From an uncultured Methanosarcinales archaeon (GTDB lineage: Archaea; Nanobdellota; Nanobdellia; Woesearchaeales; GW2011-AR9): DNA of 48,548 nt. The notes under the pieces are model-generated. The model had not been told where the DNA came from. It ran no database searches and was given only the letters and a program-made list of their open reading frames with translations. The position numbers were made by a program, and so were the translations under genes. Positions 1-48,548 of this stretch are shown here, one piece after another (position 1 is the stretch's first letter; each line of letters starts with the position of its first letter). The stretch lies in the NCBI GenBank assembly GCA_964404595.1, contig CAYOKQ010000001.1, positions 22,618-71,165 of the forward strand, read 5' to 3'.

Positions 1-1166
1 ACAATTCCCAATATAAAAAGAAAAATAAGCAAGACTCCTATCAGAAAGTGTGCAGGCAAAGAATATTCAGGCACCCGATCGCCTAATCTTTTCGCCTTCC
101 AATATATAAGCATGATCAGAATCCCGTCTAATCCACCTGCAATTGCCCCAGTGATGCCCAATGCAGCGATAAAAGTGGTTAAGTTGAACAGCAGAATTAT
201 TAAGGGAATGGCAAAGGTCAGGAGCATGGCGATAGAACGCGATAGGGCATAATCGTATTCATACACCTGCGTGAGAGCGGTGCCAAGGGTAAGAAACGAG
301 GTAAACATTGACAGGATTGCTAAAATATTAGCGCAGATGCCCAGCGCAGGATGTGCATAGACACTCAAAGCGACAGTGGCAATGCGTTCATTTGGCGCAA
401 GCAATTCAAACTGATTGAGTCCCACGATGCCCATGATCACAAACGTAAACACTATATATAATACGATGGGGATGCAGGTTCCGACAATGATGGCTTTTTT
501 CATCAAATGACGATCTTTTCCCAAAACTTCCTGCATTTCGGGAATAGCAGGCGAACCCATCATCGCAAAAAGAATGATACCATAAGGAAGAAAAATTTTG
601 CCAAAATCAAAGAAAGTGAAATTGGCGAAATCTATAGTTTTATATGAAAAGATACTGATAAAAATGACCACCGCAAAAAGCAGGATCATCAAAACCAATT
701 CTGCTTTTCCGGTTTCTTTGGCGCCTCTCCAGATAATGGCAATGGCAACCATAAAAAAAAGTAAACCATACCACAGGGGCTCACCTATTTTAAAAATAGC
801 ATGGAGCGTTTCTCCCTCCCCAATTAAATAAGCAGTTAAGGCACCATAAATAGAAAACAGCATGGTAAAAGTCATGATTCTCTTACCCCAAATTCCCAGG
901 TATTTTTCCGCATATCCTGTTAATTGGTGTTGTTCTTTTGTCCTAAGTACCACTTCGCCTGCAAAAAGATTAAGAAAAATAAATGCCCCCCCCAAAAGCA
1001 GGATGAGAACCAAACCAACCAGAAATCCGGCTTTGGCTACGATATAAGGTATTCCTAAAATTCCTGCACCAACTATAGTGCCGACAAGAGTGGTAACAGC
1101 GATCCAAAATGTATGTCTGGCAAAGAAATTATTCTCTAATTTAGATTCACCTCTTTTTTTCAGCAT
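1..1166 (-). CDS. amino acid permease-type multi-pass membrane transporter (N-terminal part; gene runs off the left edge)
   Basis: Absent from the ORF track because it has no stop in the window. The reverse complement from the ATG at 1166..1164 reads MLKKRGESKLENNFFARHTFWIAVTTLVGTIVGAGILGIPYIVAKAGFLVGLVLILLLGG... and stays open and hydrophobic to position 1. The TLVGxxxGxGILGxP motif is typical of Aa_trans / Trp-Tyr permease transporters. The + strand ORFs 598..831 and 862..1047 are antisense shadows. Confidence 0.75.
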   Translation of the reverse strand, partial: MLKKRGESKLENNFFARHTFWIAVTTLVGTIVGAGILGIPYIVAKAGFLVGLVLILLLGGAFIFLNLFAGEVVLRTKEQHQLTGYAEKYLGIWGKRIMTFTMLFSIYGALTAYLIGEGETLHAIFKIGEPLWYGLLFFMVAIAIIWRGAKETGKAELVLMILLFAVVIFISIFSYKTIDFANFTFFDFGKIFLPYGIILFAMMGSPAIPEMQEVLGKDRHLMKKAIIVGTCIPIVLYIVFTFVIMGIVGLNQFELLAPNERIATVALSVYAHPALGICANILAILSMFTSFLTLGTALTQVYEYDYALSRSIAMLLTFAIPLIILLFNLTTFIAALGITGAIAGGLDGILIMLIYWKAKRLGDRVPEYSLPAHFLIGVLLIFLFILGI

Positions 1167-1223
1167 AGAAAGAGAAGAGAAGGTCGGTTTATATAGTTTG
1201 CTGAGGGCTTTCTTATGCTGGTT

Positions 1224-1228
1224 AAAAA
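1224..1228 (-). terminator. T5 run directly after the tRNA 3' end (archaeal oligo-T terminator)
   Basis: The minus strand reads discriminator A, then C, then TTTTT. No CCA is encoded. Confidence 0.4.
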
Positions 1229-1229
1229 G

Positions 1230-1371
1230 TGGGGACGCCGCGATTTGAACGCGGATCTAAGGCTAGCTTCAGGGAAAATATTGTCATTGCATATGCTCAA
1301 TCTTCCATTACTGGAGGCCCCAATTTTTGGCAGTGTAGTAGAACACTTCTACCTAGTTATACTACGTCCCC
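1230..1371 (-). tRNA. tRNA-Trp (anticodon CCA) with a 46-nt intron at canonical position 37/38 and about 23 extra nt in the D-arm region
   Basis: Minus strand: acceptor GGGGACG pairs with CGTCCCC, followed by discriminator A. T arm is CCGCG-TTCAAAT-CGCGG. Anticodon stem is GGGGC/GCCTT with loop C-U-CCA-G [46-nt insert] A, matching the CUCCAGA loop of archaeal tRNA-Trp. The D loop carries A14, GG18-19 and A21 (GTAT-AACTAGGTA). Total span is 142 nt. Confidence 0.8.
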
Positions 1372-1394
1372 ACAAAGCGAATAAAAAGAGAGTG

Positions 1395-1403
1395 TTTTAT
1401 TAA
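1395..1403 (-). promoter_or_regulatory. TATA-like box (TTAATAAAA) at about -32 to -24 from the tRNA 5' end
   Basis: An A/T-rich octamer sits at the expected archaeal TATA distance upstream of G1 of the tRNA. Confidence 0.35.
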
Positions 1404-1418
1404 GGTTTCGAGAGAAAT

Positions 1419-1850
1419 TTAAGTATACCAGATGGGGCCAGAACGTAATGCTTTTTGATAATGCTGTTCTTGCTGGAGATAGTCTTTTCCCATCACTGTC
1501 GCTTCTAAGCCCAATCTCATTTTTAATTGCGCCGCAATTTCACAACAGGCAAGACCAGCTCTATTTTGTCTAATCTCAGGTAGAGGATCACCACGCCCTT
1601 TAGCTAAAGGTAATTCTGTTGATCCTAACAATAGATAGACTTCATAATGCCTCGAACCAGCAATGTTAAACCGTACATCAACTGGCTTTTTTTCCTGACT
1701 AAGGTCATGGACAAGCCAAGCCACAGAACGAGGCAAAACATCAGTTAAATATCCAGCGGCGGTATTATATACCGAAAAAGCAGTGTAACGAATATTCTCA
1801 TCAAATGGTGGATCTAAAAATATCCTCTGAACTTTTTGAAATAAAGCCAT
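1419..1850 (-). CDS. hypothetical protein (143 aa)
   Basis: Clean ORF with no overlap and normal composition. I recognise no family. The N-terminal IFLDPPF is only a superficial methyltransferase-like string. Confidence 0.55.
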   Translation of the reverse strand: MALFQKVQRIFLDPPFDENIRYTAFSVYNTAAGYLTDVLPRSVAWLVHDLSQEKKPVDVRFNIAGSRHYEVYLLLGSTELPLAKGRGDPLPEIRQNRAGLACCEIAAQLKMRLGLEATVMGKDYLQQEQHYQKALRSGPIWYT

Positions 1851-1898
1851 ATTCTTTTTATCTGTACTTGCTATCCTACTTAACTCTTGTGAAACATC

Positions 1899-2102
1899 TC
1901 ACCTTTTCGGTTCTTCCGGCACAATAATCCAGGCAATAATATAAGCAACAATCCCCAAGCCCATGGAAATAAGGGTAAAAATAACCCACAGCAGCCGCAC
2001 TACTACCGGGTCAATATTGGTATAATTGGCTATGCCCGCGCACACTCCACCAAATACTTTATCGTGCCGGCTGCGGTATAAGCGCTTGACTATTTTGGAC
2101 AT
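1899..2102 (-). CDS. PspC-domain membrane protein
   Basis: RLYRSRHDKVFGGVCAGIANYTNIDPVVVRLLWVI followed by a TM helix is the classic PspC domain signature. Confidence 0.85.
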   Translation of the reverse strand: MSKIVKRLYRSRHDKVFGGVCAGIANYTNIDPVVVRLLWVIFTLISMGLGIVAYIIAWIIVPEEPKR

Positions 2103-2177
2103 TTGTATTTAAAAGAAGTTAATCTATAAAAAGGTGCCGGAAGCTTTAAATATATAATAATATCTTAAAGTATTATT

Positions 2178-3062
2178 ATGAGAAAATTAAACTATAGCGT
2201 GGATATAGCTCATCTGGGCAGGATTAAAGCCCAGATAGTTCCTACTTTGTTTACAAATCACCAGTTTAATCTTATAGAAAAGAAGTTTCAGAATAAGAAG
2301 ATGACCCCTTCCGAAAAAAATGAATTTTCCCGTACCATCTCTGCGAAAATGAGAGCCATCCATGCGCTCATGGAAAAAGAAGACATATTCATATATGGTA
2401 AAGAAAAAATACGAAAAGATAGATTACAGCCAGCTAGGAAATATATACGCCGATTTTCTCGAATTTTCAGGAACAAGCATATTTTCATTACCGGAAGTTT
2501 CCTGTACCAAGAAAAATATAATGATATTGATATTTTTGTTATCAGCAAATATGATAAAAAAGACTATCAAGAAGGAAGGTTCCACATCAATTACCTTTCT
2601 GAAGAAGTATATGGCTCCCTCTTTTTTAGAAGTGCATCAAAATTATGCCTTTCCAATAAAAAGATAGAGTTGCATGAACTTAAAGAAAGCTTAAACCAAG
2701 ATACTTTTATTTCATTATATCAAGAGCTACGCAATGACCTCAACACCAAATTTCCTGGGATAAAAAAAACTTTGCGTGAATTTATTCTCCAAGCAGCATA
2801 TTTTTCCAATCTTCCTCTTCTTGCATCTGATGAATTGGCAGGGCAAATAAAAGCAATTTTAAGAACTAAAGAACCCTCCAAAATAATCCAGAAGATTTTT
2901 GTTCAGGCAATGCTCTTTGGTTTTCCATACAAAAGAACTATAGAAGATATGAAAGGTATGATTTCATCTTATAAGGAAATACTACAAGAATATCCACAAC
3001 ACCAGAAATATTACCTTGATTTGATTGATGGATTTCAAGAGGTGATCGTACTTGCAAGCTGA
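2178..3062 (+). CDS. predicted nucleotidyltransferase (Pol beta superfamily)
   Basis: The motif hG[GS]x(9-13)DhD is present as ITGSFLYQEKYNDIDIFV. The gene overlaps the next gene by 11 nt. Confidence 0.55.
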   Translation: MRKLNYSVDIAHLGRIKAQIVPTLFTNHQFNLIEKKFQNKKMTPSEKNEFSRTISAKMRAIHALMEKEDIFIYGKEKIRKDRLQPARKYIRRFSRIFRNKHIFITGSFLYQEKYNDIDIFVISKYDKKDYQEGRFHINYLSEEVYGSLFFRSASKLCLSNKKIELHELKESLNQDTFISLYQELRNDLNTKFPGIKKTLREFILQAAYFSNLPLLASDELAGQIKAILRTKEPSKIIQKIFVQAMLFGFPYKRTIEDMKGMISSYKEILQEYPQHQKYYLDLIDGFQEVIVLAS

Positions 3063-3372
3063 TGAATTCAAACAGGAAGTTGAGCAGATAGTAGGTAACA
3101 CTATTCAATTTGATGGACATATAACCCAAATAGTAAAAAATATTCCGGAAGAGAAACAACAGCAGTTGCTGCGATGGATACAAGATTGTAAAGCTGGAAC
3201 CGCCATACCAGAACCTTGCAAAAAATTTCGCCATATTGTTGCCTTTATCTACAAATCTAATGATAATATGATTCGTGGAATCCTGACTAAAGAGAAAAAT
3301 GCCTATTTTATTGAATTATTTTTGGATAAGCATAAATATTATGATAGAAAACGAAGGTATTTGGGATTATGA
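3052..3372 (+). CDS. hypothetical small protein (106 aa), coupled between the nucleotidyltransferase gene and rtcA
   Basis: The ORF overlaps the upstream gene, and its stop shares an ATGA with the rtcA start at 3369. No family recognised. Confidence 0.5.
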   Translation: MQADEFKQEVEQIVGNTIQFDGHITQIVKNIPEEKQQQLLRWIQDCKAGTAIPEPCKKFRHIVAFIYKSNDNMIRGILTKEKNAYFIELFLDKHKYYDRKRRYLGL

Positions 3373-4475
3373 TTCAACTTGATGGCAATTATGGTGAAGG
3401 CGGCGGAGCTTTAGTTCGAACGGCACTGGCACTATCTGCACTTACAGGTCAAGATTTTTCCATCAGTAATATTCGTGCAGGAAGAGCAGAGAGCGGATTA
3501 AAAGCGCAGCATCTTCATGCCATCAAAGCTCTTGCCAAAATATGCAATGCTCAAACCAATGAGATAGAGATAGGCTCCACCGAATTACAGTTTAAACCAG
3601 GAACATTAAAAGGAGGAGTATTTGAAATAGATATCGGCACTGCCGGCAGCATTACTTTATTATTACAGGCTTTATTATTGCCTTGTTTATTTGCCCCACG
3701 TGCTGTCACTATCAAAATTAAAGGGGGAACGTGCGGTAAATGGCAGGCGAGTGTAGATTATCTGCAGAATTTATTAATTCCCCACCTGCTGCGATTTGTC
3801 GAGAAGATAGAAGTTAAGATTCTAAGGCGCGGATATTATCCCAAAGGTGGCGGCGAGGTGGAAATCAAAATAAAGCCGCGGTTTATGCTCAATGATAATT
3901 TTGAGGGGTGGTGGCAAAATATGCAGAGTAAGTGTGCCAAAATTATGATAACAGAACAGGGAAAGGTGGAACAGGTAAAAGGCATTATCAACCTATCCCG
4001 GGAATTAGAGGAAAAAAATGTTGCCCAAAGAATACGGCATACGGCCGGTGATACGCTGCGTTCTTTACAAGTGCCCGTTAACATTCGAATCGAACACACA
4101 CAAGCATTAAGTATGGGTGGTGATTTCCTCTTATGGGCAGTATGCAGCCAACATGGCAAGGTAGATTTTGATAATCCGGTATTGCTTGGAAGTGATGCCT
4201 TACTCGAACCAGGAAAGAGATCGGAAGATGTGGGCAAAGAAGCGGCGCAGAGATTAATATATGAGCTTCAGTCAGGTGCCGCAGCCGATTGCCATTTAGC
4301 CGACCAGCTCATTATGTTTATGGGATTATTACCAGGATCAGAAATAAAGACCAGTGAGATAACCAATCATGCGTTGACGAATATGTATGTTGTCGAGCAA
4401 TTCTTGCCGGTGAAGTTTGAGGTGGAAGGGAATCGCGTAGCAGTCAAAAGAATAAATGAGCCTGAAAATTTATAA
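3369..4475 (+). CDS. rtcA: RNA 3'-terminal phosphate cyclase
   Basis: LDGNYGEGGGALVRTALALSALTGQDFSISNIRAGRAESGLKAQHLHAIKAL matches the RtcA N-terminal signature, including the QH(L) with the adenylylated His. Length is typical at 368 aa. Confidence 0.9.
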   Translation: MIQLDGNYGEGGGALVRTALALSALTGQDFSISNIRAGRAESGLKAQHLHAIKALAKICNAQTNEIEIGSTELQFKPGTLKGGVFEIDIGTAGSITLLLQALLLPCLFAPRAVTIKIKGGTCGKWQASVDYLQNLLIPHLLRFVEKIEVKILRRGYYPKGGGEVEIKIKPRFMLNDNFEGWWQNMQSKCAKIMITEQGKVEQVKGIINLSRELEEKNVAQRIRHTAGDTLRSLQVPVNIRIEHTQALSMGGDFLLWAVCSQHGKVDFDNPVLLGSDALLEPGKRSEDVGKEAAQRLIYELQSGAAADCHLADQLIMFMGLLPGSEIKTSEITNHALTNMYVVEQFLPVKFEVEGNRVAVKRINEPENL

Positions 4476-4498
4476 AGAAAGGTATATTCTATCGGTAT

Positions 4499-4744
4499 AT
4501 GATAGAAAAAGAATTTTTAACCAGAATTATAACTGACCCTCAAATCTTAGCTGGTAAGCCGATTATTCGAGGAACCAGAATACCGGTTGAGCTTATTCTT
4601 AAAAAATTAGGCCAAAATATAAATGTACAAGAGATTCTGGAAGATTTTCCACGATTAACCTCTGAAGATGTTAAAGCAGCAATATTATATGCCGAGTCGC
4701 TAGTGGAAGAAAATGAGGTTTATCCCATCACAGCTACTGTCTAA
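4499..4744 (+). CDS. DUF433-family antitoxin-like protein
   Basis: ITDPQILAGKPIIRGTRIPVELIL is the DUF433 core. It lies directly upstream of a DUF5615 gene. Confidence 0.75.
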   Translation: MIEKEFLTRIITDPQILAGKPIIRGTRIPVELILKKLGQNINVQEILEDFPRLTSEDVKAAILYAESLVEENEVYPITATV

Positions 4745-4746
4745 GC

Positions 4747-5106
4747 ATGGAAAAAATCAGTTTCTTGGTAGATGAGAATGTTGAATTTTCTGTAGTTAAA
4801 TATCTTCGTGCAAAAAAATTTGATGTCTTTTCCATTGCAGAAACAGTTCCTTCCTTGGATGATACTTCTATCTTGAAGCTGGCAACTACACAGAAGAGGA
4901 TTATAATTACCAGCGATAAAGATTTTGGTAATTTGATATTTAAGATTAAATTGTCCTCGGCAGGAATAATTCTGTTCAGAATGGATGACCAATCAGCACG
5001 CAGAAAAATAGAAATAATTGATGTTTTACTGCAGGAATATCTGGGAAAGATTTCAGGAAATTTTCTGGTAATTTCTGATTCAAAGATAAGGATAAGGAAA
5101 ATATGA
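4747..5106 (+). CDS. DUF5615 / Mut7-C PIN-like putative toxin
   Basis: The N-terminus FLVDENVEFSVVKYLRAKKFDV and the later ITSDKDF are typical of DUF5615 partners of DUF433. The gap to the upstream gene is 2 nt. Confidence 0.7.
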   Translation: MEKISFLVDENVEFSVVKYLRAKKFDVFSIAETVPSLDDTSILKLATTQKRIIITSDKDFGNLIFKIKLSSAGIILFRMDDQSARRKIEIIDVLLQEYLGKISGNFLVISDSKIRIRKI

Positions 5107-5107
5107 A

Positions 5108-5596
5108 ATGCTGCATTACAACCAATTAGTAAAAGATAACTCTGTTCTTGACTCATTCAATACTTTAGCCATGCCGCAAATCTATTTTGCCTCCAGTATC
5201 AAGGATTTTGCAGAAAGCAGAAGAGAGATAAAACCAACCAGCCTGCTCTCAGAAGTCTTGTTTGATATCCGCTCTTTCCAGAAAACATATACTAGGGGGA
5301 AAGCACTGGTAATGATCCCCTGCGTGCGATATCATGGAAGCTTTTGGAACATCGTGGGATTGGAAGATGTAACTCATAGGATAAGCACGAGCATCTTTTT
5401 TCCAGAAGCATTCAACCAAGGTATAGAAAAAGAACAGATCCAGCCAGGAGAAACAGTATCCGCAGGCATTCTCTATGATACAAAAATAGATTTTCCGTAT
5501 CTCTTGTTTCTTACTAAGACAACCTTTCCAAGGTCACCTCGTTTTGCTGTTGAAAAATGGGCTTCTCTAGCTGAATTAATATTCTCACCAGGATAA
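5108..5596 (+). CDS. hypothetical protein (162 aa)
   Basis: ORF only. It starts 1 nt after the preceding stop. No motif recognised. Confidence 0.4.
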   Translation: MLHYNQLVKDNSVLDSFNTLAMPQIYFASSIKDFAESRREIKPTSLLSEVLFDIRSFQKTYTRGKALVMIPCVRYHGSFWNIVGLEDVTHRISTSIFFPEAFNQGIEKEQIQPGETVSAGILYDTKIDFPYLLFLTKTTFPRSPRFAVEKWASLAELIFSPG

Positions 5597-6457
5597 CTAT
5601 TTAATTTTATTCGCCTTAACCAATATTTCCTCCACCATCCCCTTCACCCACTCCATATTCCCATCATCCGTAATTACCACCTCAAATTCCTGCATATATT
5701 TCTCCAGCATCTTTTCTTTATCCTCATTGAGGAATCCGATGCGGATGATGATATCGTGGTCAATCCCTTCGCTCATGCCCAAATCCCCCAAGCTGTCGCC
5801 AAGCAGCAGCACATTTTTTCGCTGGGCAATCTCTTTATAGTAAGGGGTCTTCTTCACTTCTATTTCATTTTTATTGAAGGTGTGGATAAAAATACTATTT
5901 TTCTTTCCAATAACCCTTCCCTCTTGATCAAAAATATAGAAATTAGAGAGCAGATGAACATTGGGAGTGAGCCTGCCAGCCGACAGAAGTAATCCTTTGA
6001 TAATGTCTCCAAGCCCTGCTGAAAAAATGAGTGCAGGAATATGGTGCTGTGAAAGGACATCTAAAAATTCCAGTGCTCCTTTTCTAAATTGAATCTTGCC
6101 TTTTGCTACAATATCCTCGACGACTTCTTTGTTCATGCCGCATTCCTTCATCAATTCGAAATGTTCTGTCCACCACTGCACCATTTTTTCATTTCTTTCC
6201 TGTACTGAGATGGTGCTGGAAATTTCATAAGGATGATATTTATCAAATAAAGCATGAGCACGACCAGGATAATCTGAAGTTAAATATTGCCCATCCCGAA
6301 CCAGCGCATACGAAGATACAAATTTCGTTCCATCAACAAAGGCTTTAGTTAAAGTACGATCAAAATCAGAAACGACATGAAATGGGTGTGCCTTAAAAAG
6401 AGCTATTTTTTTGTTCAGGGCGTCTTTGTTTTTAATATGAATATTGTTGGTGATCAT
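5597..6457 (-). CDS. pyrimidine 5'-nucleotidase, eukaryotic UMPH-1/NT5C3 type (HAD superfamily)
   Basis: HAD motif I is VVSDFDRTLT. Collinear blocks recalled from human NT5C3 are also present: IPALIFSAGLGDII, PNVHLLSNF, IHTFNKN, LLLGDSLGDLGMSEG, IGFLNEDKEKMLEKYM. Confidence 0.85.
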   Translation of the reverse strand: MITNNIHIKNKDALNKKIALFKAHPFHVVSDFDRTLTKAFVDGTKFVSSYALVRDGQYLTSDYPGRAHALFDKYHPYEISSTISVQERNEKMVQWWTEHFELMKECGMNKEVVEDIVAKGKIQFRKGALEFLDVLSQHHIPALIFSAGLGDIIKGLLLSAGRLTPNVHLLSNFYIFDQEGRVIGKKNSIFIHTFNKNEIEVKKTPYYKEIAQRKNVLLLGDSLGDLGMSEGIDHDIIIRIGFLNEDKEKMLEKYMQEFEVVITDDGNMEWVKGMVEEILVKANKIK

Positions 6458-6509
6458 CTATCGTAAGAATCGCAAACATTTATAAATAAATCCCTGTTTT
6501 TGTAAATCC

Positions 6510-6680
6510 ATGACTGACTTATCATGCATTTCCTGTAAGAAAAAAGTAGTAAATGATCAGGGAAATACCCAATTCTTATGCCCCCAATGCTCTAAATACC
6601 GTTTAGTACGCTGTACGAACTGCCGAGCTAAAGCAGCTAAATATTCCTGCCCAGAATGCGGATTTACCGGGCCTAACTGA
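6510..6680 (+). CDS. small Zn-ribbon protein (56 aa), of the type usually found upstream of aEF-1beta
   Basis: Not in the ORF track (<60 aa). It reads MTDLSCISCKKKVVNDQGNTQFLCPQCSKYRLVRCTNCRAKAAKYSCPECGFTGPN and has four CxxC pairs. It ends 5 nt before the EF-1beta start, matching the conserved archaeal gene pair. Confidence 0.75.
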   Translation: MTDLSCISCKKKVVNDQGNTQFLCPQCSKYRLVRCTNCRAKAAKYSCPECGFTGPN

Positions 6681-6685
6681 ATTCT

Positions 6686-6964
6686 ATGGCAAAAGCAATC
6701 ATTACATTTAAATTGATGCCAGAATCGCCGGACGTAAATTTGGAGCTGGTGAAAGTCAAGGCACAGCAAGTCGTAATAGCTGAAGGGGCCATCGGGCAAA
6801 CGCAGGTGAAAGAAGAACCCATTGCTTTTGGCCTGAAAGCAGTTCTGGTGCTGGCAATGTATAATGTTGACAATTCTGATTTTGATGCTATTGCTGCAAA
6901 GATGGAAAGTATTCCGGGAGTGCAAAGTGCACAAGTGGCCAAGATGGATTTGGCGCTGGGATAG
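6686..6964 (+). CDS. ef1b: translation elongation factor aEF-1 beta
   Basis: At 92 aa, MAKAIITFKLMPESPDVNLELVKVKAQ ... EEPIAFGLKAVLV ... IPGVQSAQV is the typical archaeal EF-1beta pattern. Confidence 0.9.
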   Translation: MAKAIITFKLMPESPDVNLELVKVKAQQVVIAEGAIGQTQVKEEPIAFGLKAVLVLAMYNVDNSDFDAIAAKMESIPGVQSAQVAKMDLALG

Positions 6965-7284
6965 GGTGATTCAATTATTTTTTTGCTGTTTTCCACATCA
7001 TCTGGAAATATTCTAAAAAACTCTGGGCAATTTCAGCCGATTTAATATAAATGCAGTTTCTTTGGCGCTTTAACTGCAGCCTATACTGGAGCGAGAATAG
7101 CAATGCAATATGCTCTGCAAAAAAATGAAGTAGACCCAGTCACAGCCTCAACCATAACTCAAGTTGGCCTTACCGGATTCTTTACTGGAATAATGCCCGT
7201 GCTTCGATACGGGATGAGAAATTTATGGTCTTTTTAACTTTTATTCAAGACAACCTTTTTATAATCCCTTCCATTTAGGAGGAT

Positions 7285-7746
7285 ATGAAACTCAGCAGCA
7301 CCTTCGCACACAATGGAAAAATTCCATCAAAATATACTTGTGACGGCGAGAATATCAATCCTGCTTTAAAAATAGAACAAGTTCCTGCTAATGCCAAAAG
7401 CCTCGTTCTGATTATGGACGATCCCGATATTCCCAATTTTGTGAAGGAAAAATATCACATTGAGGTTTGGGATCATTGGATTGTATTTAACATTCCTCCG
7501 AGCACCACCGAAGTAGGTGAAGGCGCAAGCCCACCGGGTGTTATGGGAAAGAATACCAGCAGTAAAAATACCTACGGCGGACCTTGCCCACCAGATAAAG
7601 AGCATCGGTATTTTTTCAAATTGTATGCGCTAGACACTACATTAAATTTACCGGAAGGATCAACCAAGAAGCAAGTAGAAGAAGCTATACACGGGCACAT
7701 CCTGGAAAAGGCAGAGTTGGTCGGAAGATATCAAAAGCAAGTGTAG
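7285..7746 (+). CDS. YbhB/YbcL-family PEBP (Raf kinase inhibitor-like) protein
   Basis: Family signatures present: IPSKYTCDGENINPAL, LIMDDPDIP, WDHWIVFNIP, YGGPCPPDKEHRYFFKLYALD. Confidence 0.9.
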   Translation: MKLSSTFAHNGKIPSKYTCDGENINPALKIEQVPANAKSLVLIMDDPDIPNFVKEKYHIEVWDHWIVFNIPPSTTEVGEGASPPGVMGKNTSSKNTYGGPCPPDKEHRYFFKLYALDTTLNLPEGSTKKQVEEAIHGHILEKAELVGRYQKQV

Positions 7747-7815
7747 TATATGGATTTATTTGCTGTTAAATGCTGAGCGAATCTCAATCATTAAGAAAAA
7801 ATAAGGTAGAATCTA

Positions 7816-8172
7816 TTAATCAATTCTCTGCAAACCAATATTTCTACCAAGAACCAAATTTACTAACTTATCGATTCCTTCAACATCGTCTCTAAATTCA
7901 ACAGCAACACTACCTTTACCCCAGTAAATTTGATTGTAAGGATTTATTCCCATCGATGTTAGATCAAAAGAATCTTTATTTCTCCAGACCGGTTGATTAT
8001 CTACTACAACTTGTCTTATTGCTTCATAGGGAATATTGACACATAAATGCTTCAGTGGTAAACATTCTCGAAGTTCTGCTTGAGACATATCGGGCTTAGG
8101 TACTAAATCATTCATAGGTTGGTACAAAAATACACCACCTGTAATTGCACGACCGCCTGTGATAATGCCCAT
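7816..8172 (-). CDS. hypothetical protein (118 aa)
   Basis: ORF only. No recognised motif. Confidence 0.4.
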   Translation of the reverse strand: MGIITGGRAITGGVFLYQPMNDLVPKPDMSQAELRECLPLKHLCVNIPYEAIRQVVVDNQPVWRNKDSFDLTSMGINPYNQIYWGKGSVAVEFRDDVEGIDKLVNLVLGRNIGLQRID

Positions 8173-8230
8173 ATTTTGTCCTTCAATTTTTATATATTTA
8201 TCCGACCTTTACCAATTTAGCTTTTTACAA

Positions 8231-8605
8231 CTATCCCTGTTTAAATTCCAGCGCTACCGAGTTAATGCAATACCTTTTTCCTGTCGGTTTTGACCCGTCA
8301 TCAAATACATGCCCAAGATGCCCGCCACATTTTTTGCAGAGCACTTCGATTCTGTGCATCCCCAAGGTAGAATCGTCTTTTAACTCTACGTTATTTCTTT
8401 TTGCATCATAAAAACTAGGCCACCCCGAACCAGAATCAAATTTTGTATCTGAGGAAAATAGTTCTGCACCACACGCTATGCAACAATACCTTCCGATCTC
8501 CTTATTGTGCAATAATTTCCCTGTAAACGGCACTTCCGTTCCTTTTTCGCGTAGTACATAGTATTGTTCTTTGGTGAGCTTAGATTTCCAGTCAATTTTG
8601 GTCAT
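8231..8605 (-). CDS. msrB: peptide-methionine (R)-S-oxide reductase
   Basis: Two CxxC pairs (CIACG, CKKCG), [16 protein letters not shown] and RYCINS are present. Confidence 0.92.
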
Positions 8606-9726
8606 GAAAACACCTTTAATAAGTCGATAATTTTTTTTTCTGTTTTTACTCCAAGCGGTGAAAAATGAGTCCTCACACCTCTATTTTTTTTTAATACTGC
8701 ATCAATCTTAGGAGGCTCTTTTCCATATCGCCTGGCCATCACGTGTAAATCATAAAACCCCACTATATTATTTTGAGATTCCTGATGAAGCAGCTCCAAA
8801 AGTTTACTCTCCTCAGAAAAAAGATTATTCTTAACCATTTTTGCAAGTAAAGATGCATCTCCCAAATCTCCGATCCACAGCGGCCCGGCAAAGACAAAAT
8901 TTTTCCCACAGGTGCATATCTCGTGGTTGAATACCGATGTTTTAAAATTCAGGCAGGCATGACAGAACAGGAAATACTGATGCTGTTTCACCAGTGCATC
9001 GCATTTCTCTTTCCCCCTATCCACCTGTAGATAAAGACGATAGTAATGATCTTTGCTGTAACACAAGAGAGGAGTTAACGCTTTTTCAAATTGAATTGCC
9101 TGGAGCTGAATCTTACGAATGAGAATACGCAGCCCTATCTCGTGCATCAGATAATTTCGTAAGGGCTGCGCCCAGTATTTTCTTCTGGTCACTTTCTCGT
9201 ATGTTCCGGTTAAAGCGGCGGTGTCGGTGGCGGTGATCGCCAGTACGCCGTGGCGGCAGATTCTCGCGATGGCAGCGTCCAGGAAGTGATTGGGAGAACC
9301 AAAGGGATCGATATCAATATAATCAAAGTAGCCGCAGAAATTTTTGACTTTATCTTTATCTTTTACTCTATTGAGCAGAAATAATGAGGCATCATCATTG
9401 AAGATTAAAATAGTTTTAGGATTTATGTGATTTAATTTTATATTTTCTTTCATGATTTTAGGAAATTGTTCTTTCATATCGTTGACAAAAAGATGATTTA
9501 TCTTTCCTTTGCGTAGCTCTTTTATGAACCGCAGGCTGCGAATGCCCGAGCCAGCTAAAGGATCGGCTATATTCATGCCGACATTTGGGATAGAATTAAG
9601 CAGGAGGATGGCAATATTGCGATGCGAGGCCATGACCGGATTGTAAAATACGTCCATCTTTTTATGGACGTCTTTGGGAGGGGGAGTGAGGTTCAAAGTG
9701 ATGGAATGCTCGTTGATGACAGCCAT
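8602..9726 (-). CDS. trm1: tRNA (guanine26-N2)-dimethyltransferase
   Basis: [30 protein letters not shown] and IDIDPFGSP are present, plus a Cys-rich Zn insert. The stop overlaps the msrB start. Confidence 0.88.
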
Positions 9727-9810
9727 AAGTTTACTGGGTAATGAATCGGGTATAAAAATATATCTTTGAAGATAGAAAAGTAATTAAAGCTGGGAATTAT
9801 TCTTAAAATT

Positions 9811-10077
9811 ATGCCTGAAATAGAAATCCCGGATGAATTGGTTCCTAAAATAATGGCTGGAAATTTAGGAATACTCTGCCCGTTAGATAACGGAGAATTA
9901 AAGCTGGGAACAACCATACACCCATACGGCGGTGCATCTCGGGATTATCATTGTAGAGGATGCGGTATAAAATATACTGAAGGCGCTGTTATTCGGGCAG
10001 CTTTAGGTGAACCTCAATTTTTAGAGCAGCAAACACGAAAGTATAGGTCAGAAAGCGGATTAGAAGCATCGTTGTAA
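9811..10077 (+). CDS. hypothetical protein with a possible Zn-ribbon (88 aa)
   Basis: ORF containing CP...HCRGCG. No family recognised. Confidence 0.4.
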   Translation: MPEIEIPDELVPKIMAGNLGILCPLDNGELKLGTTIHPYGGASRDYHCRGCGIKYTEGAVIRAALGEPQFLEQQTRKYRSESGLEASL

Positions 10078-10166
10078 TTAGAAAAATAGATTAGACAGAT
10101 AACCCATATATTATTCGTACGGTATTTCTCTTTCTATGAATACCCATTAATTTTAAAAAGAAACAC

Positions 10167-11972
10167 ATGGTTTGGCAACTAATGGCCATCCGCAAAATTT
10201 TGGTAGCGACCCTCGGGCACGTCGATCATGGCAAAACCTCCTTACTCGATAAGATCAGAAGAACCGCCGTTGCCAAAGGCGAAGCGGGAGGCATTACTCA
10301 AAATATTGGTGTAAGTATCATTCCTATTGATGTCATCACCAAGATTTGCGGCAAGCTGATGGATGTCTTTAAGGGAAATGTGACCATTCCCGGCTTACTT
10401 CTTATCGATACTCCCGGCCACGCTGCCTTCACCTCCTTGCGCAAACGTGGAGGCTCACTGGCAGATATTGCTATTCTTGTCGTTGACATCAATGAAGGAT
10501 TTAAGCCCCAGACATTGGAATCGATAGAAATTCTGCGCGCAGGCAAAGTGCCTTTTGTGGTGGCCGCCACTAAAATTGACCTCATCCGCGGCTGGAGTTA
10601 CGACCAAAGTAAGACGCTCATTGAAAACATCAATGCCCTTGATTACAAGATCCAAGGTGAATTTGAGCAAAAGATGTATGAGCTCGTCGGAAAATTTGGA
10701 GAGCTGGGACTGCAGGCCGAACGATTTGATCGGGTGTCTGATTACACCAAGCAACTCGCCATCATTCCTTTGTCAGCCATCACCGGACAGGGCATTCCTG
10801 AACTGCTGATGGTCATAACCGGCCTGGCGCAAAAATTTCTGGAACAGGAACTACATATCGATGTAGAAGGCCCGGCCAAGGGAACCATATTAGAAGTGAA
10901 AGAAGAAAAAGGCTTGGGAGTCACACTTGATACGATCATATATAATGGCAGCATCAAAGTAAACGATACGATCGTGATCGGCGGCATTGACGGCGCCATC
11001 GTCACTAAAATAAGGGCCTTGCTCGAGCCAGCGGAACTGTCTGATATGCGTGACAGGAAAAGCAAATTTACTCAAGTTAAGGAAGCATTTGCCGCCACTG
11101 GCGTTAAAATTGCGGCTCCTGGTTTAGAGAAAGCAATTGCCGGCATGCCCTTGCGCAGCTGCTCTCCTGCAGATATCAATATCATTGCAGCAGAAATGCA
11201 GCAAGAAGTAGCAAGTGTGATCGGGGATGAGAGCGGCGAAGAAGGAGTTATCATTAAAGCTGATACCATTGGAGGACTCGAGGCGCTGCAGCATTTACTT
11301 CGTGCAAAAGATATTCCTATTTCTTCTTCATCGTTAGGGGATATCACTAAAAAAGACATATCGCAGTTAGAAAGTTTGCAAGGAAAAGATGAACAGCATG
11401 CCGTGATATTGGGATTCAACGTCAAGATAGGGGTGGAATTGGAAGAGCATATCAAATCAAAAGGGCTGTCGATCATCACCAGTAATATCATCTACCAAAT
11501 CATTGAGGAATATGAAAAGTTTGCAGCTAGTCTGAAACAAAAAGGAGAAATACGCGAACTTGCTACGCTGGTGCGCCCCTGTAAATTTTCTATCCTTAAA
11601 GGATATGTATTTCGGCAAAATAATCCGGCGGTAGTCGGAGTTGAAATTGAGATCGGCAAGATCAAGACGGGAGACCCGATCATGAACACCGAAGGGAAAA
11701 GAATCTCTTTTGTCAAGAGCCTGCAGGAAAATCAGGAAGCGGTCTCGGAAGCTGCGCAGGGAAAACAAGTGGCCTTAGCGATGGATGGAGTAACGGTAGG
11801 AAGGCAGATCAATGAAGGTGATTATCTCTACACTGATATTTCTGAAGAGCAGTTTAAACGATTTAAAGAGCTTAAGAGATATTTGTCAGCTCGGGAGATC
11901 GACGTGCTAAAAGAAGTGGCAGAAATAAAGCGTAAGGAAAGTCCATTGTGGGGGATGGGGGGAGTTGCATGA
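10167..11972 (+). CDS. infB: translation initiation factor aIF5B (IF-2 type GTPase)
   Basis: G1 GHVDHGKTSLLD, G3 DTPGH and G4 ATKID are present, with domain layout and length typical of aIF5B. The true start may be the ATG at 10182 (MAIRKILVATLGHVDHGKT). Confidence 0.93.
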   Translation: MVWQLMAIRKILVATLGHVDHGKTSLLDKIRRTAVAKGEAGGITQNIGVSIIPIDVITKICGKLMDVFKGNVTIPGLLLIDTPGHAAFTSLRKRGGSLADIAILVVDINEGFKPQTLESIEILRAGKVPFVVAATKIDLIRGWSYDQSKTLIENINALDYKIQGEFEQKMYELVGKFGELGLQAERFDRVSDYTKQLAIIPLSAITGQGIPELLMVITGLAQKFLEQELHIDVEGPAKGTILEVKEEKGLGVTLDTIIYNGSIKVNDTIVIGGIDGAIVTKIRALLEPAELSDMRDRKSKFTQVKEAFAATGVKIAAPGLEKAIAGMPLRSCSPADINIIAAEMQQEVASVIGDESGEEGVIIKADTIGGLEALQHLLRAKDIPISSSSLGDITKKDISQLESLQGKDEQHAVILGFNVKIGVELEEHIKSKGLSIITSNIIYQIIEEYEKFAASLKQKGEIRELATLVRPCKFSILKGYVFRQNNPAVVGVEIEIGKIKTGDPIMNTEGKRISFVKSLQENQEAVSEAAQGKQVALAMDGVTVGRQINEGDYLYTDISEEQFKRFKELKRYLSAREIDVLKEVAEIKRKESPLWGMGGVA

Positions 11973-12069
11973 TGGAGCGATGCCTGTTTTCTATTTTCGG
12001 TATGAATGGGTCTATTTTTAGATATTTCCTCCCAAACCTTTTAAAATCGCAGAGAAAATAGCTCTCACA

Positions 12070-12546
12070 ATGCAGCAATTAACCATCCTCAACACCCGGG
12101 AAGTAAAACGAATTAAAGAATTACTTATCGCCCAATTTGGGTATGCATTGCAGCACGATTATGCCTATTTAAGAAATGAGAAAAATAAAATTTATCTTAT
12201 CAATAAGGATGCGGCCAAATTAGATTGGAAAAAATTGATTATCGATAAGATCGGGCTGTATTTTGCCGAAGATCAAGAGACGGAAATAAGATTGAGTAAA
12301 GAAGGGGCACAATTATTAATGCAGGAAGCGAGGAAGAATAAGAAAACGATGCCAAAGGCAGTGGAATTAAATATCGAAGAAACTAAAATGTATTTTCAAG
12401 GGCAAGATTTGGAAAAAGATGTGGGTGCTGGCAATAAGAGTATAATAATACAATATAATGGTGCTATTTTGGGCTGCGCCAAATATAAAGAAGGAAAGAT
12501 TTTGAATTTTCTGCCTAAAACCTACCGTGGAGAAGTTATCGTGTAA
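12070..12546 (+). CDS. NIP7-like / PUA-domain RNA-binding protein (tentative)
   Basis: Size is 158 aa, and the C-terminus IIQYNGAILGCAKYKEGKILNFLPKTYRG resembles the PUA-type end of archaeal Nip7 homologs. The call rests on memory only. Confidence 0.45.
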   Translation: MQQLTILNTREVKRIKELLIAQFGYALQHDYAYLRNEKNKIYLINKDAAKLDWKKLIIDKIGLYFAEDQETEIRLSKEGAQLLMQEARKNKKTMPKAVELNIEETKMYFQGQDLEKDVGAGNKSIIIQYNGAILGCAKYKEGKILNFLPKTYRGEVIV

Positions 12547-12883
12547 GGTTTAATCTTTGATAAAGCTCTTCATATAACCCGTAATTGAGATCGCGTGCTA
12601 AACTAGGTTTGATGATAGTGCCAAACCCCTGATGCACTAATTTAGTCATAAGCAAGTCTAAATCTACGCCCCGTACTTTATCAGCCAAAGAGTCTTTAAT
12701 AACTAACTTTGCATACCAGTGGGGACCAAAAGAATCGGCAGCTTGCTTTAACCCGTAAATCAAACCGCCGCTCCTGCTTCCTACTTTTATAGAAAAATTA
12801 TCCTGAAATGAACCATCGCACAGGAGCGCTGAGTCTAGGCAGACTCTTAAAGTGCAGCTGTCAATGTCGGAATCAAAGGGCAT
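12536..12883 (-). CDS. hypothetical protein
   Basis: The ORF track gives 12536..12934. The first 17 codons are low-complexity (MFLYHKFYIFYMFFYFL), so I prefer the ATG at 12883 (MPFDSDIDS...). No family recognised. Confidence 0.4.
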   Translation of the reverse strand: MPFDSDIDSCTLRVCLDSALLCDGSFQDNFSIKVGSRSGGLIYGLKQAADSFGPHWYAKLVIKDSLADKVRGVDLDLLMTKLVHQGFGTIIKPSLARDLNYGLYEELYQRLNLTR

Positions 12884-13001
12884 CAAAAAGTAAAAAAACA
12901 TATAGAATATATAAAATTTGTGGTAAAGAAACATTGGTGGTTATTACTTTAGAGTAAATAACTACGAAAGATTTATAAGAAGGGGCGGTTTTCGTAATGC
13001 T

Positions 13002-13973
13002 ATGAACAAAATTATTACTTTTACAATCTGGTTGTTATTGTTAGCAACTTGGGCTGCTGCTGATTCGCCAGTGTGGGAGCCGCCGCTGCAGGAAAATTAC
13101 GATATAGATGAAAATGAAACCATTATAATCATAGTACGAGCCACGGATGCAGATGGTGACACACTCAGATTGAGTACGGAAGATTTTGATATAGTTGATC
13201 AGAATGCATCTTTTATTGATAACGGGGATGGAACAGGCACTTTCAGCTGGACTCCCACGCTTGAAGATATGGGAGTATACGAAATTAGTTTCGGGGTCAC
13301 TGACCAGCCAATGGACGTACAACCGCTAACTTGGAACTGGACCTCAACGATGATTACCGTTCATGATGTGAATCCAGATAGCGCCGGTGATGATAATACT
13401 ACAAATACTACTGAAACTCAACCACCACTGAGCGCACAAGAGCAAGAATATGGTGCTTTACAAGCAGAGTTTGATTCTTTAGAAGATGATTATTCACTCT
13501 ATAAGCGGCGATATGAACGGGCTGTGGATGAGGACGATGAGCAAGATATTGATGAATATGAAGAAAATCTTGAAGATGTTGATAATGAATTGGCTGATCT
13601 GGAAGAAGAGGTAGAAAACCTTATTGAAGATGTTGAAGACAGCGATCTGGATAATCGTCTGGAACTGCTTGATAATCTGGAAGAATTAATGGATGACATC
13701 AGCACTGTTCGTGAACGAATTGATGATCTTTTCAACTGGGATGAACCGCAAGATTCAGGAGTTAGCATGAATAATTATAATCCGTTGCCTCAAGTTCAAC
13801 CAGAGCCTCGGCAGGAAGGAACTCGGGTGGTAGTGCAGCCGCTCGATTATGCCGGCAGCAATGCGGCAGACACTCCTGATGATTGGCAGGAAACCAGAAA
13901 GATGGTTTGGATCGGCGCTGGTATAGTTGTTTTGATTGCGGTGATCGTATTTTTGGTCGCCTTGATGCTGTAA
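13002..13973 (+). CDS. secreted, C-terminally membrane-anchored acidic protein with a cadherin/Ig-like domain
   Basis: N-terminal signal-like MNKIITFTIWLLLLATWAAA. DADGDTL...DNGDGTGTFSWTPTLEDMGVYEISFGVTD resembles cadherin-like/He_PIG domains. A long D/E-rich coiled segment follows, and a C-terminal TM helix (VWIGAGIVVLIAVIVFLVALML) ends the protein. Confidence 0.65.
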   Translation: MNKIITFTIWLLLLATWAAADSPVWEPPLQENYDIDENETIIIIVRATDADGDTLRLSTEDFDIVDQNASFIDNGDGTGTFSWTPTLEDMGVYEISFGVTDQPMDVQPLTWNWTSTMITVHDVNPDSAGDDNTTNTTETQPPLSAQEQEYGALQAEFDSLEDDYSLYKRRYERAVDEDDEQDIDEYEENLEDVDNELADLEEEVENLIEDVEDSDLDNRLELLDNLEELMDDISTVRERIDDLFNWDEPQDSGVSMNNYNPLPQVQPEPRQEGTRVVVQPLDYAGSNAADTPDDWQETRKMVWIGAGIVVLIAVIVFLVALML

Positions 13974-14017
13974 GAATATACAAAAGAAATAAATGCGTTC
14001 AGGGGATATCTAATGTA

Positions 14018-14434
14018 ATGGACTTATCCCGCCTTCTGCCTGGAAATGAAGGCTTGCGATTACAAGCCGATTTAAGAATACCTTTAGAAAAAATTAACCA
14101 GCATCAAACACATCACGGCATTCTTAGTGACCGGCTGCGCAATTTACTTGCCAGCAACGGGTATGATCTATATTATCCGTTTTACGTTCGGTTATACCAA
14201 GATAGAAAAGTTACCAATAAAGGCCATCTTTGTATTATGGAATGCGCAATGGAATGCGCACTAATACCCGGAGATTATCTGCCAAAAATACAATGGGAAG
14301 AGGCACAGCGGTTTGTGAAGGATTACATTTACATGGGAATTCTGCCCCATAGCAAACTCTCTAGAACGGGTATTTACACTATCATAGAAGAAGGTGTGAG
14401 CAAAAAAGATTCTACTTCAGCACATCCTCAATAG
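14018..14434 (+). CDS. hypothetical protein (138 aa)
   Basis: The ORF track starts at 13883, which would overlap the previous gene by 91 nt. The in-frame ATG at 14018 (MDLSRLL...) avoids this overlap. Confidence 0.4.
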   Translation: MDLSRLLPGNEGLRLQADLRIPLEKINQHQTHHGILSDRLRNLLASNGYDLYYPFYVRLYQDRKVTNKGHLCIMECAMECALIPGDYLPKIQWEEAQRFVKDYIYMGILPHSKLSRTGIYTIIEEGVSKKDSTSAHPQ

Positions 14435-14636
14435 GCTTCTTCCCTTTCAATTGCTTAGTGCCTTGCTGTTTTGCTTCTGCCACCAAATCAACACCAAGCT
14501 CTTTTAACTCTTTGACGTGCATCTGCATCAGCTGCTCGACAATCTGCAAAATACGCAGCATTTCTTCCCTTTCTTTGGTAAGAACTGCCAAAGATCCTTT
14601 ATGAAACCCCACTTTTTCATCTTTTGATTCAGTCAT
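14412..14636 (-). CDS. hypothetical small coiled-coil protein (74 aa)
   Basis: ORF only, with a helical heptad-like composition. Confidence 0.4.
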   Translation of the reverse strand: MTESKDEKVGFHKGSLAVLTKEREEMLRILQIVEQLMQMHVKELKELGVDLVAEAKQQGTKQLKGKKPIEDVLK

Positions 14637-14655
14637 GGGAGGTTAAATAGAGGAA

Positions 14656-15048
14656 ATGTTTATTAAGGTTTTGGTAATGAATACCATTATGGGGTTACTG
14701 AGCAAGCTCAAGTTCTGGCACAAAGAGGACGAACTGGATTTTGATACATTGGCAGACAAAGAGATGGGCAAAGCATCTTCTGCCAATGATATTGAATTGG
14801 ACCAAAGCCATGGCCTGGAGGAAAAATCCCAATTTAGCGATGAGTCGGAAGCTTTCACCGGGCCTCGTTTTCAAACGTCCAAACTGCAAAATACCTCTTC
14901 ATTCAACCAATCACCGTCAGCCAATCGGGATTTAGAGTTGATTAACAGTAAACTGGATACCTTGAAAGCAATTCTCAGTTCCATGGACCAGCGCATCGCA
15001 CATCTGGAACAAACTACCAATGTTGAGAAAAAACAAAAATTATGGTAA
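14656..15048 (+). CDS. hypothetical protein (130 aa), overlapping the lspA start by 7 nt
   Basis: ORF with a C-terminal coiled-coil-like segment. It appears co-oriented and coupled with lspA. Confidence 0.45.
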
Positions 15049-15464
15049 GCAAGAATTGGTTTTGGCTGGCGGCAGGCATAGTTTTATTCCTTGATCAGAT
15101 TTCTAAAAGCATTATTAATTACTTTCAGCCAACTTCGGCCTTTTTTCATGTCGTGCACAATACTGGCGCCGGATTTGGCATTTTACAAAACAACACCTTA
15201 ATACTCGCTGCAATATCATTGCTCGTTGCCTTGGGGACTATTCTTAATTATCGAAAAATACCCGGTTCCTTTTTTCCACAGCTGTCGTGGGGTATTTTTT
15301 TAGGAGGCGTGGTGGGAAATTTAATAGATAGGGCTCTTCGCGGCTATGTGATTGATTTTATCGATCTGCAGATATGGCCGGTGTTTAATATTGCTGATAT
15401 GGCCATTACAGTGAGTGTGATTGGATTGGTGTATTGGTATTGGCGAACTGAAAAAAAAGAGTAG
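15042..15464 (+). CDS. lspA: lipoprotein signal peptidase (signal peptidase II)
   Basis: Four TM segments are present, with [29 protein letters not shown] and FNIADMAI. The catalytic Asp-containing blocks match the LspA family. Confidence 0.85.
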
Positions 15465-15599
15465 CTGAAATTATAAGTATATTCAATTCGTGAACCACTT
15501 AAAGACGAAGAATTCTAGCGAGAAAATGATGCCTTGAGGTCCTGCCTGAATGAGGGATAGAAAGGAAAAATTAATAAATGACTCGCTTATAATAATTTG

Positions 15600-16091
15600 A
15601 TGAACACACAATTGGAAAAAGAGTTAATAAGACTCCAAAAAATTCTTTCTCCATTAAGTAAATTTGTAGAAAAGGAATCCTCTTCCTTCTTCAAAAGTAT
15701 TAGAATTCATGTGAGACTAAAGAATTTAATGATCATTCCAAAGCCTTCTTATTCTATTTTATTATGGGAAATAGAAGTATACTTCTCTCGGGCATTTGGA
15801 CTGTTAAAGAGAAGAGTGTGTGACATCCAAGTAGAACTTACCACAAATGATAACTCTGCTGAAGGTAAGCTTAGGTTTAGCAGAGGATATATTTTAGCCA
15901 AATTTAATGAGAAAATAGCCCAAGAGTCACTTTTAGCGGGAAGTTATGAAAGCGCAGCTCCATATAGACTTGGCAAAACTGCAGAAAATATTTTCTATAA
16001 AGGCAAACTATTGCCAAAATTAAGAGAGTACAAAAGTATTATTTCCCATGAATTTAACATTCCGTTAACTAAAATTGATGTTCATGATTGA
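15600..16091 (+). CDS. hypothetical protein
   Basis: ORF only. I chose the ATG at 15600 rather than the TTG at 15597. The region is low in GC. Confidence 0.35.
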   Translation: MNTQLEKELIRLQKILSPLSKFVEKESSSFFKSIRIHVRLKNLMIIPKPSYSILLWEIEVYFSRAFGLLKRRVCDIQVELTTNDNSAEGKLRFSRGYILAKFNEKIAQESLLAGSYESAAPYRLGKTAENIFYKGKLLPKLREYKSIISHEFNIPLTKIDVHD

Positions 16092-16454
16092 TTTAACTTT
16101 ACTTAAAATTATTCTATCAATAAACTCATTCTCATAATCAATCAAACCTTTATCTTTTATATAACGTAAAAATAAAGCAGTACATTTTTGGCTTCTACTC
16201 TCAACTCCAAACTTTGCAAGAATAGCCAGAGCACAATAATATTGTGAATAAAACCATTCTTCTGGTATTTTGTAGTCCATCCGTTGTTTTTTATATAGTT
16301 CACATAACTGTAAATTTACTTTTGCTTTCTGAACATATTCCTCAGCTTTCTTATCATTTTTATCAACAAAAAGCAGACCTTTATGTTTCTTCCCTTTTTC
16401 TTCATCTTTCTTTGCGAGGGAAAAACATTCGAAAACTTTTGGTTTCATTATCAT
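16065..16454 (-). CDS. HEPN-domain protein (toxin-like partner of the upstream nucleotidyltransferase)
   Basis: The size and helical pattern fit (AEEYVQKAKVNLQ...YSQYYCALAILAKFGVESRSQKCTALFL), and it overlaps an MNT-type gene by 4 nt. The HEPN call rests mainly on this pairing and on general resemblance. Confidence 0.6.
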   Translation of the reverse strand: MIMKPKVFECFSLAKKDEEKGKKHKGLLFVDKNDKKAEEYVQKAKVNLQLCELYKKQRMDYKIPEEWFYSQYYCALAILAKFGVESRSQKCTALFLRYIKDKGLIDYENEFIDRIILSKVKSIMNINFS

Positions 16455-17050
16455 TTTGCCATCCCCCGTATAAATTTAAAAAATTTCTCTTGCCCAAAGA
16501 GGATAATTCCCTTTTTGACCGCATCCATAAAAGCTTTGTTTTGCCTTCTCAATTCAGATTTAAACTCCTCCTCCGTAAAATTAAGGAGGTGGATTTTCTT
16601 TGATTGGGTCTTTTGTATTTCGTCTAAAACACTTTGAATTTTAACAAAATTTTTCTTTTTAGCCATTCCCAGAATATCAATATCATTTGCGTCTTGGGGA
16701 GAATGTAAAACACTGCCATAAAGAATTAAAAAATCAGTGATTCTATCAAGCGCAGCAAAATTAATCTGCCACCGTTTTTGCTTTAAAGCCTCTTCGGTCA
16801 AATAAAGAGATAACATTTTTTCAGCAAGAGGATTATCCCAATTTAGCGTAATTATGGAAGTGTTGGTTTTACCAATTCCCACTGTTTTAACAAGAATATA
16901 TTTACGTTCACCCATTTTTTTAAGAACTTTCCAAATCCCAACCCGGCTTAGACCTAATTCTGTAGCTAAAGTAGTGATAGTGTGCGTACTAGAAAAATCT
17001 TTAAGCAGGTGAAGCAATACTCTTTTAGCTGTTAACTCCCTTGTTACCAT
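16451..17050 (-). CDS. winged-HTH + minimal nucleotidyltransferase (MNT) fusion protein
   Basis: The N-terminus LLKDFSSTHTITTLATELGLSRVGIWKVLKKM is HTH-like. The NTase motif is LYGSVLHSPQDANDIDIL. Confidence 0.7.
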   Translation of the reverse strand: MVTRELTAKRVLLHLLKDFSSTHTITTLATELGLSRVGIWKVLKKMGERKYILVKTVGIGKTNTSIITLNWDNPLAEKMLSLYLTEEALKQKRWQINFAALDRITDFLILYGSVLHSPQDANDIDILGMAKKKNFVKIQSVLDEIQKTQSKKIHLLNFTEEEFKSELRRQNKAFMDAVKKGIILFGQEKFFKFIRGMAK

Positions 17051-17135
17051 GTTATTAATAACTGTTAACCAATAGTTAATATATAAATCTTTCTATTACC
17101 CATTAAACGACCCAAACTATCACCAAGGCCCATCC

Positions 17136-18098
17136 TTATACTAATATTTCTTCCGGCAAGCACTGTTTCTTATGAACCGCAAAAACCCGAAAGGTGTCCG
17201 TATCAGCGATAATGTCATCAAATTTCTCGCGCAGCTGTAAAAATAATTTTCTAAATTCTGCTCTATCACGCGTTTCTGTAGAAAGTACGGCATCCCATTC
17301 CCCGAAGGTTTTGGCAAATTCAATGACCAAAGGATTGTATTTACAAAATTGACGAAGATGATCCTCCTGTTCCTGAGTGATATTCTTATATTTAAGCAAA
17401 ATCAAGTTTGCAGAAATTTTCATCGCCTTAGCATTAAGCAAAAGCCGATACCCGCGCAAAATGTTTTGCTGCTCCAGCCATTTTAATCTAGCCATGATTG
17501 TCTTAGGAGTCGTTTTAAGCTCTAAGGCCAGCTCAATAACTTTCTTCCTGCCTTGGGTGAGCAAGCTAAGAATGTCTTTATTAAGTTGATCGATCTTAAT
17601 TTCATCACGATCCCCTCCAATGATAGTATCGCCTTGCCCCTCTTTGTCTACTAAATAATCGCGCAAATAATAATGTTCAACCACCGTGGTCAAGATAGTC
17701 CAGTCTCTTAACTCCCCATTAATAGATACGAGCTGCTTTAATTTTTTATTGAAGTGGGAGGGATTTCTAGCCAGAAACATGACCATAAGATCATACTTCC
17801 CATCACATTCAATCACTAAAATGATTGTTTCATATGCACATAAAAACGTGATTAACTTTTGAAAATTCTGTTCACTGCGGTATTTTACTTTAAAAAAGAC
17901 GACAAAACTAAGCAGCCCAAAACGGGAATAGTCTATAAGCGGAAAATATCCTTGAATGATCCCTTCTTTGACCAGAGATTTTACTTTATAGCTGATGAGC
18001 TGTTCGCTCATGCGTACTTTTTTACCAATCTCAGTGTATGATTTTCTGTAGTTAGAATCGAGTTCGTAGAGCAGTTTAAGATCTTTCTTTTGCAGCAT
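17136..18098 (-). CDS. tandem (duplicated) Lrp/AsnC-family transcriptional regulator, paralog A
   Basis: Two HTH_AsnC-like units (LLYELDSNYRKSYTEIGKKVRMSEQLISYKVKSLVKEGIIQGY and ILSLLTQGRKKVIELALELKTTPKTIMARLKWLEQQNILRGY) are each followed by a RAM-like segment. Confidence 0.8.
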   Translation of the reverse strand: MLQKKDLKLLYELDSNYRKSYTEIGKKVRMSEQLISYKVKSLVKEGIIQGYFPLIDYSRFGLLSFVVFFKVKYRSEQNFQKLITFLCAYETIILVIECDGKYDLMVMFLARNPSHFNKKLKQLVSINGELRDWTILTTVVEHYYLRDYLVDKEGQGDTIIGGDRDEIKIDQLNKDILSLLTQGRKKVIELALELKTTPKTIMARLKWLEQQNILRGYRLLLNAKAMKISANLILLKYKNITQEQEDHLRQFCKYNPLVIEFAKTFGEWDAVLSTETRDRAEFRKLFLQLREKFDDIIADTDTFRVFAVHKKQCLPEEILV

Positions 18099-18225
18099 CG
18101 TTTGTAAAAGAGGTCGCCCTGCTTTTAAAAGTTATGAATTTGAAAAAAAAGATTGAATAAGGTTTAAGATATTCCACATTGAAGTACTACTTTTAAGGAG
18201 AACCGAAAAAAATGGGCGCGGTGTG

Positions 18226-19620
18226 ATGATAGAAGATATCTGTTTAACTATACCAACGTACAGATTGGGCGAGGCTGCAGAAACGGCGTTTATTTATAAA
18301 AAACACTTTGATAGATATGGTCATCGCCAGGTTCCGATTATTCTTTTTGATGATACTGCACTATCTAATGAGATAAGCCGGCAAAAGATAGCTGCGAGAG
18401 GTATATTCTATGTTGGGGCGGCAGAAAAAGCTCGCTTTATAGACGAATTGGTGCAAAGGGTGGGAGTAAAGCATGAAAATATTATCAGACATTTATTGAG
18501 ACCAAGCTACGGAGGAAATAGGAATGTTATTGCTTTGTACACGTTGGGTCAAAAATATATCAGCGTTGATGATGATATGCGCCCCGATGGCCTTGAGTAC
18601 AGACAGAGTGTGAAATTAGGAAAACAAGAAGTATTACGAGGAATTTTCCAGCAAGAGCACACTTTAAATGGACATTTAATGAGACAGGAAAAAGATCTTT
18701 TAAATGAATATTTGCAAGTACTAGGTAAGAGAGTCAAAGACCTGCAGCATACCTATATGCATGGGCGAATTCTTCGAGATTCGATGAATGACCTATTTAC
18801 AAACACCACCACTGCTAAAATAAAGAACAACGTGGAAAACACAGTGGTCGTTGAAGGTGATGAAATAAATCCGGAAGCACGCGTTATCGTTGCGCAGTCA
18901 TTCAAAACAGGAATGGCTGATTTGGATGCTACCGATTTTGCGCAAGACATCTTGGATCCCGAAAATGAAAGTATTAATATTTCAATGAAGTACATTGCGC
19001 AAGGATATCAACCTTGCGTCACTGCAACCAATTGGAGATTTGATACTGGTGTAGCTGGTTACGATAATCGCTTCGGACTGCCCCCTTTTCTCCCAACCAC
19101 TTTAAGAACTGAAGAATACGTTCTACGTCTTCTAGGCCAGCATCCAAATTTTGCAGCTGCTCATATCGGTGCCTCGCAACTGCATTTGCGCGCTGCTACC
19201 CAGAGAAAAAGTTTAGGCTATGATATTTATAATGAAGAGTTGGTGCAGGTTCTGCGCACGAAATTAAGAGGTTTAGTCAGAAAAATAGATGAAACGACTA
19301 TTTTATTTGAGCGCGACGGTCATATTCCGTTGAGAGAAGCACAACGTATGATAGAAAAAGCAATACCATATTATAGTGCAGCAAAAGAAAAAGCCCATAA
19401 ATCTCTGTGTCAAGAACAAAAAGGATATTTTAATCAATTTTCTGATGATTTGGAGGAATATTTTTGTAATTTTGATGCAGCATTATTTCGTCGAGCTGCT
19501 GAAAAAAAGATAAGAACAGAAATTGATACCATTGTTGAAGCGATGCAGATATGGCCAGAAATTTTAGATAAAACATTTAAATTAAAAAAAGCAGATAAGC
19601 TTCGCCTAGTGCGACCATAA
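18226..19620 (+). CDS. GT-A-like glycosyltransferase-related protein with an RGP/GT75-like motif arrangement (tentative)
   Basis: The N-terminal LTIPTYR ... VPIILFDDT and later QKYISVDDDM parallel the IVIPTIR ... IIVQDGD ... KYIFTIDDDC blocks recalled from reversibly glycosylated polypeptides. The ORF track starts at GTG 18223; the ATG is at 18226. Confidence 0.4.
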   Translation: MIEDICLTIPTYRLGEAAETAFIYKKHFDRYGHRQVPIILFDDTALSNEISRQKIAARGIFYVGAAEKARFIDELVQRVGVKHENIIRHLLRPSYGGNRNVIALYTLGQKYISVDDDMRPDGLEYRQSVKLGKQEVLRGIFQQEHTLNGHLMRQEKDLLNEYLQVLGKRVKDLQHTYMHGRILRDSMNDLFTNTTTAKIKNNVENTVVVEGDEINPEARVIVAQSFKTGMADLDATDFAQDILDPENESINISMKYIAQGYQPCVTATNWRFDTGVAGYDNRFGLPPFLPTTLRTEEYVLRLLGQHPNFAAAHIGASQLHLRAATQRKSLGYDIYNEELVQVLRTKLRGLVRKIDETTILFERDGHIPLREAQRMIEKAIPYYSAAKEKAHKSLCQEQKGYFNQFSDDLEEYFCNFDAALFRRAAEKKIRTEIDTIVEAMQIWPEILDKTFKLKKADKLRLVRP

Positions 19621-19684
19621 AAGTATGTTTTTTACTGTTATATACCATCAAAAATATTATAAATAGCCATTGATCTGAATATAC

Positions 19685-20803
19685 ATGAGAATCCTTCATA
19701 CCATCTCCCCTTTGGGTTACCATGTGGAAGAAAACAATCTGGGAGGTACAGAACAGATTGCATACTTATTGGATAAAGGACTCCTCGAAAAGGGATATTC
19801 TTCAAACATGATCGCCAGAAGAGGAAGCCAATTATATAACGATCATTTCGGAAAAAGATTGATTCCTTTGCTCGGAGATAATATTGATATTGGCAGATGT
19901 TCCGCTAATCAGATACAGTTTTTGACTGCAATTAGATGTGCAACAGAATTAGAAGAAGCACAAAGCGGCAAGTATGATATAATCCACAGCCATTCAACAG
20001 ATATAATGCGTTTTGGCAAGATCATTCCTATCCCCATTGTAACGACACTTCATTTTCCGATAGAATGGTACTGGAACCCGCAAGTATTAGGCCAATGCAG
20101 CTTTGAAAACAACCACTTCGTAGCTATTAGTGAATCACAAAGAAAAGCATATTGTGATTTAGGATATGAGATTAATCATGTGATTTATAATGGCGTGGAT
20201 ACCAGATTATTTCCTTTTGGGGAAAATAAAATGAACTATATTCTTAGTTTGGGAAGAATATCACAAGAAAAAGGGCATGATATAGCAATACAAATTGCCA
20301 AAAAATTGGGGATAAACTTGGTTATTGCTGGCTGCCCCTCAAATTATCAAGAAGATGAGAAAGATTTTCAACAAATTATAGGCCAGGTAACCGAAGATTG
20401 GTCGAAGAACAAAGAAAAATTATTGCAATGTGGTGATTTAGCAAATGGCAGTAACAGAATAATATATTTTGGTGCAGCAAATAACGAAGAGAAAAAAAAA
20501 CTTTTTGCATACGCAAAGGCTTTTCTCGCCCCCATAAAATGGGAAGAACCATTTGGATTGGCCCTCATAGAAGCAATGGTGTGTGGAACCCCCGTTATAG
20601 CATTTAATCGAGGGGCAGTTCCTGAAATAGTTCTGGATGGTGAAACAGGCTATATCGTTGATACTATTGAAGAAATGGTACAAGCAGTTAAGCAAGCACA
20701 GAAGATAAGTCCATTAGCATGCAGAAATCACGTAGATCAAAAATTTTCTTTAGAACGAATGGTGAATGGATACGTAGATTTATATAAAACCCTTCTTGGT
20801 TAG
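19685..20803 (+). CDS. glycosyltransferase family 4 (GT-B, RfaG-like)
   Basis: The C-terminal signature EEPFGLALIEAMVCGTPVIAFNRGAVPEIVLDGETGYIV carries the E-x7-E motif. Confidence 0.85.
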   Translation: MRILHTISPLGYHVEENNLGGTEQIAYLLDKGLLEKGYSSNMIARRGSQLYNDHFGKRLIPLLGDNIDIGRCSANQIQFLTAIRCATELEEAQSGKYDIIHSHSTDIMRFGKIIPIPIVTTLHFPIEWYWNPQVLGQCSFENNHFVAISESQRKAYCDLGYEINHVIYNGVDTRLFPFGENKMNYILSLGRISQEKGHDIAIQIAKKLGINLVIAGCPSNYQEDEKDFQQIIGQVTEDWSKNKEKLLQCGDLANGSNRIIYFGAANNEEKKKLFAYAKAFLAPIKWEEPFGLALIEAMVCGTPVIAFNRGAVPEIVLDGETGYIVDTIEEMVQAVKQAQKISPLACRNHVDQKFSLERMVNGYVDLYKTLLG

Positions 20804-20808
20804 CGATT

Positions 20809-21915
20809 ATGCTTTCCTACCTCTCTCGTGTCAAATCAGCTTTTTTTATTTTGCTGGCGCACGATACGCTTACGGCATTTTCTTTTTCATTTATTTTTCT
20901 CTTTTTTCAACAACAAGGTTATTCTCCCTGGTGGATGATCCTGGGCTACGTGCTTTATTCGGCTCTGGGCATAATGCTTACCTATGCCGTGAAGGTGTTT
21001 TATCTGCGTTTATTTCTTATCATAAGCTTTGTGGGGTACTCGCTTCTTTCATTTGTGCTCTACTTGAATCCATGGCAAGGGCCCCTACTTTATGGTGCAA
21101 TACTGTCTCTTCCGCTTATTTTTTTCTGGATCCCACTCAATTATCTTTTTTTTAAGACTTCAACCAAAGAAAATCATGCTCTTAATTCTTCTCTGTTCAT
21201 GGTCGTTCCGGGAATTATTTCTATTATCATGCCGCCATTGGGTGCATGGGTCATCCACAACTATGGTTATTCCTGGCTGTTTATCATCACCAGCCTGATG
21301 TTTCTTCTTCCCATCCTGATAGTGGCTTTCAAAATTCCAGAGGAAAAAATAACCACCAGCACCACCATAGGAACATTAAATTATAAAGGCCTGCGCACCA
21401 TCACTTTTTGCGAAGGTGCACTGCATTTCTTTACCGGAGTGATTATTCCCATTTATGCGCTGTTCTTTTTTACCCAGGTGAAGGAAGTGGGCTGGTTTTA
21501 TAGTTATCTTGGCGCGCTGGGGTTGATCATATCCATCCTGGTTTCCTACCACTCCGACAAAACGCAGCAACGCAAGAAACACTTATTCCTGTTATTCTTT
21601 CTGCTCACCATTATCACAATTATATTGGCATTTATACATACTGTTTCCGGCTGGCTTATTGCCATTGGCATTTTTACCATAATATATACTATCTCATCTC
21701 CCTTACGGCTGGCCATTTCCATGGATACAAAGAAAATGGACCTGGAATTTTGGAAAATGCGGGAAATATTTCTCAATGCCGGACGATTTGTGACCTTGAG
21801 CTTATCAGCAATTTTCTTTTACTATGAGCTATATTGGACAGTATTTGTGATGTTTGGAATCATAACTGCAGTATATCCCTTTTTAATTTATCATAAGTTG
21901 AAAGAAATAGGCTAG
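20809..21915 (+). CDS. MFS-like multi-pass membrane transporter
   Basis: About 10-12 hydrophobic helices run along its length, with a central basic loop (HSDKTQQRKKH). It starts 5 nt after the GT4 gene. Confidence 0.6.
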   Translation: MLSYLSRVKSAFFILLAHDTLTAFSFSFIFLFFQQQGYSPWWMILGYVLYSALGIMLTYAVKVFYLRLFLIISFVGYSLLSFVLYLNPWQGPLLYGAILSLPLIFFWIPLNYLFFKTSTKENHALNSSLFMVVPGIISIIMPPLGAWVIHNYGYSWLFIITSLMFLLPILIVAFKIPEEKITTSTTIGTLNYKGLRTITFCEGALHFFTGVIIPIYALFFFTQVKEVGWFYSYLGALGLIISILVSYHSDKTQQRKKHLFLLFFLLTIITIILAFIHTVSGWLIAIGIFTIIYTISSPLRLAISMDTKKMDLEFWKMREIFLNAGRFVTLSLSAIFFYYELYWTVFVMFGIITAVYPFLIYHKLKEIG

Positions 21916-22667
21916 ATCCCAAATACCATCTTTCGTATTGCCAACACCCGGGGCACATATTGCCTGTTCGCCGCCGAGTTGCCACGAAGATACCAGTAAG
22001 AAATTTCTCGTTCCCGACGAAGCAAACTAACGAGTCTATTTCGTCCGCAGTGATATGCGGCCAGAGCATTCTCCATAGAGGTATTAGTGTCAACGTTATA
22101 TTCCTGGACAAAAAAATCACGATGCTGGGCCACAATTCTAGCAGCAGCAGCAATAGCTTTGAAAGGGTTCTTTCGCTCGTCTATTGATTCGTCTACACGC
22201 AGTCCTGCTTCTTGAGCAGTTGCCTTCAGAAGTTGCGCAATGCCTACGGCTCCGCGAGGCGAGCGAGCATCAATTTTAAATGCACTTTCTAGTAACAGCA
22301 GAGAATACAAATCGTCGTAGCGCACGTTATAACGCTCAGACGCACTTTTTATATTTTCTTCAAATGCACTTGCCCGGCGTCGTGCAGATCGTATAAATCC
22401 TCCATGTCGATACAATGCAGAGGCTTGCTCTATTCGTTTGCGCCTTTCTTCCTTTTGGTGATGATGACGAGCCCATTCAAAATACTTTATAGTCGGTTGT
22501 ATAATCCTGGGCAGTGTTTGACCATCATAAATCTCTTCTGCGATGCTGTATACTGGCTGAATATTTCGATAATCCCGAGCATTCTGGGTGGCCCAGGCAC
22601 AGTGGTGGTCAGTCTGCGTAGATAGCCCAATACTGATTACCACGTGCAAACAGGTTCTGCGATCCAT
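21912..22667 (-). CDS. lytic transglycosylase (SLT domain) protein
   Basis: LLLESAFKIDARSPRGAVGIAQLLKATAQEAGL carries the catalytic ES...S..GA.G.(M)Q motif, and AAYHCG follows later. The N-terminus MDRRTCLHVVISIGLS looks signal-like, with a twin Arg. Confidence 0.8.
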   Translation of the reverse strand: MDRRTCLHVVISIGLSTQTDHHCAWATQNARDYRNIQPVYSIAEEIYDGQTLPRIIQPTIKYFEWARHHHQKEERRKRIEQASALYRHGGFIRSARRRASAFEENIKSASERYNVRYDDLYSLLLLESAFKIDARSPRGAVGIAQLLKATAQEAGLRVDESIDERKNPFKAIAAAARIVAQHRDFFVQEYNVDTNTSMENALAAYHCGRNRLVSLLRREREISYWYLRGNSAANRQYVPRVLAIRKMVFGI

Positions 22668-22787
22668 GCCTGTTTAATGAGTTCCCACATATATAATTTG
22701 AGCCCATATACCCAAATATTCCAGTGGAGATTTCTTAACATAACCGAGCAGATCAGCTAAAGTTCTTCTCATTTCAATCCTTCCCTT

Positions 22788-23105
22788 TTACAGTTCCCGC
22801 CTGAACGCTTGTATCCTTTCTTCCTGCTCAATGTATGCTTGGCAGATGGCCACGTGCAATCCATCCACGCCAATCTCCTCTCTTTTAATCCGATATATTA
22901 ATTCATCATTCCAATTGCTTATTTTTCTTTCTATCTCACCACGCGGAGTGCGTGCCAATTCTTCCAGAATGCCATGAGGAATAATGTAATTAATTTCTGC
23001 ACCAGCTCTTTCTTTGATATATACTATATGGTCTTCAACTGAAGAAGGATGATAATCAATCTTTAATCGTTCGTCTTGATAAAGTGGCTTTTGATCCATT
23101 TTCAC
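22788..23105 (-). CDS. hypothetical protein (105 aa)
   Basis: ORF whose start overlaps the stop of the upstream gene by 4 nt. Confidence 0.45.
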   Translation of the reverse strand: MKMDQKPLYQDERLKIDYHPSSVEDHIVYIKERAGAEINYIIPHGILEELARTPRGEIERKISNWNDELIYRIKREEIGVDGLHVAICQAYIEQEERIQAFRREL

Positions 23106-23686
23106 TGCACACAGTCATGCTTCCTAAACCCTTTCTCTACCGCATCTTTTTTGTCGTCAAACCACAGTTGCCGCGACTTTTCGATTTTCTTCGCCCATTC
23201 ACATTTTGGCTCATGATACACGTTGCTGTTCTTACTGGCAACATATTTTGCCGGTGAATAGGTTGTAGCAGGTTTTGATTCTGTTTTTGAATCGACTTTG
23301 GGCTCTTCAAAGATCATGCTGTGCAATTCTTCTTTTTTCTTGGGTGCCCTTTTTTTTTGGCGAGGAAAAGAAAGCACCAAGCCGATAAGGGCTAAGACCA
23401 TCAATACCAAATAAAAATTTTCTTTAAAGTACCATACCAACGCCAAATTAAGCAGATAGAGTGAAAATACGGCAAAGAAAAGCGGCTTTCCCCAGGACTC
23501 ATAGAAGACGAATCCTGCCAGGGAAAGAATTAAGAGCGCCAGCAGGCCGATGAATTCGAGAAGAAAGAAATATCGGCCGCCAGAACTAAGCACTTCCACC
23601 AATCCATACAATAACAAGATAAGCAGTGCAGCATATGAGACTAGAAAAATTAACGATTTATTTTTGTGCATAGTGCCAGCGAACAA
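23102..23686 (-). CDS. membrane protein with a C-terminal Cys/His small domain
   Basis: Four TM helices are followed by YHEPKCEWAKKI...AVEKGFRKHDC. This pattern (YH..C....A...G.r.C) resembles small metal-binding tails seen on prokaryotic membrane proteins. Confidence 0.55.
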   Translation of the reverse strand: MFAGTMHKNKSLIFLVSYAALLILLLYGLVEVLSSGGRYFFLLEFIGLLALLILSLAGFVFYESWGKPLFFAVFSLYLLNLALVWYFKENFYLVLMVLALIGLVLSFPRQKKRAPKKKEELHSMIFEEPKVDSKTESKPATTYSPAKYVASKNSNVYHEPKCEWAKKIEKSRQLWFDDKKDAVEKGFRKHDCVQ

Positions 23687-23745
23687 AAGGCGCTATTTAA
23701 GTATTTCTATTATGGAGTGGTTATACTCCAACATACTCATTGGAA

Positions 23746-24063
23746 TCAAAATTCATTATCTAAACCTTTCAAGAAACCTTTTTTCTTCAGGTAATCAACT
23801 TCAGCCTTACCACGGTACTTATAAACAACATCGCCTTTTTCATCGCCACCTAGTTCCCACGGTTCTACCAGAACGACATCATTCTCGCGCACCCATAGCT
23901 CCCTTCGTAATCTTCCGGGAATGCGGCAAATCCTTTCTTTGCTGTCCAGACAAAGGACCCGCATACGGCTACCGCCTAAACGCTGCTGCACCACGCCCAG
24001 GATTTCTTTCCCCCGGGGAATGCGTACACGAATAAGTTGTTCTTCAGGTTGTTGTTCTGGCAT
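23746..24063 (-). CDS. eif1a: translation initiation factor aIF-1A
   Basis: The S1/OB core is RVRIPRGKEILGVVQQRLGGSRMRVLCLDSKERICRIPGRLRRELWVRENDVVLVEPWE...GDVVYKY. The ORF track extends to 24114; the ATG at 24063 (MPEQQPEE...) gives the usual ~105 aa. Confidence 0.88.
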   Translation of the reverse strand: MPEQQPEEQLIRVRIPRGKEILGVVQQRLGGSRMRVLCLDSKERICRIPGRLRRELWVRENDVVLVEPWELGGDEKGDVVYKYRGKAEVDYLKKKGFLKGLDNEF

Positions 24064-24166
24064 TAAAGCGTAATAAAGAGGGTATTTTATAAAGCTTTCA
24101 TCAGAGAAAAGCATATAAACAACTGCCCTTCCAAATTCTATTCAAAAAGGGGAGAGATACTGTTCT

Positions 24167-25009
24167 ATGGCTAAACGAGTGGAATCACCATCGTCCATCA
24201 ATACCTTCAAGCATTGCCCCCGTAAATATTATTACCAATACATTGAAAAGCTGCCCACACTCCCAAATATTCATCAGGTGCGGGGAAATATCGCCCACTC
24301 TACTTTAGAAAATTTTTACAACATTGATGTTTCATCATTTACTGCTAACAATGTGGCGCAGAAAGTTCAATCAGCAATTCAAGCCCTCTTTTTCCATTAC
24401 TGGCAACATTATAAAGGAGAATTGCAGAAATTAGAATTAAGCAAAGACCGGGAACGTTTCTATTTTGAAGAGACCATGCTTATGCTGATGAATTGGGCCA
24501 ATCATTTCGTCGAAGATGTGCGCACCACCATAAAAACAAAGAATATGAGCGTGCAGGAGGCATTTCAATTGCTAACTCCCCTTCGCGAGCAGAAATTTGT
24601 GTCAGATCATTACTCAGTCCAAGGTTTTGTTGACGCCATCCATCAGCTTGAAGACGAGGTCCATATTATTGATTACAAAACGAATGCCAGCTTGGAATTA
24701 AAGGACGAGCAAAAACTGCAGTTAGCTATTTATTGTTTGCTGTACTTTGAAAAGTATGGAAATATCCCTTCCAAAGCAGGCATTTTCTTTTTACGGCATA
24801 AGTTGAAGTTGATGAATGTGGATGAGCAGTTGCTCGAATTAGCAAGGCGTGAGATCAGTTTGATCCACGGCCATACCTCTGAGTACAGCCATATCGATGA
24901 GTATCATCGCAAGCCAGGGCCGCTGTGCAAGTGGAGTTCGGGACGATGTGATTTCTATGAGGTGTGCAAGCCGTTTGACGGGAAGAATGAGATAAACGGC
25001 AAGGGATAA
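24167..25009 (+). CDS. Cas4/RecB-like PD-(D/E)XK exonuclease with a 4-Cys cluster
   Basis: An N-terminal Cys lies in SINTFKHCPRKYYYQY. The nuclease core is GFVDAIHQ...VHIIDYKT. Three C-terminal Cys residues (CKWSSGRCDFYEVC) complete the Fe-S pattern of the Cas4/AddB nuclease type. Confidence 0.8.
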   Translation: MAKRVESPSSINTFKHCPRKYYYQYIEKLPTLPNIHQVRGNIAHSTLENFYNIDVSSFTANNVAQKVQSAIQALFFHYWQHYKGELQKLELSKDRERFYFEETMLMLMNWANHFVEDVRTTIKTKNMSVQEAFQLLTPLREQKFVSDHYSVQGFVDAIHQLEDEVHIIDYKTNASLELKDEQKLQLAIYCLLYFEKYGNIPSKAGIFFLRHKLKLMNVDEQLLELARREISLIHGHTSEYSHIDEYHRKPGPLCKWSSGRCDFYEVCKPFDGKNEINGKG

Positions 25010-25044
25010 GCATAGACACAAAAGAGAAGAATGCTTTAAAAAAG

Positions 25045-25956
25045 TTATCCATTTAAAGCCTGAAAACTCATCTGAATAATATCTTTATAGATATCAACAT
25101 TCTGCAATACAAAGGTTTCCACCAGCGCTCCCAGAACGAGAAAGATTAAAGCAAACAACAGAAGATATAAGTTAAAACCAAACACTTCCCAAAACCGTGA
25201 AGAAGAAAAATCTTCCAGCAGCACATCCTTAGAAATAACTGATCCGGAAATTGCAGCGAGAAAATAAGATATTCCCTCCAGAATCATGTGGGGAAATACC
25301 ACCAGCATAATTATGCCAAAAAAATAGAGGGGGTGTTCTCCGGCAAAAAGAGCCGCATTCTTGGCAGTGATTCCAAAGATGGCTCCCCATACCGAGGCAT
25401 TCCAGGTAATAAGAAAAATAGCCCCGTCACCGGTTAGCAGCGCCAGAATAAAGCAAGCTAGCAACACTAAAAAATTGTTGCTCAGCAAACCCAGAAATAA
25501 TTCACTGGTGAAGATGCCGGCGGTGGCATTTCCCGCAAAACCTTGACCAAAGCGAATCTCCAATTGTTCACGAAATAAATTATTGGTTTGAAATTCCGGC
25601 AGAAGCATGGTGCCGACAGAGTATACCAAGAGAATGCCTAAAAATAAAAACACGTAAATGCGCACCACTTCAATATCATCTCGCCACAAGCCAAGCAATG
25701 ATACTTTTTGTTCCATCGACTGCTGCCGTTCTTCGATGGCGAAAATCTTATACATCTCCGGCAGCAACAGCATAGATGTAAAGGCTACTGCCACTAATGC
25801 AGGATCTCCCGGAAATAAGACCGTGGCAATGAGAAGGGCTATGATAGAATACATTACACCGAGAATAAACGCATATCTTCCTTTGTGTTCCAGCCAATCT
25901 TCAGGAAAGATATGTTCTAGTACCATATGCACCTCTTTTTGGAACAAATGAAGCAA
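25045..25956 (-). CDS. SpoIIM-like (DUF95) integral membrane protein
   Basis: Multi-TM protein. LSNNFLVLLACFILALLTGDGAIFLITWNASVWGAIFG resembles the DUF95 core. Confidence 0.55.
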   Translation of the reverse strand: MLHLFQKEVHMVLEHIFPEDWLEHKGRYAFILGVMYSIIALLIATVLFPGDPALVAVAFTSMLLLPEMYKIFAIEERQQSMEQKVSLLGLWRDDIEVVRIYVFLFLGILLVYSVGTMLLPEFQTNNLFREQLEIRFGQGFAGNATAGIFTSELFLGLLSNNFLVLLACFILALLTGDGAIFLITWNASVWGAIFGITAKNAALFAGEHPLYFFGIIMLVVFPHMILEGISYFLAAISGSVISKDVLLEDFSSSRFWEVFGFNLYLLLFALIFLVLGALVETFVLQNVDIYKDIIQMSFQALNG

Positions 25957-25990
25957 TAAGTATTTATATAACTTCCGCCTTAGTAAAAGG

Positions 25991-26290
25991 ATGGTGGCTT
26001 ACAAAGCAAAGAGTGTTACGATCAGCAGAAAACCTGCTGAAAAGAAAGACGGTACTTGGAGCGCATTTATCGGCCTATTCGATGAGAACAATCCTCATTT
26101 AAAAGCCAAAGCCCCCATTAAAGTCGTGGAGATGAAAGGGATCGACAAAGTGCGCATACGCGATCTACGCAATATTTCCTATTATCTGACCGGCAATGAT
26201 ATTGTAATTAACAATTTGGTGGAGTTGAACATTGATGTTAAGGACAGCATCATGACTCTGACGGGAAAACAGGAACTGCCGCAGAAATGA
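25991..26290 (+). CDS. hypothetical protein (99 aa)
   Basis: ORF with a TATA-like TATTTATATA about 30 nt upstream. Confidence 0.45.
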   Translation: MVAYKAKSVTISRKPAEKKDGTWSAFIGLFDENNPHLKAKAPIKVVEMKGIDKVRIRDLRNISYYLTGNDIVINNLVELNIDVKDSIMTLTGKQELPQK

Positions 26291-26306
26291 TAGGGAAATC
26301 CTAAAA

Positions 26307-26625
26307 TCACCTGTGCCAGTTAATCGTTTCTAGATCTATTTTATTGAAGTCATATATTTTTCTCTCTTCCAGGTCATAAAACGAATTTTGAAAATTTATC
26401 TTTAACTTCGGAAGATTTTTGATCAGAATACAAATAAAGAAAATCGGTATAAATAATATTGAGACCAACAAGCGGTTTGATAATTTTGTTCGGGCTAAAA
26501 ATGCGCAGATGCTCCCAAACTTGCCTGGCACTCTGGCTGGTAGAAATTCTACTCATAGAAATGGGAAATACCAGAATACCTTCCTCGGGCGGCAACTTAT
26601 TGATGATAAAAAGCCACTCACCCAC
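26307..26625 (-). pseudogene. possible frameshifted small gene (two overlapping minus-strand ORFs in different frames)
   Basis: ORF 26374..26625 ends at ...SSEVKDKFSKFVL. ORF 26307..26531, in another frame, continues sensibly as ...NSFYDLEERKIYDFNKIDLETINWHR. Together they fill an otherwise empty 385-nt gap. Confidence 0.3.
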
Positions 26626-26675
26626 TCGACAACCTCGGTCAAAGTATATAAAGGGGTATTCTCCTCAAGTATTAC

Positions 26676-27575
26676 ATGAAAAGTTTATTGTTTAAGAATA
26701 AGGAGTACCTGCAACTTATTCAGAAAATTAAGAACGAAGTGAATTTGGTCCAGTTGAAAGCAGTTCTTTTAGTGAATAAAGAACTTCTGCGCTTATATTG
26801 GAATATTGGAAAAGCTATTGCTGAAAAACAGGAACAAAGCGAGTGGGGTGATTCGGTGGTTGAGGCAATTGCTCATGATTTACGTAAAGAATTCCCCCAG
26901 ATGAAAGGTTTTTCCAGGTCAAACTTGTTTAATATGCTCCAGTGGTATACTTTTTATGCTAAAAGGGGGGAGAAAGTCCAACAGCTTGTTGGACAATTAC
27001 CATGGGGCCATAATGTAGCTATTATTAATAAAATTAAAAAAACTGAAGAAGCGCTATTTTATGTCCAACAAAGCATAAAAAATAATTGGTCGAGAAATAC
27101 TTTAATTCATCAAATCGAACAAGAATTGTATCACCGGGTAGGCAAAATAACCCATAACTTTATAGAAACGTTGCCACCATCCCAATCAGACCTAGCACAG
27201 CAAACCCTTAAAGACCCTTACGTGTTTGATTTTCTTTGCCTGAGAGACAAAGCACAAGAGAAAGAAATAGAGAAAGAACTTACCAAACACATCACTAAAT
27301 TTTTGCTTGAATTGGGAGCTGGTTTTTCTTTTGTTGGTACACAATATCTTTTAGAAGTTTCTGGTAAAGATTTCTTCATTGATCTTCTATTTTATCACTT
27401 AAAATTACGCTGTTATGTAGTTATCGAATTAAAAACTGGAGAATTCAGGCCAGAATACGCTGGAAAAGTTAATTTTTATCTTTCAGCAATAGACAATCTC
27501 ATCAAAGGTAAGCATGATAACCCCTCAATAGGTATAATTTTATGTAAGAGTAAGGATAAAGTAATAGCAGAGTAA
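26676..27575 (+). CDS. DUF1016 (YhcG-like) PDDEXK nuclease-family protein, probably C-terminally truncated
   Basis: The N-terminus VNKELLRLYWNIGKAIAEKQEQSEWGDSVVEAIAHDLRKEFPQMKGFSRSNLFNMLQWY is typical of DUF1016. The nuclease core is IDLLFYHLKLRCYVVIELKTGEF. The protein stops right after ILCKSKDKVIAE, where family members normally continue. Confidence 0.75.
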   Translation: MKSLLFKNKEYLQLIQKIKNEVNLVQLKAVLLVNKELLRLYWNIGKAIAEKQEQSEWGDSVVEAIAHDLRKEFPQMKGFSRSNLFNMLQWYTFYAKRGEKVQQLVGQLPWGHNVAIINKIKKTEEALFYVQQSIKNNWSRNTLIHQIEQELYHRVGKITHNFIETLPPSQSDLAQQTLKDPYVFDFLCLRDKAQEKEIEKELTKHITKFLLELGAGFSFVGTQYLLEVSGKDFFIDLLFYHLKLRCYVVIELKTGEFRPEYAGKVNFYLSAIDNLIKGKHDNPSIGIILCKSKDKVIAE

Positions 27576-27607
27576 AAAGCTCAGTTATAAAAGAAAATGA
27601 GAAAAAG

Positions 27608-29815
27608 ATGACCATGATCCGCAACTTTACTCCCCGCCTGTACCAGCAAACTATCTTGGGAACCGCCGCTCAGAAAAATACATTGGTGGTGCTCCCAACC
27701 GGCATGGGAAAAAGCGCCGTTGCTTTTATGCTCGCTGCCCAGCGATTGCAAAATTATCCTTCCTTTAAAATTTTAATGCTAGCACCAACCAAACCATTGT
27801 GCGAGCAGCATGTGCAGACCTTTCAAAAACATCTGGACCTCCCCCCACAGAAAATAGTATTATTTACAGGCAGTGTGTCTCCTGAAAAAAGAGGGGAATT
27901 ATGGAAAAATACCACGGTGGTAGTATCAACCCCCCAAGGATTGGAAAACGATGTCATTAATTCGCGAGTTAGATTAGAAGAGGTTTGCTTGCTGATCTTT
28001 GACGAATGCCATCATGCAACTAAAGAATACAGTTATGTCTGGCTGGCTCAGCAATACGAAAAATTAGCCAAATACCCCCGCATACTGGCTTTAACAGCTT
28101 CCCCCGGTTCTGACATGGAAAACATTCAAGAGATATGCAAAAATCTCTTTATAGAGAAAGTGGAAGTACGAACGGAAGAGGATCCTGATGTCAAGCCCTA
28201 TGTACAAGAAGTAAAATTCAAATGGATTAAAGTAGAATTTCCGGCGCAGTTCAAACAGGTGCAAAAATTTCTGCAGGACTGCAAAAAAAGCAAACTGATG
28301 GAAGCACAGCATTATGGGTATTGCAATGATATAAACCTGAATAAAACGCAGTTGTTGGCGCTGCAAGGGGAATTACATCAAAAAATTTCACAAGGAGAGC
28401 GAGATTTTGAAATGATGCGCTCAATATCACTGCTGGCAGAGGCACTCAAAGTGGACCACGCCTTAGAATTATTAGAATCGCAAGGAATTACGCAGCTTCA
28501 TTCTTACCTTTCGAAATTACAGCAGGAAGCTTCCAGCACCAAAGTAAAAGCAGTCCAAAATTTGGTAATAGATGAAAATTTCAAGTCCGCAGCATATCTT
28601 ACCGGGGAATTGGTGCAACAAGGCATAACCCATCCAAAATTAATAAAATTAAAAGAGCTGGTGCAAGAAGAAACTTTACGTGATTCTTCTCGAAAAATAA
28701 TTATTTTTACCCAATATCGGAATTCAGGAGAAGAAATAGTCAAAGCGCTCAATCAGCTGCAAATCAGCAATAGCATTTTTGTAGGACAAGCAAAGAAAAA
28801 CGGCACCGGTTTCTCGCAGAAGCAGCAGAAGGAAATTTTGGAAAAATTCCGCCAGGGTGAATTTAATGTTCTTATTGCGACGTCCGTTGCGGAAGAAGGT
28901 CTGGATATTCCAAAAGTAGATAAAGTGATTTTCTATGAGCCGATACCCAGTGCTATTCGTTCTATCCAGCGTAGGGGAAGAACAGGAAGATTGGAAGAAG
29001 GGGAAGTGACGATGCTCATCACTGCCGGAACACGCGATGAAGGATATCGCTGGAGTTCCGTGCATAAAGAAAAGCGGATGCACCGGAATCTGGAAGCGCT
29101 TAAAAAAGGAATTTCTATAGTGGCATCACCAGAGCCAACTACCTTACGACAATTCATCCCAAAGGAACAGCTGGTAGCCGTTGTTGCCGATCATCGGGAA
29201 AAAGATAATCGGGTGGTCAAGGAACTTATTGAGATCGGCGTGAGCGTGAAAACAGCACAATTGTATTCTGCTGACTATGTGATATCGGGACGGGTGGGGG
29301 TAGAACTCAAAAAAGTACCTGATTTTGTAGCCTCAATTATCGATGGGCGGGTGCTCGAACAAGTGCGCGACCTGAAAAAAAATTTTGAAAAGGCAATCCT
29401 CATTATCGAAGGAGAGGAAAATATGTACGCGGTGCGCAATGTGCATGCCAACGCCATCCGGGGTATGCTCGCGTCGATTGTGCTTGACTTTGGCGTGCCC
29501 GTCTTGTATACTAAGAATCCAAAAGATACTGCAGGTTTATTGGCGGTAATGGCCAAACGTGAACAAGATAAAGAAAAAGATTTTTCTTTGCATATCAAAA
29601 AGCCCCATTCGATGAAAGAGCAGCAGGAATTTTTGATTTCGGCCTTGCCGGGAATAGGAATAATCGTGGCAAGGAATTTATTGAATTATTTTGGCACGAT
29701 AAAGAGCGTGGTGAATGCATCGAAAGAGGAATTACAGGCGCTTGATGGGGTGGGGGAAAAGATTTCGGAAAGGTTGTGGCAGTTGTTTAATGAAGGATAT
29801 GGGAAGGAAAAATAA
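27608..29815 (+). CDS. hef: Hef: helicase-associated endonuclease for fork-structured DNA (SF2 helicase + XPF/ERCC4 nuclease + HhH2)
   Basis: Helicase motifs present: PRLYQQ, LPTGMGKS, FDECHHA, TASPG, QRRGRTGR. The ERCC4 nuclease part has DYVISGRVGVELKKVPDF. The C-terminus LPGIGIIVARNLL...LDGVGEKISERL is HhH2. Confidence 0.92.
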   Translation: MTMIRNFTPRLYQQTILGTAAQKNTLVVLPTGMGKSAVAFMLAAQRLQNYPSFKILMLAPTKPLCEQHVQTFQKHLDLPPQKIVLFTGSVSPEKRGELWKNTTVVVSTPQGLENDVINSRVRLEEVCLLIFDECHHATKEYSYVWLAQQYEKLAKYPRILALTASPGSDMENIQEICKNLFIEKVEVRTEEDPDVKPYVQEVKFKWIKVEFPAQFKQVQKFLQDCKKSKLMEAQHYGYCNDINLNKTQLLALQGELHQKISQGERDFEMMRSISLLAEALKVDHALELLESQGITQLHSYLSKLQQEASSTKVKAVQNLVIDENFKSAAYLTGELVQQGITHPKLIKLKELVQEETLRDSSRKIIIFTQYRNSGEEIVKALNQLQISNSIFVGQAKKNGTGFSQKQQKEILEKFRQGEFNVLIATSVAEEGLDIPKVDKVIFYEPIPSAIRSIQRRGRTGRLEEGEVTMLITAGTRDEGYRWSSVHKEKRMHRNLEALKKGISIVASPEPTTLRQFIPKEQLVAVVADHREKDNRVVKELIEIGVSVKTAQLYSADYVISGRVGVELKKVPDFVASIIDGRVLEQVRDLKKNFEKAILIIEGEENMYAVRNVHANAIRGMLASIVLDFGVPVLYTKNPKDTAGLLAVMAKREQDKEKDFSLHIKKPHSMKEQQEFLISALPGIGIIVARNLLNYFGTIKSVVNASKEELQALDGVGEKISERLWQLFNEGYGKEK

Positions 29816-29839
29816 ATAAAAATAAAAAAATAAAGAAAA

Positions 29840-30226
29840 TTAAAAAACTTCTTTCTTAAGCAAAGCTTTCTCTACGCTCCATTTCTTATTGCCATAGACT
29901 ATCAGCACCAAGAAAGCAGCAAAAAACAACACTGCTAATTCTCCGCCATTGGCTAATGGATTTAATCCTTGCTTGGCATGCACCATGAAGTACGCTACCA
30001 CCATCTGTATTGCTCCTAGTGTTGAAAGCAGTCGGGTAAACACTCCCAAGAATATGCCCACTCCCGCTACTACTTCCACGATCGCTGCCACTAACATCAA
30101 TCCCTGGGCCATGCCTGCGGCAAACTTGCCCCATCCATGCATGAAAAACAGCAAGCCGATTAATGCTCTAAACAATACATACAGGTAATCCCCATATTTT
30201 TGTACACATTTGTCACAATAACTCAT
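29840..30226 (-). CDS. DoxX-family membrane protein
   Basis: RALIGLLFFMHGWGKF plus 3-4 TM helices is typical of DoxX. Confidence 0.75.
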   Translation of the reverse strand: MSYCDKCVQKYGDYLYVLFRALIGLLFFMHGWGKFAAGMAQGLMLVAAIVEVVAGVGIFLGVFTRLLSTLGAIQMVVAYFMVHAKQGLNPLANGGELAVLFFAAFLVLIVYGNKKWSVEKALLKKEVF

Positions 30227-30270
30227 AGTTTACACCCCCTAATTTTAATATAGGAAAAAGCCTCTTCCAT

Positions 30271-31011
30271 TTAAACTTTTCTCGTTCGTATCTTCCCCGT
30301 CTGCCAATCTTTAAGTACCATTCGGGCCGCGGCATCGACATCCGGCTTGCCGCCAGACTGCAATTTATTGGTTTTGAACGCTAATTCTTCCAGCATTTCA
30401 TCCAGATCTTCATTTTTAAGTCCATAATGCTTCATGAAAAGCTCTTTATAATCACGAATCAATTCCAGGGCAGCTATTTCTGGATTTTTAATCTTGGAAT
30501 AATCTATGGAACCATGCTTGGCCATCAGCACTTCATTCTTTTCCCCGTAGGGAAACACACCAGGAGTATCGAGCAGCATAATCTTGGTGCCCACTCTTAT
30601 TTTTTGGATACCATGCGTAAAGCCGCTGTGGGGAGAGGTTAATGCCGCTTTTCGACCGGATAAGGCATTAATTAATGATGATTTTCCCACATTAGGATAG
30701 CCTAATATCCCAACTACTACATTTTCTCCATGGGACAATTCCATAATTTTCTTTTTTAAGATAGTGGTGCCAAGCTTATCGGTGCTGGAGATGTACACTG
30801 CCGGATGTAAATCCTGTTTGGCTCGTTTGATCTGCTCTATATCGACTAAATCGCATTTGTTTATCACAAATAATAATTTTTTACCGGATTTCTCTACTTT
30901 TTTTTCGATCTCTCTGTTTCGAGTCTGTTCAACCAAACGAGCATCAAGTACTTCGATGAGAATATCGGCATCTTGCAGTACTCTATTGACGTGTCGCCAG
31001 AAGGATGGCAT
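30271..31011 (-). CDS. circularly permuted GTPase (YlqF/RbgA / MJ1464-like ribosome-biogenesis GTPase)
   Basis: The motif order is permuted as G4-G1-G3: NKCDLV precedes GYPNVGKSSLINAL and LLDTPGV. Confidence 0.85.
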   Translation of the reverse strand: MPSFWRHVNRVLQDADILIEVLDARLVEQTRNREIEKKVEKSGKKLLFVINKCDLVDIEQIKRAKQDLHPAVYISSTDKLGTTILKKKIMELSHGENVVVGILGYPNVGKSSLINALSGRKAALTSPHSGFTHGIQKIRVGTKIMLLDTPGVFPYGEKNEVLMAKHGSIDYSKIKNPEIAALELIRDYKELFMKHYGLKNEDLDEMLEELAFKTNKLQSGGKPDVDAAARMVLKDWQTGKIRTRKV

Positions 31012-31089
31012 GAGATGTGAAATAGTGGCGTGTTTATAAAACCTGTTTTAGTAATTATCTTACTATAGAGTAGTAAATTTATAGAAAAC

Positions 31090-31099
31090 TTTAAAAATA
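31090..31099 (+). promoter_or_regulatory. TATA-like box (TTTAAAAATA) about 30 nt upstream of the RHH gene start
   Basis: Spacing fits an archaeal promoter giving a near-leaderless transcript of the 31126..38960 operon. Confidence 0.35.
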
Positions 31100-31125
31100 G
31101 GAGCAATTCTTGCTCTTTTATACCC

Positions 31126-31263
31126 ATGAAGCGTAAAATTAGCGTAAGCTTTGAAGAAAGCACTATAGCGAAATTAGACGGTCTACTAGAAAATGGTGCT
31201 TTCCGTAATAAGAGCCATATTGTGGAATTTGCAGTGAAAAAACTATTGGAGGAGAGACAATGA
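31126..31263 (+). CDS. ribbon-helix-helix (CopG/Arc/MetJ-type) DNA-binding protein, 45 aa
   Basis: Not in the ORF track (<60 aa). It reads MKRKISVSFEESTIAKLDGLLENGAFRNKSHIVEFAVKKLLEERQ. This fits a beta-strand (KISVSFE) followed by helix-helix, with the typical (R/N)xSxxI pattern. Its stop overlaps the next start within ATGA at 31260..31263. Confidence 0.7.
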   Translation: MKRKISVSFEESTIAKLDGLLENGAFRNKSHIVEFAVKKLLEERQ

Positions 31264-34200
31264 GTCCGCTCGAAGCACAAGTTCAAAAGAGCAGCTCAAT
31301 TTCTCGTTTTGCGGAACGTTGTGTGAGAGAGGCCTATGATCCTCGCTATGTGCATGATATAATCTATGAAACTTATAGGGTTCTCCACAATAGTATTGAT
31401 GATGAACTAGTTAGCTTAGAAGAAAAAGAGCTTGCAAAGCAAGAAATCAGGGAAGAATATCAATGCCTATTAGAAGACTTGCCCTGCTTTGCAAATAATT
31501 CTCAACAGCCAAGAGAACTTCTTGCATATGAAGAAGGTATTGCTTTAGGTAATTGGAGCAGAGGAATCAATGAGGCCTATAAAAAATTAGCTGGTGAAGT
31601 TGTACAGGAAACTGGAATTGATCCACTCTATGATCCTCGCAGTGTTTTTGATAATATCGGGTTGTATATTCAAGATAAGCAGTTTCCATGGTTGGAAAGA
31701 ATTGTGAGTATACTTCGTACCTATGGATCCAAATTTCTTGATAATAATTTAATTGAGTTAGATGACGAAAGCAAAAAAGCAAGAGTAGAAGCTTGGCATA
31801 GCACGCTACCCCCAGAATTAGGACAACTCTGCTCGCAGGGTGATCTATCTGATGTTATGCATTTAGGTTCTAAAGCCATGGCTGATGCTTTTTTAACCTA
31901 CTTTAATCATCATTGTCTCTCTGGATCTTTAGGGGAATCTGCCGTTTCACCAGGAGTATTTACCTCTCCCGATGAATTTAGACATGTAACAGTAGATCAT
32001 TTTTATAGTTTTGTACGAATTTCACAAAAAGTACTCGCAAAATATCTATTAGCCAAAGCTCGTGAACAGGGAGTAAATACAGCTGATCATGATTTTTGGG
32101 AGTATACCATCTTAGAATTAGCAGAGAGCAAAAAACGGATGGATACGAATCCCACCATCAATCAAAAGATACGGCCAACATTAGATTTACTCCATAGTGA
32201 GATGGTGCATTATGTTCGGAACTTGGCTGAAATAGATTTAACTGTCCTACGTCGTGATGGCGACGTACAAGCTCCTTTTGTCTCGCAATTAGATTCGGTG
32301 TATGTGCTTAGGGCAGAGAAACACAATGGTTCGCGCGACCGAGCTATATTTGCTGATGAAATGGGAACTGGTAAAACATTATCAGCGATATTAGCTGATG
32401 CGCTTTATAGAAAAGAAGGGGCAGTAAAGAGAACGCTGGTTATCTGTCCCAATCAGATGAAAAAAGAATGGGAAGAACGTTTCACTAAATACCTTTCTGA
32501 CAAAATCATTCAAAAATGGTATAGCAGTGAGGGCACATCATCTATTGGTGTCATTAATGGGTCTAAGTCACTGAAAGACATTGAGCAACATGCTGTCGTA
32601 ATAGTTAATTATGAAATGGTGCATCGCTCACTCCAATATGTAGAAAATGAAGAAGGGGTTGTGCTCGAACTTGCAAGTCAGGCCTTATTCAACGGTGTTG
32701 AAGACGTCTTTAAAGAAAATGAAACGTTGGAAGCGATTTGTTCCAGTGCAATGGAATATCTCTTGGCTAGGACAACTTTAAGAGACGCACAAAGACAGTT
32801 TAATGATAAACAACAGATACTCGAATGGATAGGAGACGATGTACGTAAAGCTGCATTTGCGTTAGCTACAGAAATGTATTTGCGTGATGAAAAGCGCACA
32901 ACCGAAAGTCTTTTTAGTTATGGGGCTGATTTTTTGATTCTGGATGAAGCGCACGCCATTAAGAATCCTGATGCTAAAAGGACGAAAGGAATAAGCGAAC
33001 TTGTCGCTGAAACTGCGAGAGTAGCGTTACTCACTGGCACCTTAATCCCCAATCGCTATGACGACATCAGTATTCCATTGCAGCTGGTTGATAGCAGCTA
33101 CAAACCAGAAAAAATCACACTGGGAGAGGGGGGCACTACCTTAGCTCCAAAATTGCGGCGTATCCGACAGGCATTAATTCCATACTTAAGCCGCAATTTA
33201 CGAGAAGAAGTGTCACCACGCAGCTATTCTATAACTTCGGAGGTGGAACGAGATGAAGTGGTGGAAGCAGACGAAGTAATGTTAATGACGTATAGGGCGA
33301 TAATCGAAGATAATCAATTATCCTTTGCAGAAAAAACTCGCCTGACACGCTTAGCAACACTCCATCCCGCCCTTGCTATCAATAAACTCTGGCAAATGTC
33401 TGAACGTGAAGACAGTTGGATTGATGCAGATGCTATTATTGAACATATTATGGATTCCTTGTCTGGAGATGTGTGGAAAACCCTGACGGATGGTTCATAC
33501 GTGCCACCGAAATACAAAAAAATTGTTGCTGAAGCAGGAGAGCATCCACACAACGTCGTGGTATTTACGTCCCACATTGAGGGGAATACTCGACCGTTGG
33601 AAAAACCCATATTTCCCATAAAGACATTGATGGAGTATTTACAGGAAGCACTGCCTCATAAAAAAATTTTGCTTCACGATGGCAGGACTGACGATCACAA
33701 GAATCCAGAACAATCAGAACGAAAAATAATTTTAAGGGAATACGGCAGCAGAGATGATGTGGTTCTCGTCGCTTCCTATTCTACCTTAGGTGAGGGATCG
33801 GACCTGACACGAGGCACTAAAGTAATTGGTTTAGATTTACCTTACGCTATTCCAGAACAAGGCGTAGGAAGAATTGATAGAATAACTCAAACCAGGGACG
33901 TAACGGCAAAATATCTTACCATAAAAGATGCCAGACTGTCTGCGGGAACAAAGTCAGGACTTACTATTGATGAGGCTGTATTGCAGTTAGGGCGGGACAA
34001 GCAAACTGTTTCATCTATTCTGGTAGACGGTCGGCCTCCTGGAAAAGAAGAACTGGAAGCATACCAGAAATTATTGGAGCAGAATGGGGAAACTCCGTAC
34101 ACTTACACACCTTTGCGTGGAGGCTTAGAGCTTCATAATAAGGAGAAAGAACAAGCTGAACAATTGCGAATTTTTATCAATAGAACTGCCAGCAACAATC

Positions 34201-34991
34201 GTGGCAGTAGAAGAAATGTCAAAGATTTTGAAGAATACTTGCAGCGAACCTACATTGAAAAATCAGTCCTAGAACCAACCAGTTATACCTTCAAATCTAA
34301 TAGTATGTTAGCGCAATTAGTTGCTCCAATTGTAGAAAGTAAACGTCTCGCAGATGTTGGCGGAGGTCCAGCTTCTTTAGCATTAGCCGGGTTAAACAAT
34401 GCTTACGATATTATTGATCCAACTGCATGGAGACAAGTCTTAGAACAAATACTTCGGGAAAGGGGGACCAATTTCCCAGAAAATGCGCACTTCCATCAGC
34501 AATTCCTGGCTGATTTTGCAGCCCAAAATCCTAATGTTCTCTATGATATAATTACATGTAACAATATGTTACATTGGACCACGCCGCGTGCTCCTAATGG
34601 AAAATTCTCTGAGCGAGAACAAACCTTGCGAGAAATTAATGGACATCTTACCACTTCCGGAATTTTTGTCTTAGGGATGCCGGGAGAATATTCCCAATCA
34701 GCGCAGGCAAATTTAGAAACTATTTTACAGCATACTGGCTTTCATGAGTATACTCTTGACCAAGTGAGCTCGCCACAAGACAAAGGGTTCCAGGAGTTAG
34801 TGGTAGTTGCGAAGAAAACGGGAGAACCACGTGGTGAACCATTACATGGATCACAATTGATTTTCAAATATTCTACCGGAAGAGCTGTTAAACGATTACG
34901 TGGAGGAAAAGAGGAAAAAAAGCCAAAAGAAGGTGCGAAAGCAGATATTTTCCTCTTCGGCACCAAGAATATCCGTAAGGTGCTAGAATGA
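31260..34991 (+). CDS. SNF2-family ATPase fused to a C-terminal class I SAM-dependent methyltransferase, with an ~360-aa N-terminal region of unknown function
   Basis: Helicase motif I is ADEMGTGKT (aa 365-373), II is LILDEAHAIKN (aa 560-570), III is LLTGTLIPNR, V is ASYSTLGEGSDLT, and VI is QGVGRIDRITQTR (~aa 867). The methyltransferase motif I is LADVGGGPASLAL (~aa 1030), followed by YDIIDP, DIITCNNMLHW and GIFVLGMP. There is no (D/N)PP(Y/F/W) motif. Confidence 0.85.
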   Translation: MSPLEAQVQKSSSISRFAERCVREAYDPRYVHDIIYETYRVLHNSIDDELVSLEEKELAKQEIREEYQCLLEDLPCFANNSQQPRELLAYEEGIALGNWSRGINEAYKKLAGEVVQETGIDPLYDPRSVFDNIGLYIQDKQFPWLERIVSILRTYGSKFLDNNLIELDDESKKARVEAWHSTLPPELGQLCSQGDLSDVMHLGSKAMADAFLTYFNHHCLSGSLGESAVSPGVFTSPDEFRHVTVDHFYSFVRISQKVLAKYLLAKAREQGVNTADHDFWEYTILELAESKKRMDTNPTINQKIRPTLDLLHSEMVHYVRNLAEIDLTVLRRDGDVQAPFVSQLDSVYVLRAEKHNGSRDRAIFADEMGTGKTLSAILADALYRKEGAVKRTLVICPNQMKKEWEERFTKYLSDKIIQKWYSSEGTSSIGVINGSKSLKDIEQHAVVIVNYEMVHRSLQYVENEEGVVLELASQALFNGVEDVFKENETLEAICSSAMEYLLARTTLRDAQRQFNDKQQILEWIGDDVRKAAFALATEMYLRDEKRTTESLFSYGADFLILDEAHAIKNPDAKRTKGISELVAETARVALLTGTLIPNRYDDISIPLQLVDSSYKPEKITLGEGGTTLAPKLRRIRQALIPYLSRNLREEVSPRSYSITSEVERDEVVEADEVMLMTYRAIIEDNQLSFAEKTRLTRLATLHPALAINKLWQMSEREDSWIDADAIIEHIMDSLSGDVWKTLTDGSYVPPKYKKIVAEAGEHPHNVVVFTSHIEGNTRPLEKPIFPIKTLMEYLQEALPHKKILLHDGRTDDHKNPEQSERKIILREYGSRDDVVLVASYSTLGEGSDLTRGTKVIGLDLPYAIPEQGVGRIDRITQTRDVTAKYLTIKDARLSAGTKSGLTIDEAVLQLGRDKQTVSSILVDGRPPGKEELEAYQKLLEQNGETPYTYTPLRGGLELHNKEKEQAEQLRIFINRTASNNRGSRRNVKDFEEYLQRTYIEKSVLEPTSYTFKSNSMLAQLVAPIVESKRLADVGGGPASLALAGLNNAYDIIDPTAWRQVLEQILRERGTNFPENAHFHQQFLADFAAQNPNVLYDIITCNNMLHWTTPRAPNGKFSEREQTLREINGHLTTSGIFVLGMPGEYSQSAQANLETILQHTGFHEYTLDQVSSPQDKGFQELVVVAKKTGEPRGEPLHGSQLIFKYSTGRAVKRLRGGKEEKKPKEGAKADIFLFGTKNIRKVLE

Positions 34992-36412
34992 CTCTTGACA
35001 AAATCGTGCGCGGAATCGAATCGAGGTTAGCAGAACAATCAGCTATTCTTCATCTTGCCAATGCCTGGATGGACAGGACAAATGGCGTAGTGAGAGAAAG
35101 ATTTACAATAAGTGCACAGGAATACATTACTCAACTACAAAATGTACCGTTATGGCATGAAGTCAAAGAGGATATTCCCCTATATACTCACCTTATTGGC
35201 AGTACATATCTCACCGGTGTTTCACGCGAGGAAGCAGAAGTTACCCTATGCTTAAGGCATTTTCCTACTGCCATTCATGCTTTGTCTCACTTTCTAAAGC
35301 ATCCAGAATATTCTACCAACTCACAGTATCACACCTTTGGTTCGCCACTAACGCTGACACAGGTTTTACGAGATTATTCTACCACTCTCAGTGAGGAAGG
35401 TGGATTTAAACCTAGGGCTGGAGATTGTAATACCTTTTTTTTTGCACTAAAAAAGAGAAATTTTCGAGAGGACAGAATTGTACAGCTTCTTGGATTAACG
35501 AAAGAGTGGGATGAATATAGGCACTCGAAAGGAATTCCAAAGTATATCCGTAAAGCGGTGCATGCAACAGTAGAGACCTTCTTACAGAATCCTGATTATT
35601 GTAATGATGCACATAATAAATTTGGCAGTCCCAAGAAACTTTTATTTGTCTTAAGAAAGGCAGAGGTTGAAGGATGTACTGCAGCAGTACATGCCTTGCG
35701 CTATGGGTATACCTCAGAGGAATCATTGTTAGAAGCAGTTGATCTCAAGCGAGAATGGACAACATATCAACGTACTAAAGGTATTCCAAAAGGATATAGA
35801 GAGACGGCAGACCAAGTTCTGCGTCATTTTCTTGCAGATCCGGATTATAATGCCGATGGTAGAAAAAATACTGCTTCGCAAGATGATAAAAGTTTTGGAG
35901 CCCCTTTTTCTTTATTACGGGTGCTGTTAAACTACAGAATAGATAATAATGGTAGAGCCTCATGGCAAAAGTTTAAGGGCGATGCTGGCGATGTTGCTAA
36001 TTCCATGCGCAAGAAGAGGTTTACATCAGAAAAATTATTAGAATCAATTTGTCTCTCAGAAGCATGGTCAGTGTATCAGGCAGCTCGGGGAATACCGAAA
36101 CGGTACAGAGAGGCCGCTACAGAGGTTGTGACTCATTTTTTACAGTGTCCTCTCTACACCAGGGGTAAAGGAAAAGGAAATTATACTGGCCAACCCTGGA
36201 AATTGAGGTCCATCTTACGTGATTATCACCCTGATGCCCAAGATTTGAAAAGGAAGGGGCCCGCGTATATGGTTTGGGCTGCTGTAAGCACTGGTAAAAT
36301 TTCAGAGGAACAACTTCTGGATACAATAGGCTTAACAGAACCATGGCAGGACTATCAACACAGCACTGCGGCTGCTCCTTTCCTGTTTATGCCAGAGAGG
36401 TATCAACAATGA
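34988..36412 (+). CDS. repeat protein paralog 1 (474 aa): conserved ~103-aa head plus 4 repeat units; unknown family
   Basis: The start shares an ATGA with the upstream stop. The head MTLDKIVRGIESRLAEQSAILHLANAWMDRTNG is shared with the next two genes. Hand-parsed units are aa 104-199, 200-282, 283-385 and 386-474. Confidence 0.85.
   Translation: MTLDKIVRGIESRLAEQSAILHLANAWMDRTNGVVRERFTISAQEYITQLQNVPLWHEVKEDIPLYTHLIGSTYLTGVSREEAEVTLCLRHFPTAIHALSHFLKHPEYSTNSQYHTFGSPLTLTQVLRDYSTTLSEEGGFKPRAGDCNTFFFALKKRNFREDRIVQLLGLTKEWDEYRHSKGIPKYIRKAVHATVETFLQNPDYCNDAHNKFGSPKKLLFVLRKAEVEGCTAAVHALRYGYTSEESLLEAVDLKREWTTYQRTKGIPKGYRETADQVLRHFLADPDYNADGRKNTASQDDKSFGAPFSLLRVLLNYRIDNNGRASWQKFKGDAGDVANSMRKKRFTSEKLLESICLSEAWSVYQAARGIPKRYREAATEVVTHFLQCPLYTRGKGKGNYTGQPWKLRSILRDYHPDAQDLKRKGPAYMVWAAVSTGKISEEQLLDTIGLTEPWQDYQHSTAAAPFLFMPERYQQ
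35297..36409 (+). repeat. intragenic array of 4 protein-level repeat units (83-103 aa each) in paralog 1
   Basis: Recurring pattern: FL-x2-P-x-Y ... FG(S/A)P..L..VL..Y ... G(D)C/A ... (S/T)EE.(L)L(D/E).(V/I)(G/D)L.(E)W..YQ..(K/R)GIP...R ... FL. Confidence 0.75.
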
Positions 36413-37827
36413 GCATTGATACCTTAGTAAGAGGAGTGGAAAGAAAACTTTCGGTTCAGTCAGCACTCTTAGATTTAGGTAATGCCTGGATGGATAAAAC
36501 CGATGGCATAGTCATAGATGAGGTGCACATGGATGAGCAGGAGTATGCATCTGCTCTAAAAAGAATTCCATTATGGGGAAGAGTTAAAGACAACTTGCCT
36601 CTCTATTCTAAACTGTTACAAGGAAGAAAAATAAGAGATCCAGAGCACGGTCAAGAAGCACGTCTGCTGTTTTATTTTCCAAAGCTGCTATATGTGTTTG
36701 ATGATTTCTTAGATGATCCTATCTATTCTCCCGGAAAAATAGGCCAAATACCTTTATCGTTTCCCTTAACTTTCTCCATAGTCTTAAATGGGTATGTGGC
36801 CAGAGAAAGAAAAATTGTGTGGAAAAAAGGTGACTGTAAAACAGTATTTCGAACGATTGAAAGTGGTAATCTTAAAGAAGAAATGATTCTTGATAGTCTT
36901 GGATTAAAGGATCGTTGGGAGCAATATCAAAATAGCCGGAAGCTTCCGAATGATATTCGTGAGGAATTAGAGAGTGCTTTAGACCATTTTCTATCGCATC
37001 CTTTGTATAGTGATGGAAAAGGAGGAGAACGCGGTTCTTTGGGATCACCTTTTTCCTTGAGAACTGTTTTATTAGGTTATGTTCCGGGAAAAGGGCTTAG
37101 AAAACGAAGCGGTCAATGCCGTAAAGTTTATTTTCTTCTCCAAGCAGGTCATGCACAGGAAGAATTTGTTTTGGATTCAGTTGGCCTTAGGGAACAATGG
37201 GAAGCATACCAAAAAACAAAAGGATTGCCCGAGGACATCCGAGAAAGAACCAAGGCACTTCTGGAACGATTTTTAGATAATCCATTGTATAGCAGCGGCA
37301 AATCTAAACAAGGCACTCTTGGTTCACCGTTGCCTTTGAGAACAGTATTGCGTAATTTTACTTTAGAGGGTATGCTGGACCATAATAAAGGTGAGATGAA
37401 ATTGGTGTATCAAGCAATTGTCCGTAATGTAATCACAGAAAAATTTGTGCTTGACTCAGTTGGATTAAGTGAACAATGGGAAACATATCAAAAGACCCGG
37501 CAGTTTCCAGAAGAAATTGCCACACCTTTGCGGCAGACTTTGGAACATTTTCTACGTGCCCCCTTGTATAGTACAGGAAAAAGGCAGCAAGGAAAAAAAG
37601 GGCAACCTCTCCCATTGAAAATGGTACTGCATAGTTATCATAATCAATCAGGAGAAATGTCCACTGGCAAAGGAGATTGCCATACCATCTATCGGATGAT
37701 TTATAATGGACATTTTACGGAGGATTATATTCTGGATAGAGTAGCGCTTACGCAGCAATGGAAAGATTATCAACAAAGCACCGGGGCTAAACCATTTATA
37801 TTTCCTGCGAGGGGGTGTACTCGATGA
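36409..37827 (+). CDS. repeat protein paralog 2 (472 aa): head plus 4 repeat units; unknown family
   Basis: I prefer the ATG at 36409 (MSIDTLVRGVERKLSVQSALLDLGNAWMDKTDG) over the track start at 36343. It aligns with the N-termini of both paralogs and forms an ATGA overlap with the upstream stop. Units are 94, 94, 93 and 90 aa. Confidence 0.85.
   Translation: MSIDTLVRGVERKLSVQSALLDLGNAWMDKTDGIVIDEVHMDEQEYASALKRIPLWGRVKDNLPLYSKLLQGRKIRDPEHGQEARLLFYFPKLLYVFDDFLDDPIYSPGKIGQIPLSFPLTFSIVLNGYVARERKIVWKKGDCKTVFRTIESGNLKEEMILDSLGLKDRWEQYQNSRKLPNDIREELESALDHFLSHPLYSDGKGGERGSLGSPFSLRTVLLGYVPGKGLRKRSGQCRKVYFLLQAGHAQEEFVLDSVGLREQWEAYQKTKGLPEDIRERTKALLERFLDNPLYSSGKSKQGTLGSPLPLRTVLRNFTLEGMLDHNKGEMKLVYQAIVRNVITEKFVLDSVGLSEQWETYQKTRQFPEEIATPLRQTLEHFLRAPLYSTGKRQQGKKGQPLPLKMVLHSYHNQSGEMSTGKGDCHTIYRMIYNGHFTEDYILDRVALTQQWKDYQQSTGAKPFIFPARGCTR
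36712..37824 (+). repeat. intragenic array of 4 protein-level repeat units (90-94 aa) in paralog 2
   Basis: These are the best-conserved copies, e.g. SHPLYSDGKGGERGSLGSPFSLRTVLLGY...EEFVLDSVGLREQWEAYQKTKGLPEDIRERTKALLERFL versus DNPLYSSGKSKQGTLGSPLPLRTVLRNF...EKFVLDSVGLSEQWETYQKTRQFPEEIATPLRQTLEHFL. Confidence 0.8.
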
Positions 37828-38960
37828 CATTGGATACATTAGTACGTGGAGTAGAAGCAAGAATTTCTGAGCAGTCAGCTCTCCTGGAATTAGCGCAGGC
37901 TTGGATGGAGAAAACTTCTGGAAGAGTTACAAATGAAGTTACTTTTGATACACGAGATTACATTTCCCTGTTAACTTCTTTACCTTTATGGAATGAAGTA
38001 AGAACTGAATTATCTCTCTATGCCCCCATGCTCCGTCAGACATGCTTAAGAAAGAAAAATACCAGAGGAGAGAAAGCACGGATGTTAATTTATGCTCCCA
38101 CTTTAATTCATGTGATCAACCACGTCATCGAGCATGATTTTTATAGCGAAGGAGAATCAACAAGTCCTTTAAGCCATCCCTATGGATTACTTTCCATTTT
38201 ACGTAATTATGTTTCCGAAGGAGAAGGTAAAAGGGTTCGTTTTAAAGGGGAAGGGCGCAGTGTTTTGATGGAAATGGCAGGCGGTTACTTAGATCAGGAA
38301 ACAATCTTCCGAACCACCGGCCTACAAAACAGATGGGATGCATATCAAAGCCAAAGAAAAATTCCTCCGCAGGTGGCTCGTAAAATAAAAAATGTTTTAG
38401 AACATTTCTTGGAGCATAAGCATTATTCTGCCGGTAATGGAAAACAGGGTGCACTCGGCCAACCATTGCCACTGCGCTCAGTTTTGCACAATTACCAAGC
38501 TAAAGAAAATGGAAAAATGGTGCAGTCGAGAGGGGATTGTGCTCAAATATATACGGCATTGTTCCAAGAATTAATTACAGAGGATATGGTTTGGAAAGCG
38601 ACAGGTTTGGAAGAAGCGTGGAGTGAATACCAAAAAACAACAAAACTTCCACCAGAAATGGTTGACAAAATTAATGAAACTATGCGCACCTTTTTACGAA
38701 ATCCTTTGTATAGCCCGGGCTGTGCAGCCTATGGGCCAAAAGGTGTTCCTATCCCACTGAACTCTTTTTTTCGTAGCTACAGAGTTGGAGAAATGCGTAT
38801 CAGGAAAAATTGTGGCGATTTACGTGTGGTATGGGATGGATTAGTGCGAGAGAGAATCACTCCAGAGATGATTTGGCAAGCAGTTCCTTTAAAAGCAGAA
38901 TGGGAAGCGTATCGACAAAGTACTGCGGATAAGCCTTACCAGCTAGGAACAGAGTTATGA
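37824..38960 (+). CDS. repeat protein paralog 3 (378 aa): head plus 3 repeat units; unknown family
   Basis: The ATG at 37824 (MTLDTLVRGVEARISEQSALLELAQAWMEKTSG) forms an ATGA overlap with the upstream stop. The track start at 37815 is a GTG. Units are 94, 95 and 87 aa. Confidence 0.85.
   Translation: MTLDTLVRGVEARISEQSALLELAQAWMEKTSGRVTNEVTFDTRDYISLLTSLPLWNEVRTELSLYAPMLRQTCLRKKNTRGEKARMLIYAPTLIHVINHVIEHDFYSEGESTSPLSHPYGLLSILRNYVSEGEGKRVRFKGEGRSVLMEMAGGYLDQETIFRTTGLQNRWDAYQSQRKIPPQVARKIKNVLEHFLEHKHYSAGNGKQGALGQPLPLRSVLHNYQAKENGKMVQSRGDCAQIYTALFQELITEDMVWKATGLEEAWSEYQKTTKLPPEMVDKINETMRTFLRNPLYSPGCAAYGPKGVPIPLNSFFRSYRVGEMRIRKNCGDLRVVWDGLVRERITPEMIWQAVPLKAEWEAYRQSTADKPYQLGTEL
38130..38957 (+). 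repeat. intragenic array of 3 protein-level repeat units in paralog 3
   Basis: Same consensus as the other two arrays. The terminal unit ends with WEAYRQSTADKPY, parallel to WQDYQHSTAAAPF in paralog 1 and WKDYQQSTGAKPF in paralog 2. Confidence 0.75.
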
Positions 38961-38997
38961 ATGCAGTAACCTTTTCGCTATACTGCTATAACAAAAG

Positions 38998-39005
38998 ATT
39001 TAAAA
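38998..39005 (+). promoter_or_regulatory. TATA-like box (ATTTAAAA) about 28 nt upstream of the 39030 ATG
   Basis: It lies in the 69-nt gap after paralog 3 and suggests the 319-aa gene can be transcribed independently and leaderless. Confidence 0.3.
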
Positions 39006-39029
39006 ACTACTAAAGAGTAAAAACAAAAA

Positions 39030-39989
39030 ATGGCCCTTGAAGACAAATTCAAACAGCAAGCAGTCGTACTGGATCTATTGGAAGCAGCAGGAATAGCCGG
39101 CAAACAAAGAGCTACCTATGAAGCTACATTAACCACTCCTTTGACCATAAGATTATTTACCGCCGAAGCAGATTTAACTCCCGTAAAACAGAAATTGGCA
39201 GGTAAACGTGTAAAATTAACGGAGAGTCAAGAAAATATAGCAGTACTAGTAAGACATTTGCATGACTTTGAACAATCGGTGGGGGCTTGGTTAGCAACAC
39301 GGCCTACTCAACCATACGCTGTCGAATATGTGCTGGCTCATTATGACATCAAGAAAAAAGATTTTACTGATGCTGGCACTGCCACAGCATTGCTCAATAA
39401 AGTAGATTTCAATGGTCTTCAAACACTCCGTAGGCATAGCCGATTTGAGGGAGAATTAAGAAAACTCTATGGGTCTGTTTCCAATGGAACCGTTGATTAT
39501 ACCGCAAAAGCAGAGGATGTTTCCAAAAAAATTATTGGCAGAATTATGGTAGTTCCAAGCACAGCTTTGACTACTGCTTTCGCAGTCAATGAATGGAAAG
39601 CGTTCAAGGCTGGGAAAGGTAATACTTATCAGCCTATTCATGCTACAATTATTGAAACTGAAGGCTTTGAAACTGATTCAGCAGTGACCAGATCGCGCTA
39701 TTGCATGTTAGCAGCACCAGGACAAATTGATATAATGCCTAATCGGGGTCACACGCTTCTTAACATTGGAACGAGGAATACAGAAGTTCCATCTTGTGTA
39801 ATGGTGCGCGCAATAGTTATTGAAGGCAAAGCGATAGAAGGGCCCGGCAAGGTGAGTGAAGCTTTGTTTGATCAAAATTTAGTTGGACAGGTTCTGGGTG
39901 TAGATATTCCGGTGGAAGGATATACTGCTCCCAGTGGGTATGTTCCAGCAAGTGCTGCTTTTAGTACTGGAAAATATCGGATGCAATAA
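39030..39989 (+). CDS. hypothetical protein (319 aa), A/T/G/V-rich, with no TM segment or signal peptide
   Basis: Clean ORF at roughly 45-50% GC, like the operon upstream. The N-terminal half looks helical and the C-terminal half beta-rich. I recognise no motif. Confidence 0.6.
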   Translation: MALEDKFKQQAVVLDLLEAAGIAGKQRATYEATLTTPLTIRLFTAEADLTPVKQKLAGKRVKLTESQENIAVLVRHLHDFEQSVGAWLATRPTQPYAVEYVLAHYDIKKKDFTDAGTATALLNKVDFNGLQTLRRHSRFEGELRKLYGSVSNGTVDYTAKAEDVSKKIIGRIMVVPSTALTTAFAVNEWKAFKAGKGNTYQPIHATIIETEGFETDSAVTRSRYCMLAAPGQIDIMPNRGHTLLNIGTRNTEVPSCVMVRAIVIEGKAIEGPGKVSEALFDQNLVGQVLGVDIPVEGYTAPSGYVPASAAFSTGKYRMQ

Positions 39990-40005
39990 TTGAGGAAAAT
40001 AAAAA

Positions 40006-40965
40006 TTATTCAACAATCGAAGGTAGATAACTAATTTTATATTCTTTAAAGATTAATATATTTTCAAAGCTCTTGATTACTTCTGGGAATTTATCTCTCA
40101 ATTCAAATATTAAATTTCTGATATCTGTAGAACTTTCCACCTGTAAATCAATAAGGAGGTCATAATTACCAATTGTTGAAGTCAAATAATAAGTTTCTTT
40201 TTGTTGCAAGATATAACTCATAAATCTTTTTTTCGTTTTTTCGTCTATTGGCTGTAATTTAATCAATAAAAGATACCATTGTATCCCTAATTTGGATACA
40301 TCCAATTTCATTCTGAAACCATTAATAACTTCGCTTGTTTTGAGTTTCTTTAATCGATATCTAACTATGTCTATGGTCATTCCGTTTTTATTAGAAATTG
40401 TTGTTATTCTTTCTCGTGCATTTTGTCCTAATGCTTTCATCAAATGAATATCCTCATTGTCCAAGGTTATTCGTTGGAATTGTTCTGTTTGAACTCCTTC
40501 AAGATCGGCCTCTAAGAATCTATAACTTAATTTATGTGATCTTGTTAATATGGAAAAATTAGCCTCTCTTAAATATTCTGCGCAAATATTTTTTATTTTA
40601 AGGTATAAATCATCAAATTCTTTAAGGGTCTTAGCATAAACTAAAAGAATTATATTTGATTTACCGATTCCATTAATAATCCAGCCAATATTTTCTTCAT
40701 CAACAAATTTTTCAATTATCTCTTTTTCCGTTTTATTGGTTATTTTTTCTAATTCCAAAAAGATGTAATAGGAATTAAACCCCAATTTACTAAGGTTAAA
40801 TTCCGTATAAAAGCTTTTAATGAGTCCATTTTCCTGCATTTTCTTAATTCTGTAGCTAACTGCTTGTTTGCTTATCTTTAACTTCTTAGCAATATTTGAA
40901 TCTGGTTCCCGGCAATTCCTATTAAGAATTCTGAGAATCTCTTGATCTCTCTTGTTTAACCACAT
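40006..40965 (-). CDS. tandem (duplicated) Lrp/AsnC-family transcriptional regulator, paralog B
   Basis: Two HTH_AsnC-like units are present: ILRILNRNCREPDSNIAKKLKISKQAVSYRIKKMQENGLIKSF and LMKALGQNARERITTISNKNGMTIDIVRYRLKKLKTSEVINGF. Architecture and length match the gene at 17136..18098. GC is very low. Confidence 0.8.
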   Translation of the reverse strand: MWLNKRDQEILRILNRNCREPDSNIAKKLKISKQAVSYRIKKMQENGLIKSFYTEFNLSKLGFNSYYIFLELEKITNKTEKEIIEKFVDEENIGWIINGIGKSNIILLVYAKTLKEFDDLYLKIKNICAEYLREANFSILTRSHKLSYRFLEADLEGVQTEQFQRITLDNEDIHLMKALGQNARERITTISNKNGMTIDIVRYRLKKLKTSEVINGFRMKLDVSKLGIQWYLLLIKLQPIDEKTKKRFMSYILQQKETYYLTSTIGNYDLLIDLQVESSTDIRNLIFELRDKFPEVIKSFENILIFKEYKISYLPSIVE

Positions 40966-41076
40966 ATTAGAACAATAAGGTAATAATTATATAAATCTTA
41001 CTAAAAAGTTCTATTATTTTATAGTTAATTTAATGATAGCTATACTTGTTTTATTCTTGGTGAGTTTAATATTAAT

Positions 41077-42102
41077 ATGGATACCTCAAAAAAATTGAAA
41101 TGCGGAAAATTGCCCGATAATGAATTGTCTAAAATTTTAGAAAAATATACCAATAGTGCCAATGAAAGAGTATTATTAGGGCCAAAACTTGGAGAAGATG
41201 CAGGAATAATTGATATGGGTTCAAAAACAAATAATTGTTTGGCAGTTGCAGTCGATCCAATAATGGTAAATATTTCCAATGCTCCGTATTTTGCTGTTGC
41301 CATTAACGTAAATGATATCGTGACCAGGGGAGCTACTCCTAAATGGGCTTCTTCAAGTGTTTTTTTCCCAGAAGGATCGACCTTAGATGACGTTGACAGA
41401 TTCTTTGGACAGTTATATGATGCCATTAAACCACATGGAATTTCCATCGTAACTGGACATACTGAAGTAACTTCTCTTCTAAAAAATCCAGGAATTGTTT
41501 TAACAATGTTAGGAGAAGTAGACAAAGATAAGATTATTACTACCTCAGGGGCAAAAGAAGGAGATTCATTAGTTTTAACCGGCAGTGCAGGAATAGAAGG
41601 AACGGCAATTTTAGCAGCAGATATGTACCAATCATTACAAGGAAAAGTTGATGAAAGCACAATAGGGAGAGCAAAGCAATTTCTGTATGATCCCGGTATT
41701 TGTGTTGCGCAAGCAGCTTACATAGCTTGGAATCATTCACCCCATTCATTGCATGACCCAACAGAAGGGGGTGTTAGGAAAGGGATTGAGGAATTAGCGA
41801 TAGCTTCAGGGAATGGGGTTTATGTTGATTATGATAAAATTCCAATTAGAGAAGAAACTCAAAAAATATGTGCTGTTACTGGTGATGACCCACTAGGAAT
41901 ATTTGGTTCAGGAGCTTTATTGATCAGTATTGGTAAAGATAAAGTTAAAAGTTTACTCAGAGATTATCAGAAAGTTGGCATTGTAGCACAGGAAATTGGA
42001 CGAGTAACTTCAGAAGATAAAGGAAGAGTGTTGCGTTATCAGGGAAAAGAGATTCCGTTACTGGCAAGCTATACAGACGGCTTAATAGATCGGTTGAATT
42101 AG
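41077..42102 (+). CDS. AIR synthase-related protein (PurM/HypE/ThiL superfamily)
   Basis: GEDAGIIDMG...AVAVDPIMV...FAVAINVNDIVTRGATPKW is the PurM-like N domain. GISIVTGHTEV and the later HDPTEGG follow. The minus-strand ORF 41040..41660 is an antisense shadow. Confidence 0.8.
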   Translation: MDTSKKLKCGKLPDNELSKILEKYTNSANERVLLGPKLGEDAGIIDMGSKTNNCLAVAVDPIMVNISNAPYFAVAINVNDIVTRGATPKWASSSVFFPEGSTLDDVDRFFGQLYDAIKPHGISIVTGHTEVTSLLKNPGIVLTMLGEVDKDKIITTSGAKEGDSLVLTGSAGIEGTAILAADMYQSLQGKVDESTIGRAKQFLYDPGICVAQAAYIAWNHSPHSLHDPTEGGVRKGIEELAIASGNGVYVDYDKIPIREETQKICAVTGDDPLGIFGSGALLISIGKDKVKSLLRDYQKVGIVAQEIGRVTSEDKGRVLRYQGKEIPLLASYTDGLIDRLN

Positions 42103-42156
42103 TTATCTCCTATTTTTTTTCTTTCTTAAAGTGTTAACTTCTATAAAACATACATT

Positions 42157-42546
42157 CTATGCCGCAATTGCTTCCTGCACATTTATTTCTTCATCAACTT
42201 CCCGATACAGCGCATGAATCTTTCGAATGATCTCTGGCCGTGGCTTTCGACTGGCTAACGCAACATATGCTTCCAGCTCTTTAATTTTGCCCAATTCACG
42301 CTTTATGGAAGCCAGAAATCTTTCCCTAGCCCCTGCTTTCAGAGCACTGCCGGCAGATTTCCATTCTGCTTTGACACTGCGCTCTAATCTTCCTAAAAAA
42401 GTATTGATGTGGCGACATAACCCTTGAATATGTTCGTCATCATGTTCGCCAGCTTCATTCAAGGAAACAATAAGTTCTTCGATCTTGGATGCAATAGCAC
42501 TGTACACTTGATGTACCTGCTGGACAAAGGGGCGTAATTGAGTCAT
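42157..42546 (-). CDS. hypothetical helical protein (129 aa)
   Basis: ORF only. Confidence 0.45.
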   Translation of the reverse strand: MTQLRPFVQQVHQVYSAIASKIEELIVSLNEAGEHDDEHIQGLCRHINTFLGRLERSVKAEWKSAGSALKAGARERFLASIKRELGKIKELEAYVALASRKPRPEIIRKIHALYREVDEEINVQEAIAA

Positions 42547-42749
42547 TCTTAGGCCTCTTTTCCAAGTATATCGGCTGTACTTGCGCCAAGCACCGCGAGT
42601 AATAAAGTAGTTGCAGTTACTTTATACACATGTTCAAAATTAGAGGTTAAATCGAGAAAGCCAAAGATCATTAAGGTGCCAACTACCACAAGCAATGAGA
42701 TGCAATACACCACGAGCACCCGTATGGGAATGAAGCGGAAAATACGAAT

Positions 42750-43085
42750 TTACTTGACTTTGCGAAAAACAAAAAAATACAAGAAAAAGAAACATACGAT
42801 CAATGAAATGATATACAAGAAGAATACCCGTACCACCGATATCTTATCGGCTATCTCGACACCATAGAAAAAAGCAAAATGACCGACGGTACCAATTAAG
42901 GCCCCAATGACACTGCGCACCACATCTGCACGGGTGATTTTGGTCAGAGGATGGCTACTGGTATCTTTTTTGATAGCTTTCTTGAGGCTCTCTAACTCTT
43001 GAAGTTCTTTCGTTTCTAAATCCTCTATTTTACGTTCTTCCTGAAGTATGAGTTTGGGGCGACTCTTTTTGGATTTTCTGGGCAT
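42750..43085 (-). CDS. hypothetical membrane protein (111 aa)
   Basis: Basic/acidic N-terminus followed by two TM helices. Confidence 0.5.
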   Translation of the reverse strand: MPRKSKKSRPKLILQEERKIEDLETKELQELESLKKAIKKDTSSHPLTKITRADVVRSVIGALIGTVGHFAFFYGVEIADKISVVRVFFLYIISLIVCFFFLYFFVFRKVK

Positions 43086-43293
43086 GGTACTGGAAAGAGA
43101 GTTAAGGAATATAAAGGTTACTGCTTATAGGAAAAGCGCCCGTAGAGTTATATAATTCTTTATACATATATTTATATACCTCTTTATTATCATTTCTTAT
43201 ATGGAAAAAATGGATGAGGGGACAGATCAAGTTCTTTTAGAGATTAAAGAGATTAGTAAACGAATCGATAAACAAATAGAAAGAAATAGAAGA

Positions 43294-43722
43294 TTACCCC
43301 TTCTTTTTTAATGAGTGATATTTCCTATATAAAATTTCATATTTATTGACGATATTTTTGGCATCTTTTAGTAATTCCTGATTTTCATAACTTACTACAT
43401 CGACTTCCTGTTTTTGATATTGAAATTTCTTTTCCAGTATAAACTTTTCAAGAGTAGCTGTAGTTAAAACTATGAGTGCAAATATGCTTATAAAAATTGC
43501 TTTGACAGAGACTTCCAAATACACTGAAACAAAATATATTAAAAATAATTGCTCAAAGAAGAAGACAAGAATGAAGAAAAGAGTAAAAATACCATAATTT
43601 TTATTGATAAAAACTCTTAAATGATTAAATTTTTGATTAATTACAGTCAACGATTCTTTTAAAAAAATCAATAAAATGATTAATAGTAGAATAAAAATGA
43701 TAAATAATCCTATAAGCATCAT
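43294..43722 (-). CDS. hypothetical membrane protein (142 aa)
   Basis: Three TM helices and a C-terminal charged tail. Very low GC. Confidence 0.45.
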   Translation of the reverse strand: MMLIGLFIIFILLLIILLIFLKESLTVINQKFNHLRVFINKNYGIFTLFFILVFFFEQLFLIYFVSVYLEVSVKAIFISIFALIVLTTATLEKFILEKKFQYQKQEVDVVSYENQELLKDAKNIVNKYEILYRKYHSLKKKG

Positions 43723-43846
43723 TTCGTAACCAATGATTACATCTTTTTATACATAACTGTCTTGCAAAATATATTTTTGTGAATGTTAATATATGTGCTA
43801 CTATATCACCATAATTCTTTTAAATCAATCATTTCTACATTTCAAA

Positions 43847-44140
43847 ATGCCTTTTTCCAAAACTTTTCCTAGAACCATTCCCGGAAGTAATTATCCGGTA
43901 TGGGAAGAAGTATTCTTGAGTGAAGAAGAGGAGAAGCAGGTAGAAGAAGAATGCAAACAAGAAAATTTCAAATTGCTCGATGATTCTCTACGGCAGGCAA
44001 AAACGTTGGTAATTAAGCATGCCATCAATACGGAAGATAACGTTGCCAGATTAGCGGTGGCTTTATTTGAAAAACAGGCTTCTCACGTGATATTCTGGAA
44101 GGAAAGCAGGGCGAAAGAGAAGTTTGAAGGGAAGAAATAA
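43847..44140 (+). CDS. hypothetical protein (97 aa)
   Basis: The ORF track starts at 43793. I prefer the ATG at 43847 (MPFSKTFPR...) because the first 18 codons look like AT-rich leader sequence. Confidence 0.4.
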   Translation: MPFSKTFPRTIPGSNYPVWEEVFLSEEEEKQVEEECKQENFKLLDDSLRQAKTLVIKHAINTEDNVARLAVALFEKQASHVIFWKESRAKEKFEGKK

Positions 44141-44181
44141 TAAGGCGAAAGGTATTTAAATAAAGAAGCCCTCAACAGAGT

Positions 44182-44400
44182 ATGACCACACAAACATTTA
44201 CCATTGTAGTTGAACAGGGGCAGGATGGCTATTTAATTTCTGAAGTGGTGGAGCTACCAGGCTGCCATACCCAAGCTAAAACTTATGATGAACTTATTGA
44301 AAGAACTAAAGAAGCAATATCACTCTACTTGGAAGTAAAAGGAGTGCCTGAAGAGATGACAAAATTCCTAAGTTTACAACAAATAGAAATGGAAGCATAA
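44182..44400 (+). CDS. hicB: HicB-family antitoxin (UPF0150)
   Basis: FTIVVEQGQDGYLISEVVELPGCHTQAKTYDELIERTKEAISLYLE is the HicB N-domain pattern. Confidence 0.8.
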   Translation: MTTQTFTIVVEQGQDGYLISEVVELPGCHTQAKTYDELIERTKEAISLYLEVKGVPEEMTKFLSLQQIEMEA

Positions 44401-44630
44401 TGACAGATAAGCTGCCTATTCTTAGGGCTAAGGAAATAGCAAAAATTCTGGAAAAGATGGGGTTTGGATTCAAAAGACAAAAAGGAAGCCACATGTTCTT
44501 TGAGCATCCTGATGGAAGAACTACAGTGATACCCAACCACCCTACCGATCATGTTGATAGAGGTTTATTGAACAAGATCATTAAGCACGATTTAGGAATC
44601 ACCAGAGAAGTATTTTTAGAATATGTTTGA
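44400..44630 (+). CDS. hicA: HicA-family mRNA interferase toxin
   Basis: AKEIAKILEKMGFGFKRQKGSHMFFEHPDGRTTVIPNHP is the HicA/YcfA pattern with the catalytic GSH. The start overlaps the hicB stop (TAATG). Confidence 0.85.
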   Translation: MTDKLPILRAKEIAKILEKMGFGFKRQKGSHMFFEHPDGRTTVIPNHPTDHVDRGLLNKIIKHDLGITREVFLEYV

Positions 44631-44756
44631 TTATTTCTTTCGTGCTATCTTCCACACTAATTTGAATTGATTTTTATAACTCTGTGCGTTATCTTTATTT
44701 TGAATTACCACCGCCAAAGGAGGTTTGGCAGTCCAAATTAAAAGAATAATTGTGTC

Positions 44757-45290
44757 TTGGTATATCATGGTGTCAGTGAAGGTTGGATATTCATTTGGAA
44801 GAAATCTAACTTCTGTAACAATATGATTTGTTATAGTGACAGAACCGAACCAGTATACATACCGACACAGAAAGAAATATCACACATAGAACAAATACTA
44901 GGCGCTTCAATATTAATGAAAAATTGGGCTAAATTACCGGTCGAAATGGAAATAGAATTCTTACCTGATACCTATAATTCTTCCCACCCATCAGATTATC
45001 CACTTCCGAAAAAAAATAGAACCAAGCACATTCGATACCAAGGTTCAAGAAAAGATCTTTCTATAATAACCGAAAATATGAAGTGGTGGTTTTACTGGAG
45101 ATCCCGTCCTCCAACAAAAATGAGTACCTATCAAATTTCAGTTTCACACCACGAATCAGATAAAGTAACCTACTCGACTATGCTCTGGGTTAGTGATGAT
45201 CTTCATAGAGAATATAATGAACTTCTGCAATCCATTTACAAGACAGCTTTTTTGCGGGCGAATCTTCCAGCCTTTTTCAAAATGATCTAA
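44757..45290 (+). CDS. hypothetical protein (TTG start in the track)
   Basis: ORF only, with a non-ATG start and low GC. Confidence 0.3.
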   Translation: MVYHGVSEGWIFIWKKSNFCNNMICYSDRTEPVYIPTQKEISHIEQILGASILMKNWAKLPVEMEIEFLPDTYNSSHPSDYPLPKKNRTKHIRYQGSRKDLSIITENMKWWFYWRSRPPTKMSTYQISVSHHESDKVTYSTMLWVSDDLHREYNELLQSIYKTAFLRANLPAFFKMI

Positions 45291-45291
45291 A

Positions 45292-45738
45292 TTATCTTTT
45301 TCCCAGTTTCACATACTTCTGCACCATTTTCTCGAACCTTCCCATCTCCTTCCTCGTATTAAAATACAGCAAATGTTTCTTCCCTTGCTTGGTCATCAAA
45401 TACCCACCTAAAAAGAAATGATCTAATTTGTGATGTTTAATATTCTTAAGAGGTATCTGTTCGTGAATCACTTTATTTCTTCTGGTGCGATGCACCTGCA
45501 AATGGGTTCTTCCCAAGTGATACACGTCTTCTACTTTATGCACGGCTTTGGCTCCATGAGCAACGAGCAAATACAATCCCAGAAAAATCAGGGCAGTTGC
45601 CAATGCCACAATCCATTGATAACTAAATTCATACAAAGATACCAAAAAAATGAGAATTGATAAAATGACGATAAACAGGATTTCTATACGCAAAAAAGCT
45701 ACTTGGGGAAATTTCCAGGAATAAGATGCATCGGCCAT
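45292..45738 (-). CDS. hypothetical membrane protein (148 aa)
   Basis: Two N-terminal TM helices followed by a basic soluble domain. Confidence 0.45.
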   Translation of the reverse strand: MADASYSWKFPQVAFLRIEILFIVILSILIFLVSLYEFSYQWIVALATALIFLGLYLLVAHGAKAVHKVEDVYHLGRTHLQVHRTRRNKVIHEQIPLKNIKHHKLDHFFLGGYLMTKQGKKHLLYFNTRKEMGRFEKMVQKYVKLGKR

Positions 45739-45739
45739 G

Positions 45740-45958
45740 TTATACCTCTACCACCGGTGCTTTGGTCATGCTAATCAAAGAAGCGATGAACATCATAGCA
45801 AATATGAACATGAAGGCCAATCCAAAATTAAAGCTTTGCGGATAGACATAGTAGGCGGAAATGAGGAAACCGAGCATGGCGGTAAGCATAAAGCTGCCTT
45901 TAAGAGGTGCTGCATGCCATTTCATTTTAGAAGGTACTTTCTGTGTTTGTTTAGCCAT
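45740..45958 (-). CDS. small membrane protein (72 aa)
   Basis: Two TM helices. It ends 1 nt before the start of the downstream gene (45292..45738) on the same strand. Confidence 0.45.
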   Translation of the reverse strand: MAKQTQKVPSKMKWHAAPLKGSFMLTAMLGFLISAYYVYPQSFNFGLAFMFIFAMMFIASLISMTKAPVVEV

Positions 45959-45988
45959 AATTCACCTCTTTTGTACTATAGAAAATTC

Positions 45989-46279
45989 CTAGGTTTTTAA
46001 AGGTTGCGGGGTTGGGGGTTTGGGGTTGAGAAATTCAGTGGTGGGATCGATAAAATCTGGACTTGGCCACTTAATGCTTTCCCCCATCTTGACGATGTCG
46101 CTGATTTCAATCCCCAGTTCTTCCCGAATTTCCCGACGCAAAGCTCTTTCTTCCGTTTCTCCTTCCTCTATTCTTCCTCCCGGAATCAGGTATCCTTTCC
46201 AATTTTTTTGGAATATAAACCAGGGGGTAGCAGTTGGACGAAGAGATGTCTCGTCTAATCTTTTTAGAGATGATGTTCG
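45989..46279 (-). pseudogene. NUDIX hydrolase remnant (Nudix box intact, no start codon, short C-terminus)
   Basis: The minus-strand frame reads ...WKGYLIPGGRIEEGETEERALRREIREELGIE..., a good GX5EX7REUXEEXGU Nudix box. The open frame (bounded by TAA at 46280..46282) contains no ATG/GTG/TTG upstream of the box. An A7 run at about 46205 could be a frameshift site. Confidence 0.45.
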
Positions 46280-46508
46280 TTATATCGGAGTATAGATTAA
46301 AAACGTTTGTGAAGAAAAAATTATCTTATTTTGAACGCTCGCTGCATGATATTGTTAAACCCTTTGCTAAAACCATAAAGAACCATTCCGATCGTAAAGA
46401 CAAATGCAATACTGTTGAGAAGATCTTCCGTATTCATCTAGAAAACACCGATGATCTTCAATAACAAAAGGATAATTCCCACTACTCCTAAAACTATACC
46501 GTTTATTT

Positions 46509-47639
46509 TTAAATTTTTGCACTGAATTTTTGCACCATCTTCTGCGCTTTCTTCCTATTCTCCTGATGCTCCTTCAAAAAGGCAGTTATTTTCTTTATAG
46601 TGTATTCTTTTAACTCTCCCGATAATAATTTTCCTGAGCGATAATCCTGTTCAATCTTCAATAATTGGGCATCATCTGGCTCTAATCCATATTTCAACAT
46701 CTGAAAAGATACATCAATATCGGGATTCCCGCCTTTGGCCCGATGTTCTTCAAGTGTGGGCTGCCCACCGGAAAAAGCATATTTTTTTATTTTTGTTGCT
46801 GCTTCCTCCGGAGAATCGGTTAAGGCAATAAAAGACATGGGATCGGAGGAAGACATCTTATCTCCTTTTAATCCTGGTAAAAATTTATGGTAGGTCGAAC
46901 TTAATTGCAGGAATTTAAACTCTTTAATCCGTGAAGAAACGTCCCGTGCCAAGCGCAAATGCGGGTCTTGGTCAGATCCCACTGGCACGATTACAGGAAG
47001 AATGCCGCCCTCAAACTCTGGTAATTGCGGATGCAACATATCTGCTGCTTGCAGTAAGGAAGCGCTCATTTTTCCCGGGCTAACCTCACCGTAGATTGCT
47101 TTAAATTCATTATAGGTAAGGTGGCGCGACAGCATCAAAGCTAAGGAGTAATAGGCACTTGCTTTTACACCATCACTTGAGCGCATCGATTGAAAATAAA
47201 AATCACAATTTCGAGGCTGCAACCCTAAGGCAATATAATTGGTTAAATATTCTTTGATTGCTGTTTCGCGAAGCTGTCCCATATCCGGAATTCTGGAATT
47301 ATACGCTTCTATGTCTGCAACCGTAAGGTAAATTTTGGCGCCAAGAGACTGATAGAAAATAATTTGCTCCGCCACTAATTTATGCCCGAAATGGAATTTG
47401 CCCGAAGGCATCAATCCGGTCATCATGGCAAAAGGCTTTTTGTGTTCCACGGCATCCACTATCTGTTTAAAATCGCGATGAGCAAAGATGATGCCTCTAC
47501 GAAAAAGAACATTCTTCTGAAAGGCTTCCGGAAGATAACGTAAAGGCTGCAATCCAAACTCGGCTATCAATCGGTCATAATCAATCTTGCCTTTGACTTC
47601 CCAAGGGGTTATAATGTGTGCCATGACCAATAGAAGCAA
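46509..47639 (-). CDS. trpS: tryptophanyl-tRNA synthetase (archaeal/eukaryotic type)
   Basis: ITPWEVKGKIDYDRLIAEFG is the typical N-terminus. The HIGH-type motif is FHFGH and the KMSKS-type motif is KMSSS. The start could be the second ATG at 47624. Confidence 0.9.
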   Translation of the reverse strand: MLLLVMAHIITPWEVKGKIDYDRLIAEFGLQPLRYLPEAFQKNVLFRRGIIFAHRDFKQIVDAVEHKKPFAMMTGLMPSGKFHFGHKLVAEQIIFYQSLGAKIYLTVADIEAYNSRIPDMGQLRETAIKEYLTNYIALGLQPRNCDFYFQSMRSSDGVKASAYYSLALMLSRHLTYNEFKAIYGEVSPGKMSASLLQAADMLHPQLPEFEGGILPVIVPVGSDQDPHLRLARDVSSRIKEFKFLQLSSTYHKFLPGLKGDKMSSSDPMSFIALTDSPEEAATKIKKYAFSGGQPTLEEHRAKGGNPDIDVSFQMLKYGLEPDDAQLLKIEQDYRSGKLLSGELKEYTIKKITAFLKEHQENRKKAQKMVQKFSAKI

Positions 47640-47666
47640 ATCTCTACAATTTATAAGTGTTTACTA

Positions 47667-47909
47667 TCATTTCTCCCATACTTTCCTCACCGTGGACTCA
47701 AGTGGAGACAAGCCTTTCAAAACACTATCATGCCCGCTCCCGGGAAAGTTGACCCGGCCCCAATTTTTACGTTTACATTTTTCGCAATGGATAACTTTAT
47801 AATGATGCTCATGGCCGCCGGCCCAAGAAGAGTACCATTTCTCTCCATTCAATCCCTGCTTGCAATACAGGCACTTATGCAATGACGGGCGATTAAATAT
47901 ATAGTCCAT
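47667..47909 (-). CDS. hypothetical Zn-ribbon protein (80 aa)
   Basis: CLYC ... CEKC pairs are present. Confidence 0.45.
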   Translation of the reverse strand: MDYIFNRPSLHKCLYCKQGLNGEKWYSSWAGGHEHHYKVIHCEKCKRKNWGRVNFPGSGHDSVLKGLSPLESTVRKVWEK

Positions 47910-47970
47910 ATGTTTTCTGAGGGGATATTTTAAAGAGAATATTTAAATAGCTTCCGTTTTTGGAAAAAAC

Positions 47971-48548
47971 ATGAAATATCTTTTTACTAACATCCTCGGC
48001 AGTTTTGTATTTGAGGATCAATTAGAAATTATAGATTCCATACTTTTTTCCAGCATCGGTGAATATGAAAACAGAGCAAGCACAGAACAAAAACTAAAGA
48101 AAAGGCACCCCCAGAGTGTTCCTCTTCCTTCTGAAAAATTATTCAAAGTCCTGCTTCATTTCAAAGACACCCAATATTACGATGCATTCTATCATCAAAA
48201 TATGGCTTTAACCAAGAATGGAATCCAACGGAGTGTGTCGGAGGATATATTTATCATGCAGACAATCGCCAACATTAACGAACTTGACAAAGTCGTTAAT
48301 CTGCTGAGCAAGCGAGTTAGGGAATGGTATAGCTGGTATGCGCCGGAAGTGGTGGAACATCTCTTGGATCATGAAAAGTTGATGGAATTGATATGCAATA
48401 AAAGCAGAGCTGAGTTGCTCAAAGAATTCAAAGAACCTGAAACGATGGGCGCTCCTATGGATAAAGTACACGTGGAGGAAATTTTACTTCTGGCAAAGCA
48501 GGTTAAAGAATTATTTCAGCTTCGAAAACGCCATGAAAAGTACTTACA
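47971..48548 (+). CDS. nop5: Nop5 (Nop56/58) C/D box sRNP core protein, N-terminal part (runs off the right edge)
   Basis: Not in the ORF track (no stop in the window). It reads MKYLFTNILGSFVFED... then ...QTIANINELDKVVNLLSKRVREWYSWYAPEV, which matches the Nop5 coiled-coil/NOP domain entry (L..R.REWY....PEL). Confidence 0.8.
   Translation, partial: MKYLFTNILGSFVFEDQLEIIDSILFSSIGEYENRASTEQKLKKRHPQSVPLPSEKLFKVLLHFKDTQYYDAFYHQNMALTKNGIQRSVSEDIFIMQTIANINELDKVVNLLSKRVREWYSWYAPEVVEHLLDHEKLMELICNKSRAELLKEFKEPETMGAPMDKVHVEEILLLAKQVKELFQLRKRHEKYL

Follow-up and report, generated by a model that had tools for sequence, protein, structure and literature searches.

The operon described here represents a rare gene module of Woesearchaeota, whose conserved unit consists of an SNF2 ATPase–methyltransferase fusion (SNF2-MTase), zero to three tandem-repeat proteins and a divergent AAG-like protein, predicted to be a DNA glycosylase (AAGL). 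With a probability of roughly 40%, this module is an ATP-driven, repeat-protein-targeted base-excision system serving defence or DNA surveillance. The initial annotation of the window (the whole stretch of 48,548 nucleotides that was analysed) had instead proposed a five-gene translocase/methyltransferase system headed by a ribbon-helix-helix (RHH) gene, devoid of an effector and ending at position 38960. The features of the operon, with its genes numbered g1 to g6, are listed in Table 1.

Table 1. Features of the operon and its surroundings, in positions of the window.
Feature	Coordinates	Strand	Basis or remark
TATA-like element TTTAAAAATA	31090..31099	+	read from sequence; 36 nt before g1 ATG
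g1, 45-aa RHH-like protein	31126..31263	+	weak profile matches
g2 residues 1-350, conserved N-terminal domain, invariant LYDPR and HHCLSGSLG	31260..32309	+	8-sequence alignment
g2 residues 351-900, predicted SNF2-family ATPase (dsDNA translocase), large lobe 1 insertion	32310..33959	+	PF00176
g2 residues 1018-1190, predicted class I SAM MTase, motif I D[VIL]GGGPA, motif IV NNMLHW	34311..34829	+	Pfam, alignment
g2 residues 1191-1243, basic C-terminal tail, pI 10.35	34830..34991	+	
g3, ~90-aa N-terminal domain, 4 repeats, YQHSTAAAPF tail, pI 9.0	34988..36412	+	
g4, N-terminal domain, 4 repeats, YQQSTGAKPF tail, pI 9.1	36409..37827	+	
g5, N-terminal domain, 3 repeats, YRQSTADKPY tail, pI 8.95	37824..38960	+	
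TATA-like element TTTAAAAA	38999..39006	+	sequence; 31 nt upstream of g6 ATG
g6 residues 1-195, basic helical N-terminal domain, pI 9.3	39030..39614	+	model pLDDT about 90
g6 residues 196-290, predicted AAG/MPG-fold DNA glycosylase core	39615..39899	+	Pfam, Foldseek, hhalign
g6 residues 291-319, conserved C-terminal tail PSGY.P...FSTGKYRMQ, predicted disordered	39900..39989	+	invariant columns; pLDDT < 50
Convergent regulator gene	40006..40965		ORF; g6 is the last gene before it

Operon Organisation and Conservation

All five consecutive plus-strand open reading frames reported between 31126 and 38960 were found, and ATGA overlaps link them at each of the four junctions (31260, 34988, 36409 and 37824), and g2, g4 and g5, which start internally, are each preceded by a GGAGG-like ribosome-binding site. 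This packing had been called the tightest in the window; no other run of overlaps occurs there, but two further isolated 4-nt overlaps lie at 8602-8605 and 16451-16454. Moreover, the arrangement is not a matter of chance, since the junction between the SNF2 gene and the repeat gene is an (A/G)TGA overlap in all related loci that carry a repeat gene. Several repeat-to-repeat junctions in these loci are likewise (A/G)TGA overlaps.

The unit extends beyond position 38960, as gene g6 (39030-39989) also belongs to it, and the AAGL gene comes last in the operon wherever the 3' end of a related locus is visible. In the window, the order is RHH, SNF2-MTase, three repeat genes and AAGL. Between SNF2-MTase and AAGL, locus L010 carries three repeat genes, L013 two, L003 and L014-L017 one, and L005 a single frameshifted one. 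In L006, the AAGL gene abuts the SNF2 gene directly and is the sole family partner of the SNF2-MTase, so that the repeat proteins are not obligatory. AAGL is the most constant partner of the SNF2-MTase.

The RHH gene had been regarded as a hallmark at the head of the operon. Its assignment to this family is plausible, though statistically weak (RHH_8 E=0.024, CdrS E=0.013, ParD antitoxin E=1.2). No counterpart precedes the SNF2 gene in any of the six loci in which the 5' end of that gene is visible (L001, L002, L003, L005, L006 and L010), and none was detected by a homolog search in L013-L017. Thus, g1 is a local, lineage-specific add-on outside the conserved module. The absence of RHH from the relatives and the closing position of g6 together delimit the conserved unit named above.

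The TATA-like element reported ahead of g1, TTTAAAAATA, is present and represents a putative promoter of a near-leaderless transcript. The second element, TTTAAAAA, is a possible internal promoter for g6. Resembling elements occur at -27 in L003 and at -23 in L013, and the AAGL gene of L010 has a GGAGG ribosome-binding site in place of a TATA-like element.

The module is accessory and diversifying in Woesearchaeota. It occurs in about eight lineages, with all taxon-labelled records belonging to this group of DPANN archaea, and AAGL was found in 1 of 185,579 GTDB species representatives. Repeat proteins diverge fastest (31-54% identity), followed by AAGL (35-62%) and then by SNF2-MTase (41-76% identity to the window), and the loci are independent and divergent. 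The number of repeat genes per locus (0-3) and of repeats per protein (2-5) varies, with lineage-specific duplication and reshuffled order. The three catalytic centres (SNF2, MTase and AAGL) are under purifying selection; the SNF2 centre keeps Walker A, DEAH and motif VI across the family, and the MTase centre keeps motifs I, II and IV.

The locus has a native GC content and lies in ordinary core chromosome. Neither integrase or transposase genes nor other mobile-element genes were found around it, typical defence-island neighbours were absent beyond two PD-(D/E)XK genes, and no module family was found on viral contigs. The neighbouring DNA-repair genes encode Hef (27608-29815) and PD-(D/E)XK nucleases, and the C-terminus of an XPD-type helicase is encoded upstream in L010. 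Flank synteny is partial, with 5-formyl-THF cyclo-ligase common to L002/L013 and L003, which points to a locus long inherited vertically and not to a mobile one.

Protein Components of the Module

The description of g2 (1243 aa) as an SNF2 ATPase that carries a class I SAM methyltransferase in its C-terminal part proved correct and is backed by family-wide invariant motifs. Its N-terminal domain has no sequence match in Pfam or PDB. The SNF2 domain (PF00176, E=1.9e-18, residues 355-610) is closest to SsoRad54, INO80, Rad5 and RapA. Its best PDB match is the SsoRad54-like 1z63 (E=4.9e-13), with motifs I, II/III and V/VI aligned, and among PHROGs it matches phrog_62 (E=1.7e-39). The GTGKT, DEAH and TGT motifs are invariant in the alignment of eight family sequences.

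The methyltransferase gives sub-threshold matches to Methyltransf_12/23 (residues 1018-1150), with Methyltransf_23 matched in six of the eight family members (best E=1.7e-7), and its best PDB profile match is ToxA, a small-molecule N-methyltransferase (E=1.4e-3). Residues D48, GGGPA, D69, NN and W are invariant across the family. As had been observed, the (D/N)PP(Y/F/W) motif is lacking, motif IV has a different sequence and only these generic families are matched. Judged by its motifs, the enzyme is not a DNA amino-methyltransferase, and classical protective DNA methylation is therefore unsupported.

The repeat proteins g3, g4 and g5 are indeed paralogs, sharing 28-38% identity (E values as low as 1e-88). 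This family of basic proteins contains two to five copies of a unit of ~94 aa, and g5 falls into one orthologous class with L004_R1 and L010_R1. Searches of Pfam, NCBIfam, PADLOC and PHROGs with g3-g5 returned nothing. The AlphaFold2 model of g5 (pLDDT 92.5, pTM 0.80) has no match in PDB or BFVD (viral structures), and the modelled fold is an unrecognised one. The repeat profile finds only 30 matches among 1.84 billion (1.84e9) representative proteins. It had been asked whether homologs always accompany SNF2-MTase and RHH genes; SNF2-MTase adjoins them wherever the context is recoverable, but RHH does not. The tails of the repeat proteins and of AAGL are both conserved and probably disordered, with an S-T-[GA] core in common.

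The claim that the operon has no effector-type partner is wrong because g6, directly downstream, is predicted to be a divergent AAG/MPG-fold DNA glycosylase that retains the catalytic Glu. Its core matches PF02245 (E=1.5e-5, 24.9 bits, under the cut-off of 27), a family also assigned to its homologs in precomputed annotation, and the top Foldseek matches are human AAG (3qi5_B, E=1.5e-4) and 7xfh_K. In the hhalign register, E211 corresponds to Glu125, F213 to Tyr127, R239 to Tyr162, N245 to Asn169 and R260 to Arg182. The equivalents of Glu125 and Asn169 are invariant in 12 of 12 AAGL sequences and that of Arg182 is present in 11; the ETE(A/G)(Y/F) catalytic motif and the GPGK motif are further likenesses. 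Unlike AAG/MPG, however, g6 has a core recognisable over about 95 residues only (hhalign probability 14%), an invariant Arg in place of the intercalating Tyr162, a deletion of the His136 region, a novel 195-aa basic N-terminal domain, a conserved C-terminal tail and an operon link to SNF2-MTase. Such high divergence of the core means that its activity could be altered or lost. The N-terminal domain possibly holds one repeat-like module, the hhalign match to the repeat profile (E=0.0046, probability 7.7%) being no better than that of the g2 control.

Several parts of the module appear directed to DNA: the SNF2 domain by its relatives, and the repeat proteins and AAGL N-terminal domain by their basic character (pI about 9).

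Comparison with Known Systems

The set was placed in no known system by PADLOC, Pfam, NCBIfam, PHROGs or a literature search. This agrees with the initial annotation; PADLOC gave only partial SNF2 matches and nothing for the repeat proteins, and the operon lacks the signature partners DUF1998, PLD, PglZ, BrxC, ZorA/B and DpdA. The best partial PADLOC and NCBIfam matches are DISARM (DrmD SNF2, DrmMI/MII MTase and DrmA/B/C), BREX, Zorya type II (ZorD) and Dpd (DpdE), conflict systems of several genes that likewise have an SNF2-like ATPase and often an MTase. However, scores fall far under the cut-offs (DrmD 37 bits vs 950) and reflect ATPase motifs only, and all of these systems lack an AAG-like glycosylase and such repeat proteins.

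Type ISP and Type I restriction-modification systems (LlaGI, LlaBIII) resemble the module in combining a motor ATPase and an MTase in one polypeptide or complex, in their diversifying target-recognition modules, separate or appended, and in an attack on DNA coupled to translocation, which here is conjectural. In contrast, the present motor is a true SNF2 and not the helicase-like ATPase of Type I/ISP enzymes, the MTase is generic class I without the amino-methyltransferase motif, neither a PD-(D/E)XK or Mrr nuclease nor a TRD is present, and the candidate effector has the AAG fold.

Base excision instead of phosphodiester cleavage, which may also operate here, is used against foreign DNA by R.PabI/HALFPIPE, Brig1 and Dag1/2. 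Precedents include an archaeal restriction glycosylase, R.PabI of Pyrococcus (PMC10273834, PMC5388411), and defence glycosylases (PMC11078745; 10.1101/2025.10.29.685425). Nevertheless, these have HALFPIPE or other glycosylase folds and not AAG/MPG, act as single proteins or simple restriction-modification pairs with a classical N6A MTase, and have neither motor nor repeat proteins. In the 2025 Dag preprint, AAG/MPG and SNF2 both go unmentioned.

Fusion of an SNF2 ATPase with a base-modifying enzyme in one chain is also seen in DNMT5 and JBP2, the latter carrying a dioxygenase. Both come from eukaryotes and are accompanied by neither a glycosylase nor repeat proteins; DNMT5 combines a C5-cytosine DNMT with RING domains, to which the MTase studied here is unrelated. 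DNMT5 uses ATP hydrolysis to gate its substrate specificity, and this gating does not depend on nucleosomes (10.1101/2020.01.05.895227).

Proposed Mechanism and Alternative Explanations

In the preferred reading, the module centres on a hub enzyme that joins three parts in one chain, namely its novel N-terminal domain, the SNF2-family ATPase, predicted to translocate dsDNA, and the class I SAM MTase. Zero to three basic repeat proteins are translationally coupled to this hub. The repeat proteins may bind DNA and set the target preference of the complex, and ATP hydrolysis by SNF2 would move or load it on duplex DNA. The third family, the AAG/MPG-fold subunit, which brings a basic N-terminal domain of its own and a conserved tail, would then flip and excise purine bases, and the resulting abasic sites would inactivate the target. 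The MTase might mark self, make a methylpurine substrate or regulate the complex, and g1 could be a small repressor added in front in this window alone. Overall, we infer complex formation, glycosylase activity and a defence role, amounting to restriction or surveillance by motor-driven base excision. This reading is favoured by the gene order and coupling kept across divergent loci, the intact catalytic centres, the AAG fold, the DNA-directed parts, the accessory and diversifying character of the module, and the glycosylase and DNMT5 precedents. Against it stand the generic MTase with its ToxA match, the divergence of the AAG-like core, the few defence-type neighbours, and the charge of the repeat proteins as the single property pointing to DNA binding.

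AAG/MPG enzymes are canonical repair glycosylases, and the fold match of g6 to them makes a genome-maintenance complex conceivable, if rather unlikely. Here, SNF2 would clear or remodel DNA-bound proteins or track DNA during motor-assisted base-excision repair, AAGL would excise purines that are alkylated or deaminated, the repeat proteins would serve as DNA-binding scaffolds, and the MTase would modify a protein partner or detoxify a small molecule. The core-chromosome position beside repair genes, native GC, partial flank synteny, lack of mobile-element genes and absence from viral contigs favour such housekeeping; the chromosomal setting, the missing integrase and transposase and the vertical residence suggested by synteny also weigh against the preferred reading. 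On the other hand, a housekeeping system would not be expected to be so rare, a repair scaffold would not usually vary as strongly as the repeat proteins do in copy number, in the count of repeats and in sequence, the g6 core has diverged well beyond ordinary archaeal MPG enzymes, and repair glycosylases normally need no fused MTase or motor.

More doubtful still is an epigenetic or chromatin writer–eraser, in which the MTase marks DNA or repeat-protein tails, AAGL reads or erases the mark, SNF2 remodels and the repeat proteins form a lineage-specific DNA coat. It draws on the eukaryotic precedents DNMT5 and JBP2, on the S-T-[GA] tails and on the basic repeat proteins. DDM1/HELLS offers another SNF2/base-modifier precedent (PMC10538959). 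However, the repeat genes are translationally coupled to a preceding gene for a 1243-aa enzyme, which points to subunits in stoichiometric amounts instead of abundant chromatin proteins; L006 has no repeat gene, the mark itself is hypothetical, and a general chromatin role fits poorly with such rarity. As for the effector-less, RHH-headed five-gene system originally proposed, its genes, ATGA coupling and constant link of repeat proteins to SNF2-MTase are real, but the comparative data contradict it through the absence of RHH and the constancy of AAGL, and it is very improbable.

If the base-excision reading is true, this accessory module of Woesearchaeota, which could be assigned to no system described so far, would excise bases from selected DNA with the help of a motor.

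Extent and layout of the operon

The unit is longer than first described. The initial annotation had ended it at 38960, with no effector-type partner; the gene adjoining g5, named g6, encodes an AAG-like glycosylase (AAGL) and thereby a likely candidate effector, and a gene of this family is the last of the operon wherever the 3' end of a locus is visible. Within the part already described, ORF scan and sequence reading returned the same five plus-strand genes with ATGA at all four junctions, and the TATA-like element placed 5' of g1 is present in the sequence. Internal gene starts are preceded by GGAGG-like ribosome-binding sites. The claim that no other gene string in the window is packed so tightly also holds, since elsewhere there are two isolated 4-nt overlaps and no second run.

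Features of the operon and its surroundings in the window (SNF2-MTase, SNF2 ATPase with methyltransferase)
Feature	Position	Strand	Description	Basis
TATA-like element TTTAAAAATA	31090-31099			direct sequence reading
g1	31126-31263	+	45 aa, RHH-like	ORF scan, sequence reading
g2	31260-34991	+	1243 aa, SNF2-MTase	ORF scan, sequence reading
g2 N-terminal domain	31260-32309		residues 1-350	
g3	34988-36412	+	474 aa, repeat protein	ORF scan, sequence reading
g4	36409-37827	+	472 aa from internal ATG, repeat protein	ORF scan, sequence reading
g5	37824-38960	+	378 aa, repeat protein	ORF scan, sequence reading
TATA-like element TTTAAAAA	31 nt 5' of g6 ATG			sequence
g6	39030-39989		319 aa, AAGL; 70-nt gap after g5	
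AAGL tail	39900-39989			
4-nt overlap, isolated	8602-8605			
4-nt overlap, isolated	16451-16454			
Envelope gene, bacterial type	15042-15464			
Regulator	17136-18098	-	~320 aa, AsnC/Lrp-type HTH matches	
ORF	18223-19620		465 aa, no Pfam match	
Envelope gene, bacterial type	21912-22667			
Nuclease	24167-25009		Cas4/Dna2-like PD-(D/E)XK	
Envelope gene, bacterial type	25045-25956			
Nuclease	26676-27575		YhcG/DUF1016 PDDEXK	
Hef	27608-29815		helicase, ERCC4 and HhH domains	
Regulator	40006-40965	-	~320 aa, AsnC/Lrp-type HTH matches	
AT-rich kilobase	43001-44000		GC 0.285, around small unannotated ORFs	

Relatives' contigs were recovered from databases, and each neighbouring ORF was classified against the window proteins. 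A large-database search with g4 returned itself plus one other protein, that with g2 seven proteins that are 41-50% identical, among them one labelled Candidatus Woesearchaeota, and that with g6 eight clusters. Identity to the window falls in the order SNF2-MTase (41-76%), AAGL (35-62%) and repeat proteins (31-54%).

Gene order in the window and in related loci (SNF2-MT, g2 family; R, repeat protein; AAGL, g6 family)
Locus	Gene order
Window	RHH, SNF2-MT, R, R, R, AAGL
L010 (Woesearchaeota UBA10204)	SNF2-MT, R, R, R, AAGL
L013 (= L002)	SNF2-MT, R, R, AAGL
L003 (Woesearchaeota GCA_016185815.1)	SNF2-MT, R, AAGL
L014-L017	SNF2-MT, R, AAGL
L005	SNF2-MT, R (frameshifted), AAGL
L006	SNF2-MT, AAGL, unrelated ORF
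L004	SNF2-MT, R, R, R, contig end

The coupling of these genes recurs across lineages. Wherever a locus bears repeat proteins, its SNF2 gene overlaps the first repeat-protein gene by ATGA or GTGA, and the junctions between repeat-protein genes in L004 (two) and L010 are likewise ATGA. A short gap separates the repeat-protein and AAGL genes in every case. Elements resembling the TATA-like sequence of g6 are present in L003 and L013, while L010 carries a GGAGG site in its place and L006 has no gap; because of these differences, AAGL may be co-transcribed or separately transcribed, according to lineage. The apparent split between the SNF2 and methyltransferase parts in L010 was ruled out as genuine, as its breaks fall on assembly gaps (X residues). 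The AAGL gene of L006 is ATGA-coupled at its end to an unrelated ORF (5629-6123), truncated after 165+ aa where the contig stops, which may replace the repeat proteins in that locus.

The head of the operon is less constant. The RHH assignment of g1, a protein too short to reach significance, is plausible but weak, with all profile scores below their cut-offs (RHH_8 E=0.024, RHH_3 E=0.064, CdrS E=0.013, ParD E=1.2). No small RHH-like ORF lies 5' of the SNF2 gene in the six loci inspected (L001, L002, L003, L005, L006 and L010), and BLAST found no g1 homolog in L013-L017. This rules out the RHH protein as a conserved component, and with it the earlier view of an RHH gene as the hallmark operon head.

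The SNF2-methyltransferase protein

The reading of g2 as an SNF2 ATPase with a class I SAM methyltransferase is borne out. Its SNF2 domain matches PF00176 above the cut-off (E=1.9e-18) and contains motifs I, II, III, V and VI in two RecA lobes; Walker A (GTGKT), DEAH, TGT and QxxGRxDRxxQ are invariant across an alignment of eight g2-family sequences. Among solved structures the nearest is 1z63, an SsoRad54-like SNF2 enzyme of Sulfolobus (E=4.9e-13, all three motif blocks aligned), followed in the PDB by INO80, Rad5, ISWI, RapA and LSH. Residues 1-350 are strongly conserved, with LYDPR, HHCLSGSLG and many aromatic and charged residues invariant, and match nothing in Pfam or among PDB sequences. 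They form an unrecognised domain, which could be catalytic or serve as a platform for docking.

Residues 1018-1150 give class I methyltransferase matches that fall below the Pfam cut-off in the window protein; Methyltransf_23 is matched by six of the eight family members (best E=1.7e-7). Family-wide invariants comprise the motif I loop D[VIL]GGGPA, an acidic residue after beta-2 (IDP) and, as motif IV, NNMLHW after beta-4. As a single sequence, the domain gave nothing useful against PDB sequences; in the profile search of the PDB, the leading matches were ToxA, an N-methyltransferase of small molecules (E=1.4e-3), and MePCE (E=0.16). The earlier statement that this is not a DNA amino-methyltransferase (N6A/N4C) stands, because none of the eight members matches a DNA-methyltransferase family at E<=0.01, the best PDB matches are ToxA and MePCE, and motif IV is not (D/N/S)PP(Y/F/W).

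The AAG-like glycosylase

The match of g6 to Pur_DNA_glyco (PF02245) is weak (E=1.5e-5, 24.9 bits against a gathering cut-off of 27), and several homologs bear a precomputed match to the same family. A sequence-only search of PDB sequences with the g6 profile gave nothing useful. In an AlphaFold2 model built from 8 sequences (pLDDT 78), residues 1-195 (pI 9.3) form a confidently predicted, helical N-terminal domain, which precedes a core rich in beta-strands (pLDDT 61-86) and a C-terminal tail that is disordered in the model yet highly conserved. In Foldseek, the model has the AAG fold: the top two PDB matches are human AAG 3qi5_B (E=1.5e-4, probability 1.00) and 7xfh_K (E=5.9e-4), and structurally related FMT C-terminal domains come next.

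The residue register was taken from a profile alignment, of low hhalign probability (14%), between g6 and the human AAG core sequence, the latter checked against PDB chains. It places E211 at the catalytic Glu125, F213 at Tyr127, N245 at Asn169 and R260 at Arg182. Among 12 AAGL sequences, 35-62% identical overall, E211, R239 and N245 are invariant, R260 is kept in 11, and position 213 is always aromatic, so that the equivalents of Glu125, Asn169 and Arg182 are all found, within the limits of that alignment. Other features of AAG are missing: the invariant Arg239 stands in place of the intercalating Tyr162, and the segment that holds His136 is absent. Judged from these sequences and the model, g6 is a genuine, if very divergent, AAG-fold protein whose predicted catalytic acid is under purifying selection. 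Its N-terminal domain aligned to the repeat unit of g3-g5 in a consistent register in six of eight members, with scores no better than those of the g2 control.

The repeat proteins

The description of g3-g5 as three paralogs without a recognisable enzymatic motif is upheld: they share 28-38% identity, and none of Pfam, NCBIfam, PADLOC and PHROGs has a family that matches them. All three are basic (pI 8.95-9.07). An iterated HMM identified 103 repeats in 40 family sequences, with 2-5 per protein, in an architecture of a ~90-aa N-terminal domain, ~94-aa repeats and a conserved C-terminal tail, YQQST..(K/N)P(F/Y). The repeat consensus is W..YQ.T.G.P......(helix)..HFL..P.Y..G......G.P..L..VL..Y...(hairpin)...G........(helix)...TEE.LL...GL. 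The AlphaFold2 model of g5 is very confident (pLDDT 92.5, pTM 0.80, 19-sequence alignment), and in full length it has no neighbour among PDB structures (best E=1.3, TM<=0.15) or in BFVD (best E=1.7); the single-repeat sequence profile likewise found nothing among PDB sequences (best E 1.2). Neither the full-length model nor this profile thus resembles solved repeat proteins, and the known nucleic-acid-binding repeat folds are not matched.

The family is small. When 1.84 billion representative proteins were searched exhaustively with the repeat-protein profile, only 30 matched, and a metagenome scan with repeat-protein patterns yielded nothing confirmed. One orthologous class runs across loci (g5 and the repeat proteins L004_R1 and L010_R1) at differing operon positions, and the two repeat-protein genes of L013 look like a lineage-specific duplication. 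The distant members P0041 and P0043 retain the framework of repeats as well as the YQQST..NPF tail; their shared N-terminal domain (…QAKASVMIQTLLDFWESGHEEVPGLTREFV…) differs from that of the main family, which suggests a second subfamily. P0038, a 233-aa protein of the representative library, has the N-terminus of an NAD-dependent epimerase followed by one repeat and a YQ.S..NPY tail; either its assembly is chimeric or the repeat unit has here undergone a rare domain fusion. A match of P0028 to DUF4250, a family without assigned function, is uninformative, since it sums a short motif, LLS.IN..LRD, over five repeats that are nearly identical. Comparison of the SNF2-MTase with the repeat proteins revealed no homology.

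The tails of the repeat proteins (…W.dYQQST[AG].KPF) and of AAGL (…[FY]STG[KR][YH]R.Q) are both strongly conserved, probably disordered, and have an S-T-[GA] core in common. Both might bind the SNF2-MTase at one common docking site, or they might be what it methylates.

Distribution and genomic surroundings

All homologs whose source record names a taxon (L003 with its protein P0005, and L010 with P0015) are labelled Woesearchaeota. A pattern-limited scan for AAGL motifs in one genome for each of 185,579 GTDB species found a single contig, and distant members may be undercounted where a search was word-indexed or pattern-based. A phage or plasmid origin was ruled out, as no locus of the module was found in IMG/VR viral contigs and tblastn against 50,697 phage and 72,556 plasmid records gave no relative beyond a 54-aa motif. 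The window represents ordinary archaeal core chromosome, with aIF5B, Trm1, RtcA, MsrB, Hef, PurM and an aminoacyl-tRNA synthetase and with no integrase or transposase, and GC content is native; recent horizontal acquisition is without support from GC content or flanking genes. Flanks vary by locus, yet a 5-formyl-THF cyclo-ligase gene lies upstream in both L002/L013 and L003. Given this setting and its rarity, the module looks like a rare, vertically persisting accessory operon.

Several neighbours deserve mention. A run of repair and nuclease genes, ending in Hef, lies just upstream of the operon, and the C-terminus of an XPD-type helicase is the upstream neighbour in L010; a PIN/MazE toxin-antitoxin pair and a SAM synthetase occur near the module in L003. 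Of the two regulators in the window, one is just downstream of the operon within a markedly AT-rich kilobase (GC 0.276), and L010 has a similar 328-aa protein with duplicated AsnC-type HTH matches ~9 kb downstream of the module. Additionally, the archaeal context includes bacterial-type envelope genes, for a signal peptidase II (Peptidase_A8), a lytic transglycosylase SLT domain protein and a SpoIIM-like membrane protein. The target of SLT enzymes is peptidoglycan, which the archaeon itself should lack.

Comparison with known systems

A negative PADLOC result had been expected, and only partial SNF2-ATPase matches were obtained; in PADLOC and NCBIfam, the sole common element is a generic SNF2 ATPase, with scores far below family cut-offs. 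For DISARM, the DrmD models reach at most 37-39 bits against cut-offs of 610-950, and DUF1998, PLD and DrmA are not matched by the six operon proteins. For BREX, Zorya and Dpd, there are partial SNF2-motif matches to the BrxH, ZorD and DpdE models, and no partner family (PglZ, BrxC, PglX; ZorA/ZorB; DpdA/B/C) in the operon or its flanks. Membership in Type I/ISP restriction-modification (R-M) likewise failed. The module also differs from PabI/HALFPIPE restriction glycosylases, g6 having an AAG-like fold and the methyltransferase not being of DNA type, and from the polyvalent SNF2-MTase proteins of phages and plasmids: the phrog_62 match (E=1.7e-39) covers the SNF2 region, and beyond a 54-aa motif the phage and plasmid records hold no relative.

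The likenesses are of another kind. Type ISP enzymes are alike in logic, and DNMT5, like g2, is an SNF2 ATPase fused to a methyltransferase (10.1101/2020.01.05.895227). Among the papers searched, none describes a prokaryotic module of SNF2, methyltransferase and AAG/MPG. The components are known folds, except for the repeat proteins and two N-terminal domains, and the module is rated as lying outside every described system, in agreement with the initial proposal of an undescribed one. What stands of that proposal is a candidate novel SNF2-MTase/repeat-protein system; the RHH gene as hallmark and the omission of the AAG-like gene do not.

Proposed function

The module is a conserved, translationally coupled operon of three families, with intact ATPase, SAM-binding and glycosylase motifs, basic repeat proteins of variable number, and a rare occurrence. 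Its most likely function, at a probability of roughly 40%, would be defence or surveillance by base excision. Its proteins would form a complex on duplex DNA, in which the repeat proteins recognise the target, the SNF2 motor uses ATP for loading or translocation, and abasic sites are left where AAGL has cut out purines. The accessory distribution and the diversification of the repeat proteins point in this direction, as does the logic of motor, methyltransferase and effector common to Type I/ISP R-M, DISARM and BREX. Moreover, glycosylase-based restriction and defence have precedents (PMC10273834, PMC5388411, PMC11078745, 10.1101/2025.10.29.685425). The methyltransferase, not being of a DNA-modifying type, is the weakest link of the defence or surveillance reading; it might serve unconventional self-marking, supply AAGL with a methylpurine substrate, or have a partner protein as its target.

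A motor-assisted alkylation-repair complex is the foremost of the other readings, though an unlikely one. An epigenetic or chromatin-type writer/eraser system, for which DNMT5 offers a fused counterpart of g2, is distinctly less probable. Slightly less probable again is a nuclease-free DNA-targeting machine that methylates and then excises: the non-canonical methyltransferase on its SNF2 motor would install ring-nitrogen methylpurines (such as m7G, m3A or m1A) on chosen DNA, the dedicated AAG-fold glycosylase, of a family that specialises in lesions of this kind, would remove them, destroying or marking the target, and the repeat proteins, with their novel fold, would act as modular, diversifiable DNA-recognition subunits. 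If true, it would be the first enzymatic DNA ring-nitrogen methylation coupled to excision and would bring a new class of DNA-recognition repeat. The five-gene system as first written, headed by RHH and lacking the glycosylase, is now very improbable.

That an AAG-type enzyme is paired with a fused SNF2-MTase bears on the motor gating of base-modifying and base-excising enzymes, for which DNMT5 provides a comparison, and on whether enzymatic methylpurine marks exist in DNA. The repeat proteins, whose repeat and gene numbers differ between lineages, would, if they read DNA, be candidates for a new modular recognition scaffold. DPANN archaea have small genomes, and ~9 kb is a substantial investment for one of them, which argues for a real selective benefit. 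The immune repertoire of this group is poorly known; if the module serves defence or surveillance, it would represent a new immunity architecture, combining an SNF2 motor, a non-DNA-type methyltransferase, an AAG-fold base-excision effector and a new tandem-repeat family.

What the first reader, a model, noticed from the sequence alone, without database searches (positions are those of the whole stretch)
34988..38960. Tandem triplet of paralogs built from a shared ~100-aa head and 11 copies of an unassigned ~83-103-aa repeat
Shared head:
- All three proteins begin M-(T/S)-(L/I)-D-x-(I/L)-VRG-(I/V)-E-x-(R/K)-(L/I)-x-(E/V)-QSA-(I/L)-L-x-L-x-x-AWM-(D/E)-(R/K)-T-x-G.
- By hand count, 37 of the first 70 residues are identical between paralogs 2 and 3.
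- The heads are 101-103 aa long.

Repeat units:
- After the head come 4, 4 and 3 repeat units.
- My hand boundaries are P1 aa 104/200/283/386, P2 aa 102/196/290/383 and P3 aa 103/197/292.
- The unit consensus is FL-x2-P-(L)-YS-x-GK-x3-6-(L)G-(S/Q)-P-(L/F)-(P/S)-L-(R)-x-VL-x-(N/G)-Y ... (K/R)-G-(D/E)-C-x2-(V/I)-(Y/F) ... (T)-E-(E/D)-x-(V/I)-L-D-(S)-(V)-GL-x-(E)-(Q)-W-(E)-x-YQ-(K)-(T)-x2-(L/I)-P-x2-(I)-(R) ... L-(E)-(H/R)-FL.

Tails: in each protein the last unit is cut at the same point and ends with the conserved tail W-x-(D/A)-Y-(Q/R)-x-ST-x-x-(K/A)-P-(F/Y).

I do not recognise this unit as any named repeat family.

Inference: the proteins form a helical modular (solenoid-like) array that diversified by both tandem gene duplication and intragenic duplication. 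That pattern is typical of binding or specificity proteins. The conserved head and tail could dock onto the SNF2 protein.
Basis: seen in the sequence. Interest (0 to 1): 0.82.

Follow-up and report, generated by a model that had tools for sequence, protein, structure and literature searches.

The report
New 95-residue domain arrays beside SNF2
Three neighbouring archaeal genes encode proteins built from a shared head plus 4, 4 and 3 copies of a roughly 95-residue five-helix domain with no detectable relative, and they always sit just after an SNF2 motor-methyltransferase gene and usually before a DNA-glycosylase-like gene, so they look like interchangeable recognition subunits of an undescribed DNA-handling system.

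Summary
P1 (34988-36412), P2 (36409-37827) and P3 (37824-38960) are paralogs with 4, 4 and 3 repeat copies. A profile built from P2 alone finds every copy in P1 and P3 at 23-91 bits, against at most 5.3 bits in 1000 shuffles.

The head is therefore about 85 aa, all 11 domains are complete, and the "truncated last unit" is a phase artefact.

One domain folds alone with high confidence (pLDDT 95, pTM 0.86). It has no Foldseek match in PDB or BFVD and no Pfam, NCBIfam, PHROG, PADLOC or PDB-sequence match.

The family is very rare: 30 hits among 1.84 billion protein representatives. Named relatives are Woesearchaeota.

An SNF2-methyltransferase gene lies directly upstream in 8 of 8 informative loci. 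An AAG/MPG-like gene lies directly downstream in 6 of 7.

Domain number ranges from 2 to 5 in complete proteins. Two near-identical strains differ by exactly one domain.

Function is inferred, not shown. My best reading is non-catalytic, recombination-diversified adaptor or recognition subunits of the SNF2 machine. The ligand is unknown, and direct DNA binding is not supported.

The parts
31260..34991 (+). SNF2-family ATPase (motifs DEMGTGKT aa 366, DEAHAIKN aa 562, TGTLIPN aa 592, GVGRIDRITQ aa 868) fused to a C-terminal class-I SAM methyltransferase domain (DVGGGPASLA aa 1032, CNNMLHW aa 1100). First gene of the cassette.
   Evidence: Pfam SNF2-rel_dom 1.9e-18; Methyltransf_12/23 weak. Motifs located. 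Homologs sit directly upstream of the repeat genes in 8 of 8 loci.
34988..36412 (+). P1, 474 aa: head plus 4 domains plus C-terminal motif. ATGA overlap with the SNF2 gene.
34988..35248 (+). P1 head (aa 1-87)
   Evidence: head HMM 1.8e-33; coordinates checked
35249..35536 (+).
   Evidence: domain HMM 91.8 bits
35537..35785 (+). P1 domain 2 (aa 184-266); short form that lacks the hairpin
   Evidence: 58.2 bits; alignments
35786..36094 (+). P1 domain 3 (aa 267-369); extended loop 1
   Evidence: 72.9 bits
36095..36376 (+). P1 domain 4 (aa 370-463)
   Evidence: 82.7 bits
36353..36388 (+). P1 C-terminal motif YQHSTAAAPFLF
   Evidence: the motif is conserved across the family
36409..37827 (+). P2, 472 aa: head plus 4 domains plus C-terminal motif. 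ATGA overlap with P1.
36409..36663 (+). P2 head (aa 1-85). AF2 predicts helix 3-31, strand 34-36, helices 43-51 and 55-71.
36664..36945 (+). P2 domain 1 (aa 86-179)
   Evidence: 80.4 bits
36946..37227 (+). P2 domain 2 (aa 180-273)
   Evidence: 86.3 bits
37228..37506 (+). P2 domain 3 (aa 274-366)
   Evidence: 88.1 bits
37507..37791 (+). P2 domain 4 (aa 367-461)
   Evidence: 99.6 bits
37768..37803 (+). P2 C-terminal motif YQQSTGAKPFIF
37824..38960 (+). P3, 378 aa: head plus 3 domains plus C-terminal motif. ATGA overlap with P2.
37824..38081 (+). P3 head (aa 1-86)
   Evidence: head HMM 6.4e-35
38082..38363 (+). P3 domain 1 (aa 87-180)
   Evidence: 70.5 bits
38364..38648 (+). P3 domain 2 (aa 181-275). 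This is the domain modelled alone (pLDDT 95.3).
   Evidence: 104.8 bits; model
38649..38933 (+). P3 domain 3 (aa 276-370)
   Evidence: 74.9 bits
38910..38945 (+). P3 C-terminal motif YRQSTADKPYQL
39030..39989 (+). Last gene of the cassette, 319 aa. The N-terminal ~190 aa is unassigned, with a weak profile match to the repeat-protein head. The C-terminal part is an AAG/MPG-like glycosylase-fold domain (ETEGFE aa 209, RSRYCML aa 221, PSCVMVRA aa 254).
   Evidence: Pfam PF02245 at 24.9 bits, gathering score 27. All 6 orthologs match PF02245 at E<=0.01, best 4.8e-9. Alignments; hhalign.

Best explanation
SHOWN
- P1, P2 and P3 are real, translationally coupled paralogous genes.
- Each protein has three parts: an N-terminal helical head of about 85 aa; 4, 4 or 3 complete copies of a roughly 95-aa domain; and a short C-terminal motif Y-Q-x-S-T-x-x-x-P-[FY].
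- The domain has five helices plus a small hairpin. It folds on its own and has no detectable sequence or fold relative.
- The three genes form the variable middle of a conserved cassette found in Woesearchaeota (DPANN archaea). The cassette order is SNF2 ATPase fused to a class-I SAM methyltransferase, then 1-3 repeat proteins, then a protein with an AAG/MPG-type glycosylase fold.

INFERRED
- The repeat proteins are non-catalytic, interchangeable adaptor or target-recognition subunits of the SNF2-methyltransferase motor.
- The conserved head, and possibly the C-terminal motif, docks them on the motor.
- The variable parts of each domain (second half of loop 1, the hairpin, helix 3) form the recognition surface.
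- In-register recombination at the conserved helix4-turn-helix5-linker block changes domain number and order.
- The assembled machine surveys DNA, for defence or repair, with the AAG-like protein as the likely effector.
- What the domains recognise (DNA, modified bases or proteins) is not established.
For: Repeat architecture.

Independent fold: the single-domain AF2 model has pLDDT 95.3 and pTM 0.86; full-length P2 has pLDDT 84.

No catalytic signature: the only nearly invariant positions are core-type (F of HFL, P of GxP). The 'GDC' cysteine is absent from 5 of the 11 window domains.

Linkage to the motor: SNF2-methyltransferase lies directly upstream in 8 of 8 loci. One of these is a lineage where the SNF2 protein is only 28% identical over 1165 aa. 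Junctions are ATGA overlaps.

Linkage to a DNA enzyme: an AAG-like gene lies directly downstream in 6 of 7 loci, and all six match PF02245.

Faster evolution than the partner: the SNF2-methyltransferase C-terminal half is 76% identical between the window and L001, but the best-matching repeat proteins are only 34-55% identical.

Variable copy number: 1-3 genes per cassette and 2-5 domains per complete protein. L014 (481 aa) and L015 (386 aa) differ by exactly one domain, while their neighbour paralog is 100% identical.

Mosaic in L006: an 84-nt helix4-helix5-linker block differs by only 1-3 nt among three domains (dN = 0). The ~55 aa before it are 26-35% identical.

Where variability lies: loop 1b (3.4 bits), hairpin (2.95) and helix 3 (2.7), against about 2.0-2.2 bits elsewhere.

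Shared head: the head matches the N-terminus of the AAG-like protein weakly but repeatedly, always from residue ~4-9 (hhalign E 5e-4, 5e-5, 3e-4; probability 31-66%). This fits a common docking module.
Against: - No direct evidence of any interaction.
- No DNA-binding signature. No HTH or other nucleic-acid-binding family is hit, and there is no conserved basic patch.
- Whole-protein pI ranges from about 6 to 9.9 across complete members, and window domains are only mildly basic.
- The methyltransferase is a generic class-I type (Methyltransf_12/23), not a recognised DNA methyltransferase family.
- The cassette sits among housekeeping genes, not in an obvious defence island or mobile element.
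- The AAG-like gene is missing in one divergent lineage (L007).
- The head versus AAG-like match is below the level usually accepted as homology.
Confidence: 0.45

Rival explanations
1. Direct modular DNA readers. Each 95-aa domain contacts a DNA element, so the array sets the sequence specificity of the SNF2-methyltransferase/glycosylase machine. This would be analogous to HsdS target-recognition domains or TALE repeats.
For: - The neighbours act on DNA: an SNF2 translocase and an AAG-like fold.
- Window domains have pI of about 8.4-9.4, apart from P3 domain 1 at 6.4.
- The helix4-turn-helix5 segment (TEExVLxxxGLxExWxxYQ) looks like a helix-turn-helix in sequence.
- The modular copy-number variation is the kind expected of specificity subunits.
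Against: - None of 65 domains gives a consistent hit to any HTH or other DNA-binding Pfam family.
- Foldseek finds no HTH or other fold at E below 4.
- No conserved basic positions. The would-be 'recognition helix' carries the conserved core W and Y.
- Several full-length members are acidic, with pI 6.0-6.5.
Confidence: 0.15
2. Protein-binding sensors or decoys. The arrays recognise viral or cellular proteins, as the repeat sensor arms of immune ATPases do, and thereby switch the SNF2 machine on.
For: - Fast divergence relative to the motor.
- Variable surface loops on a rigid scaffold.
- Paralog expansion.
- No nucleic-acid-binding signature.
Against: - No defence-island context.
- No PADLOC hit for the repeat proteins.
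- No relatives found in the phage and plasmid collections for P2, or in viral contigs for the SNF2-methyltransferase, to suggest an arms race.
Confidence: 0.12
3. Substrates or regulators of the fused methyltransferase. The arrays are methyl-acceptor or auto-inhibitory partners of the SNF2-methyltransferase, not target recognisers.
For: - The methyltransferase belongs to the generic small-molecule/protein class (Methyltransf_12/23), not to DNA methyltransferase families.
- Tight translational coupling.
Against: - No invariant Lys, Arg, Gln or Cys acceptor position is shared by all domains.
- A pure substrate role does not explain rapid diversification and domain-number variation.
Confidence: 0.1
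4. Continuous helical solenoid. The units pack into one superhelical scaffold rather than forming separate domains.
For: - The full-length P2 model is confident through three consecutive domains and has pTM 0.65, so the domains may pack in a fixed way.
- Linkers are short (about 10 aa) and conserved.
Against: - A single unit folds alone with pTM 0.86 and its own hydrophobic core.
- The unit is 95 aa long.
- No solenoid family (HEAT, TPR, ANK, PPR, Sel1) is hit.
- No solenoid structure is matched with significance.
Confidence: 0.1
5. Functionally unrelated neighbours. The link with the SNF2 and AAG-like genes is inherited synteny within one small clade and has no functional meaning.
For: All loci come from a narrow group of MAGs. 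Two of them (L006, L009) even share flanking folate and purine genes.
Against: - The flanks differ in the window, L010, L012/L007, L013 and L014, while the cassette order is kept.
- The association survives divergence of the SNF2 protein to 28% identity.
- Stop/start overlaps are retained.
Confidence: 0.04

Closest known systems
Type I restriction-modification specificity subunits (HsdS), including loci with several tandem or shufflable hsdS genes
   Same: Non-catalytic, modular proteins encoded next to a translocase and a methyltransferase. Conserved segments alternate with variable recognition segments. Recombination at the conserved segments reshuffles the modules. Several paralogous genes can sit in one locus.
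   Different: - No sequence or fold similarity: there is no Methylase_S hit and no Foldseek hit.
- The units are 95-aa helical domains present in 2-5 copies, not two target-recognition domains.
- The methyltransferase is not an N6-adenine DNA methyltransferase type.
- There is no nuclease; an AAG-like protein takes that position.
TALE and other one-module-one-target repeat proteins (PUF, PPR)
   Same: Tandem near-identical scaffolds with variable positions. Copy number changes by in-register recombination.
   Different: The unit is about three times longer and folds as an independent globular domain. No hit to these families and no evidence of nucleic-acid binding.
SNF2-plus-methyltransferase defence systems (DISARM DrmD/DrmMI; BREX BrxHII/PglX; Dpd DpdE)
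   Same: An SNF2-family ATPase is encoded together with a methyltransferase function and accessory genes. The best PADLOC and NCBIfam hits of the SNF2 protein are ZorD, BrxH, DrmD and DpdE.
   Different: - The hits cover only generic helicase motifs. Scores are 26-47 bits against curated cut-offs of 500-1200.
- The other required components of these systems were not seen among the cassette and neighbouring proteins scanned.
- The methyltransferase is fused to the ATPase and is of a generic class-I type.
- None of these systems has the repeat proteins or an AAG-like gene.
Alkyladenine/methylpurine DNA glycosylase (AAG/MPG, Pfam PF02245), for the downstream gene only
   Same: All six cassette orthologs match PF02245, best 4.8e-9. 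They keep an ETE[GA]F motif and the ...VM[VI]RA... segment. From memory, these correspond to the catalytic-Glu region of AAG; this is a lead, not a test.
   Different: The window copy is below the Pfam gathering score (24.9 against 27). Only profile positions 25-96 of 181 are matched. The protein carries an unassigned ~190-aa N-terminal extension. Activity was not tested.

Membership tests
Any curated protein family or domain (Pfam-A, NCBIfam, PHROGs, PADLOC) | A significant profile match for the repeat proteins or the isolated domain | tested here: not met
   P1-P3 have no hit below E=0.001 in any of the four libraries. Among 65 isolated domains, the most frequent Pfam family is hit by only 3 members, at E>=0.05.
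Any solved structure (PDB) or predicted viral structure (BFVD) | Sequence-profile or fold similarity | tested here: not met
   - Profile search against PDB sequences: best E=1.1, a coiled-coil artefact.
- Foldseek with the pLDDT-95 domain model: best PDB E=6.1 at TM 0.23; best BFVD E=4.4 at TM 0.26.
- Full-length model: best E=1.1.
Solenoid repeats (HEAT, TPR, ANK, PPR, Sel1) | Units of 20-50 aa that do not fold alone and match the family profiles | tested here: not met
   The unit is about 95 aa and folds alone (pTM 0.86). No profile hits.
Helix-turn-helix DNA-binding domains | A tri-helical HTH recognised by a profile or fold match, with an exposed polar or basic recognition helix | tested here: not met
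   No HTH family appears among the hits of 65 domains. There are only two insignificant BFVD rows named HTH (E 8-9, TM 0.16-0.17). The candidate recognition helix carries the conserved W and Y and no conserved basic residue.
Type I R-M HsdS (Methylase_S) | Target-recognition domains matching PF01420, next to HsdM and HsdR | tested here: not met
   No PF01420 hit. The neighbouring methyltransferase matches only Methyltransf_12/23/11, and weakly.
DISARM, BREX, Zorya or Dpd defence systems | The SNF2 component reaches the family cut-off and the other core genes are present | tested here: not met
   NCBIfam scores against cut-offs: DrmD 37 bits against 950; DpdE 25.5 against 500. The best PADLOC hits, to ZorD, BrxH and DrmD models (52.8, 42.2 and 38.6 bits), cover only about 60-100-residue motif stretches. 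No other core gene turned up among the cassette and neighbouring proteins scanned.
The new family itself (head plus 95-aa domain array) | N-terminal head (M-x-[LI]-[DE]...QS-x-L[LI]-x-L-x-x-AW[MIV]-x-x-T-x-G), at least one domain with LxHFL...PxYS...GxPxxLxxVLxxY...GDC...EExxLxxxGLxxxWxxYQ, a C-terminal [ST][ST]xxxP[FY] motif, and a gene directly after an SNF2-methyltransferase gene | tested here: met
   Head HMM about 1e-33 to 1e-35 for P1-P3. Eleven domains at 58-105 bits. Tail pattern present. Position after the SNF2 gene confirmed.
AAG/MPG glycosylase superfamily (downstream gene 39030-39989) | Match to PF02245 at the gathering score; catalytic Glu region retained; glycosylase activity | tested here: inconclusive
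   The window protein scores 24.9 bits against a gathering score of 27. All 6 orthologs match at E<=0.01, best 4.8e-9. The ETEGF motif is kept. Activity cannot be tested with these tools.

The most novel reading that the evidence does not exclude
The cassette is an undescribed archaeal DNA-surveillance system. An SNF2 motor fused to a methyltransferase is programmed by interchangeable arrays of a new 95-aa recognition domain. The arrays are diversified by in-register recombination, each domain reads one target feature, and an AAG-like glycosylase acts as the effector. That would make the arrays a new class of natural modular, re-programmable recognition proteins.
Probability: 0.15. Interest if true: 0.85.

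Novelty: categorically new. Interest (0 to 1): 0.62.

Why it matters
If the reading holds, three things follow.
- It defines a new protein domain, and probably a new small helical fold, seen so far in only a handful of DPANN archaeal genomes.
- It defines a new three-part gene cassette that links an SNF2 motor, a methyltransferase and an AAG-type glycosylase fold. No catalogued repair or defence system has that combination.
- It gives a natural example of recognition arrays whose module number changes between near-identical strains. Such scaffolds are of interest for engineering binders.

It would also give a first handle on DNA-transaction or defence biology in Woesearchaeota, which have no cultured, genetically tractable representative.

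The caveat is that only the anatomy, rarity and gene linkage are shown. The function is inferred.

Tried and rejected
Searches that found no assignment:
- Pfam, NCBIfam, PADLOC and PHROGs on P1-P3: nothing.
- Pfam on 65 isolated domains: no recurrent family.
- PDB sequence search with domain and head profiles: nothing meaningful. PDB sequence search with the methyltransferase part and the N-terminal 357 aa of the SNF2 protein: nothing.
- Foldseek with the full-length model and the single-domain model against PDB, and the single-domain model against BFVD: no match below E=1.

Searches for relatives:
- Word-indexed search of 5.8 billion proteins with P2 and with a family alignment: only self plus P0002 and P0005.
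- The same search with the SNF2-methyltransferase C-terminal half: 4 hits.
- GTDB genome scan with the SNF2-methyltransferase alignment: only the Woesearchaeota contig already held. The JGI metagenome scan and the IMG/VR scan found nothing.
- tblastn of P2 against phage and plasmid collections: no match.

Ideas tested and dropped:
- Rosetta-stone fusion. P0028 has an N-terminal extension before the head, but it is not related to the SNF2 protein.
- The AAG-like protein's N-terminus containing a full copy of the 95-aa domain. The hhalign register is unstable (E 0.016 for the domain alone), so only the head-helix similarity is kept as a lead.
- Orthology of the three paralogs across loci from a head tree. 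Only the P3 type (W_P3, L001_a, P0010) groups clearly.
- Population variation. Logan contigs L002-L004 each differ from the window by 1 SNP, which is uninformative.

Other:
- Literature searches for the gene combination found nothing relevant.
- No tRNA and no Rfam family in the window.

Full report
**1. What is at the coordinates**

The stretch 31260-39989 holds five co-oriented genes:
- a 1243-aa SNF2-family protein (31260-34991)
- P1 (34988-36412, 474 aa)
- P2 (472 aa)
- P3 (378 aa)
- a 319-aa protein (39030-39989)

The mechanical ORF list starts P2 and P3 at upstream codons. Homology and public gene calls place the true starts at 36409 (MSIDTL) and 37824 (MTLDTL). The SNF2/P1, P1/P2 and P2/P3 junctions are all ATGA stop/start overlaps. 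That points to one transcript with translational coupling. The last gene follows a 69-nt spacer.

**2. Check of the observation**

Paralogy is strong:
- P1-P2 4e-88, P2-P3 4e-84, P1-P3 2e-49.
- Out-of-register alignments reach 6.5e-58, which demonstrates internal periodicity by itself.

The head pattern matches all three proteins, 37 of the first 70 residues are identical between P2 and P3, and the tail pattern is present in all three. Its 11 units align at 19-47% identity and measure 83-103 aa.

As an independent control, I built an HMM from P2's four domains only. It detects four domains in P1 and three in P3 at 22.8-90.7 bits. The best score in 1000 shuffled versions of P1 and P3 is 5.3 bits. 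At DNA level the most conserved 59-nt segment recurs six times, with 279-282 nt spacing inside P2.

**3. Correction: the repeat phase**

I re-cut the units to start at that helix and iterated an HMM over the family. This gives an 85-position model that finds complete domains at these residues:
- P1: 94-180, 190-263, 273-366, 376-459
- P2: 92-176, 186-270, 280-363, 373-457
- P3: 93-177, 187-272, 282-366

Three things follow:
- The head proper is about 85 aa. In the P2 model it is helix 3-31, a short strand, then helices 43-51 and 55-71.
- All 11 domains are complete, so the 'last unit cut at the same point' is a phase artefact.

The tail (YQxSTxxxP[FY]) occupies the place of the internal linker (YQxTxx[LI]Pxx). 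It is, however, more conserved than the linkers across the whole family, including a subfamily with a different head. It may therefore have a role of its own.

**4. The domain**

I modelled one re-phased domain (P3 aa 181-275) with an alignment of 65 domains. The model has pLDDT 95.3 and pTM 0.86. In the 96-residue modelled fragment its layout is:
- helix 1 (residues 2-17)
- a long loop closed by a beta-bridge
- helix 2 (37-43)
- a small hairpin
- helices 3, 4 and 5 (60-67, 73-80, 83-90)

It is a self-contained globular domain, not a solenoid turn.

No relative was found by structure:
- Foldseek against 350,542 PDB chains: best E=6.1, TM 0.23.
- Foldseek against BFVD: best E=4.4.
- Full-length model against PDB: best E=1.1.

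No relative was found by sequence either:
- Pfam, NCBIfam, PHROGs and PADLOC on the proteins.
- Pfam on all 65 domains individually.
- Domain and head profiles against PDB sequences.

Conserved positions are mostly core-type: LxHFL, PxYS, GxPxxLxxVLxxY, G-D-C, EExxLxxxGL and WxxYQ. The Cys of 'GDC' is absent from five of the eleven window domains, so a catalytic cysteine is unlikely.

Variability concentrates in three segments:

| Segment | Mean entropy (bits) |
|---|---|
| Second half of loop 1 | 3.4 |
| Hairpin (also the main site of length variation) | 2.95 |
| Helix 3 | 2.7 |
| Other segments | about 2.0-2.3 |

There is no conserved basic patch. The window's domains are only mildly basic: ten have pI 8.4-9.4 and P3 domain 1 has pI 6.4. 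Several family members are acidic overall.

**5. Rarity and distribution**

- The word-indexed search of 5.8 billion proteins found only the window's own proteins and one relative.
- An exhaustive HMMER scan of 1.84 billion cluster representatives found 30 proteins at E<=0.001, and 20 at E<=1e-30.
- The SNF2-methyltransferase partner is equally rare, with 4 hits. One is annotated as coming from a Candidatus Woesearchaeota archaeon.
- The only GTDB species-representative hit is a Woesearchaeota groundwater MAG.
- Nothing was found for P2 in the phage and plasmid collections, or for the SNF2-methyltransferase in IMG/VR contigs.
- The window itself is archaeal chromosome. It carries Hef (helicase-ERCC4-HhH), aIF5B, Trm1, RtcA and a class-I aminoacyl-tRNA synthetase.

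**6. Conserved cassette**

Domain counts per repeat protein, in gene order:

| Locus | Upstream | Repeat proteins (domains) | Downstream |
|---|---|---|---|
| Window | SNF2-MT | 4, 4, 3 | AAG-like |
| L001 | SNF2-MT | 3, 3, at least 3 (contig ends) | not visible |
| L006 | SNF2-MT | 4 | AAG-like |
| L009 | SNF2-MT | 3, 3 | AAG-like |
| L010 | SNF2-MT | 4, 5 | AAG-like |
| L013 | SNF2 + MT as two ORFs | 3, 5, 5 | AAG-like |
| L014 | not visible (contig start) | 4, 2 | AAG-like |
| L015 | SNF2-MT | 3, 2 | not visible |
| L012 + L007 (same assembly) | SNF2-MT, only 28% identical over 1165 aa, E 1e-85 | 2, at least 3, 4 | no AAG-like gene |

SNF2-MT means the SNF2 ATPase fused to the methyltransferase.

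The SNF2-methyltransferase gene is therefore directly upstream in 8 of 8 informative loci. The AAG-like gene is directly downstream in 6 of 7. The flanking genes differ between most loci, so the cassette is conserved as a unit rather than through its surroundings.

The partners:
- The SNF2 protein keeps its ATPase motifs. Its C-terminal domain has a class-I SAM-binding motif (DVGGGPASLA) but matches only generic Methyltransf_12/23 models, not DNA methyltransferase families.
- All six downstream proteins match Pfam Pur_DNA_glyco, best 4.8e-9. The window copy scores 24.9 bits against a gathering score of 27. All keep an ETE[GA]F motif.

**7. Dynamics**

- Between the window and L001, the SNF2-methyltransferase C-terminal half is 76% identical. 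The best-matching repeat proteins are only 55%, 43% and 34% identical. The one clearly orthologous type (P3-like) is last in the window and first in L001.
- L014's 481-aa protein and L015's 386-aa protein are identical over the first ~332 and the last ~52 residues and differ by exactly one 95-aa domain. The adjacent paralog is 100% identical in both. Domain number therefore changes on very short timescales by in-register recombination.
- In L006, an 84-nt block encoding helix 4, the turn, helix 5 and the linker differs by only 1-3 nt among three consecutive domains (dN = 0). The ~55 residues before it are only 26-35% identical. This is a mosaic of conserved recombination scaffolds and divergent inserts.

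**8. A lead on the head**

Profile-profile comparison aligns the head with the extreme N-terminus of the AAG-like proteins in three different alignment pairs. The alignment always starts at residues ~4-9 (...lE..L..Qs.lL.La.A...). The values are E 5e-4, 5e-5 and 3e-4, with probability 31-66%.

Among 987 ORFs from six loci, the best non-family hits of the domain HMM are the AAG-like proteins of the window (E 0.037) and L006 (0.27). This is below the usual bar for homology, and the register beyond the first helix is unstable. It is what one would expect if the repeat proteins and the glycosylase-like protein share a docking helix for the same partner.

**9. Interpretation**

Shown:
- the anatomy
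- the statistical reality of the repeats
- the lack of any detectable relative
- the rarity
- the cassette linkage
- the rapid modular variation

Inferred:
- The arrays are non-catalytic adaptor or recognition subunits of the SNF2-methyltransferase motor.
- They dock through the conserved head and present variable loop and helix-3 surfaces.
- The machine works on DNA, with the AAG-like protein as effector.

The closest functional analogy is the HsdS specificity subunit of Type I restriction-modification systems, including loci with several recombining hsdS genes. Every membership feature tested for HsdS, TALE-like repeats, solenoids, HTH domains and the SNF2-containing defence systems was not met.

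What the domains recognise remains open. Direct DNA reading is not supported by composition or conservation. The methyltransferase type and the housekeeping context leave repair-type or regulatory roles as possible as defence.

**10. Verdict**

It is an unassigned domain family within an undescribed, narrowly distributed archaeal cassette. Interest is moderate to high (0.62). The structural and genomic novelty is solid, but the biology rests on inference, and DPANN genomes hold many uncharacterised families.

Noticed in passing
L010 2431-2604 with 2583-3824, and 3788-3958 with 3951-5525: In both paralogs of this JGI contig, the first ~45 residues of the head lie in a separate short ORF. The frame breaks at the same point (after VVWDRDD), and the two heads are identical. 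This could be a duplicated frameshift, an assembly error or recoding.
   Followed up: partly
L006 7131-7864: An 84-nt block (helix 4, turn, helix 5, linker) is nearly nucleotide-identical in three consecutive domains (1-3 differences, dN = 0). The ~55 residues before it are only 26-35% identical. The pattern is a mosaic of conserved scaffolds and divergent inserts.
   Followed up: yes
L014 107-1552 versus L015 1258-2418: Two near-identical metagenomic strains differ by exactly one 95-aa domain in the first repeat protein. The next paralog (P0017) is 100% identical in both.
   Followed up: yes
L013 330-4042: In this Woesearchaeota MAG the SNF2 part (867 aa) and the methyltransferase part (362 aa) are called as separate ORFs. 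The first repeat gene is interrupted at an ambiguous base. Whether this is a real split or a sequence-quality problem is unknown.
   Followed up: no
window 39030-39600 (N-terminal ~190 aa of the AAG-like protein): This region has no family assignment. Its first helix gives a weak, repeatable profile match to the head of the repeat proteins (hhalign E 5e-5 to 5e-4).
   Followed up: partly
window 24167-25009, 26676-27575 and 27608-29815: A cluster of DNA-processing genes lies just upstream of the cassette: a Cas4/Dna2-like PD-(D/E)XK nuclease, a YhcG/DUF1016 nuclease (PADLOC candidate PDC-S02, 1e-133), and Hef (helicase-ERCC4-HhH).
   Followed up: no
window 17136-18098 (-) and 40006-40965 (-): Two proteins of about 320 aa, both in the Lrp/AsnC-like winged-HTH family. 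They are about twice the usual Lrp length, and one appears to have two HTH regions. One lies directly after the cassette, convergent with it.
   Followed up: no
window 40001-44000: G+C drops to 0.32-0.35 immediately after the cassette, against 0.41-0.42 inside it.
   Followed up: no
window 38961-39029: The only real spacer in the cassette contains an A/T-rich TTTAAAAA element about 30 nt before the ATG of the AAG-like gene. This could be an archaeal TATA box that gives the last gene its own promoter. It was read by eye only.
   Followed up: no
P0029 (233 aa, from the representative search): An N-terminus resembling an NAD-dependent epimerase is joined to a single repeat domain with the C-terminal motif. 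It could be a chimeric contig or a real fusion.
   Followed up: no
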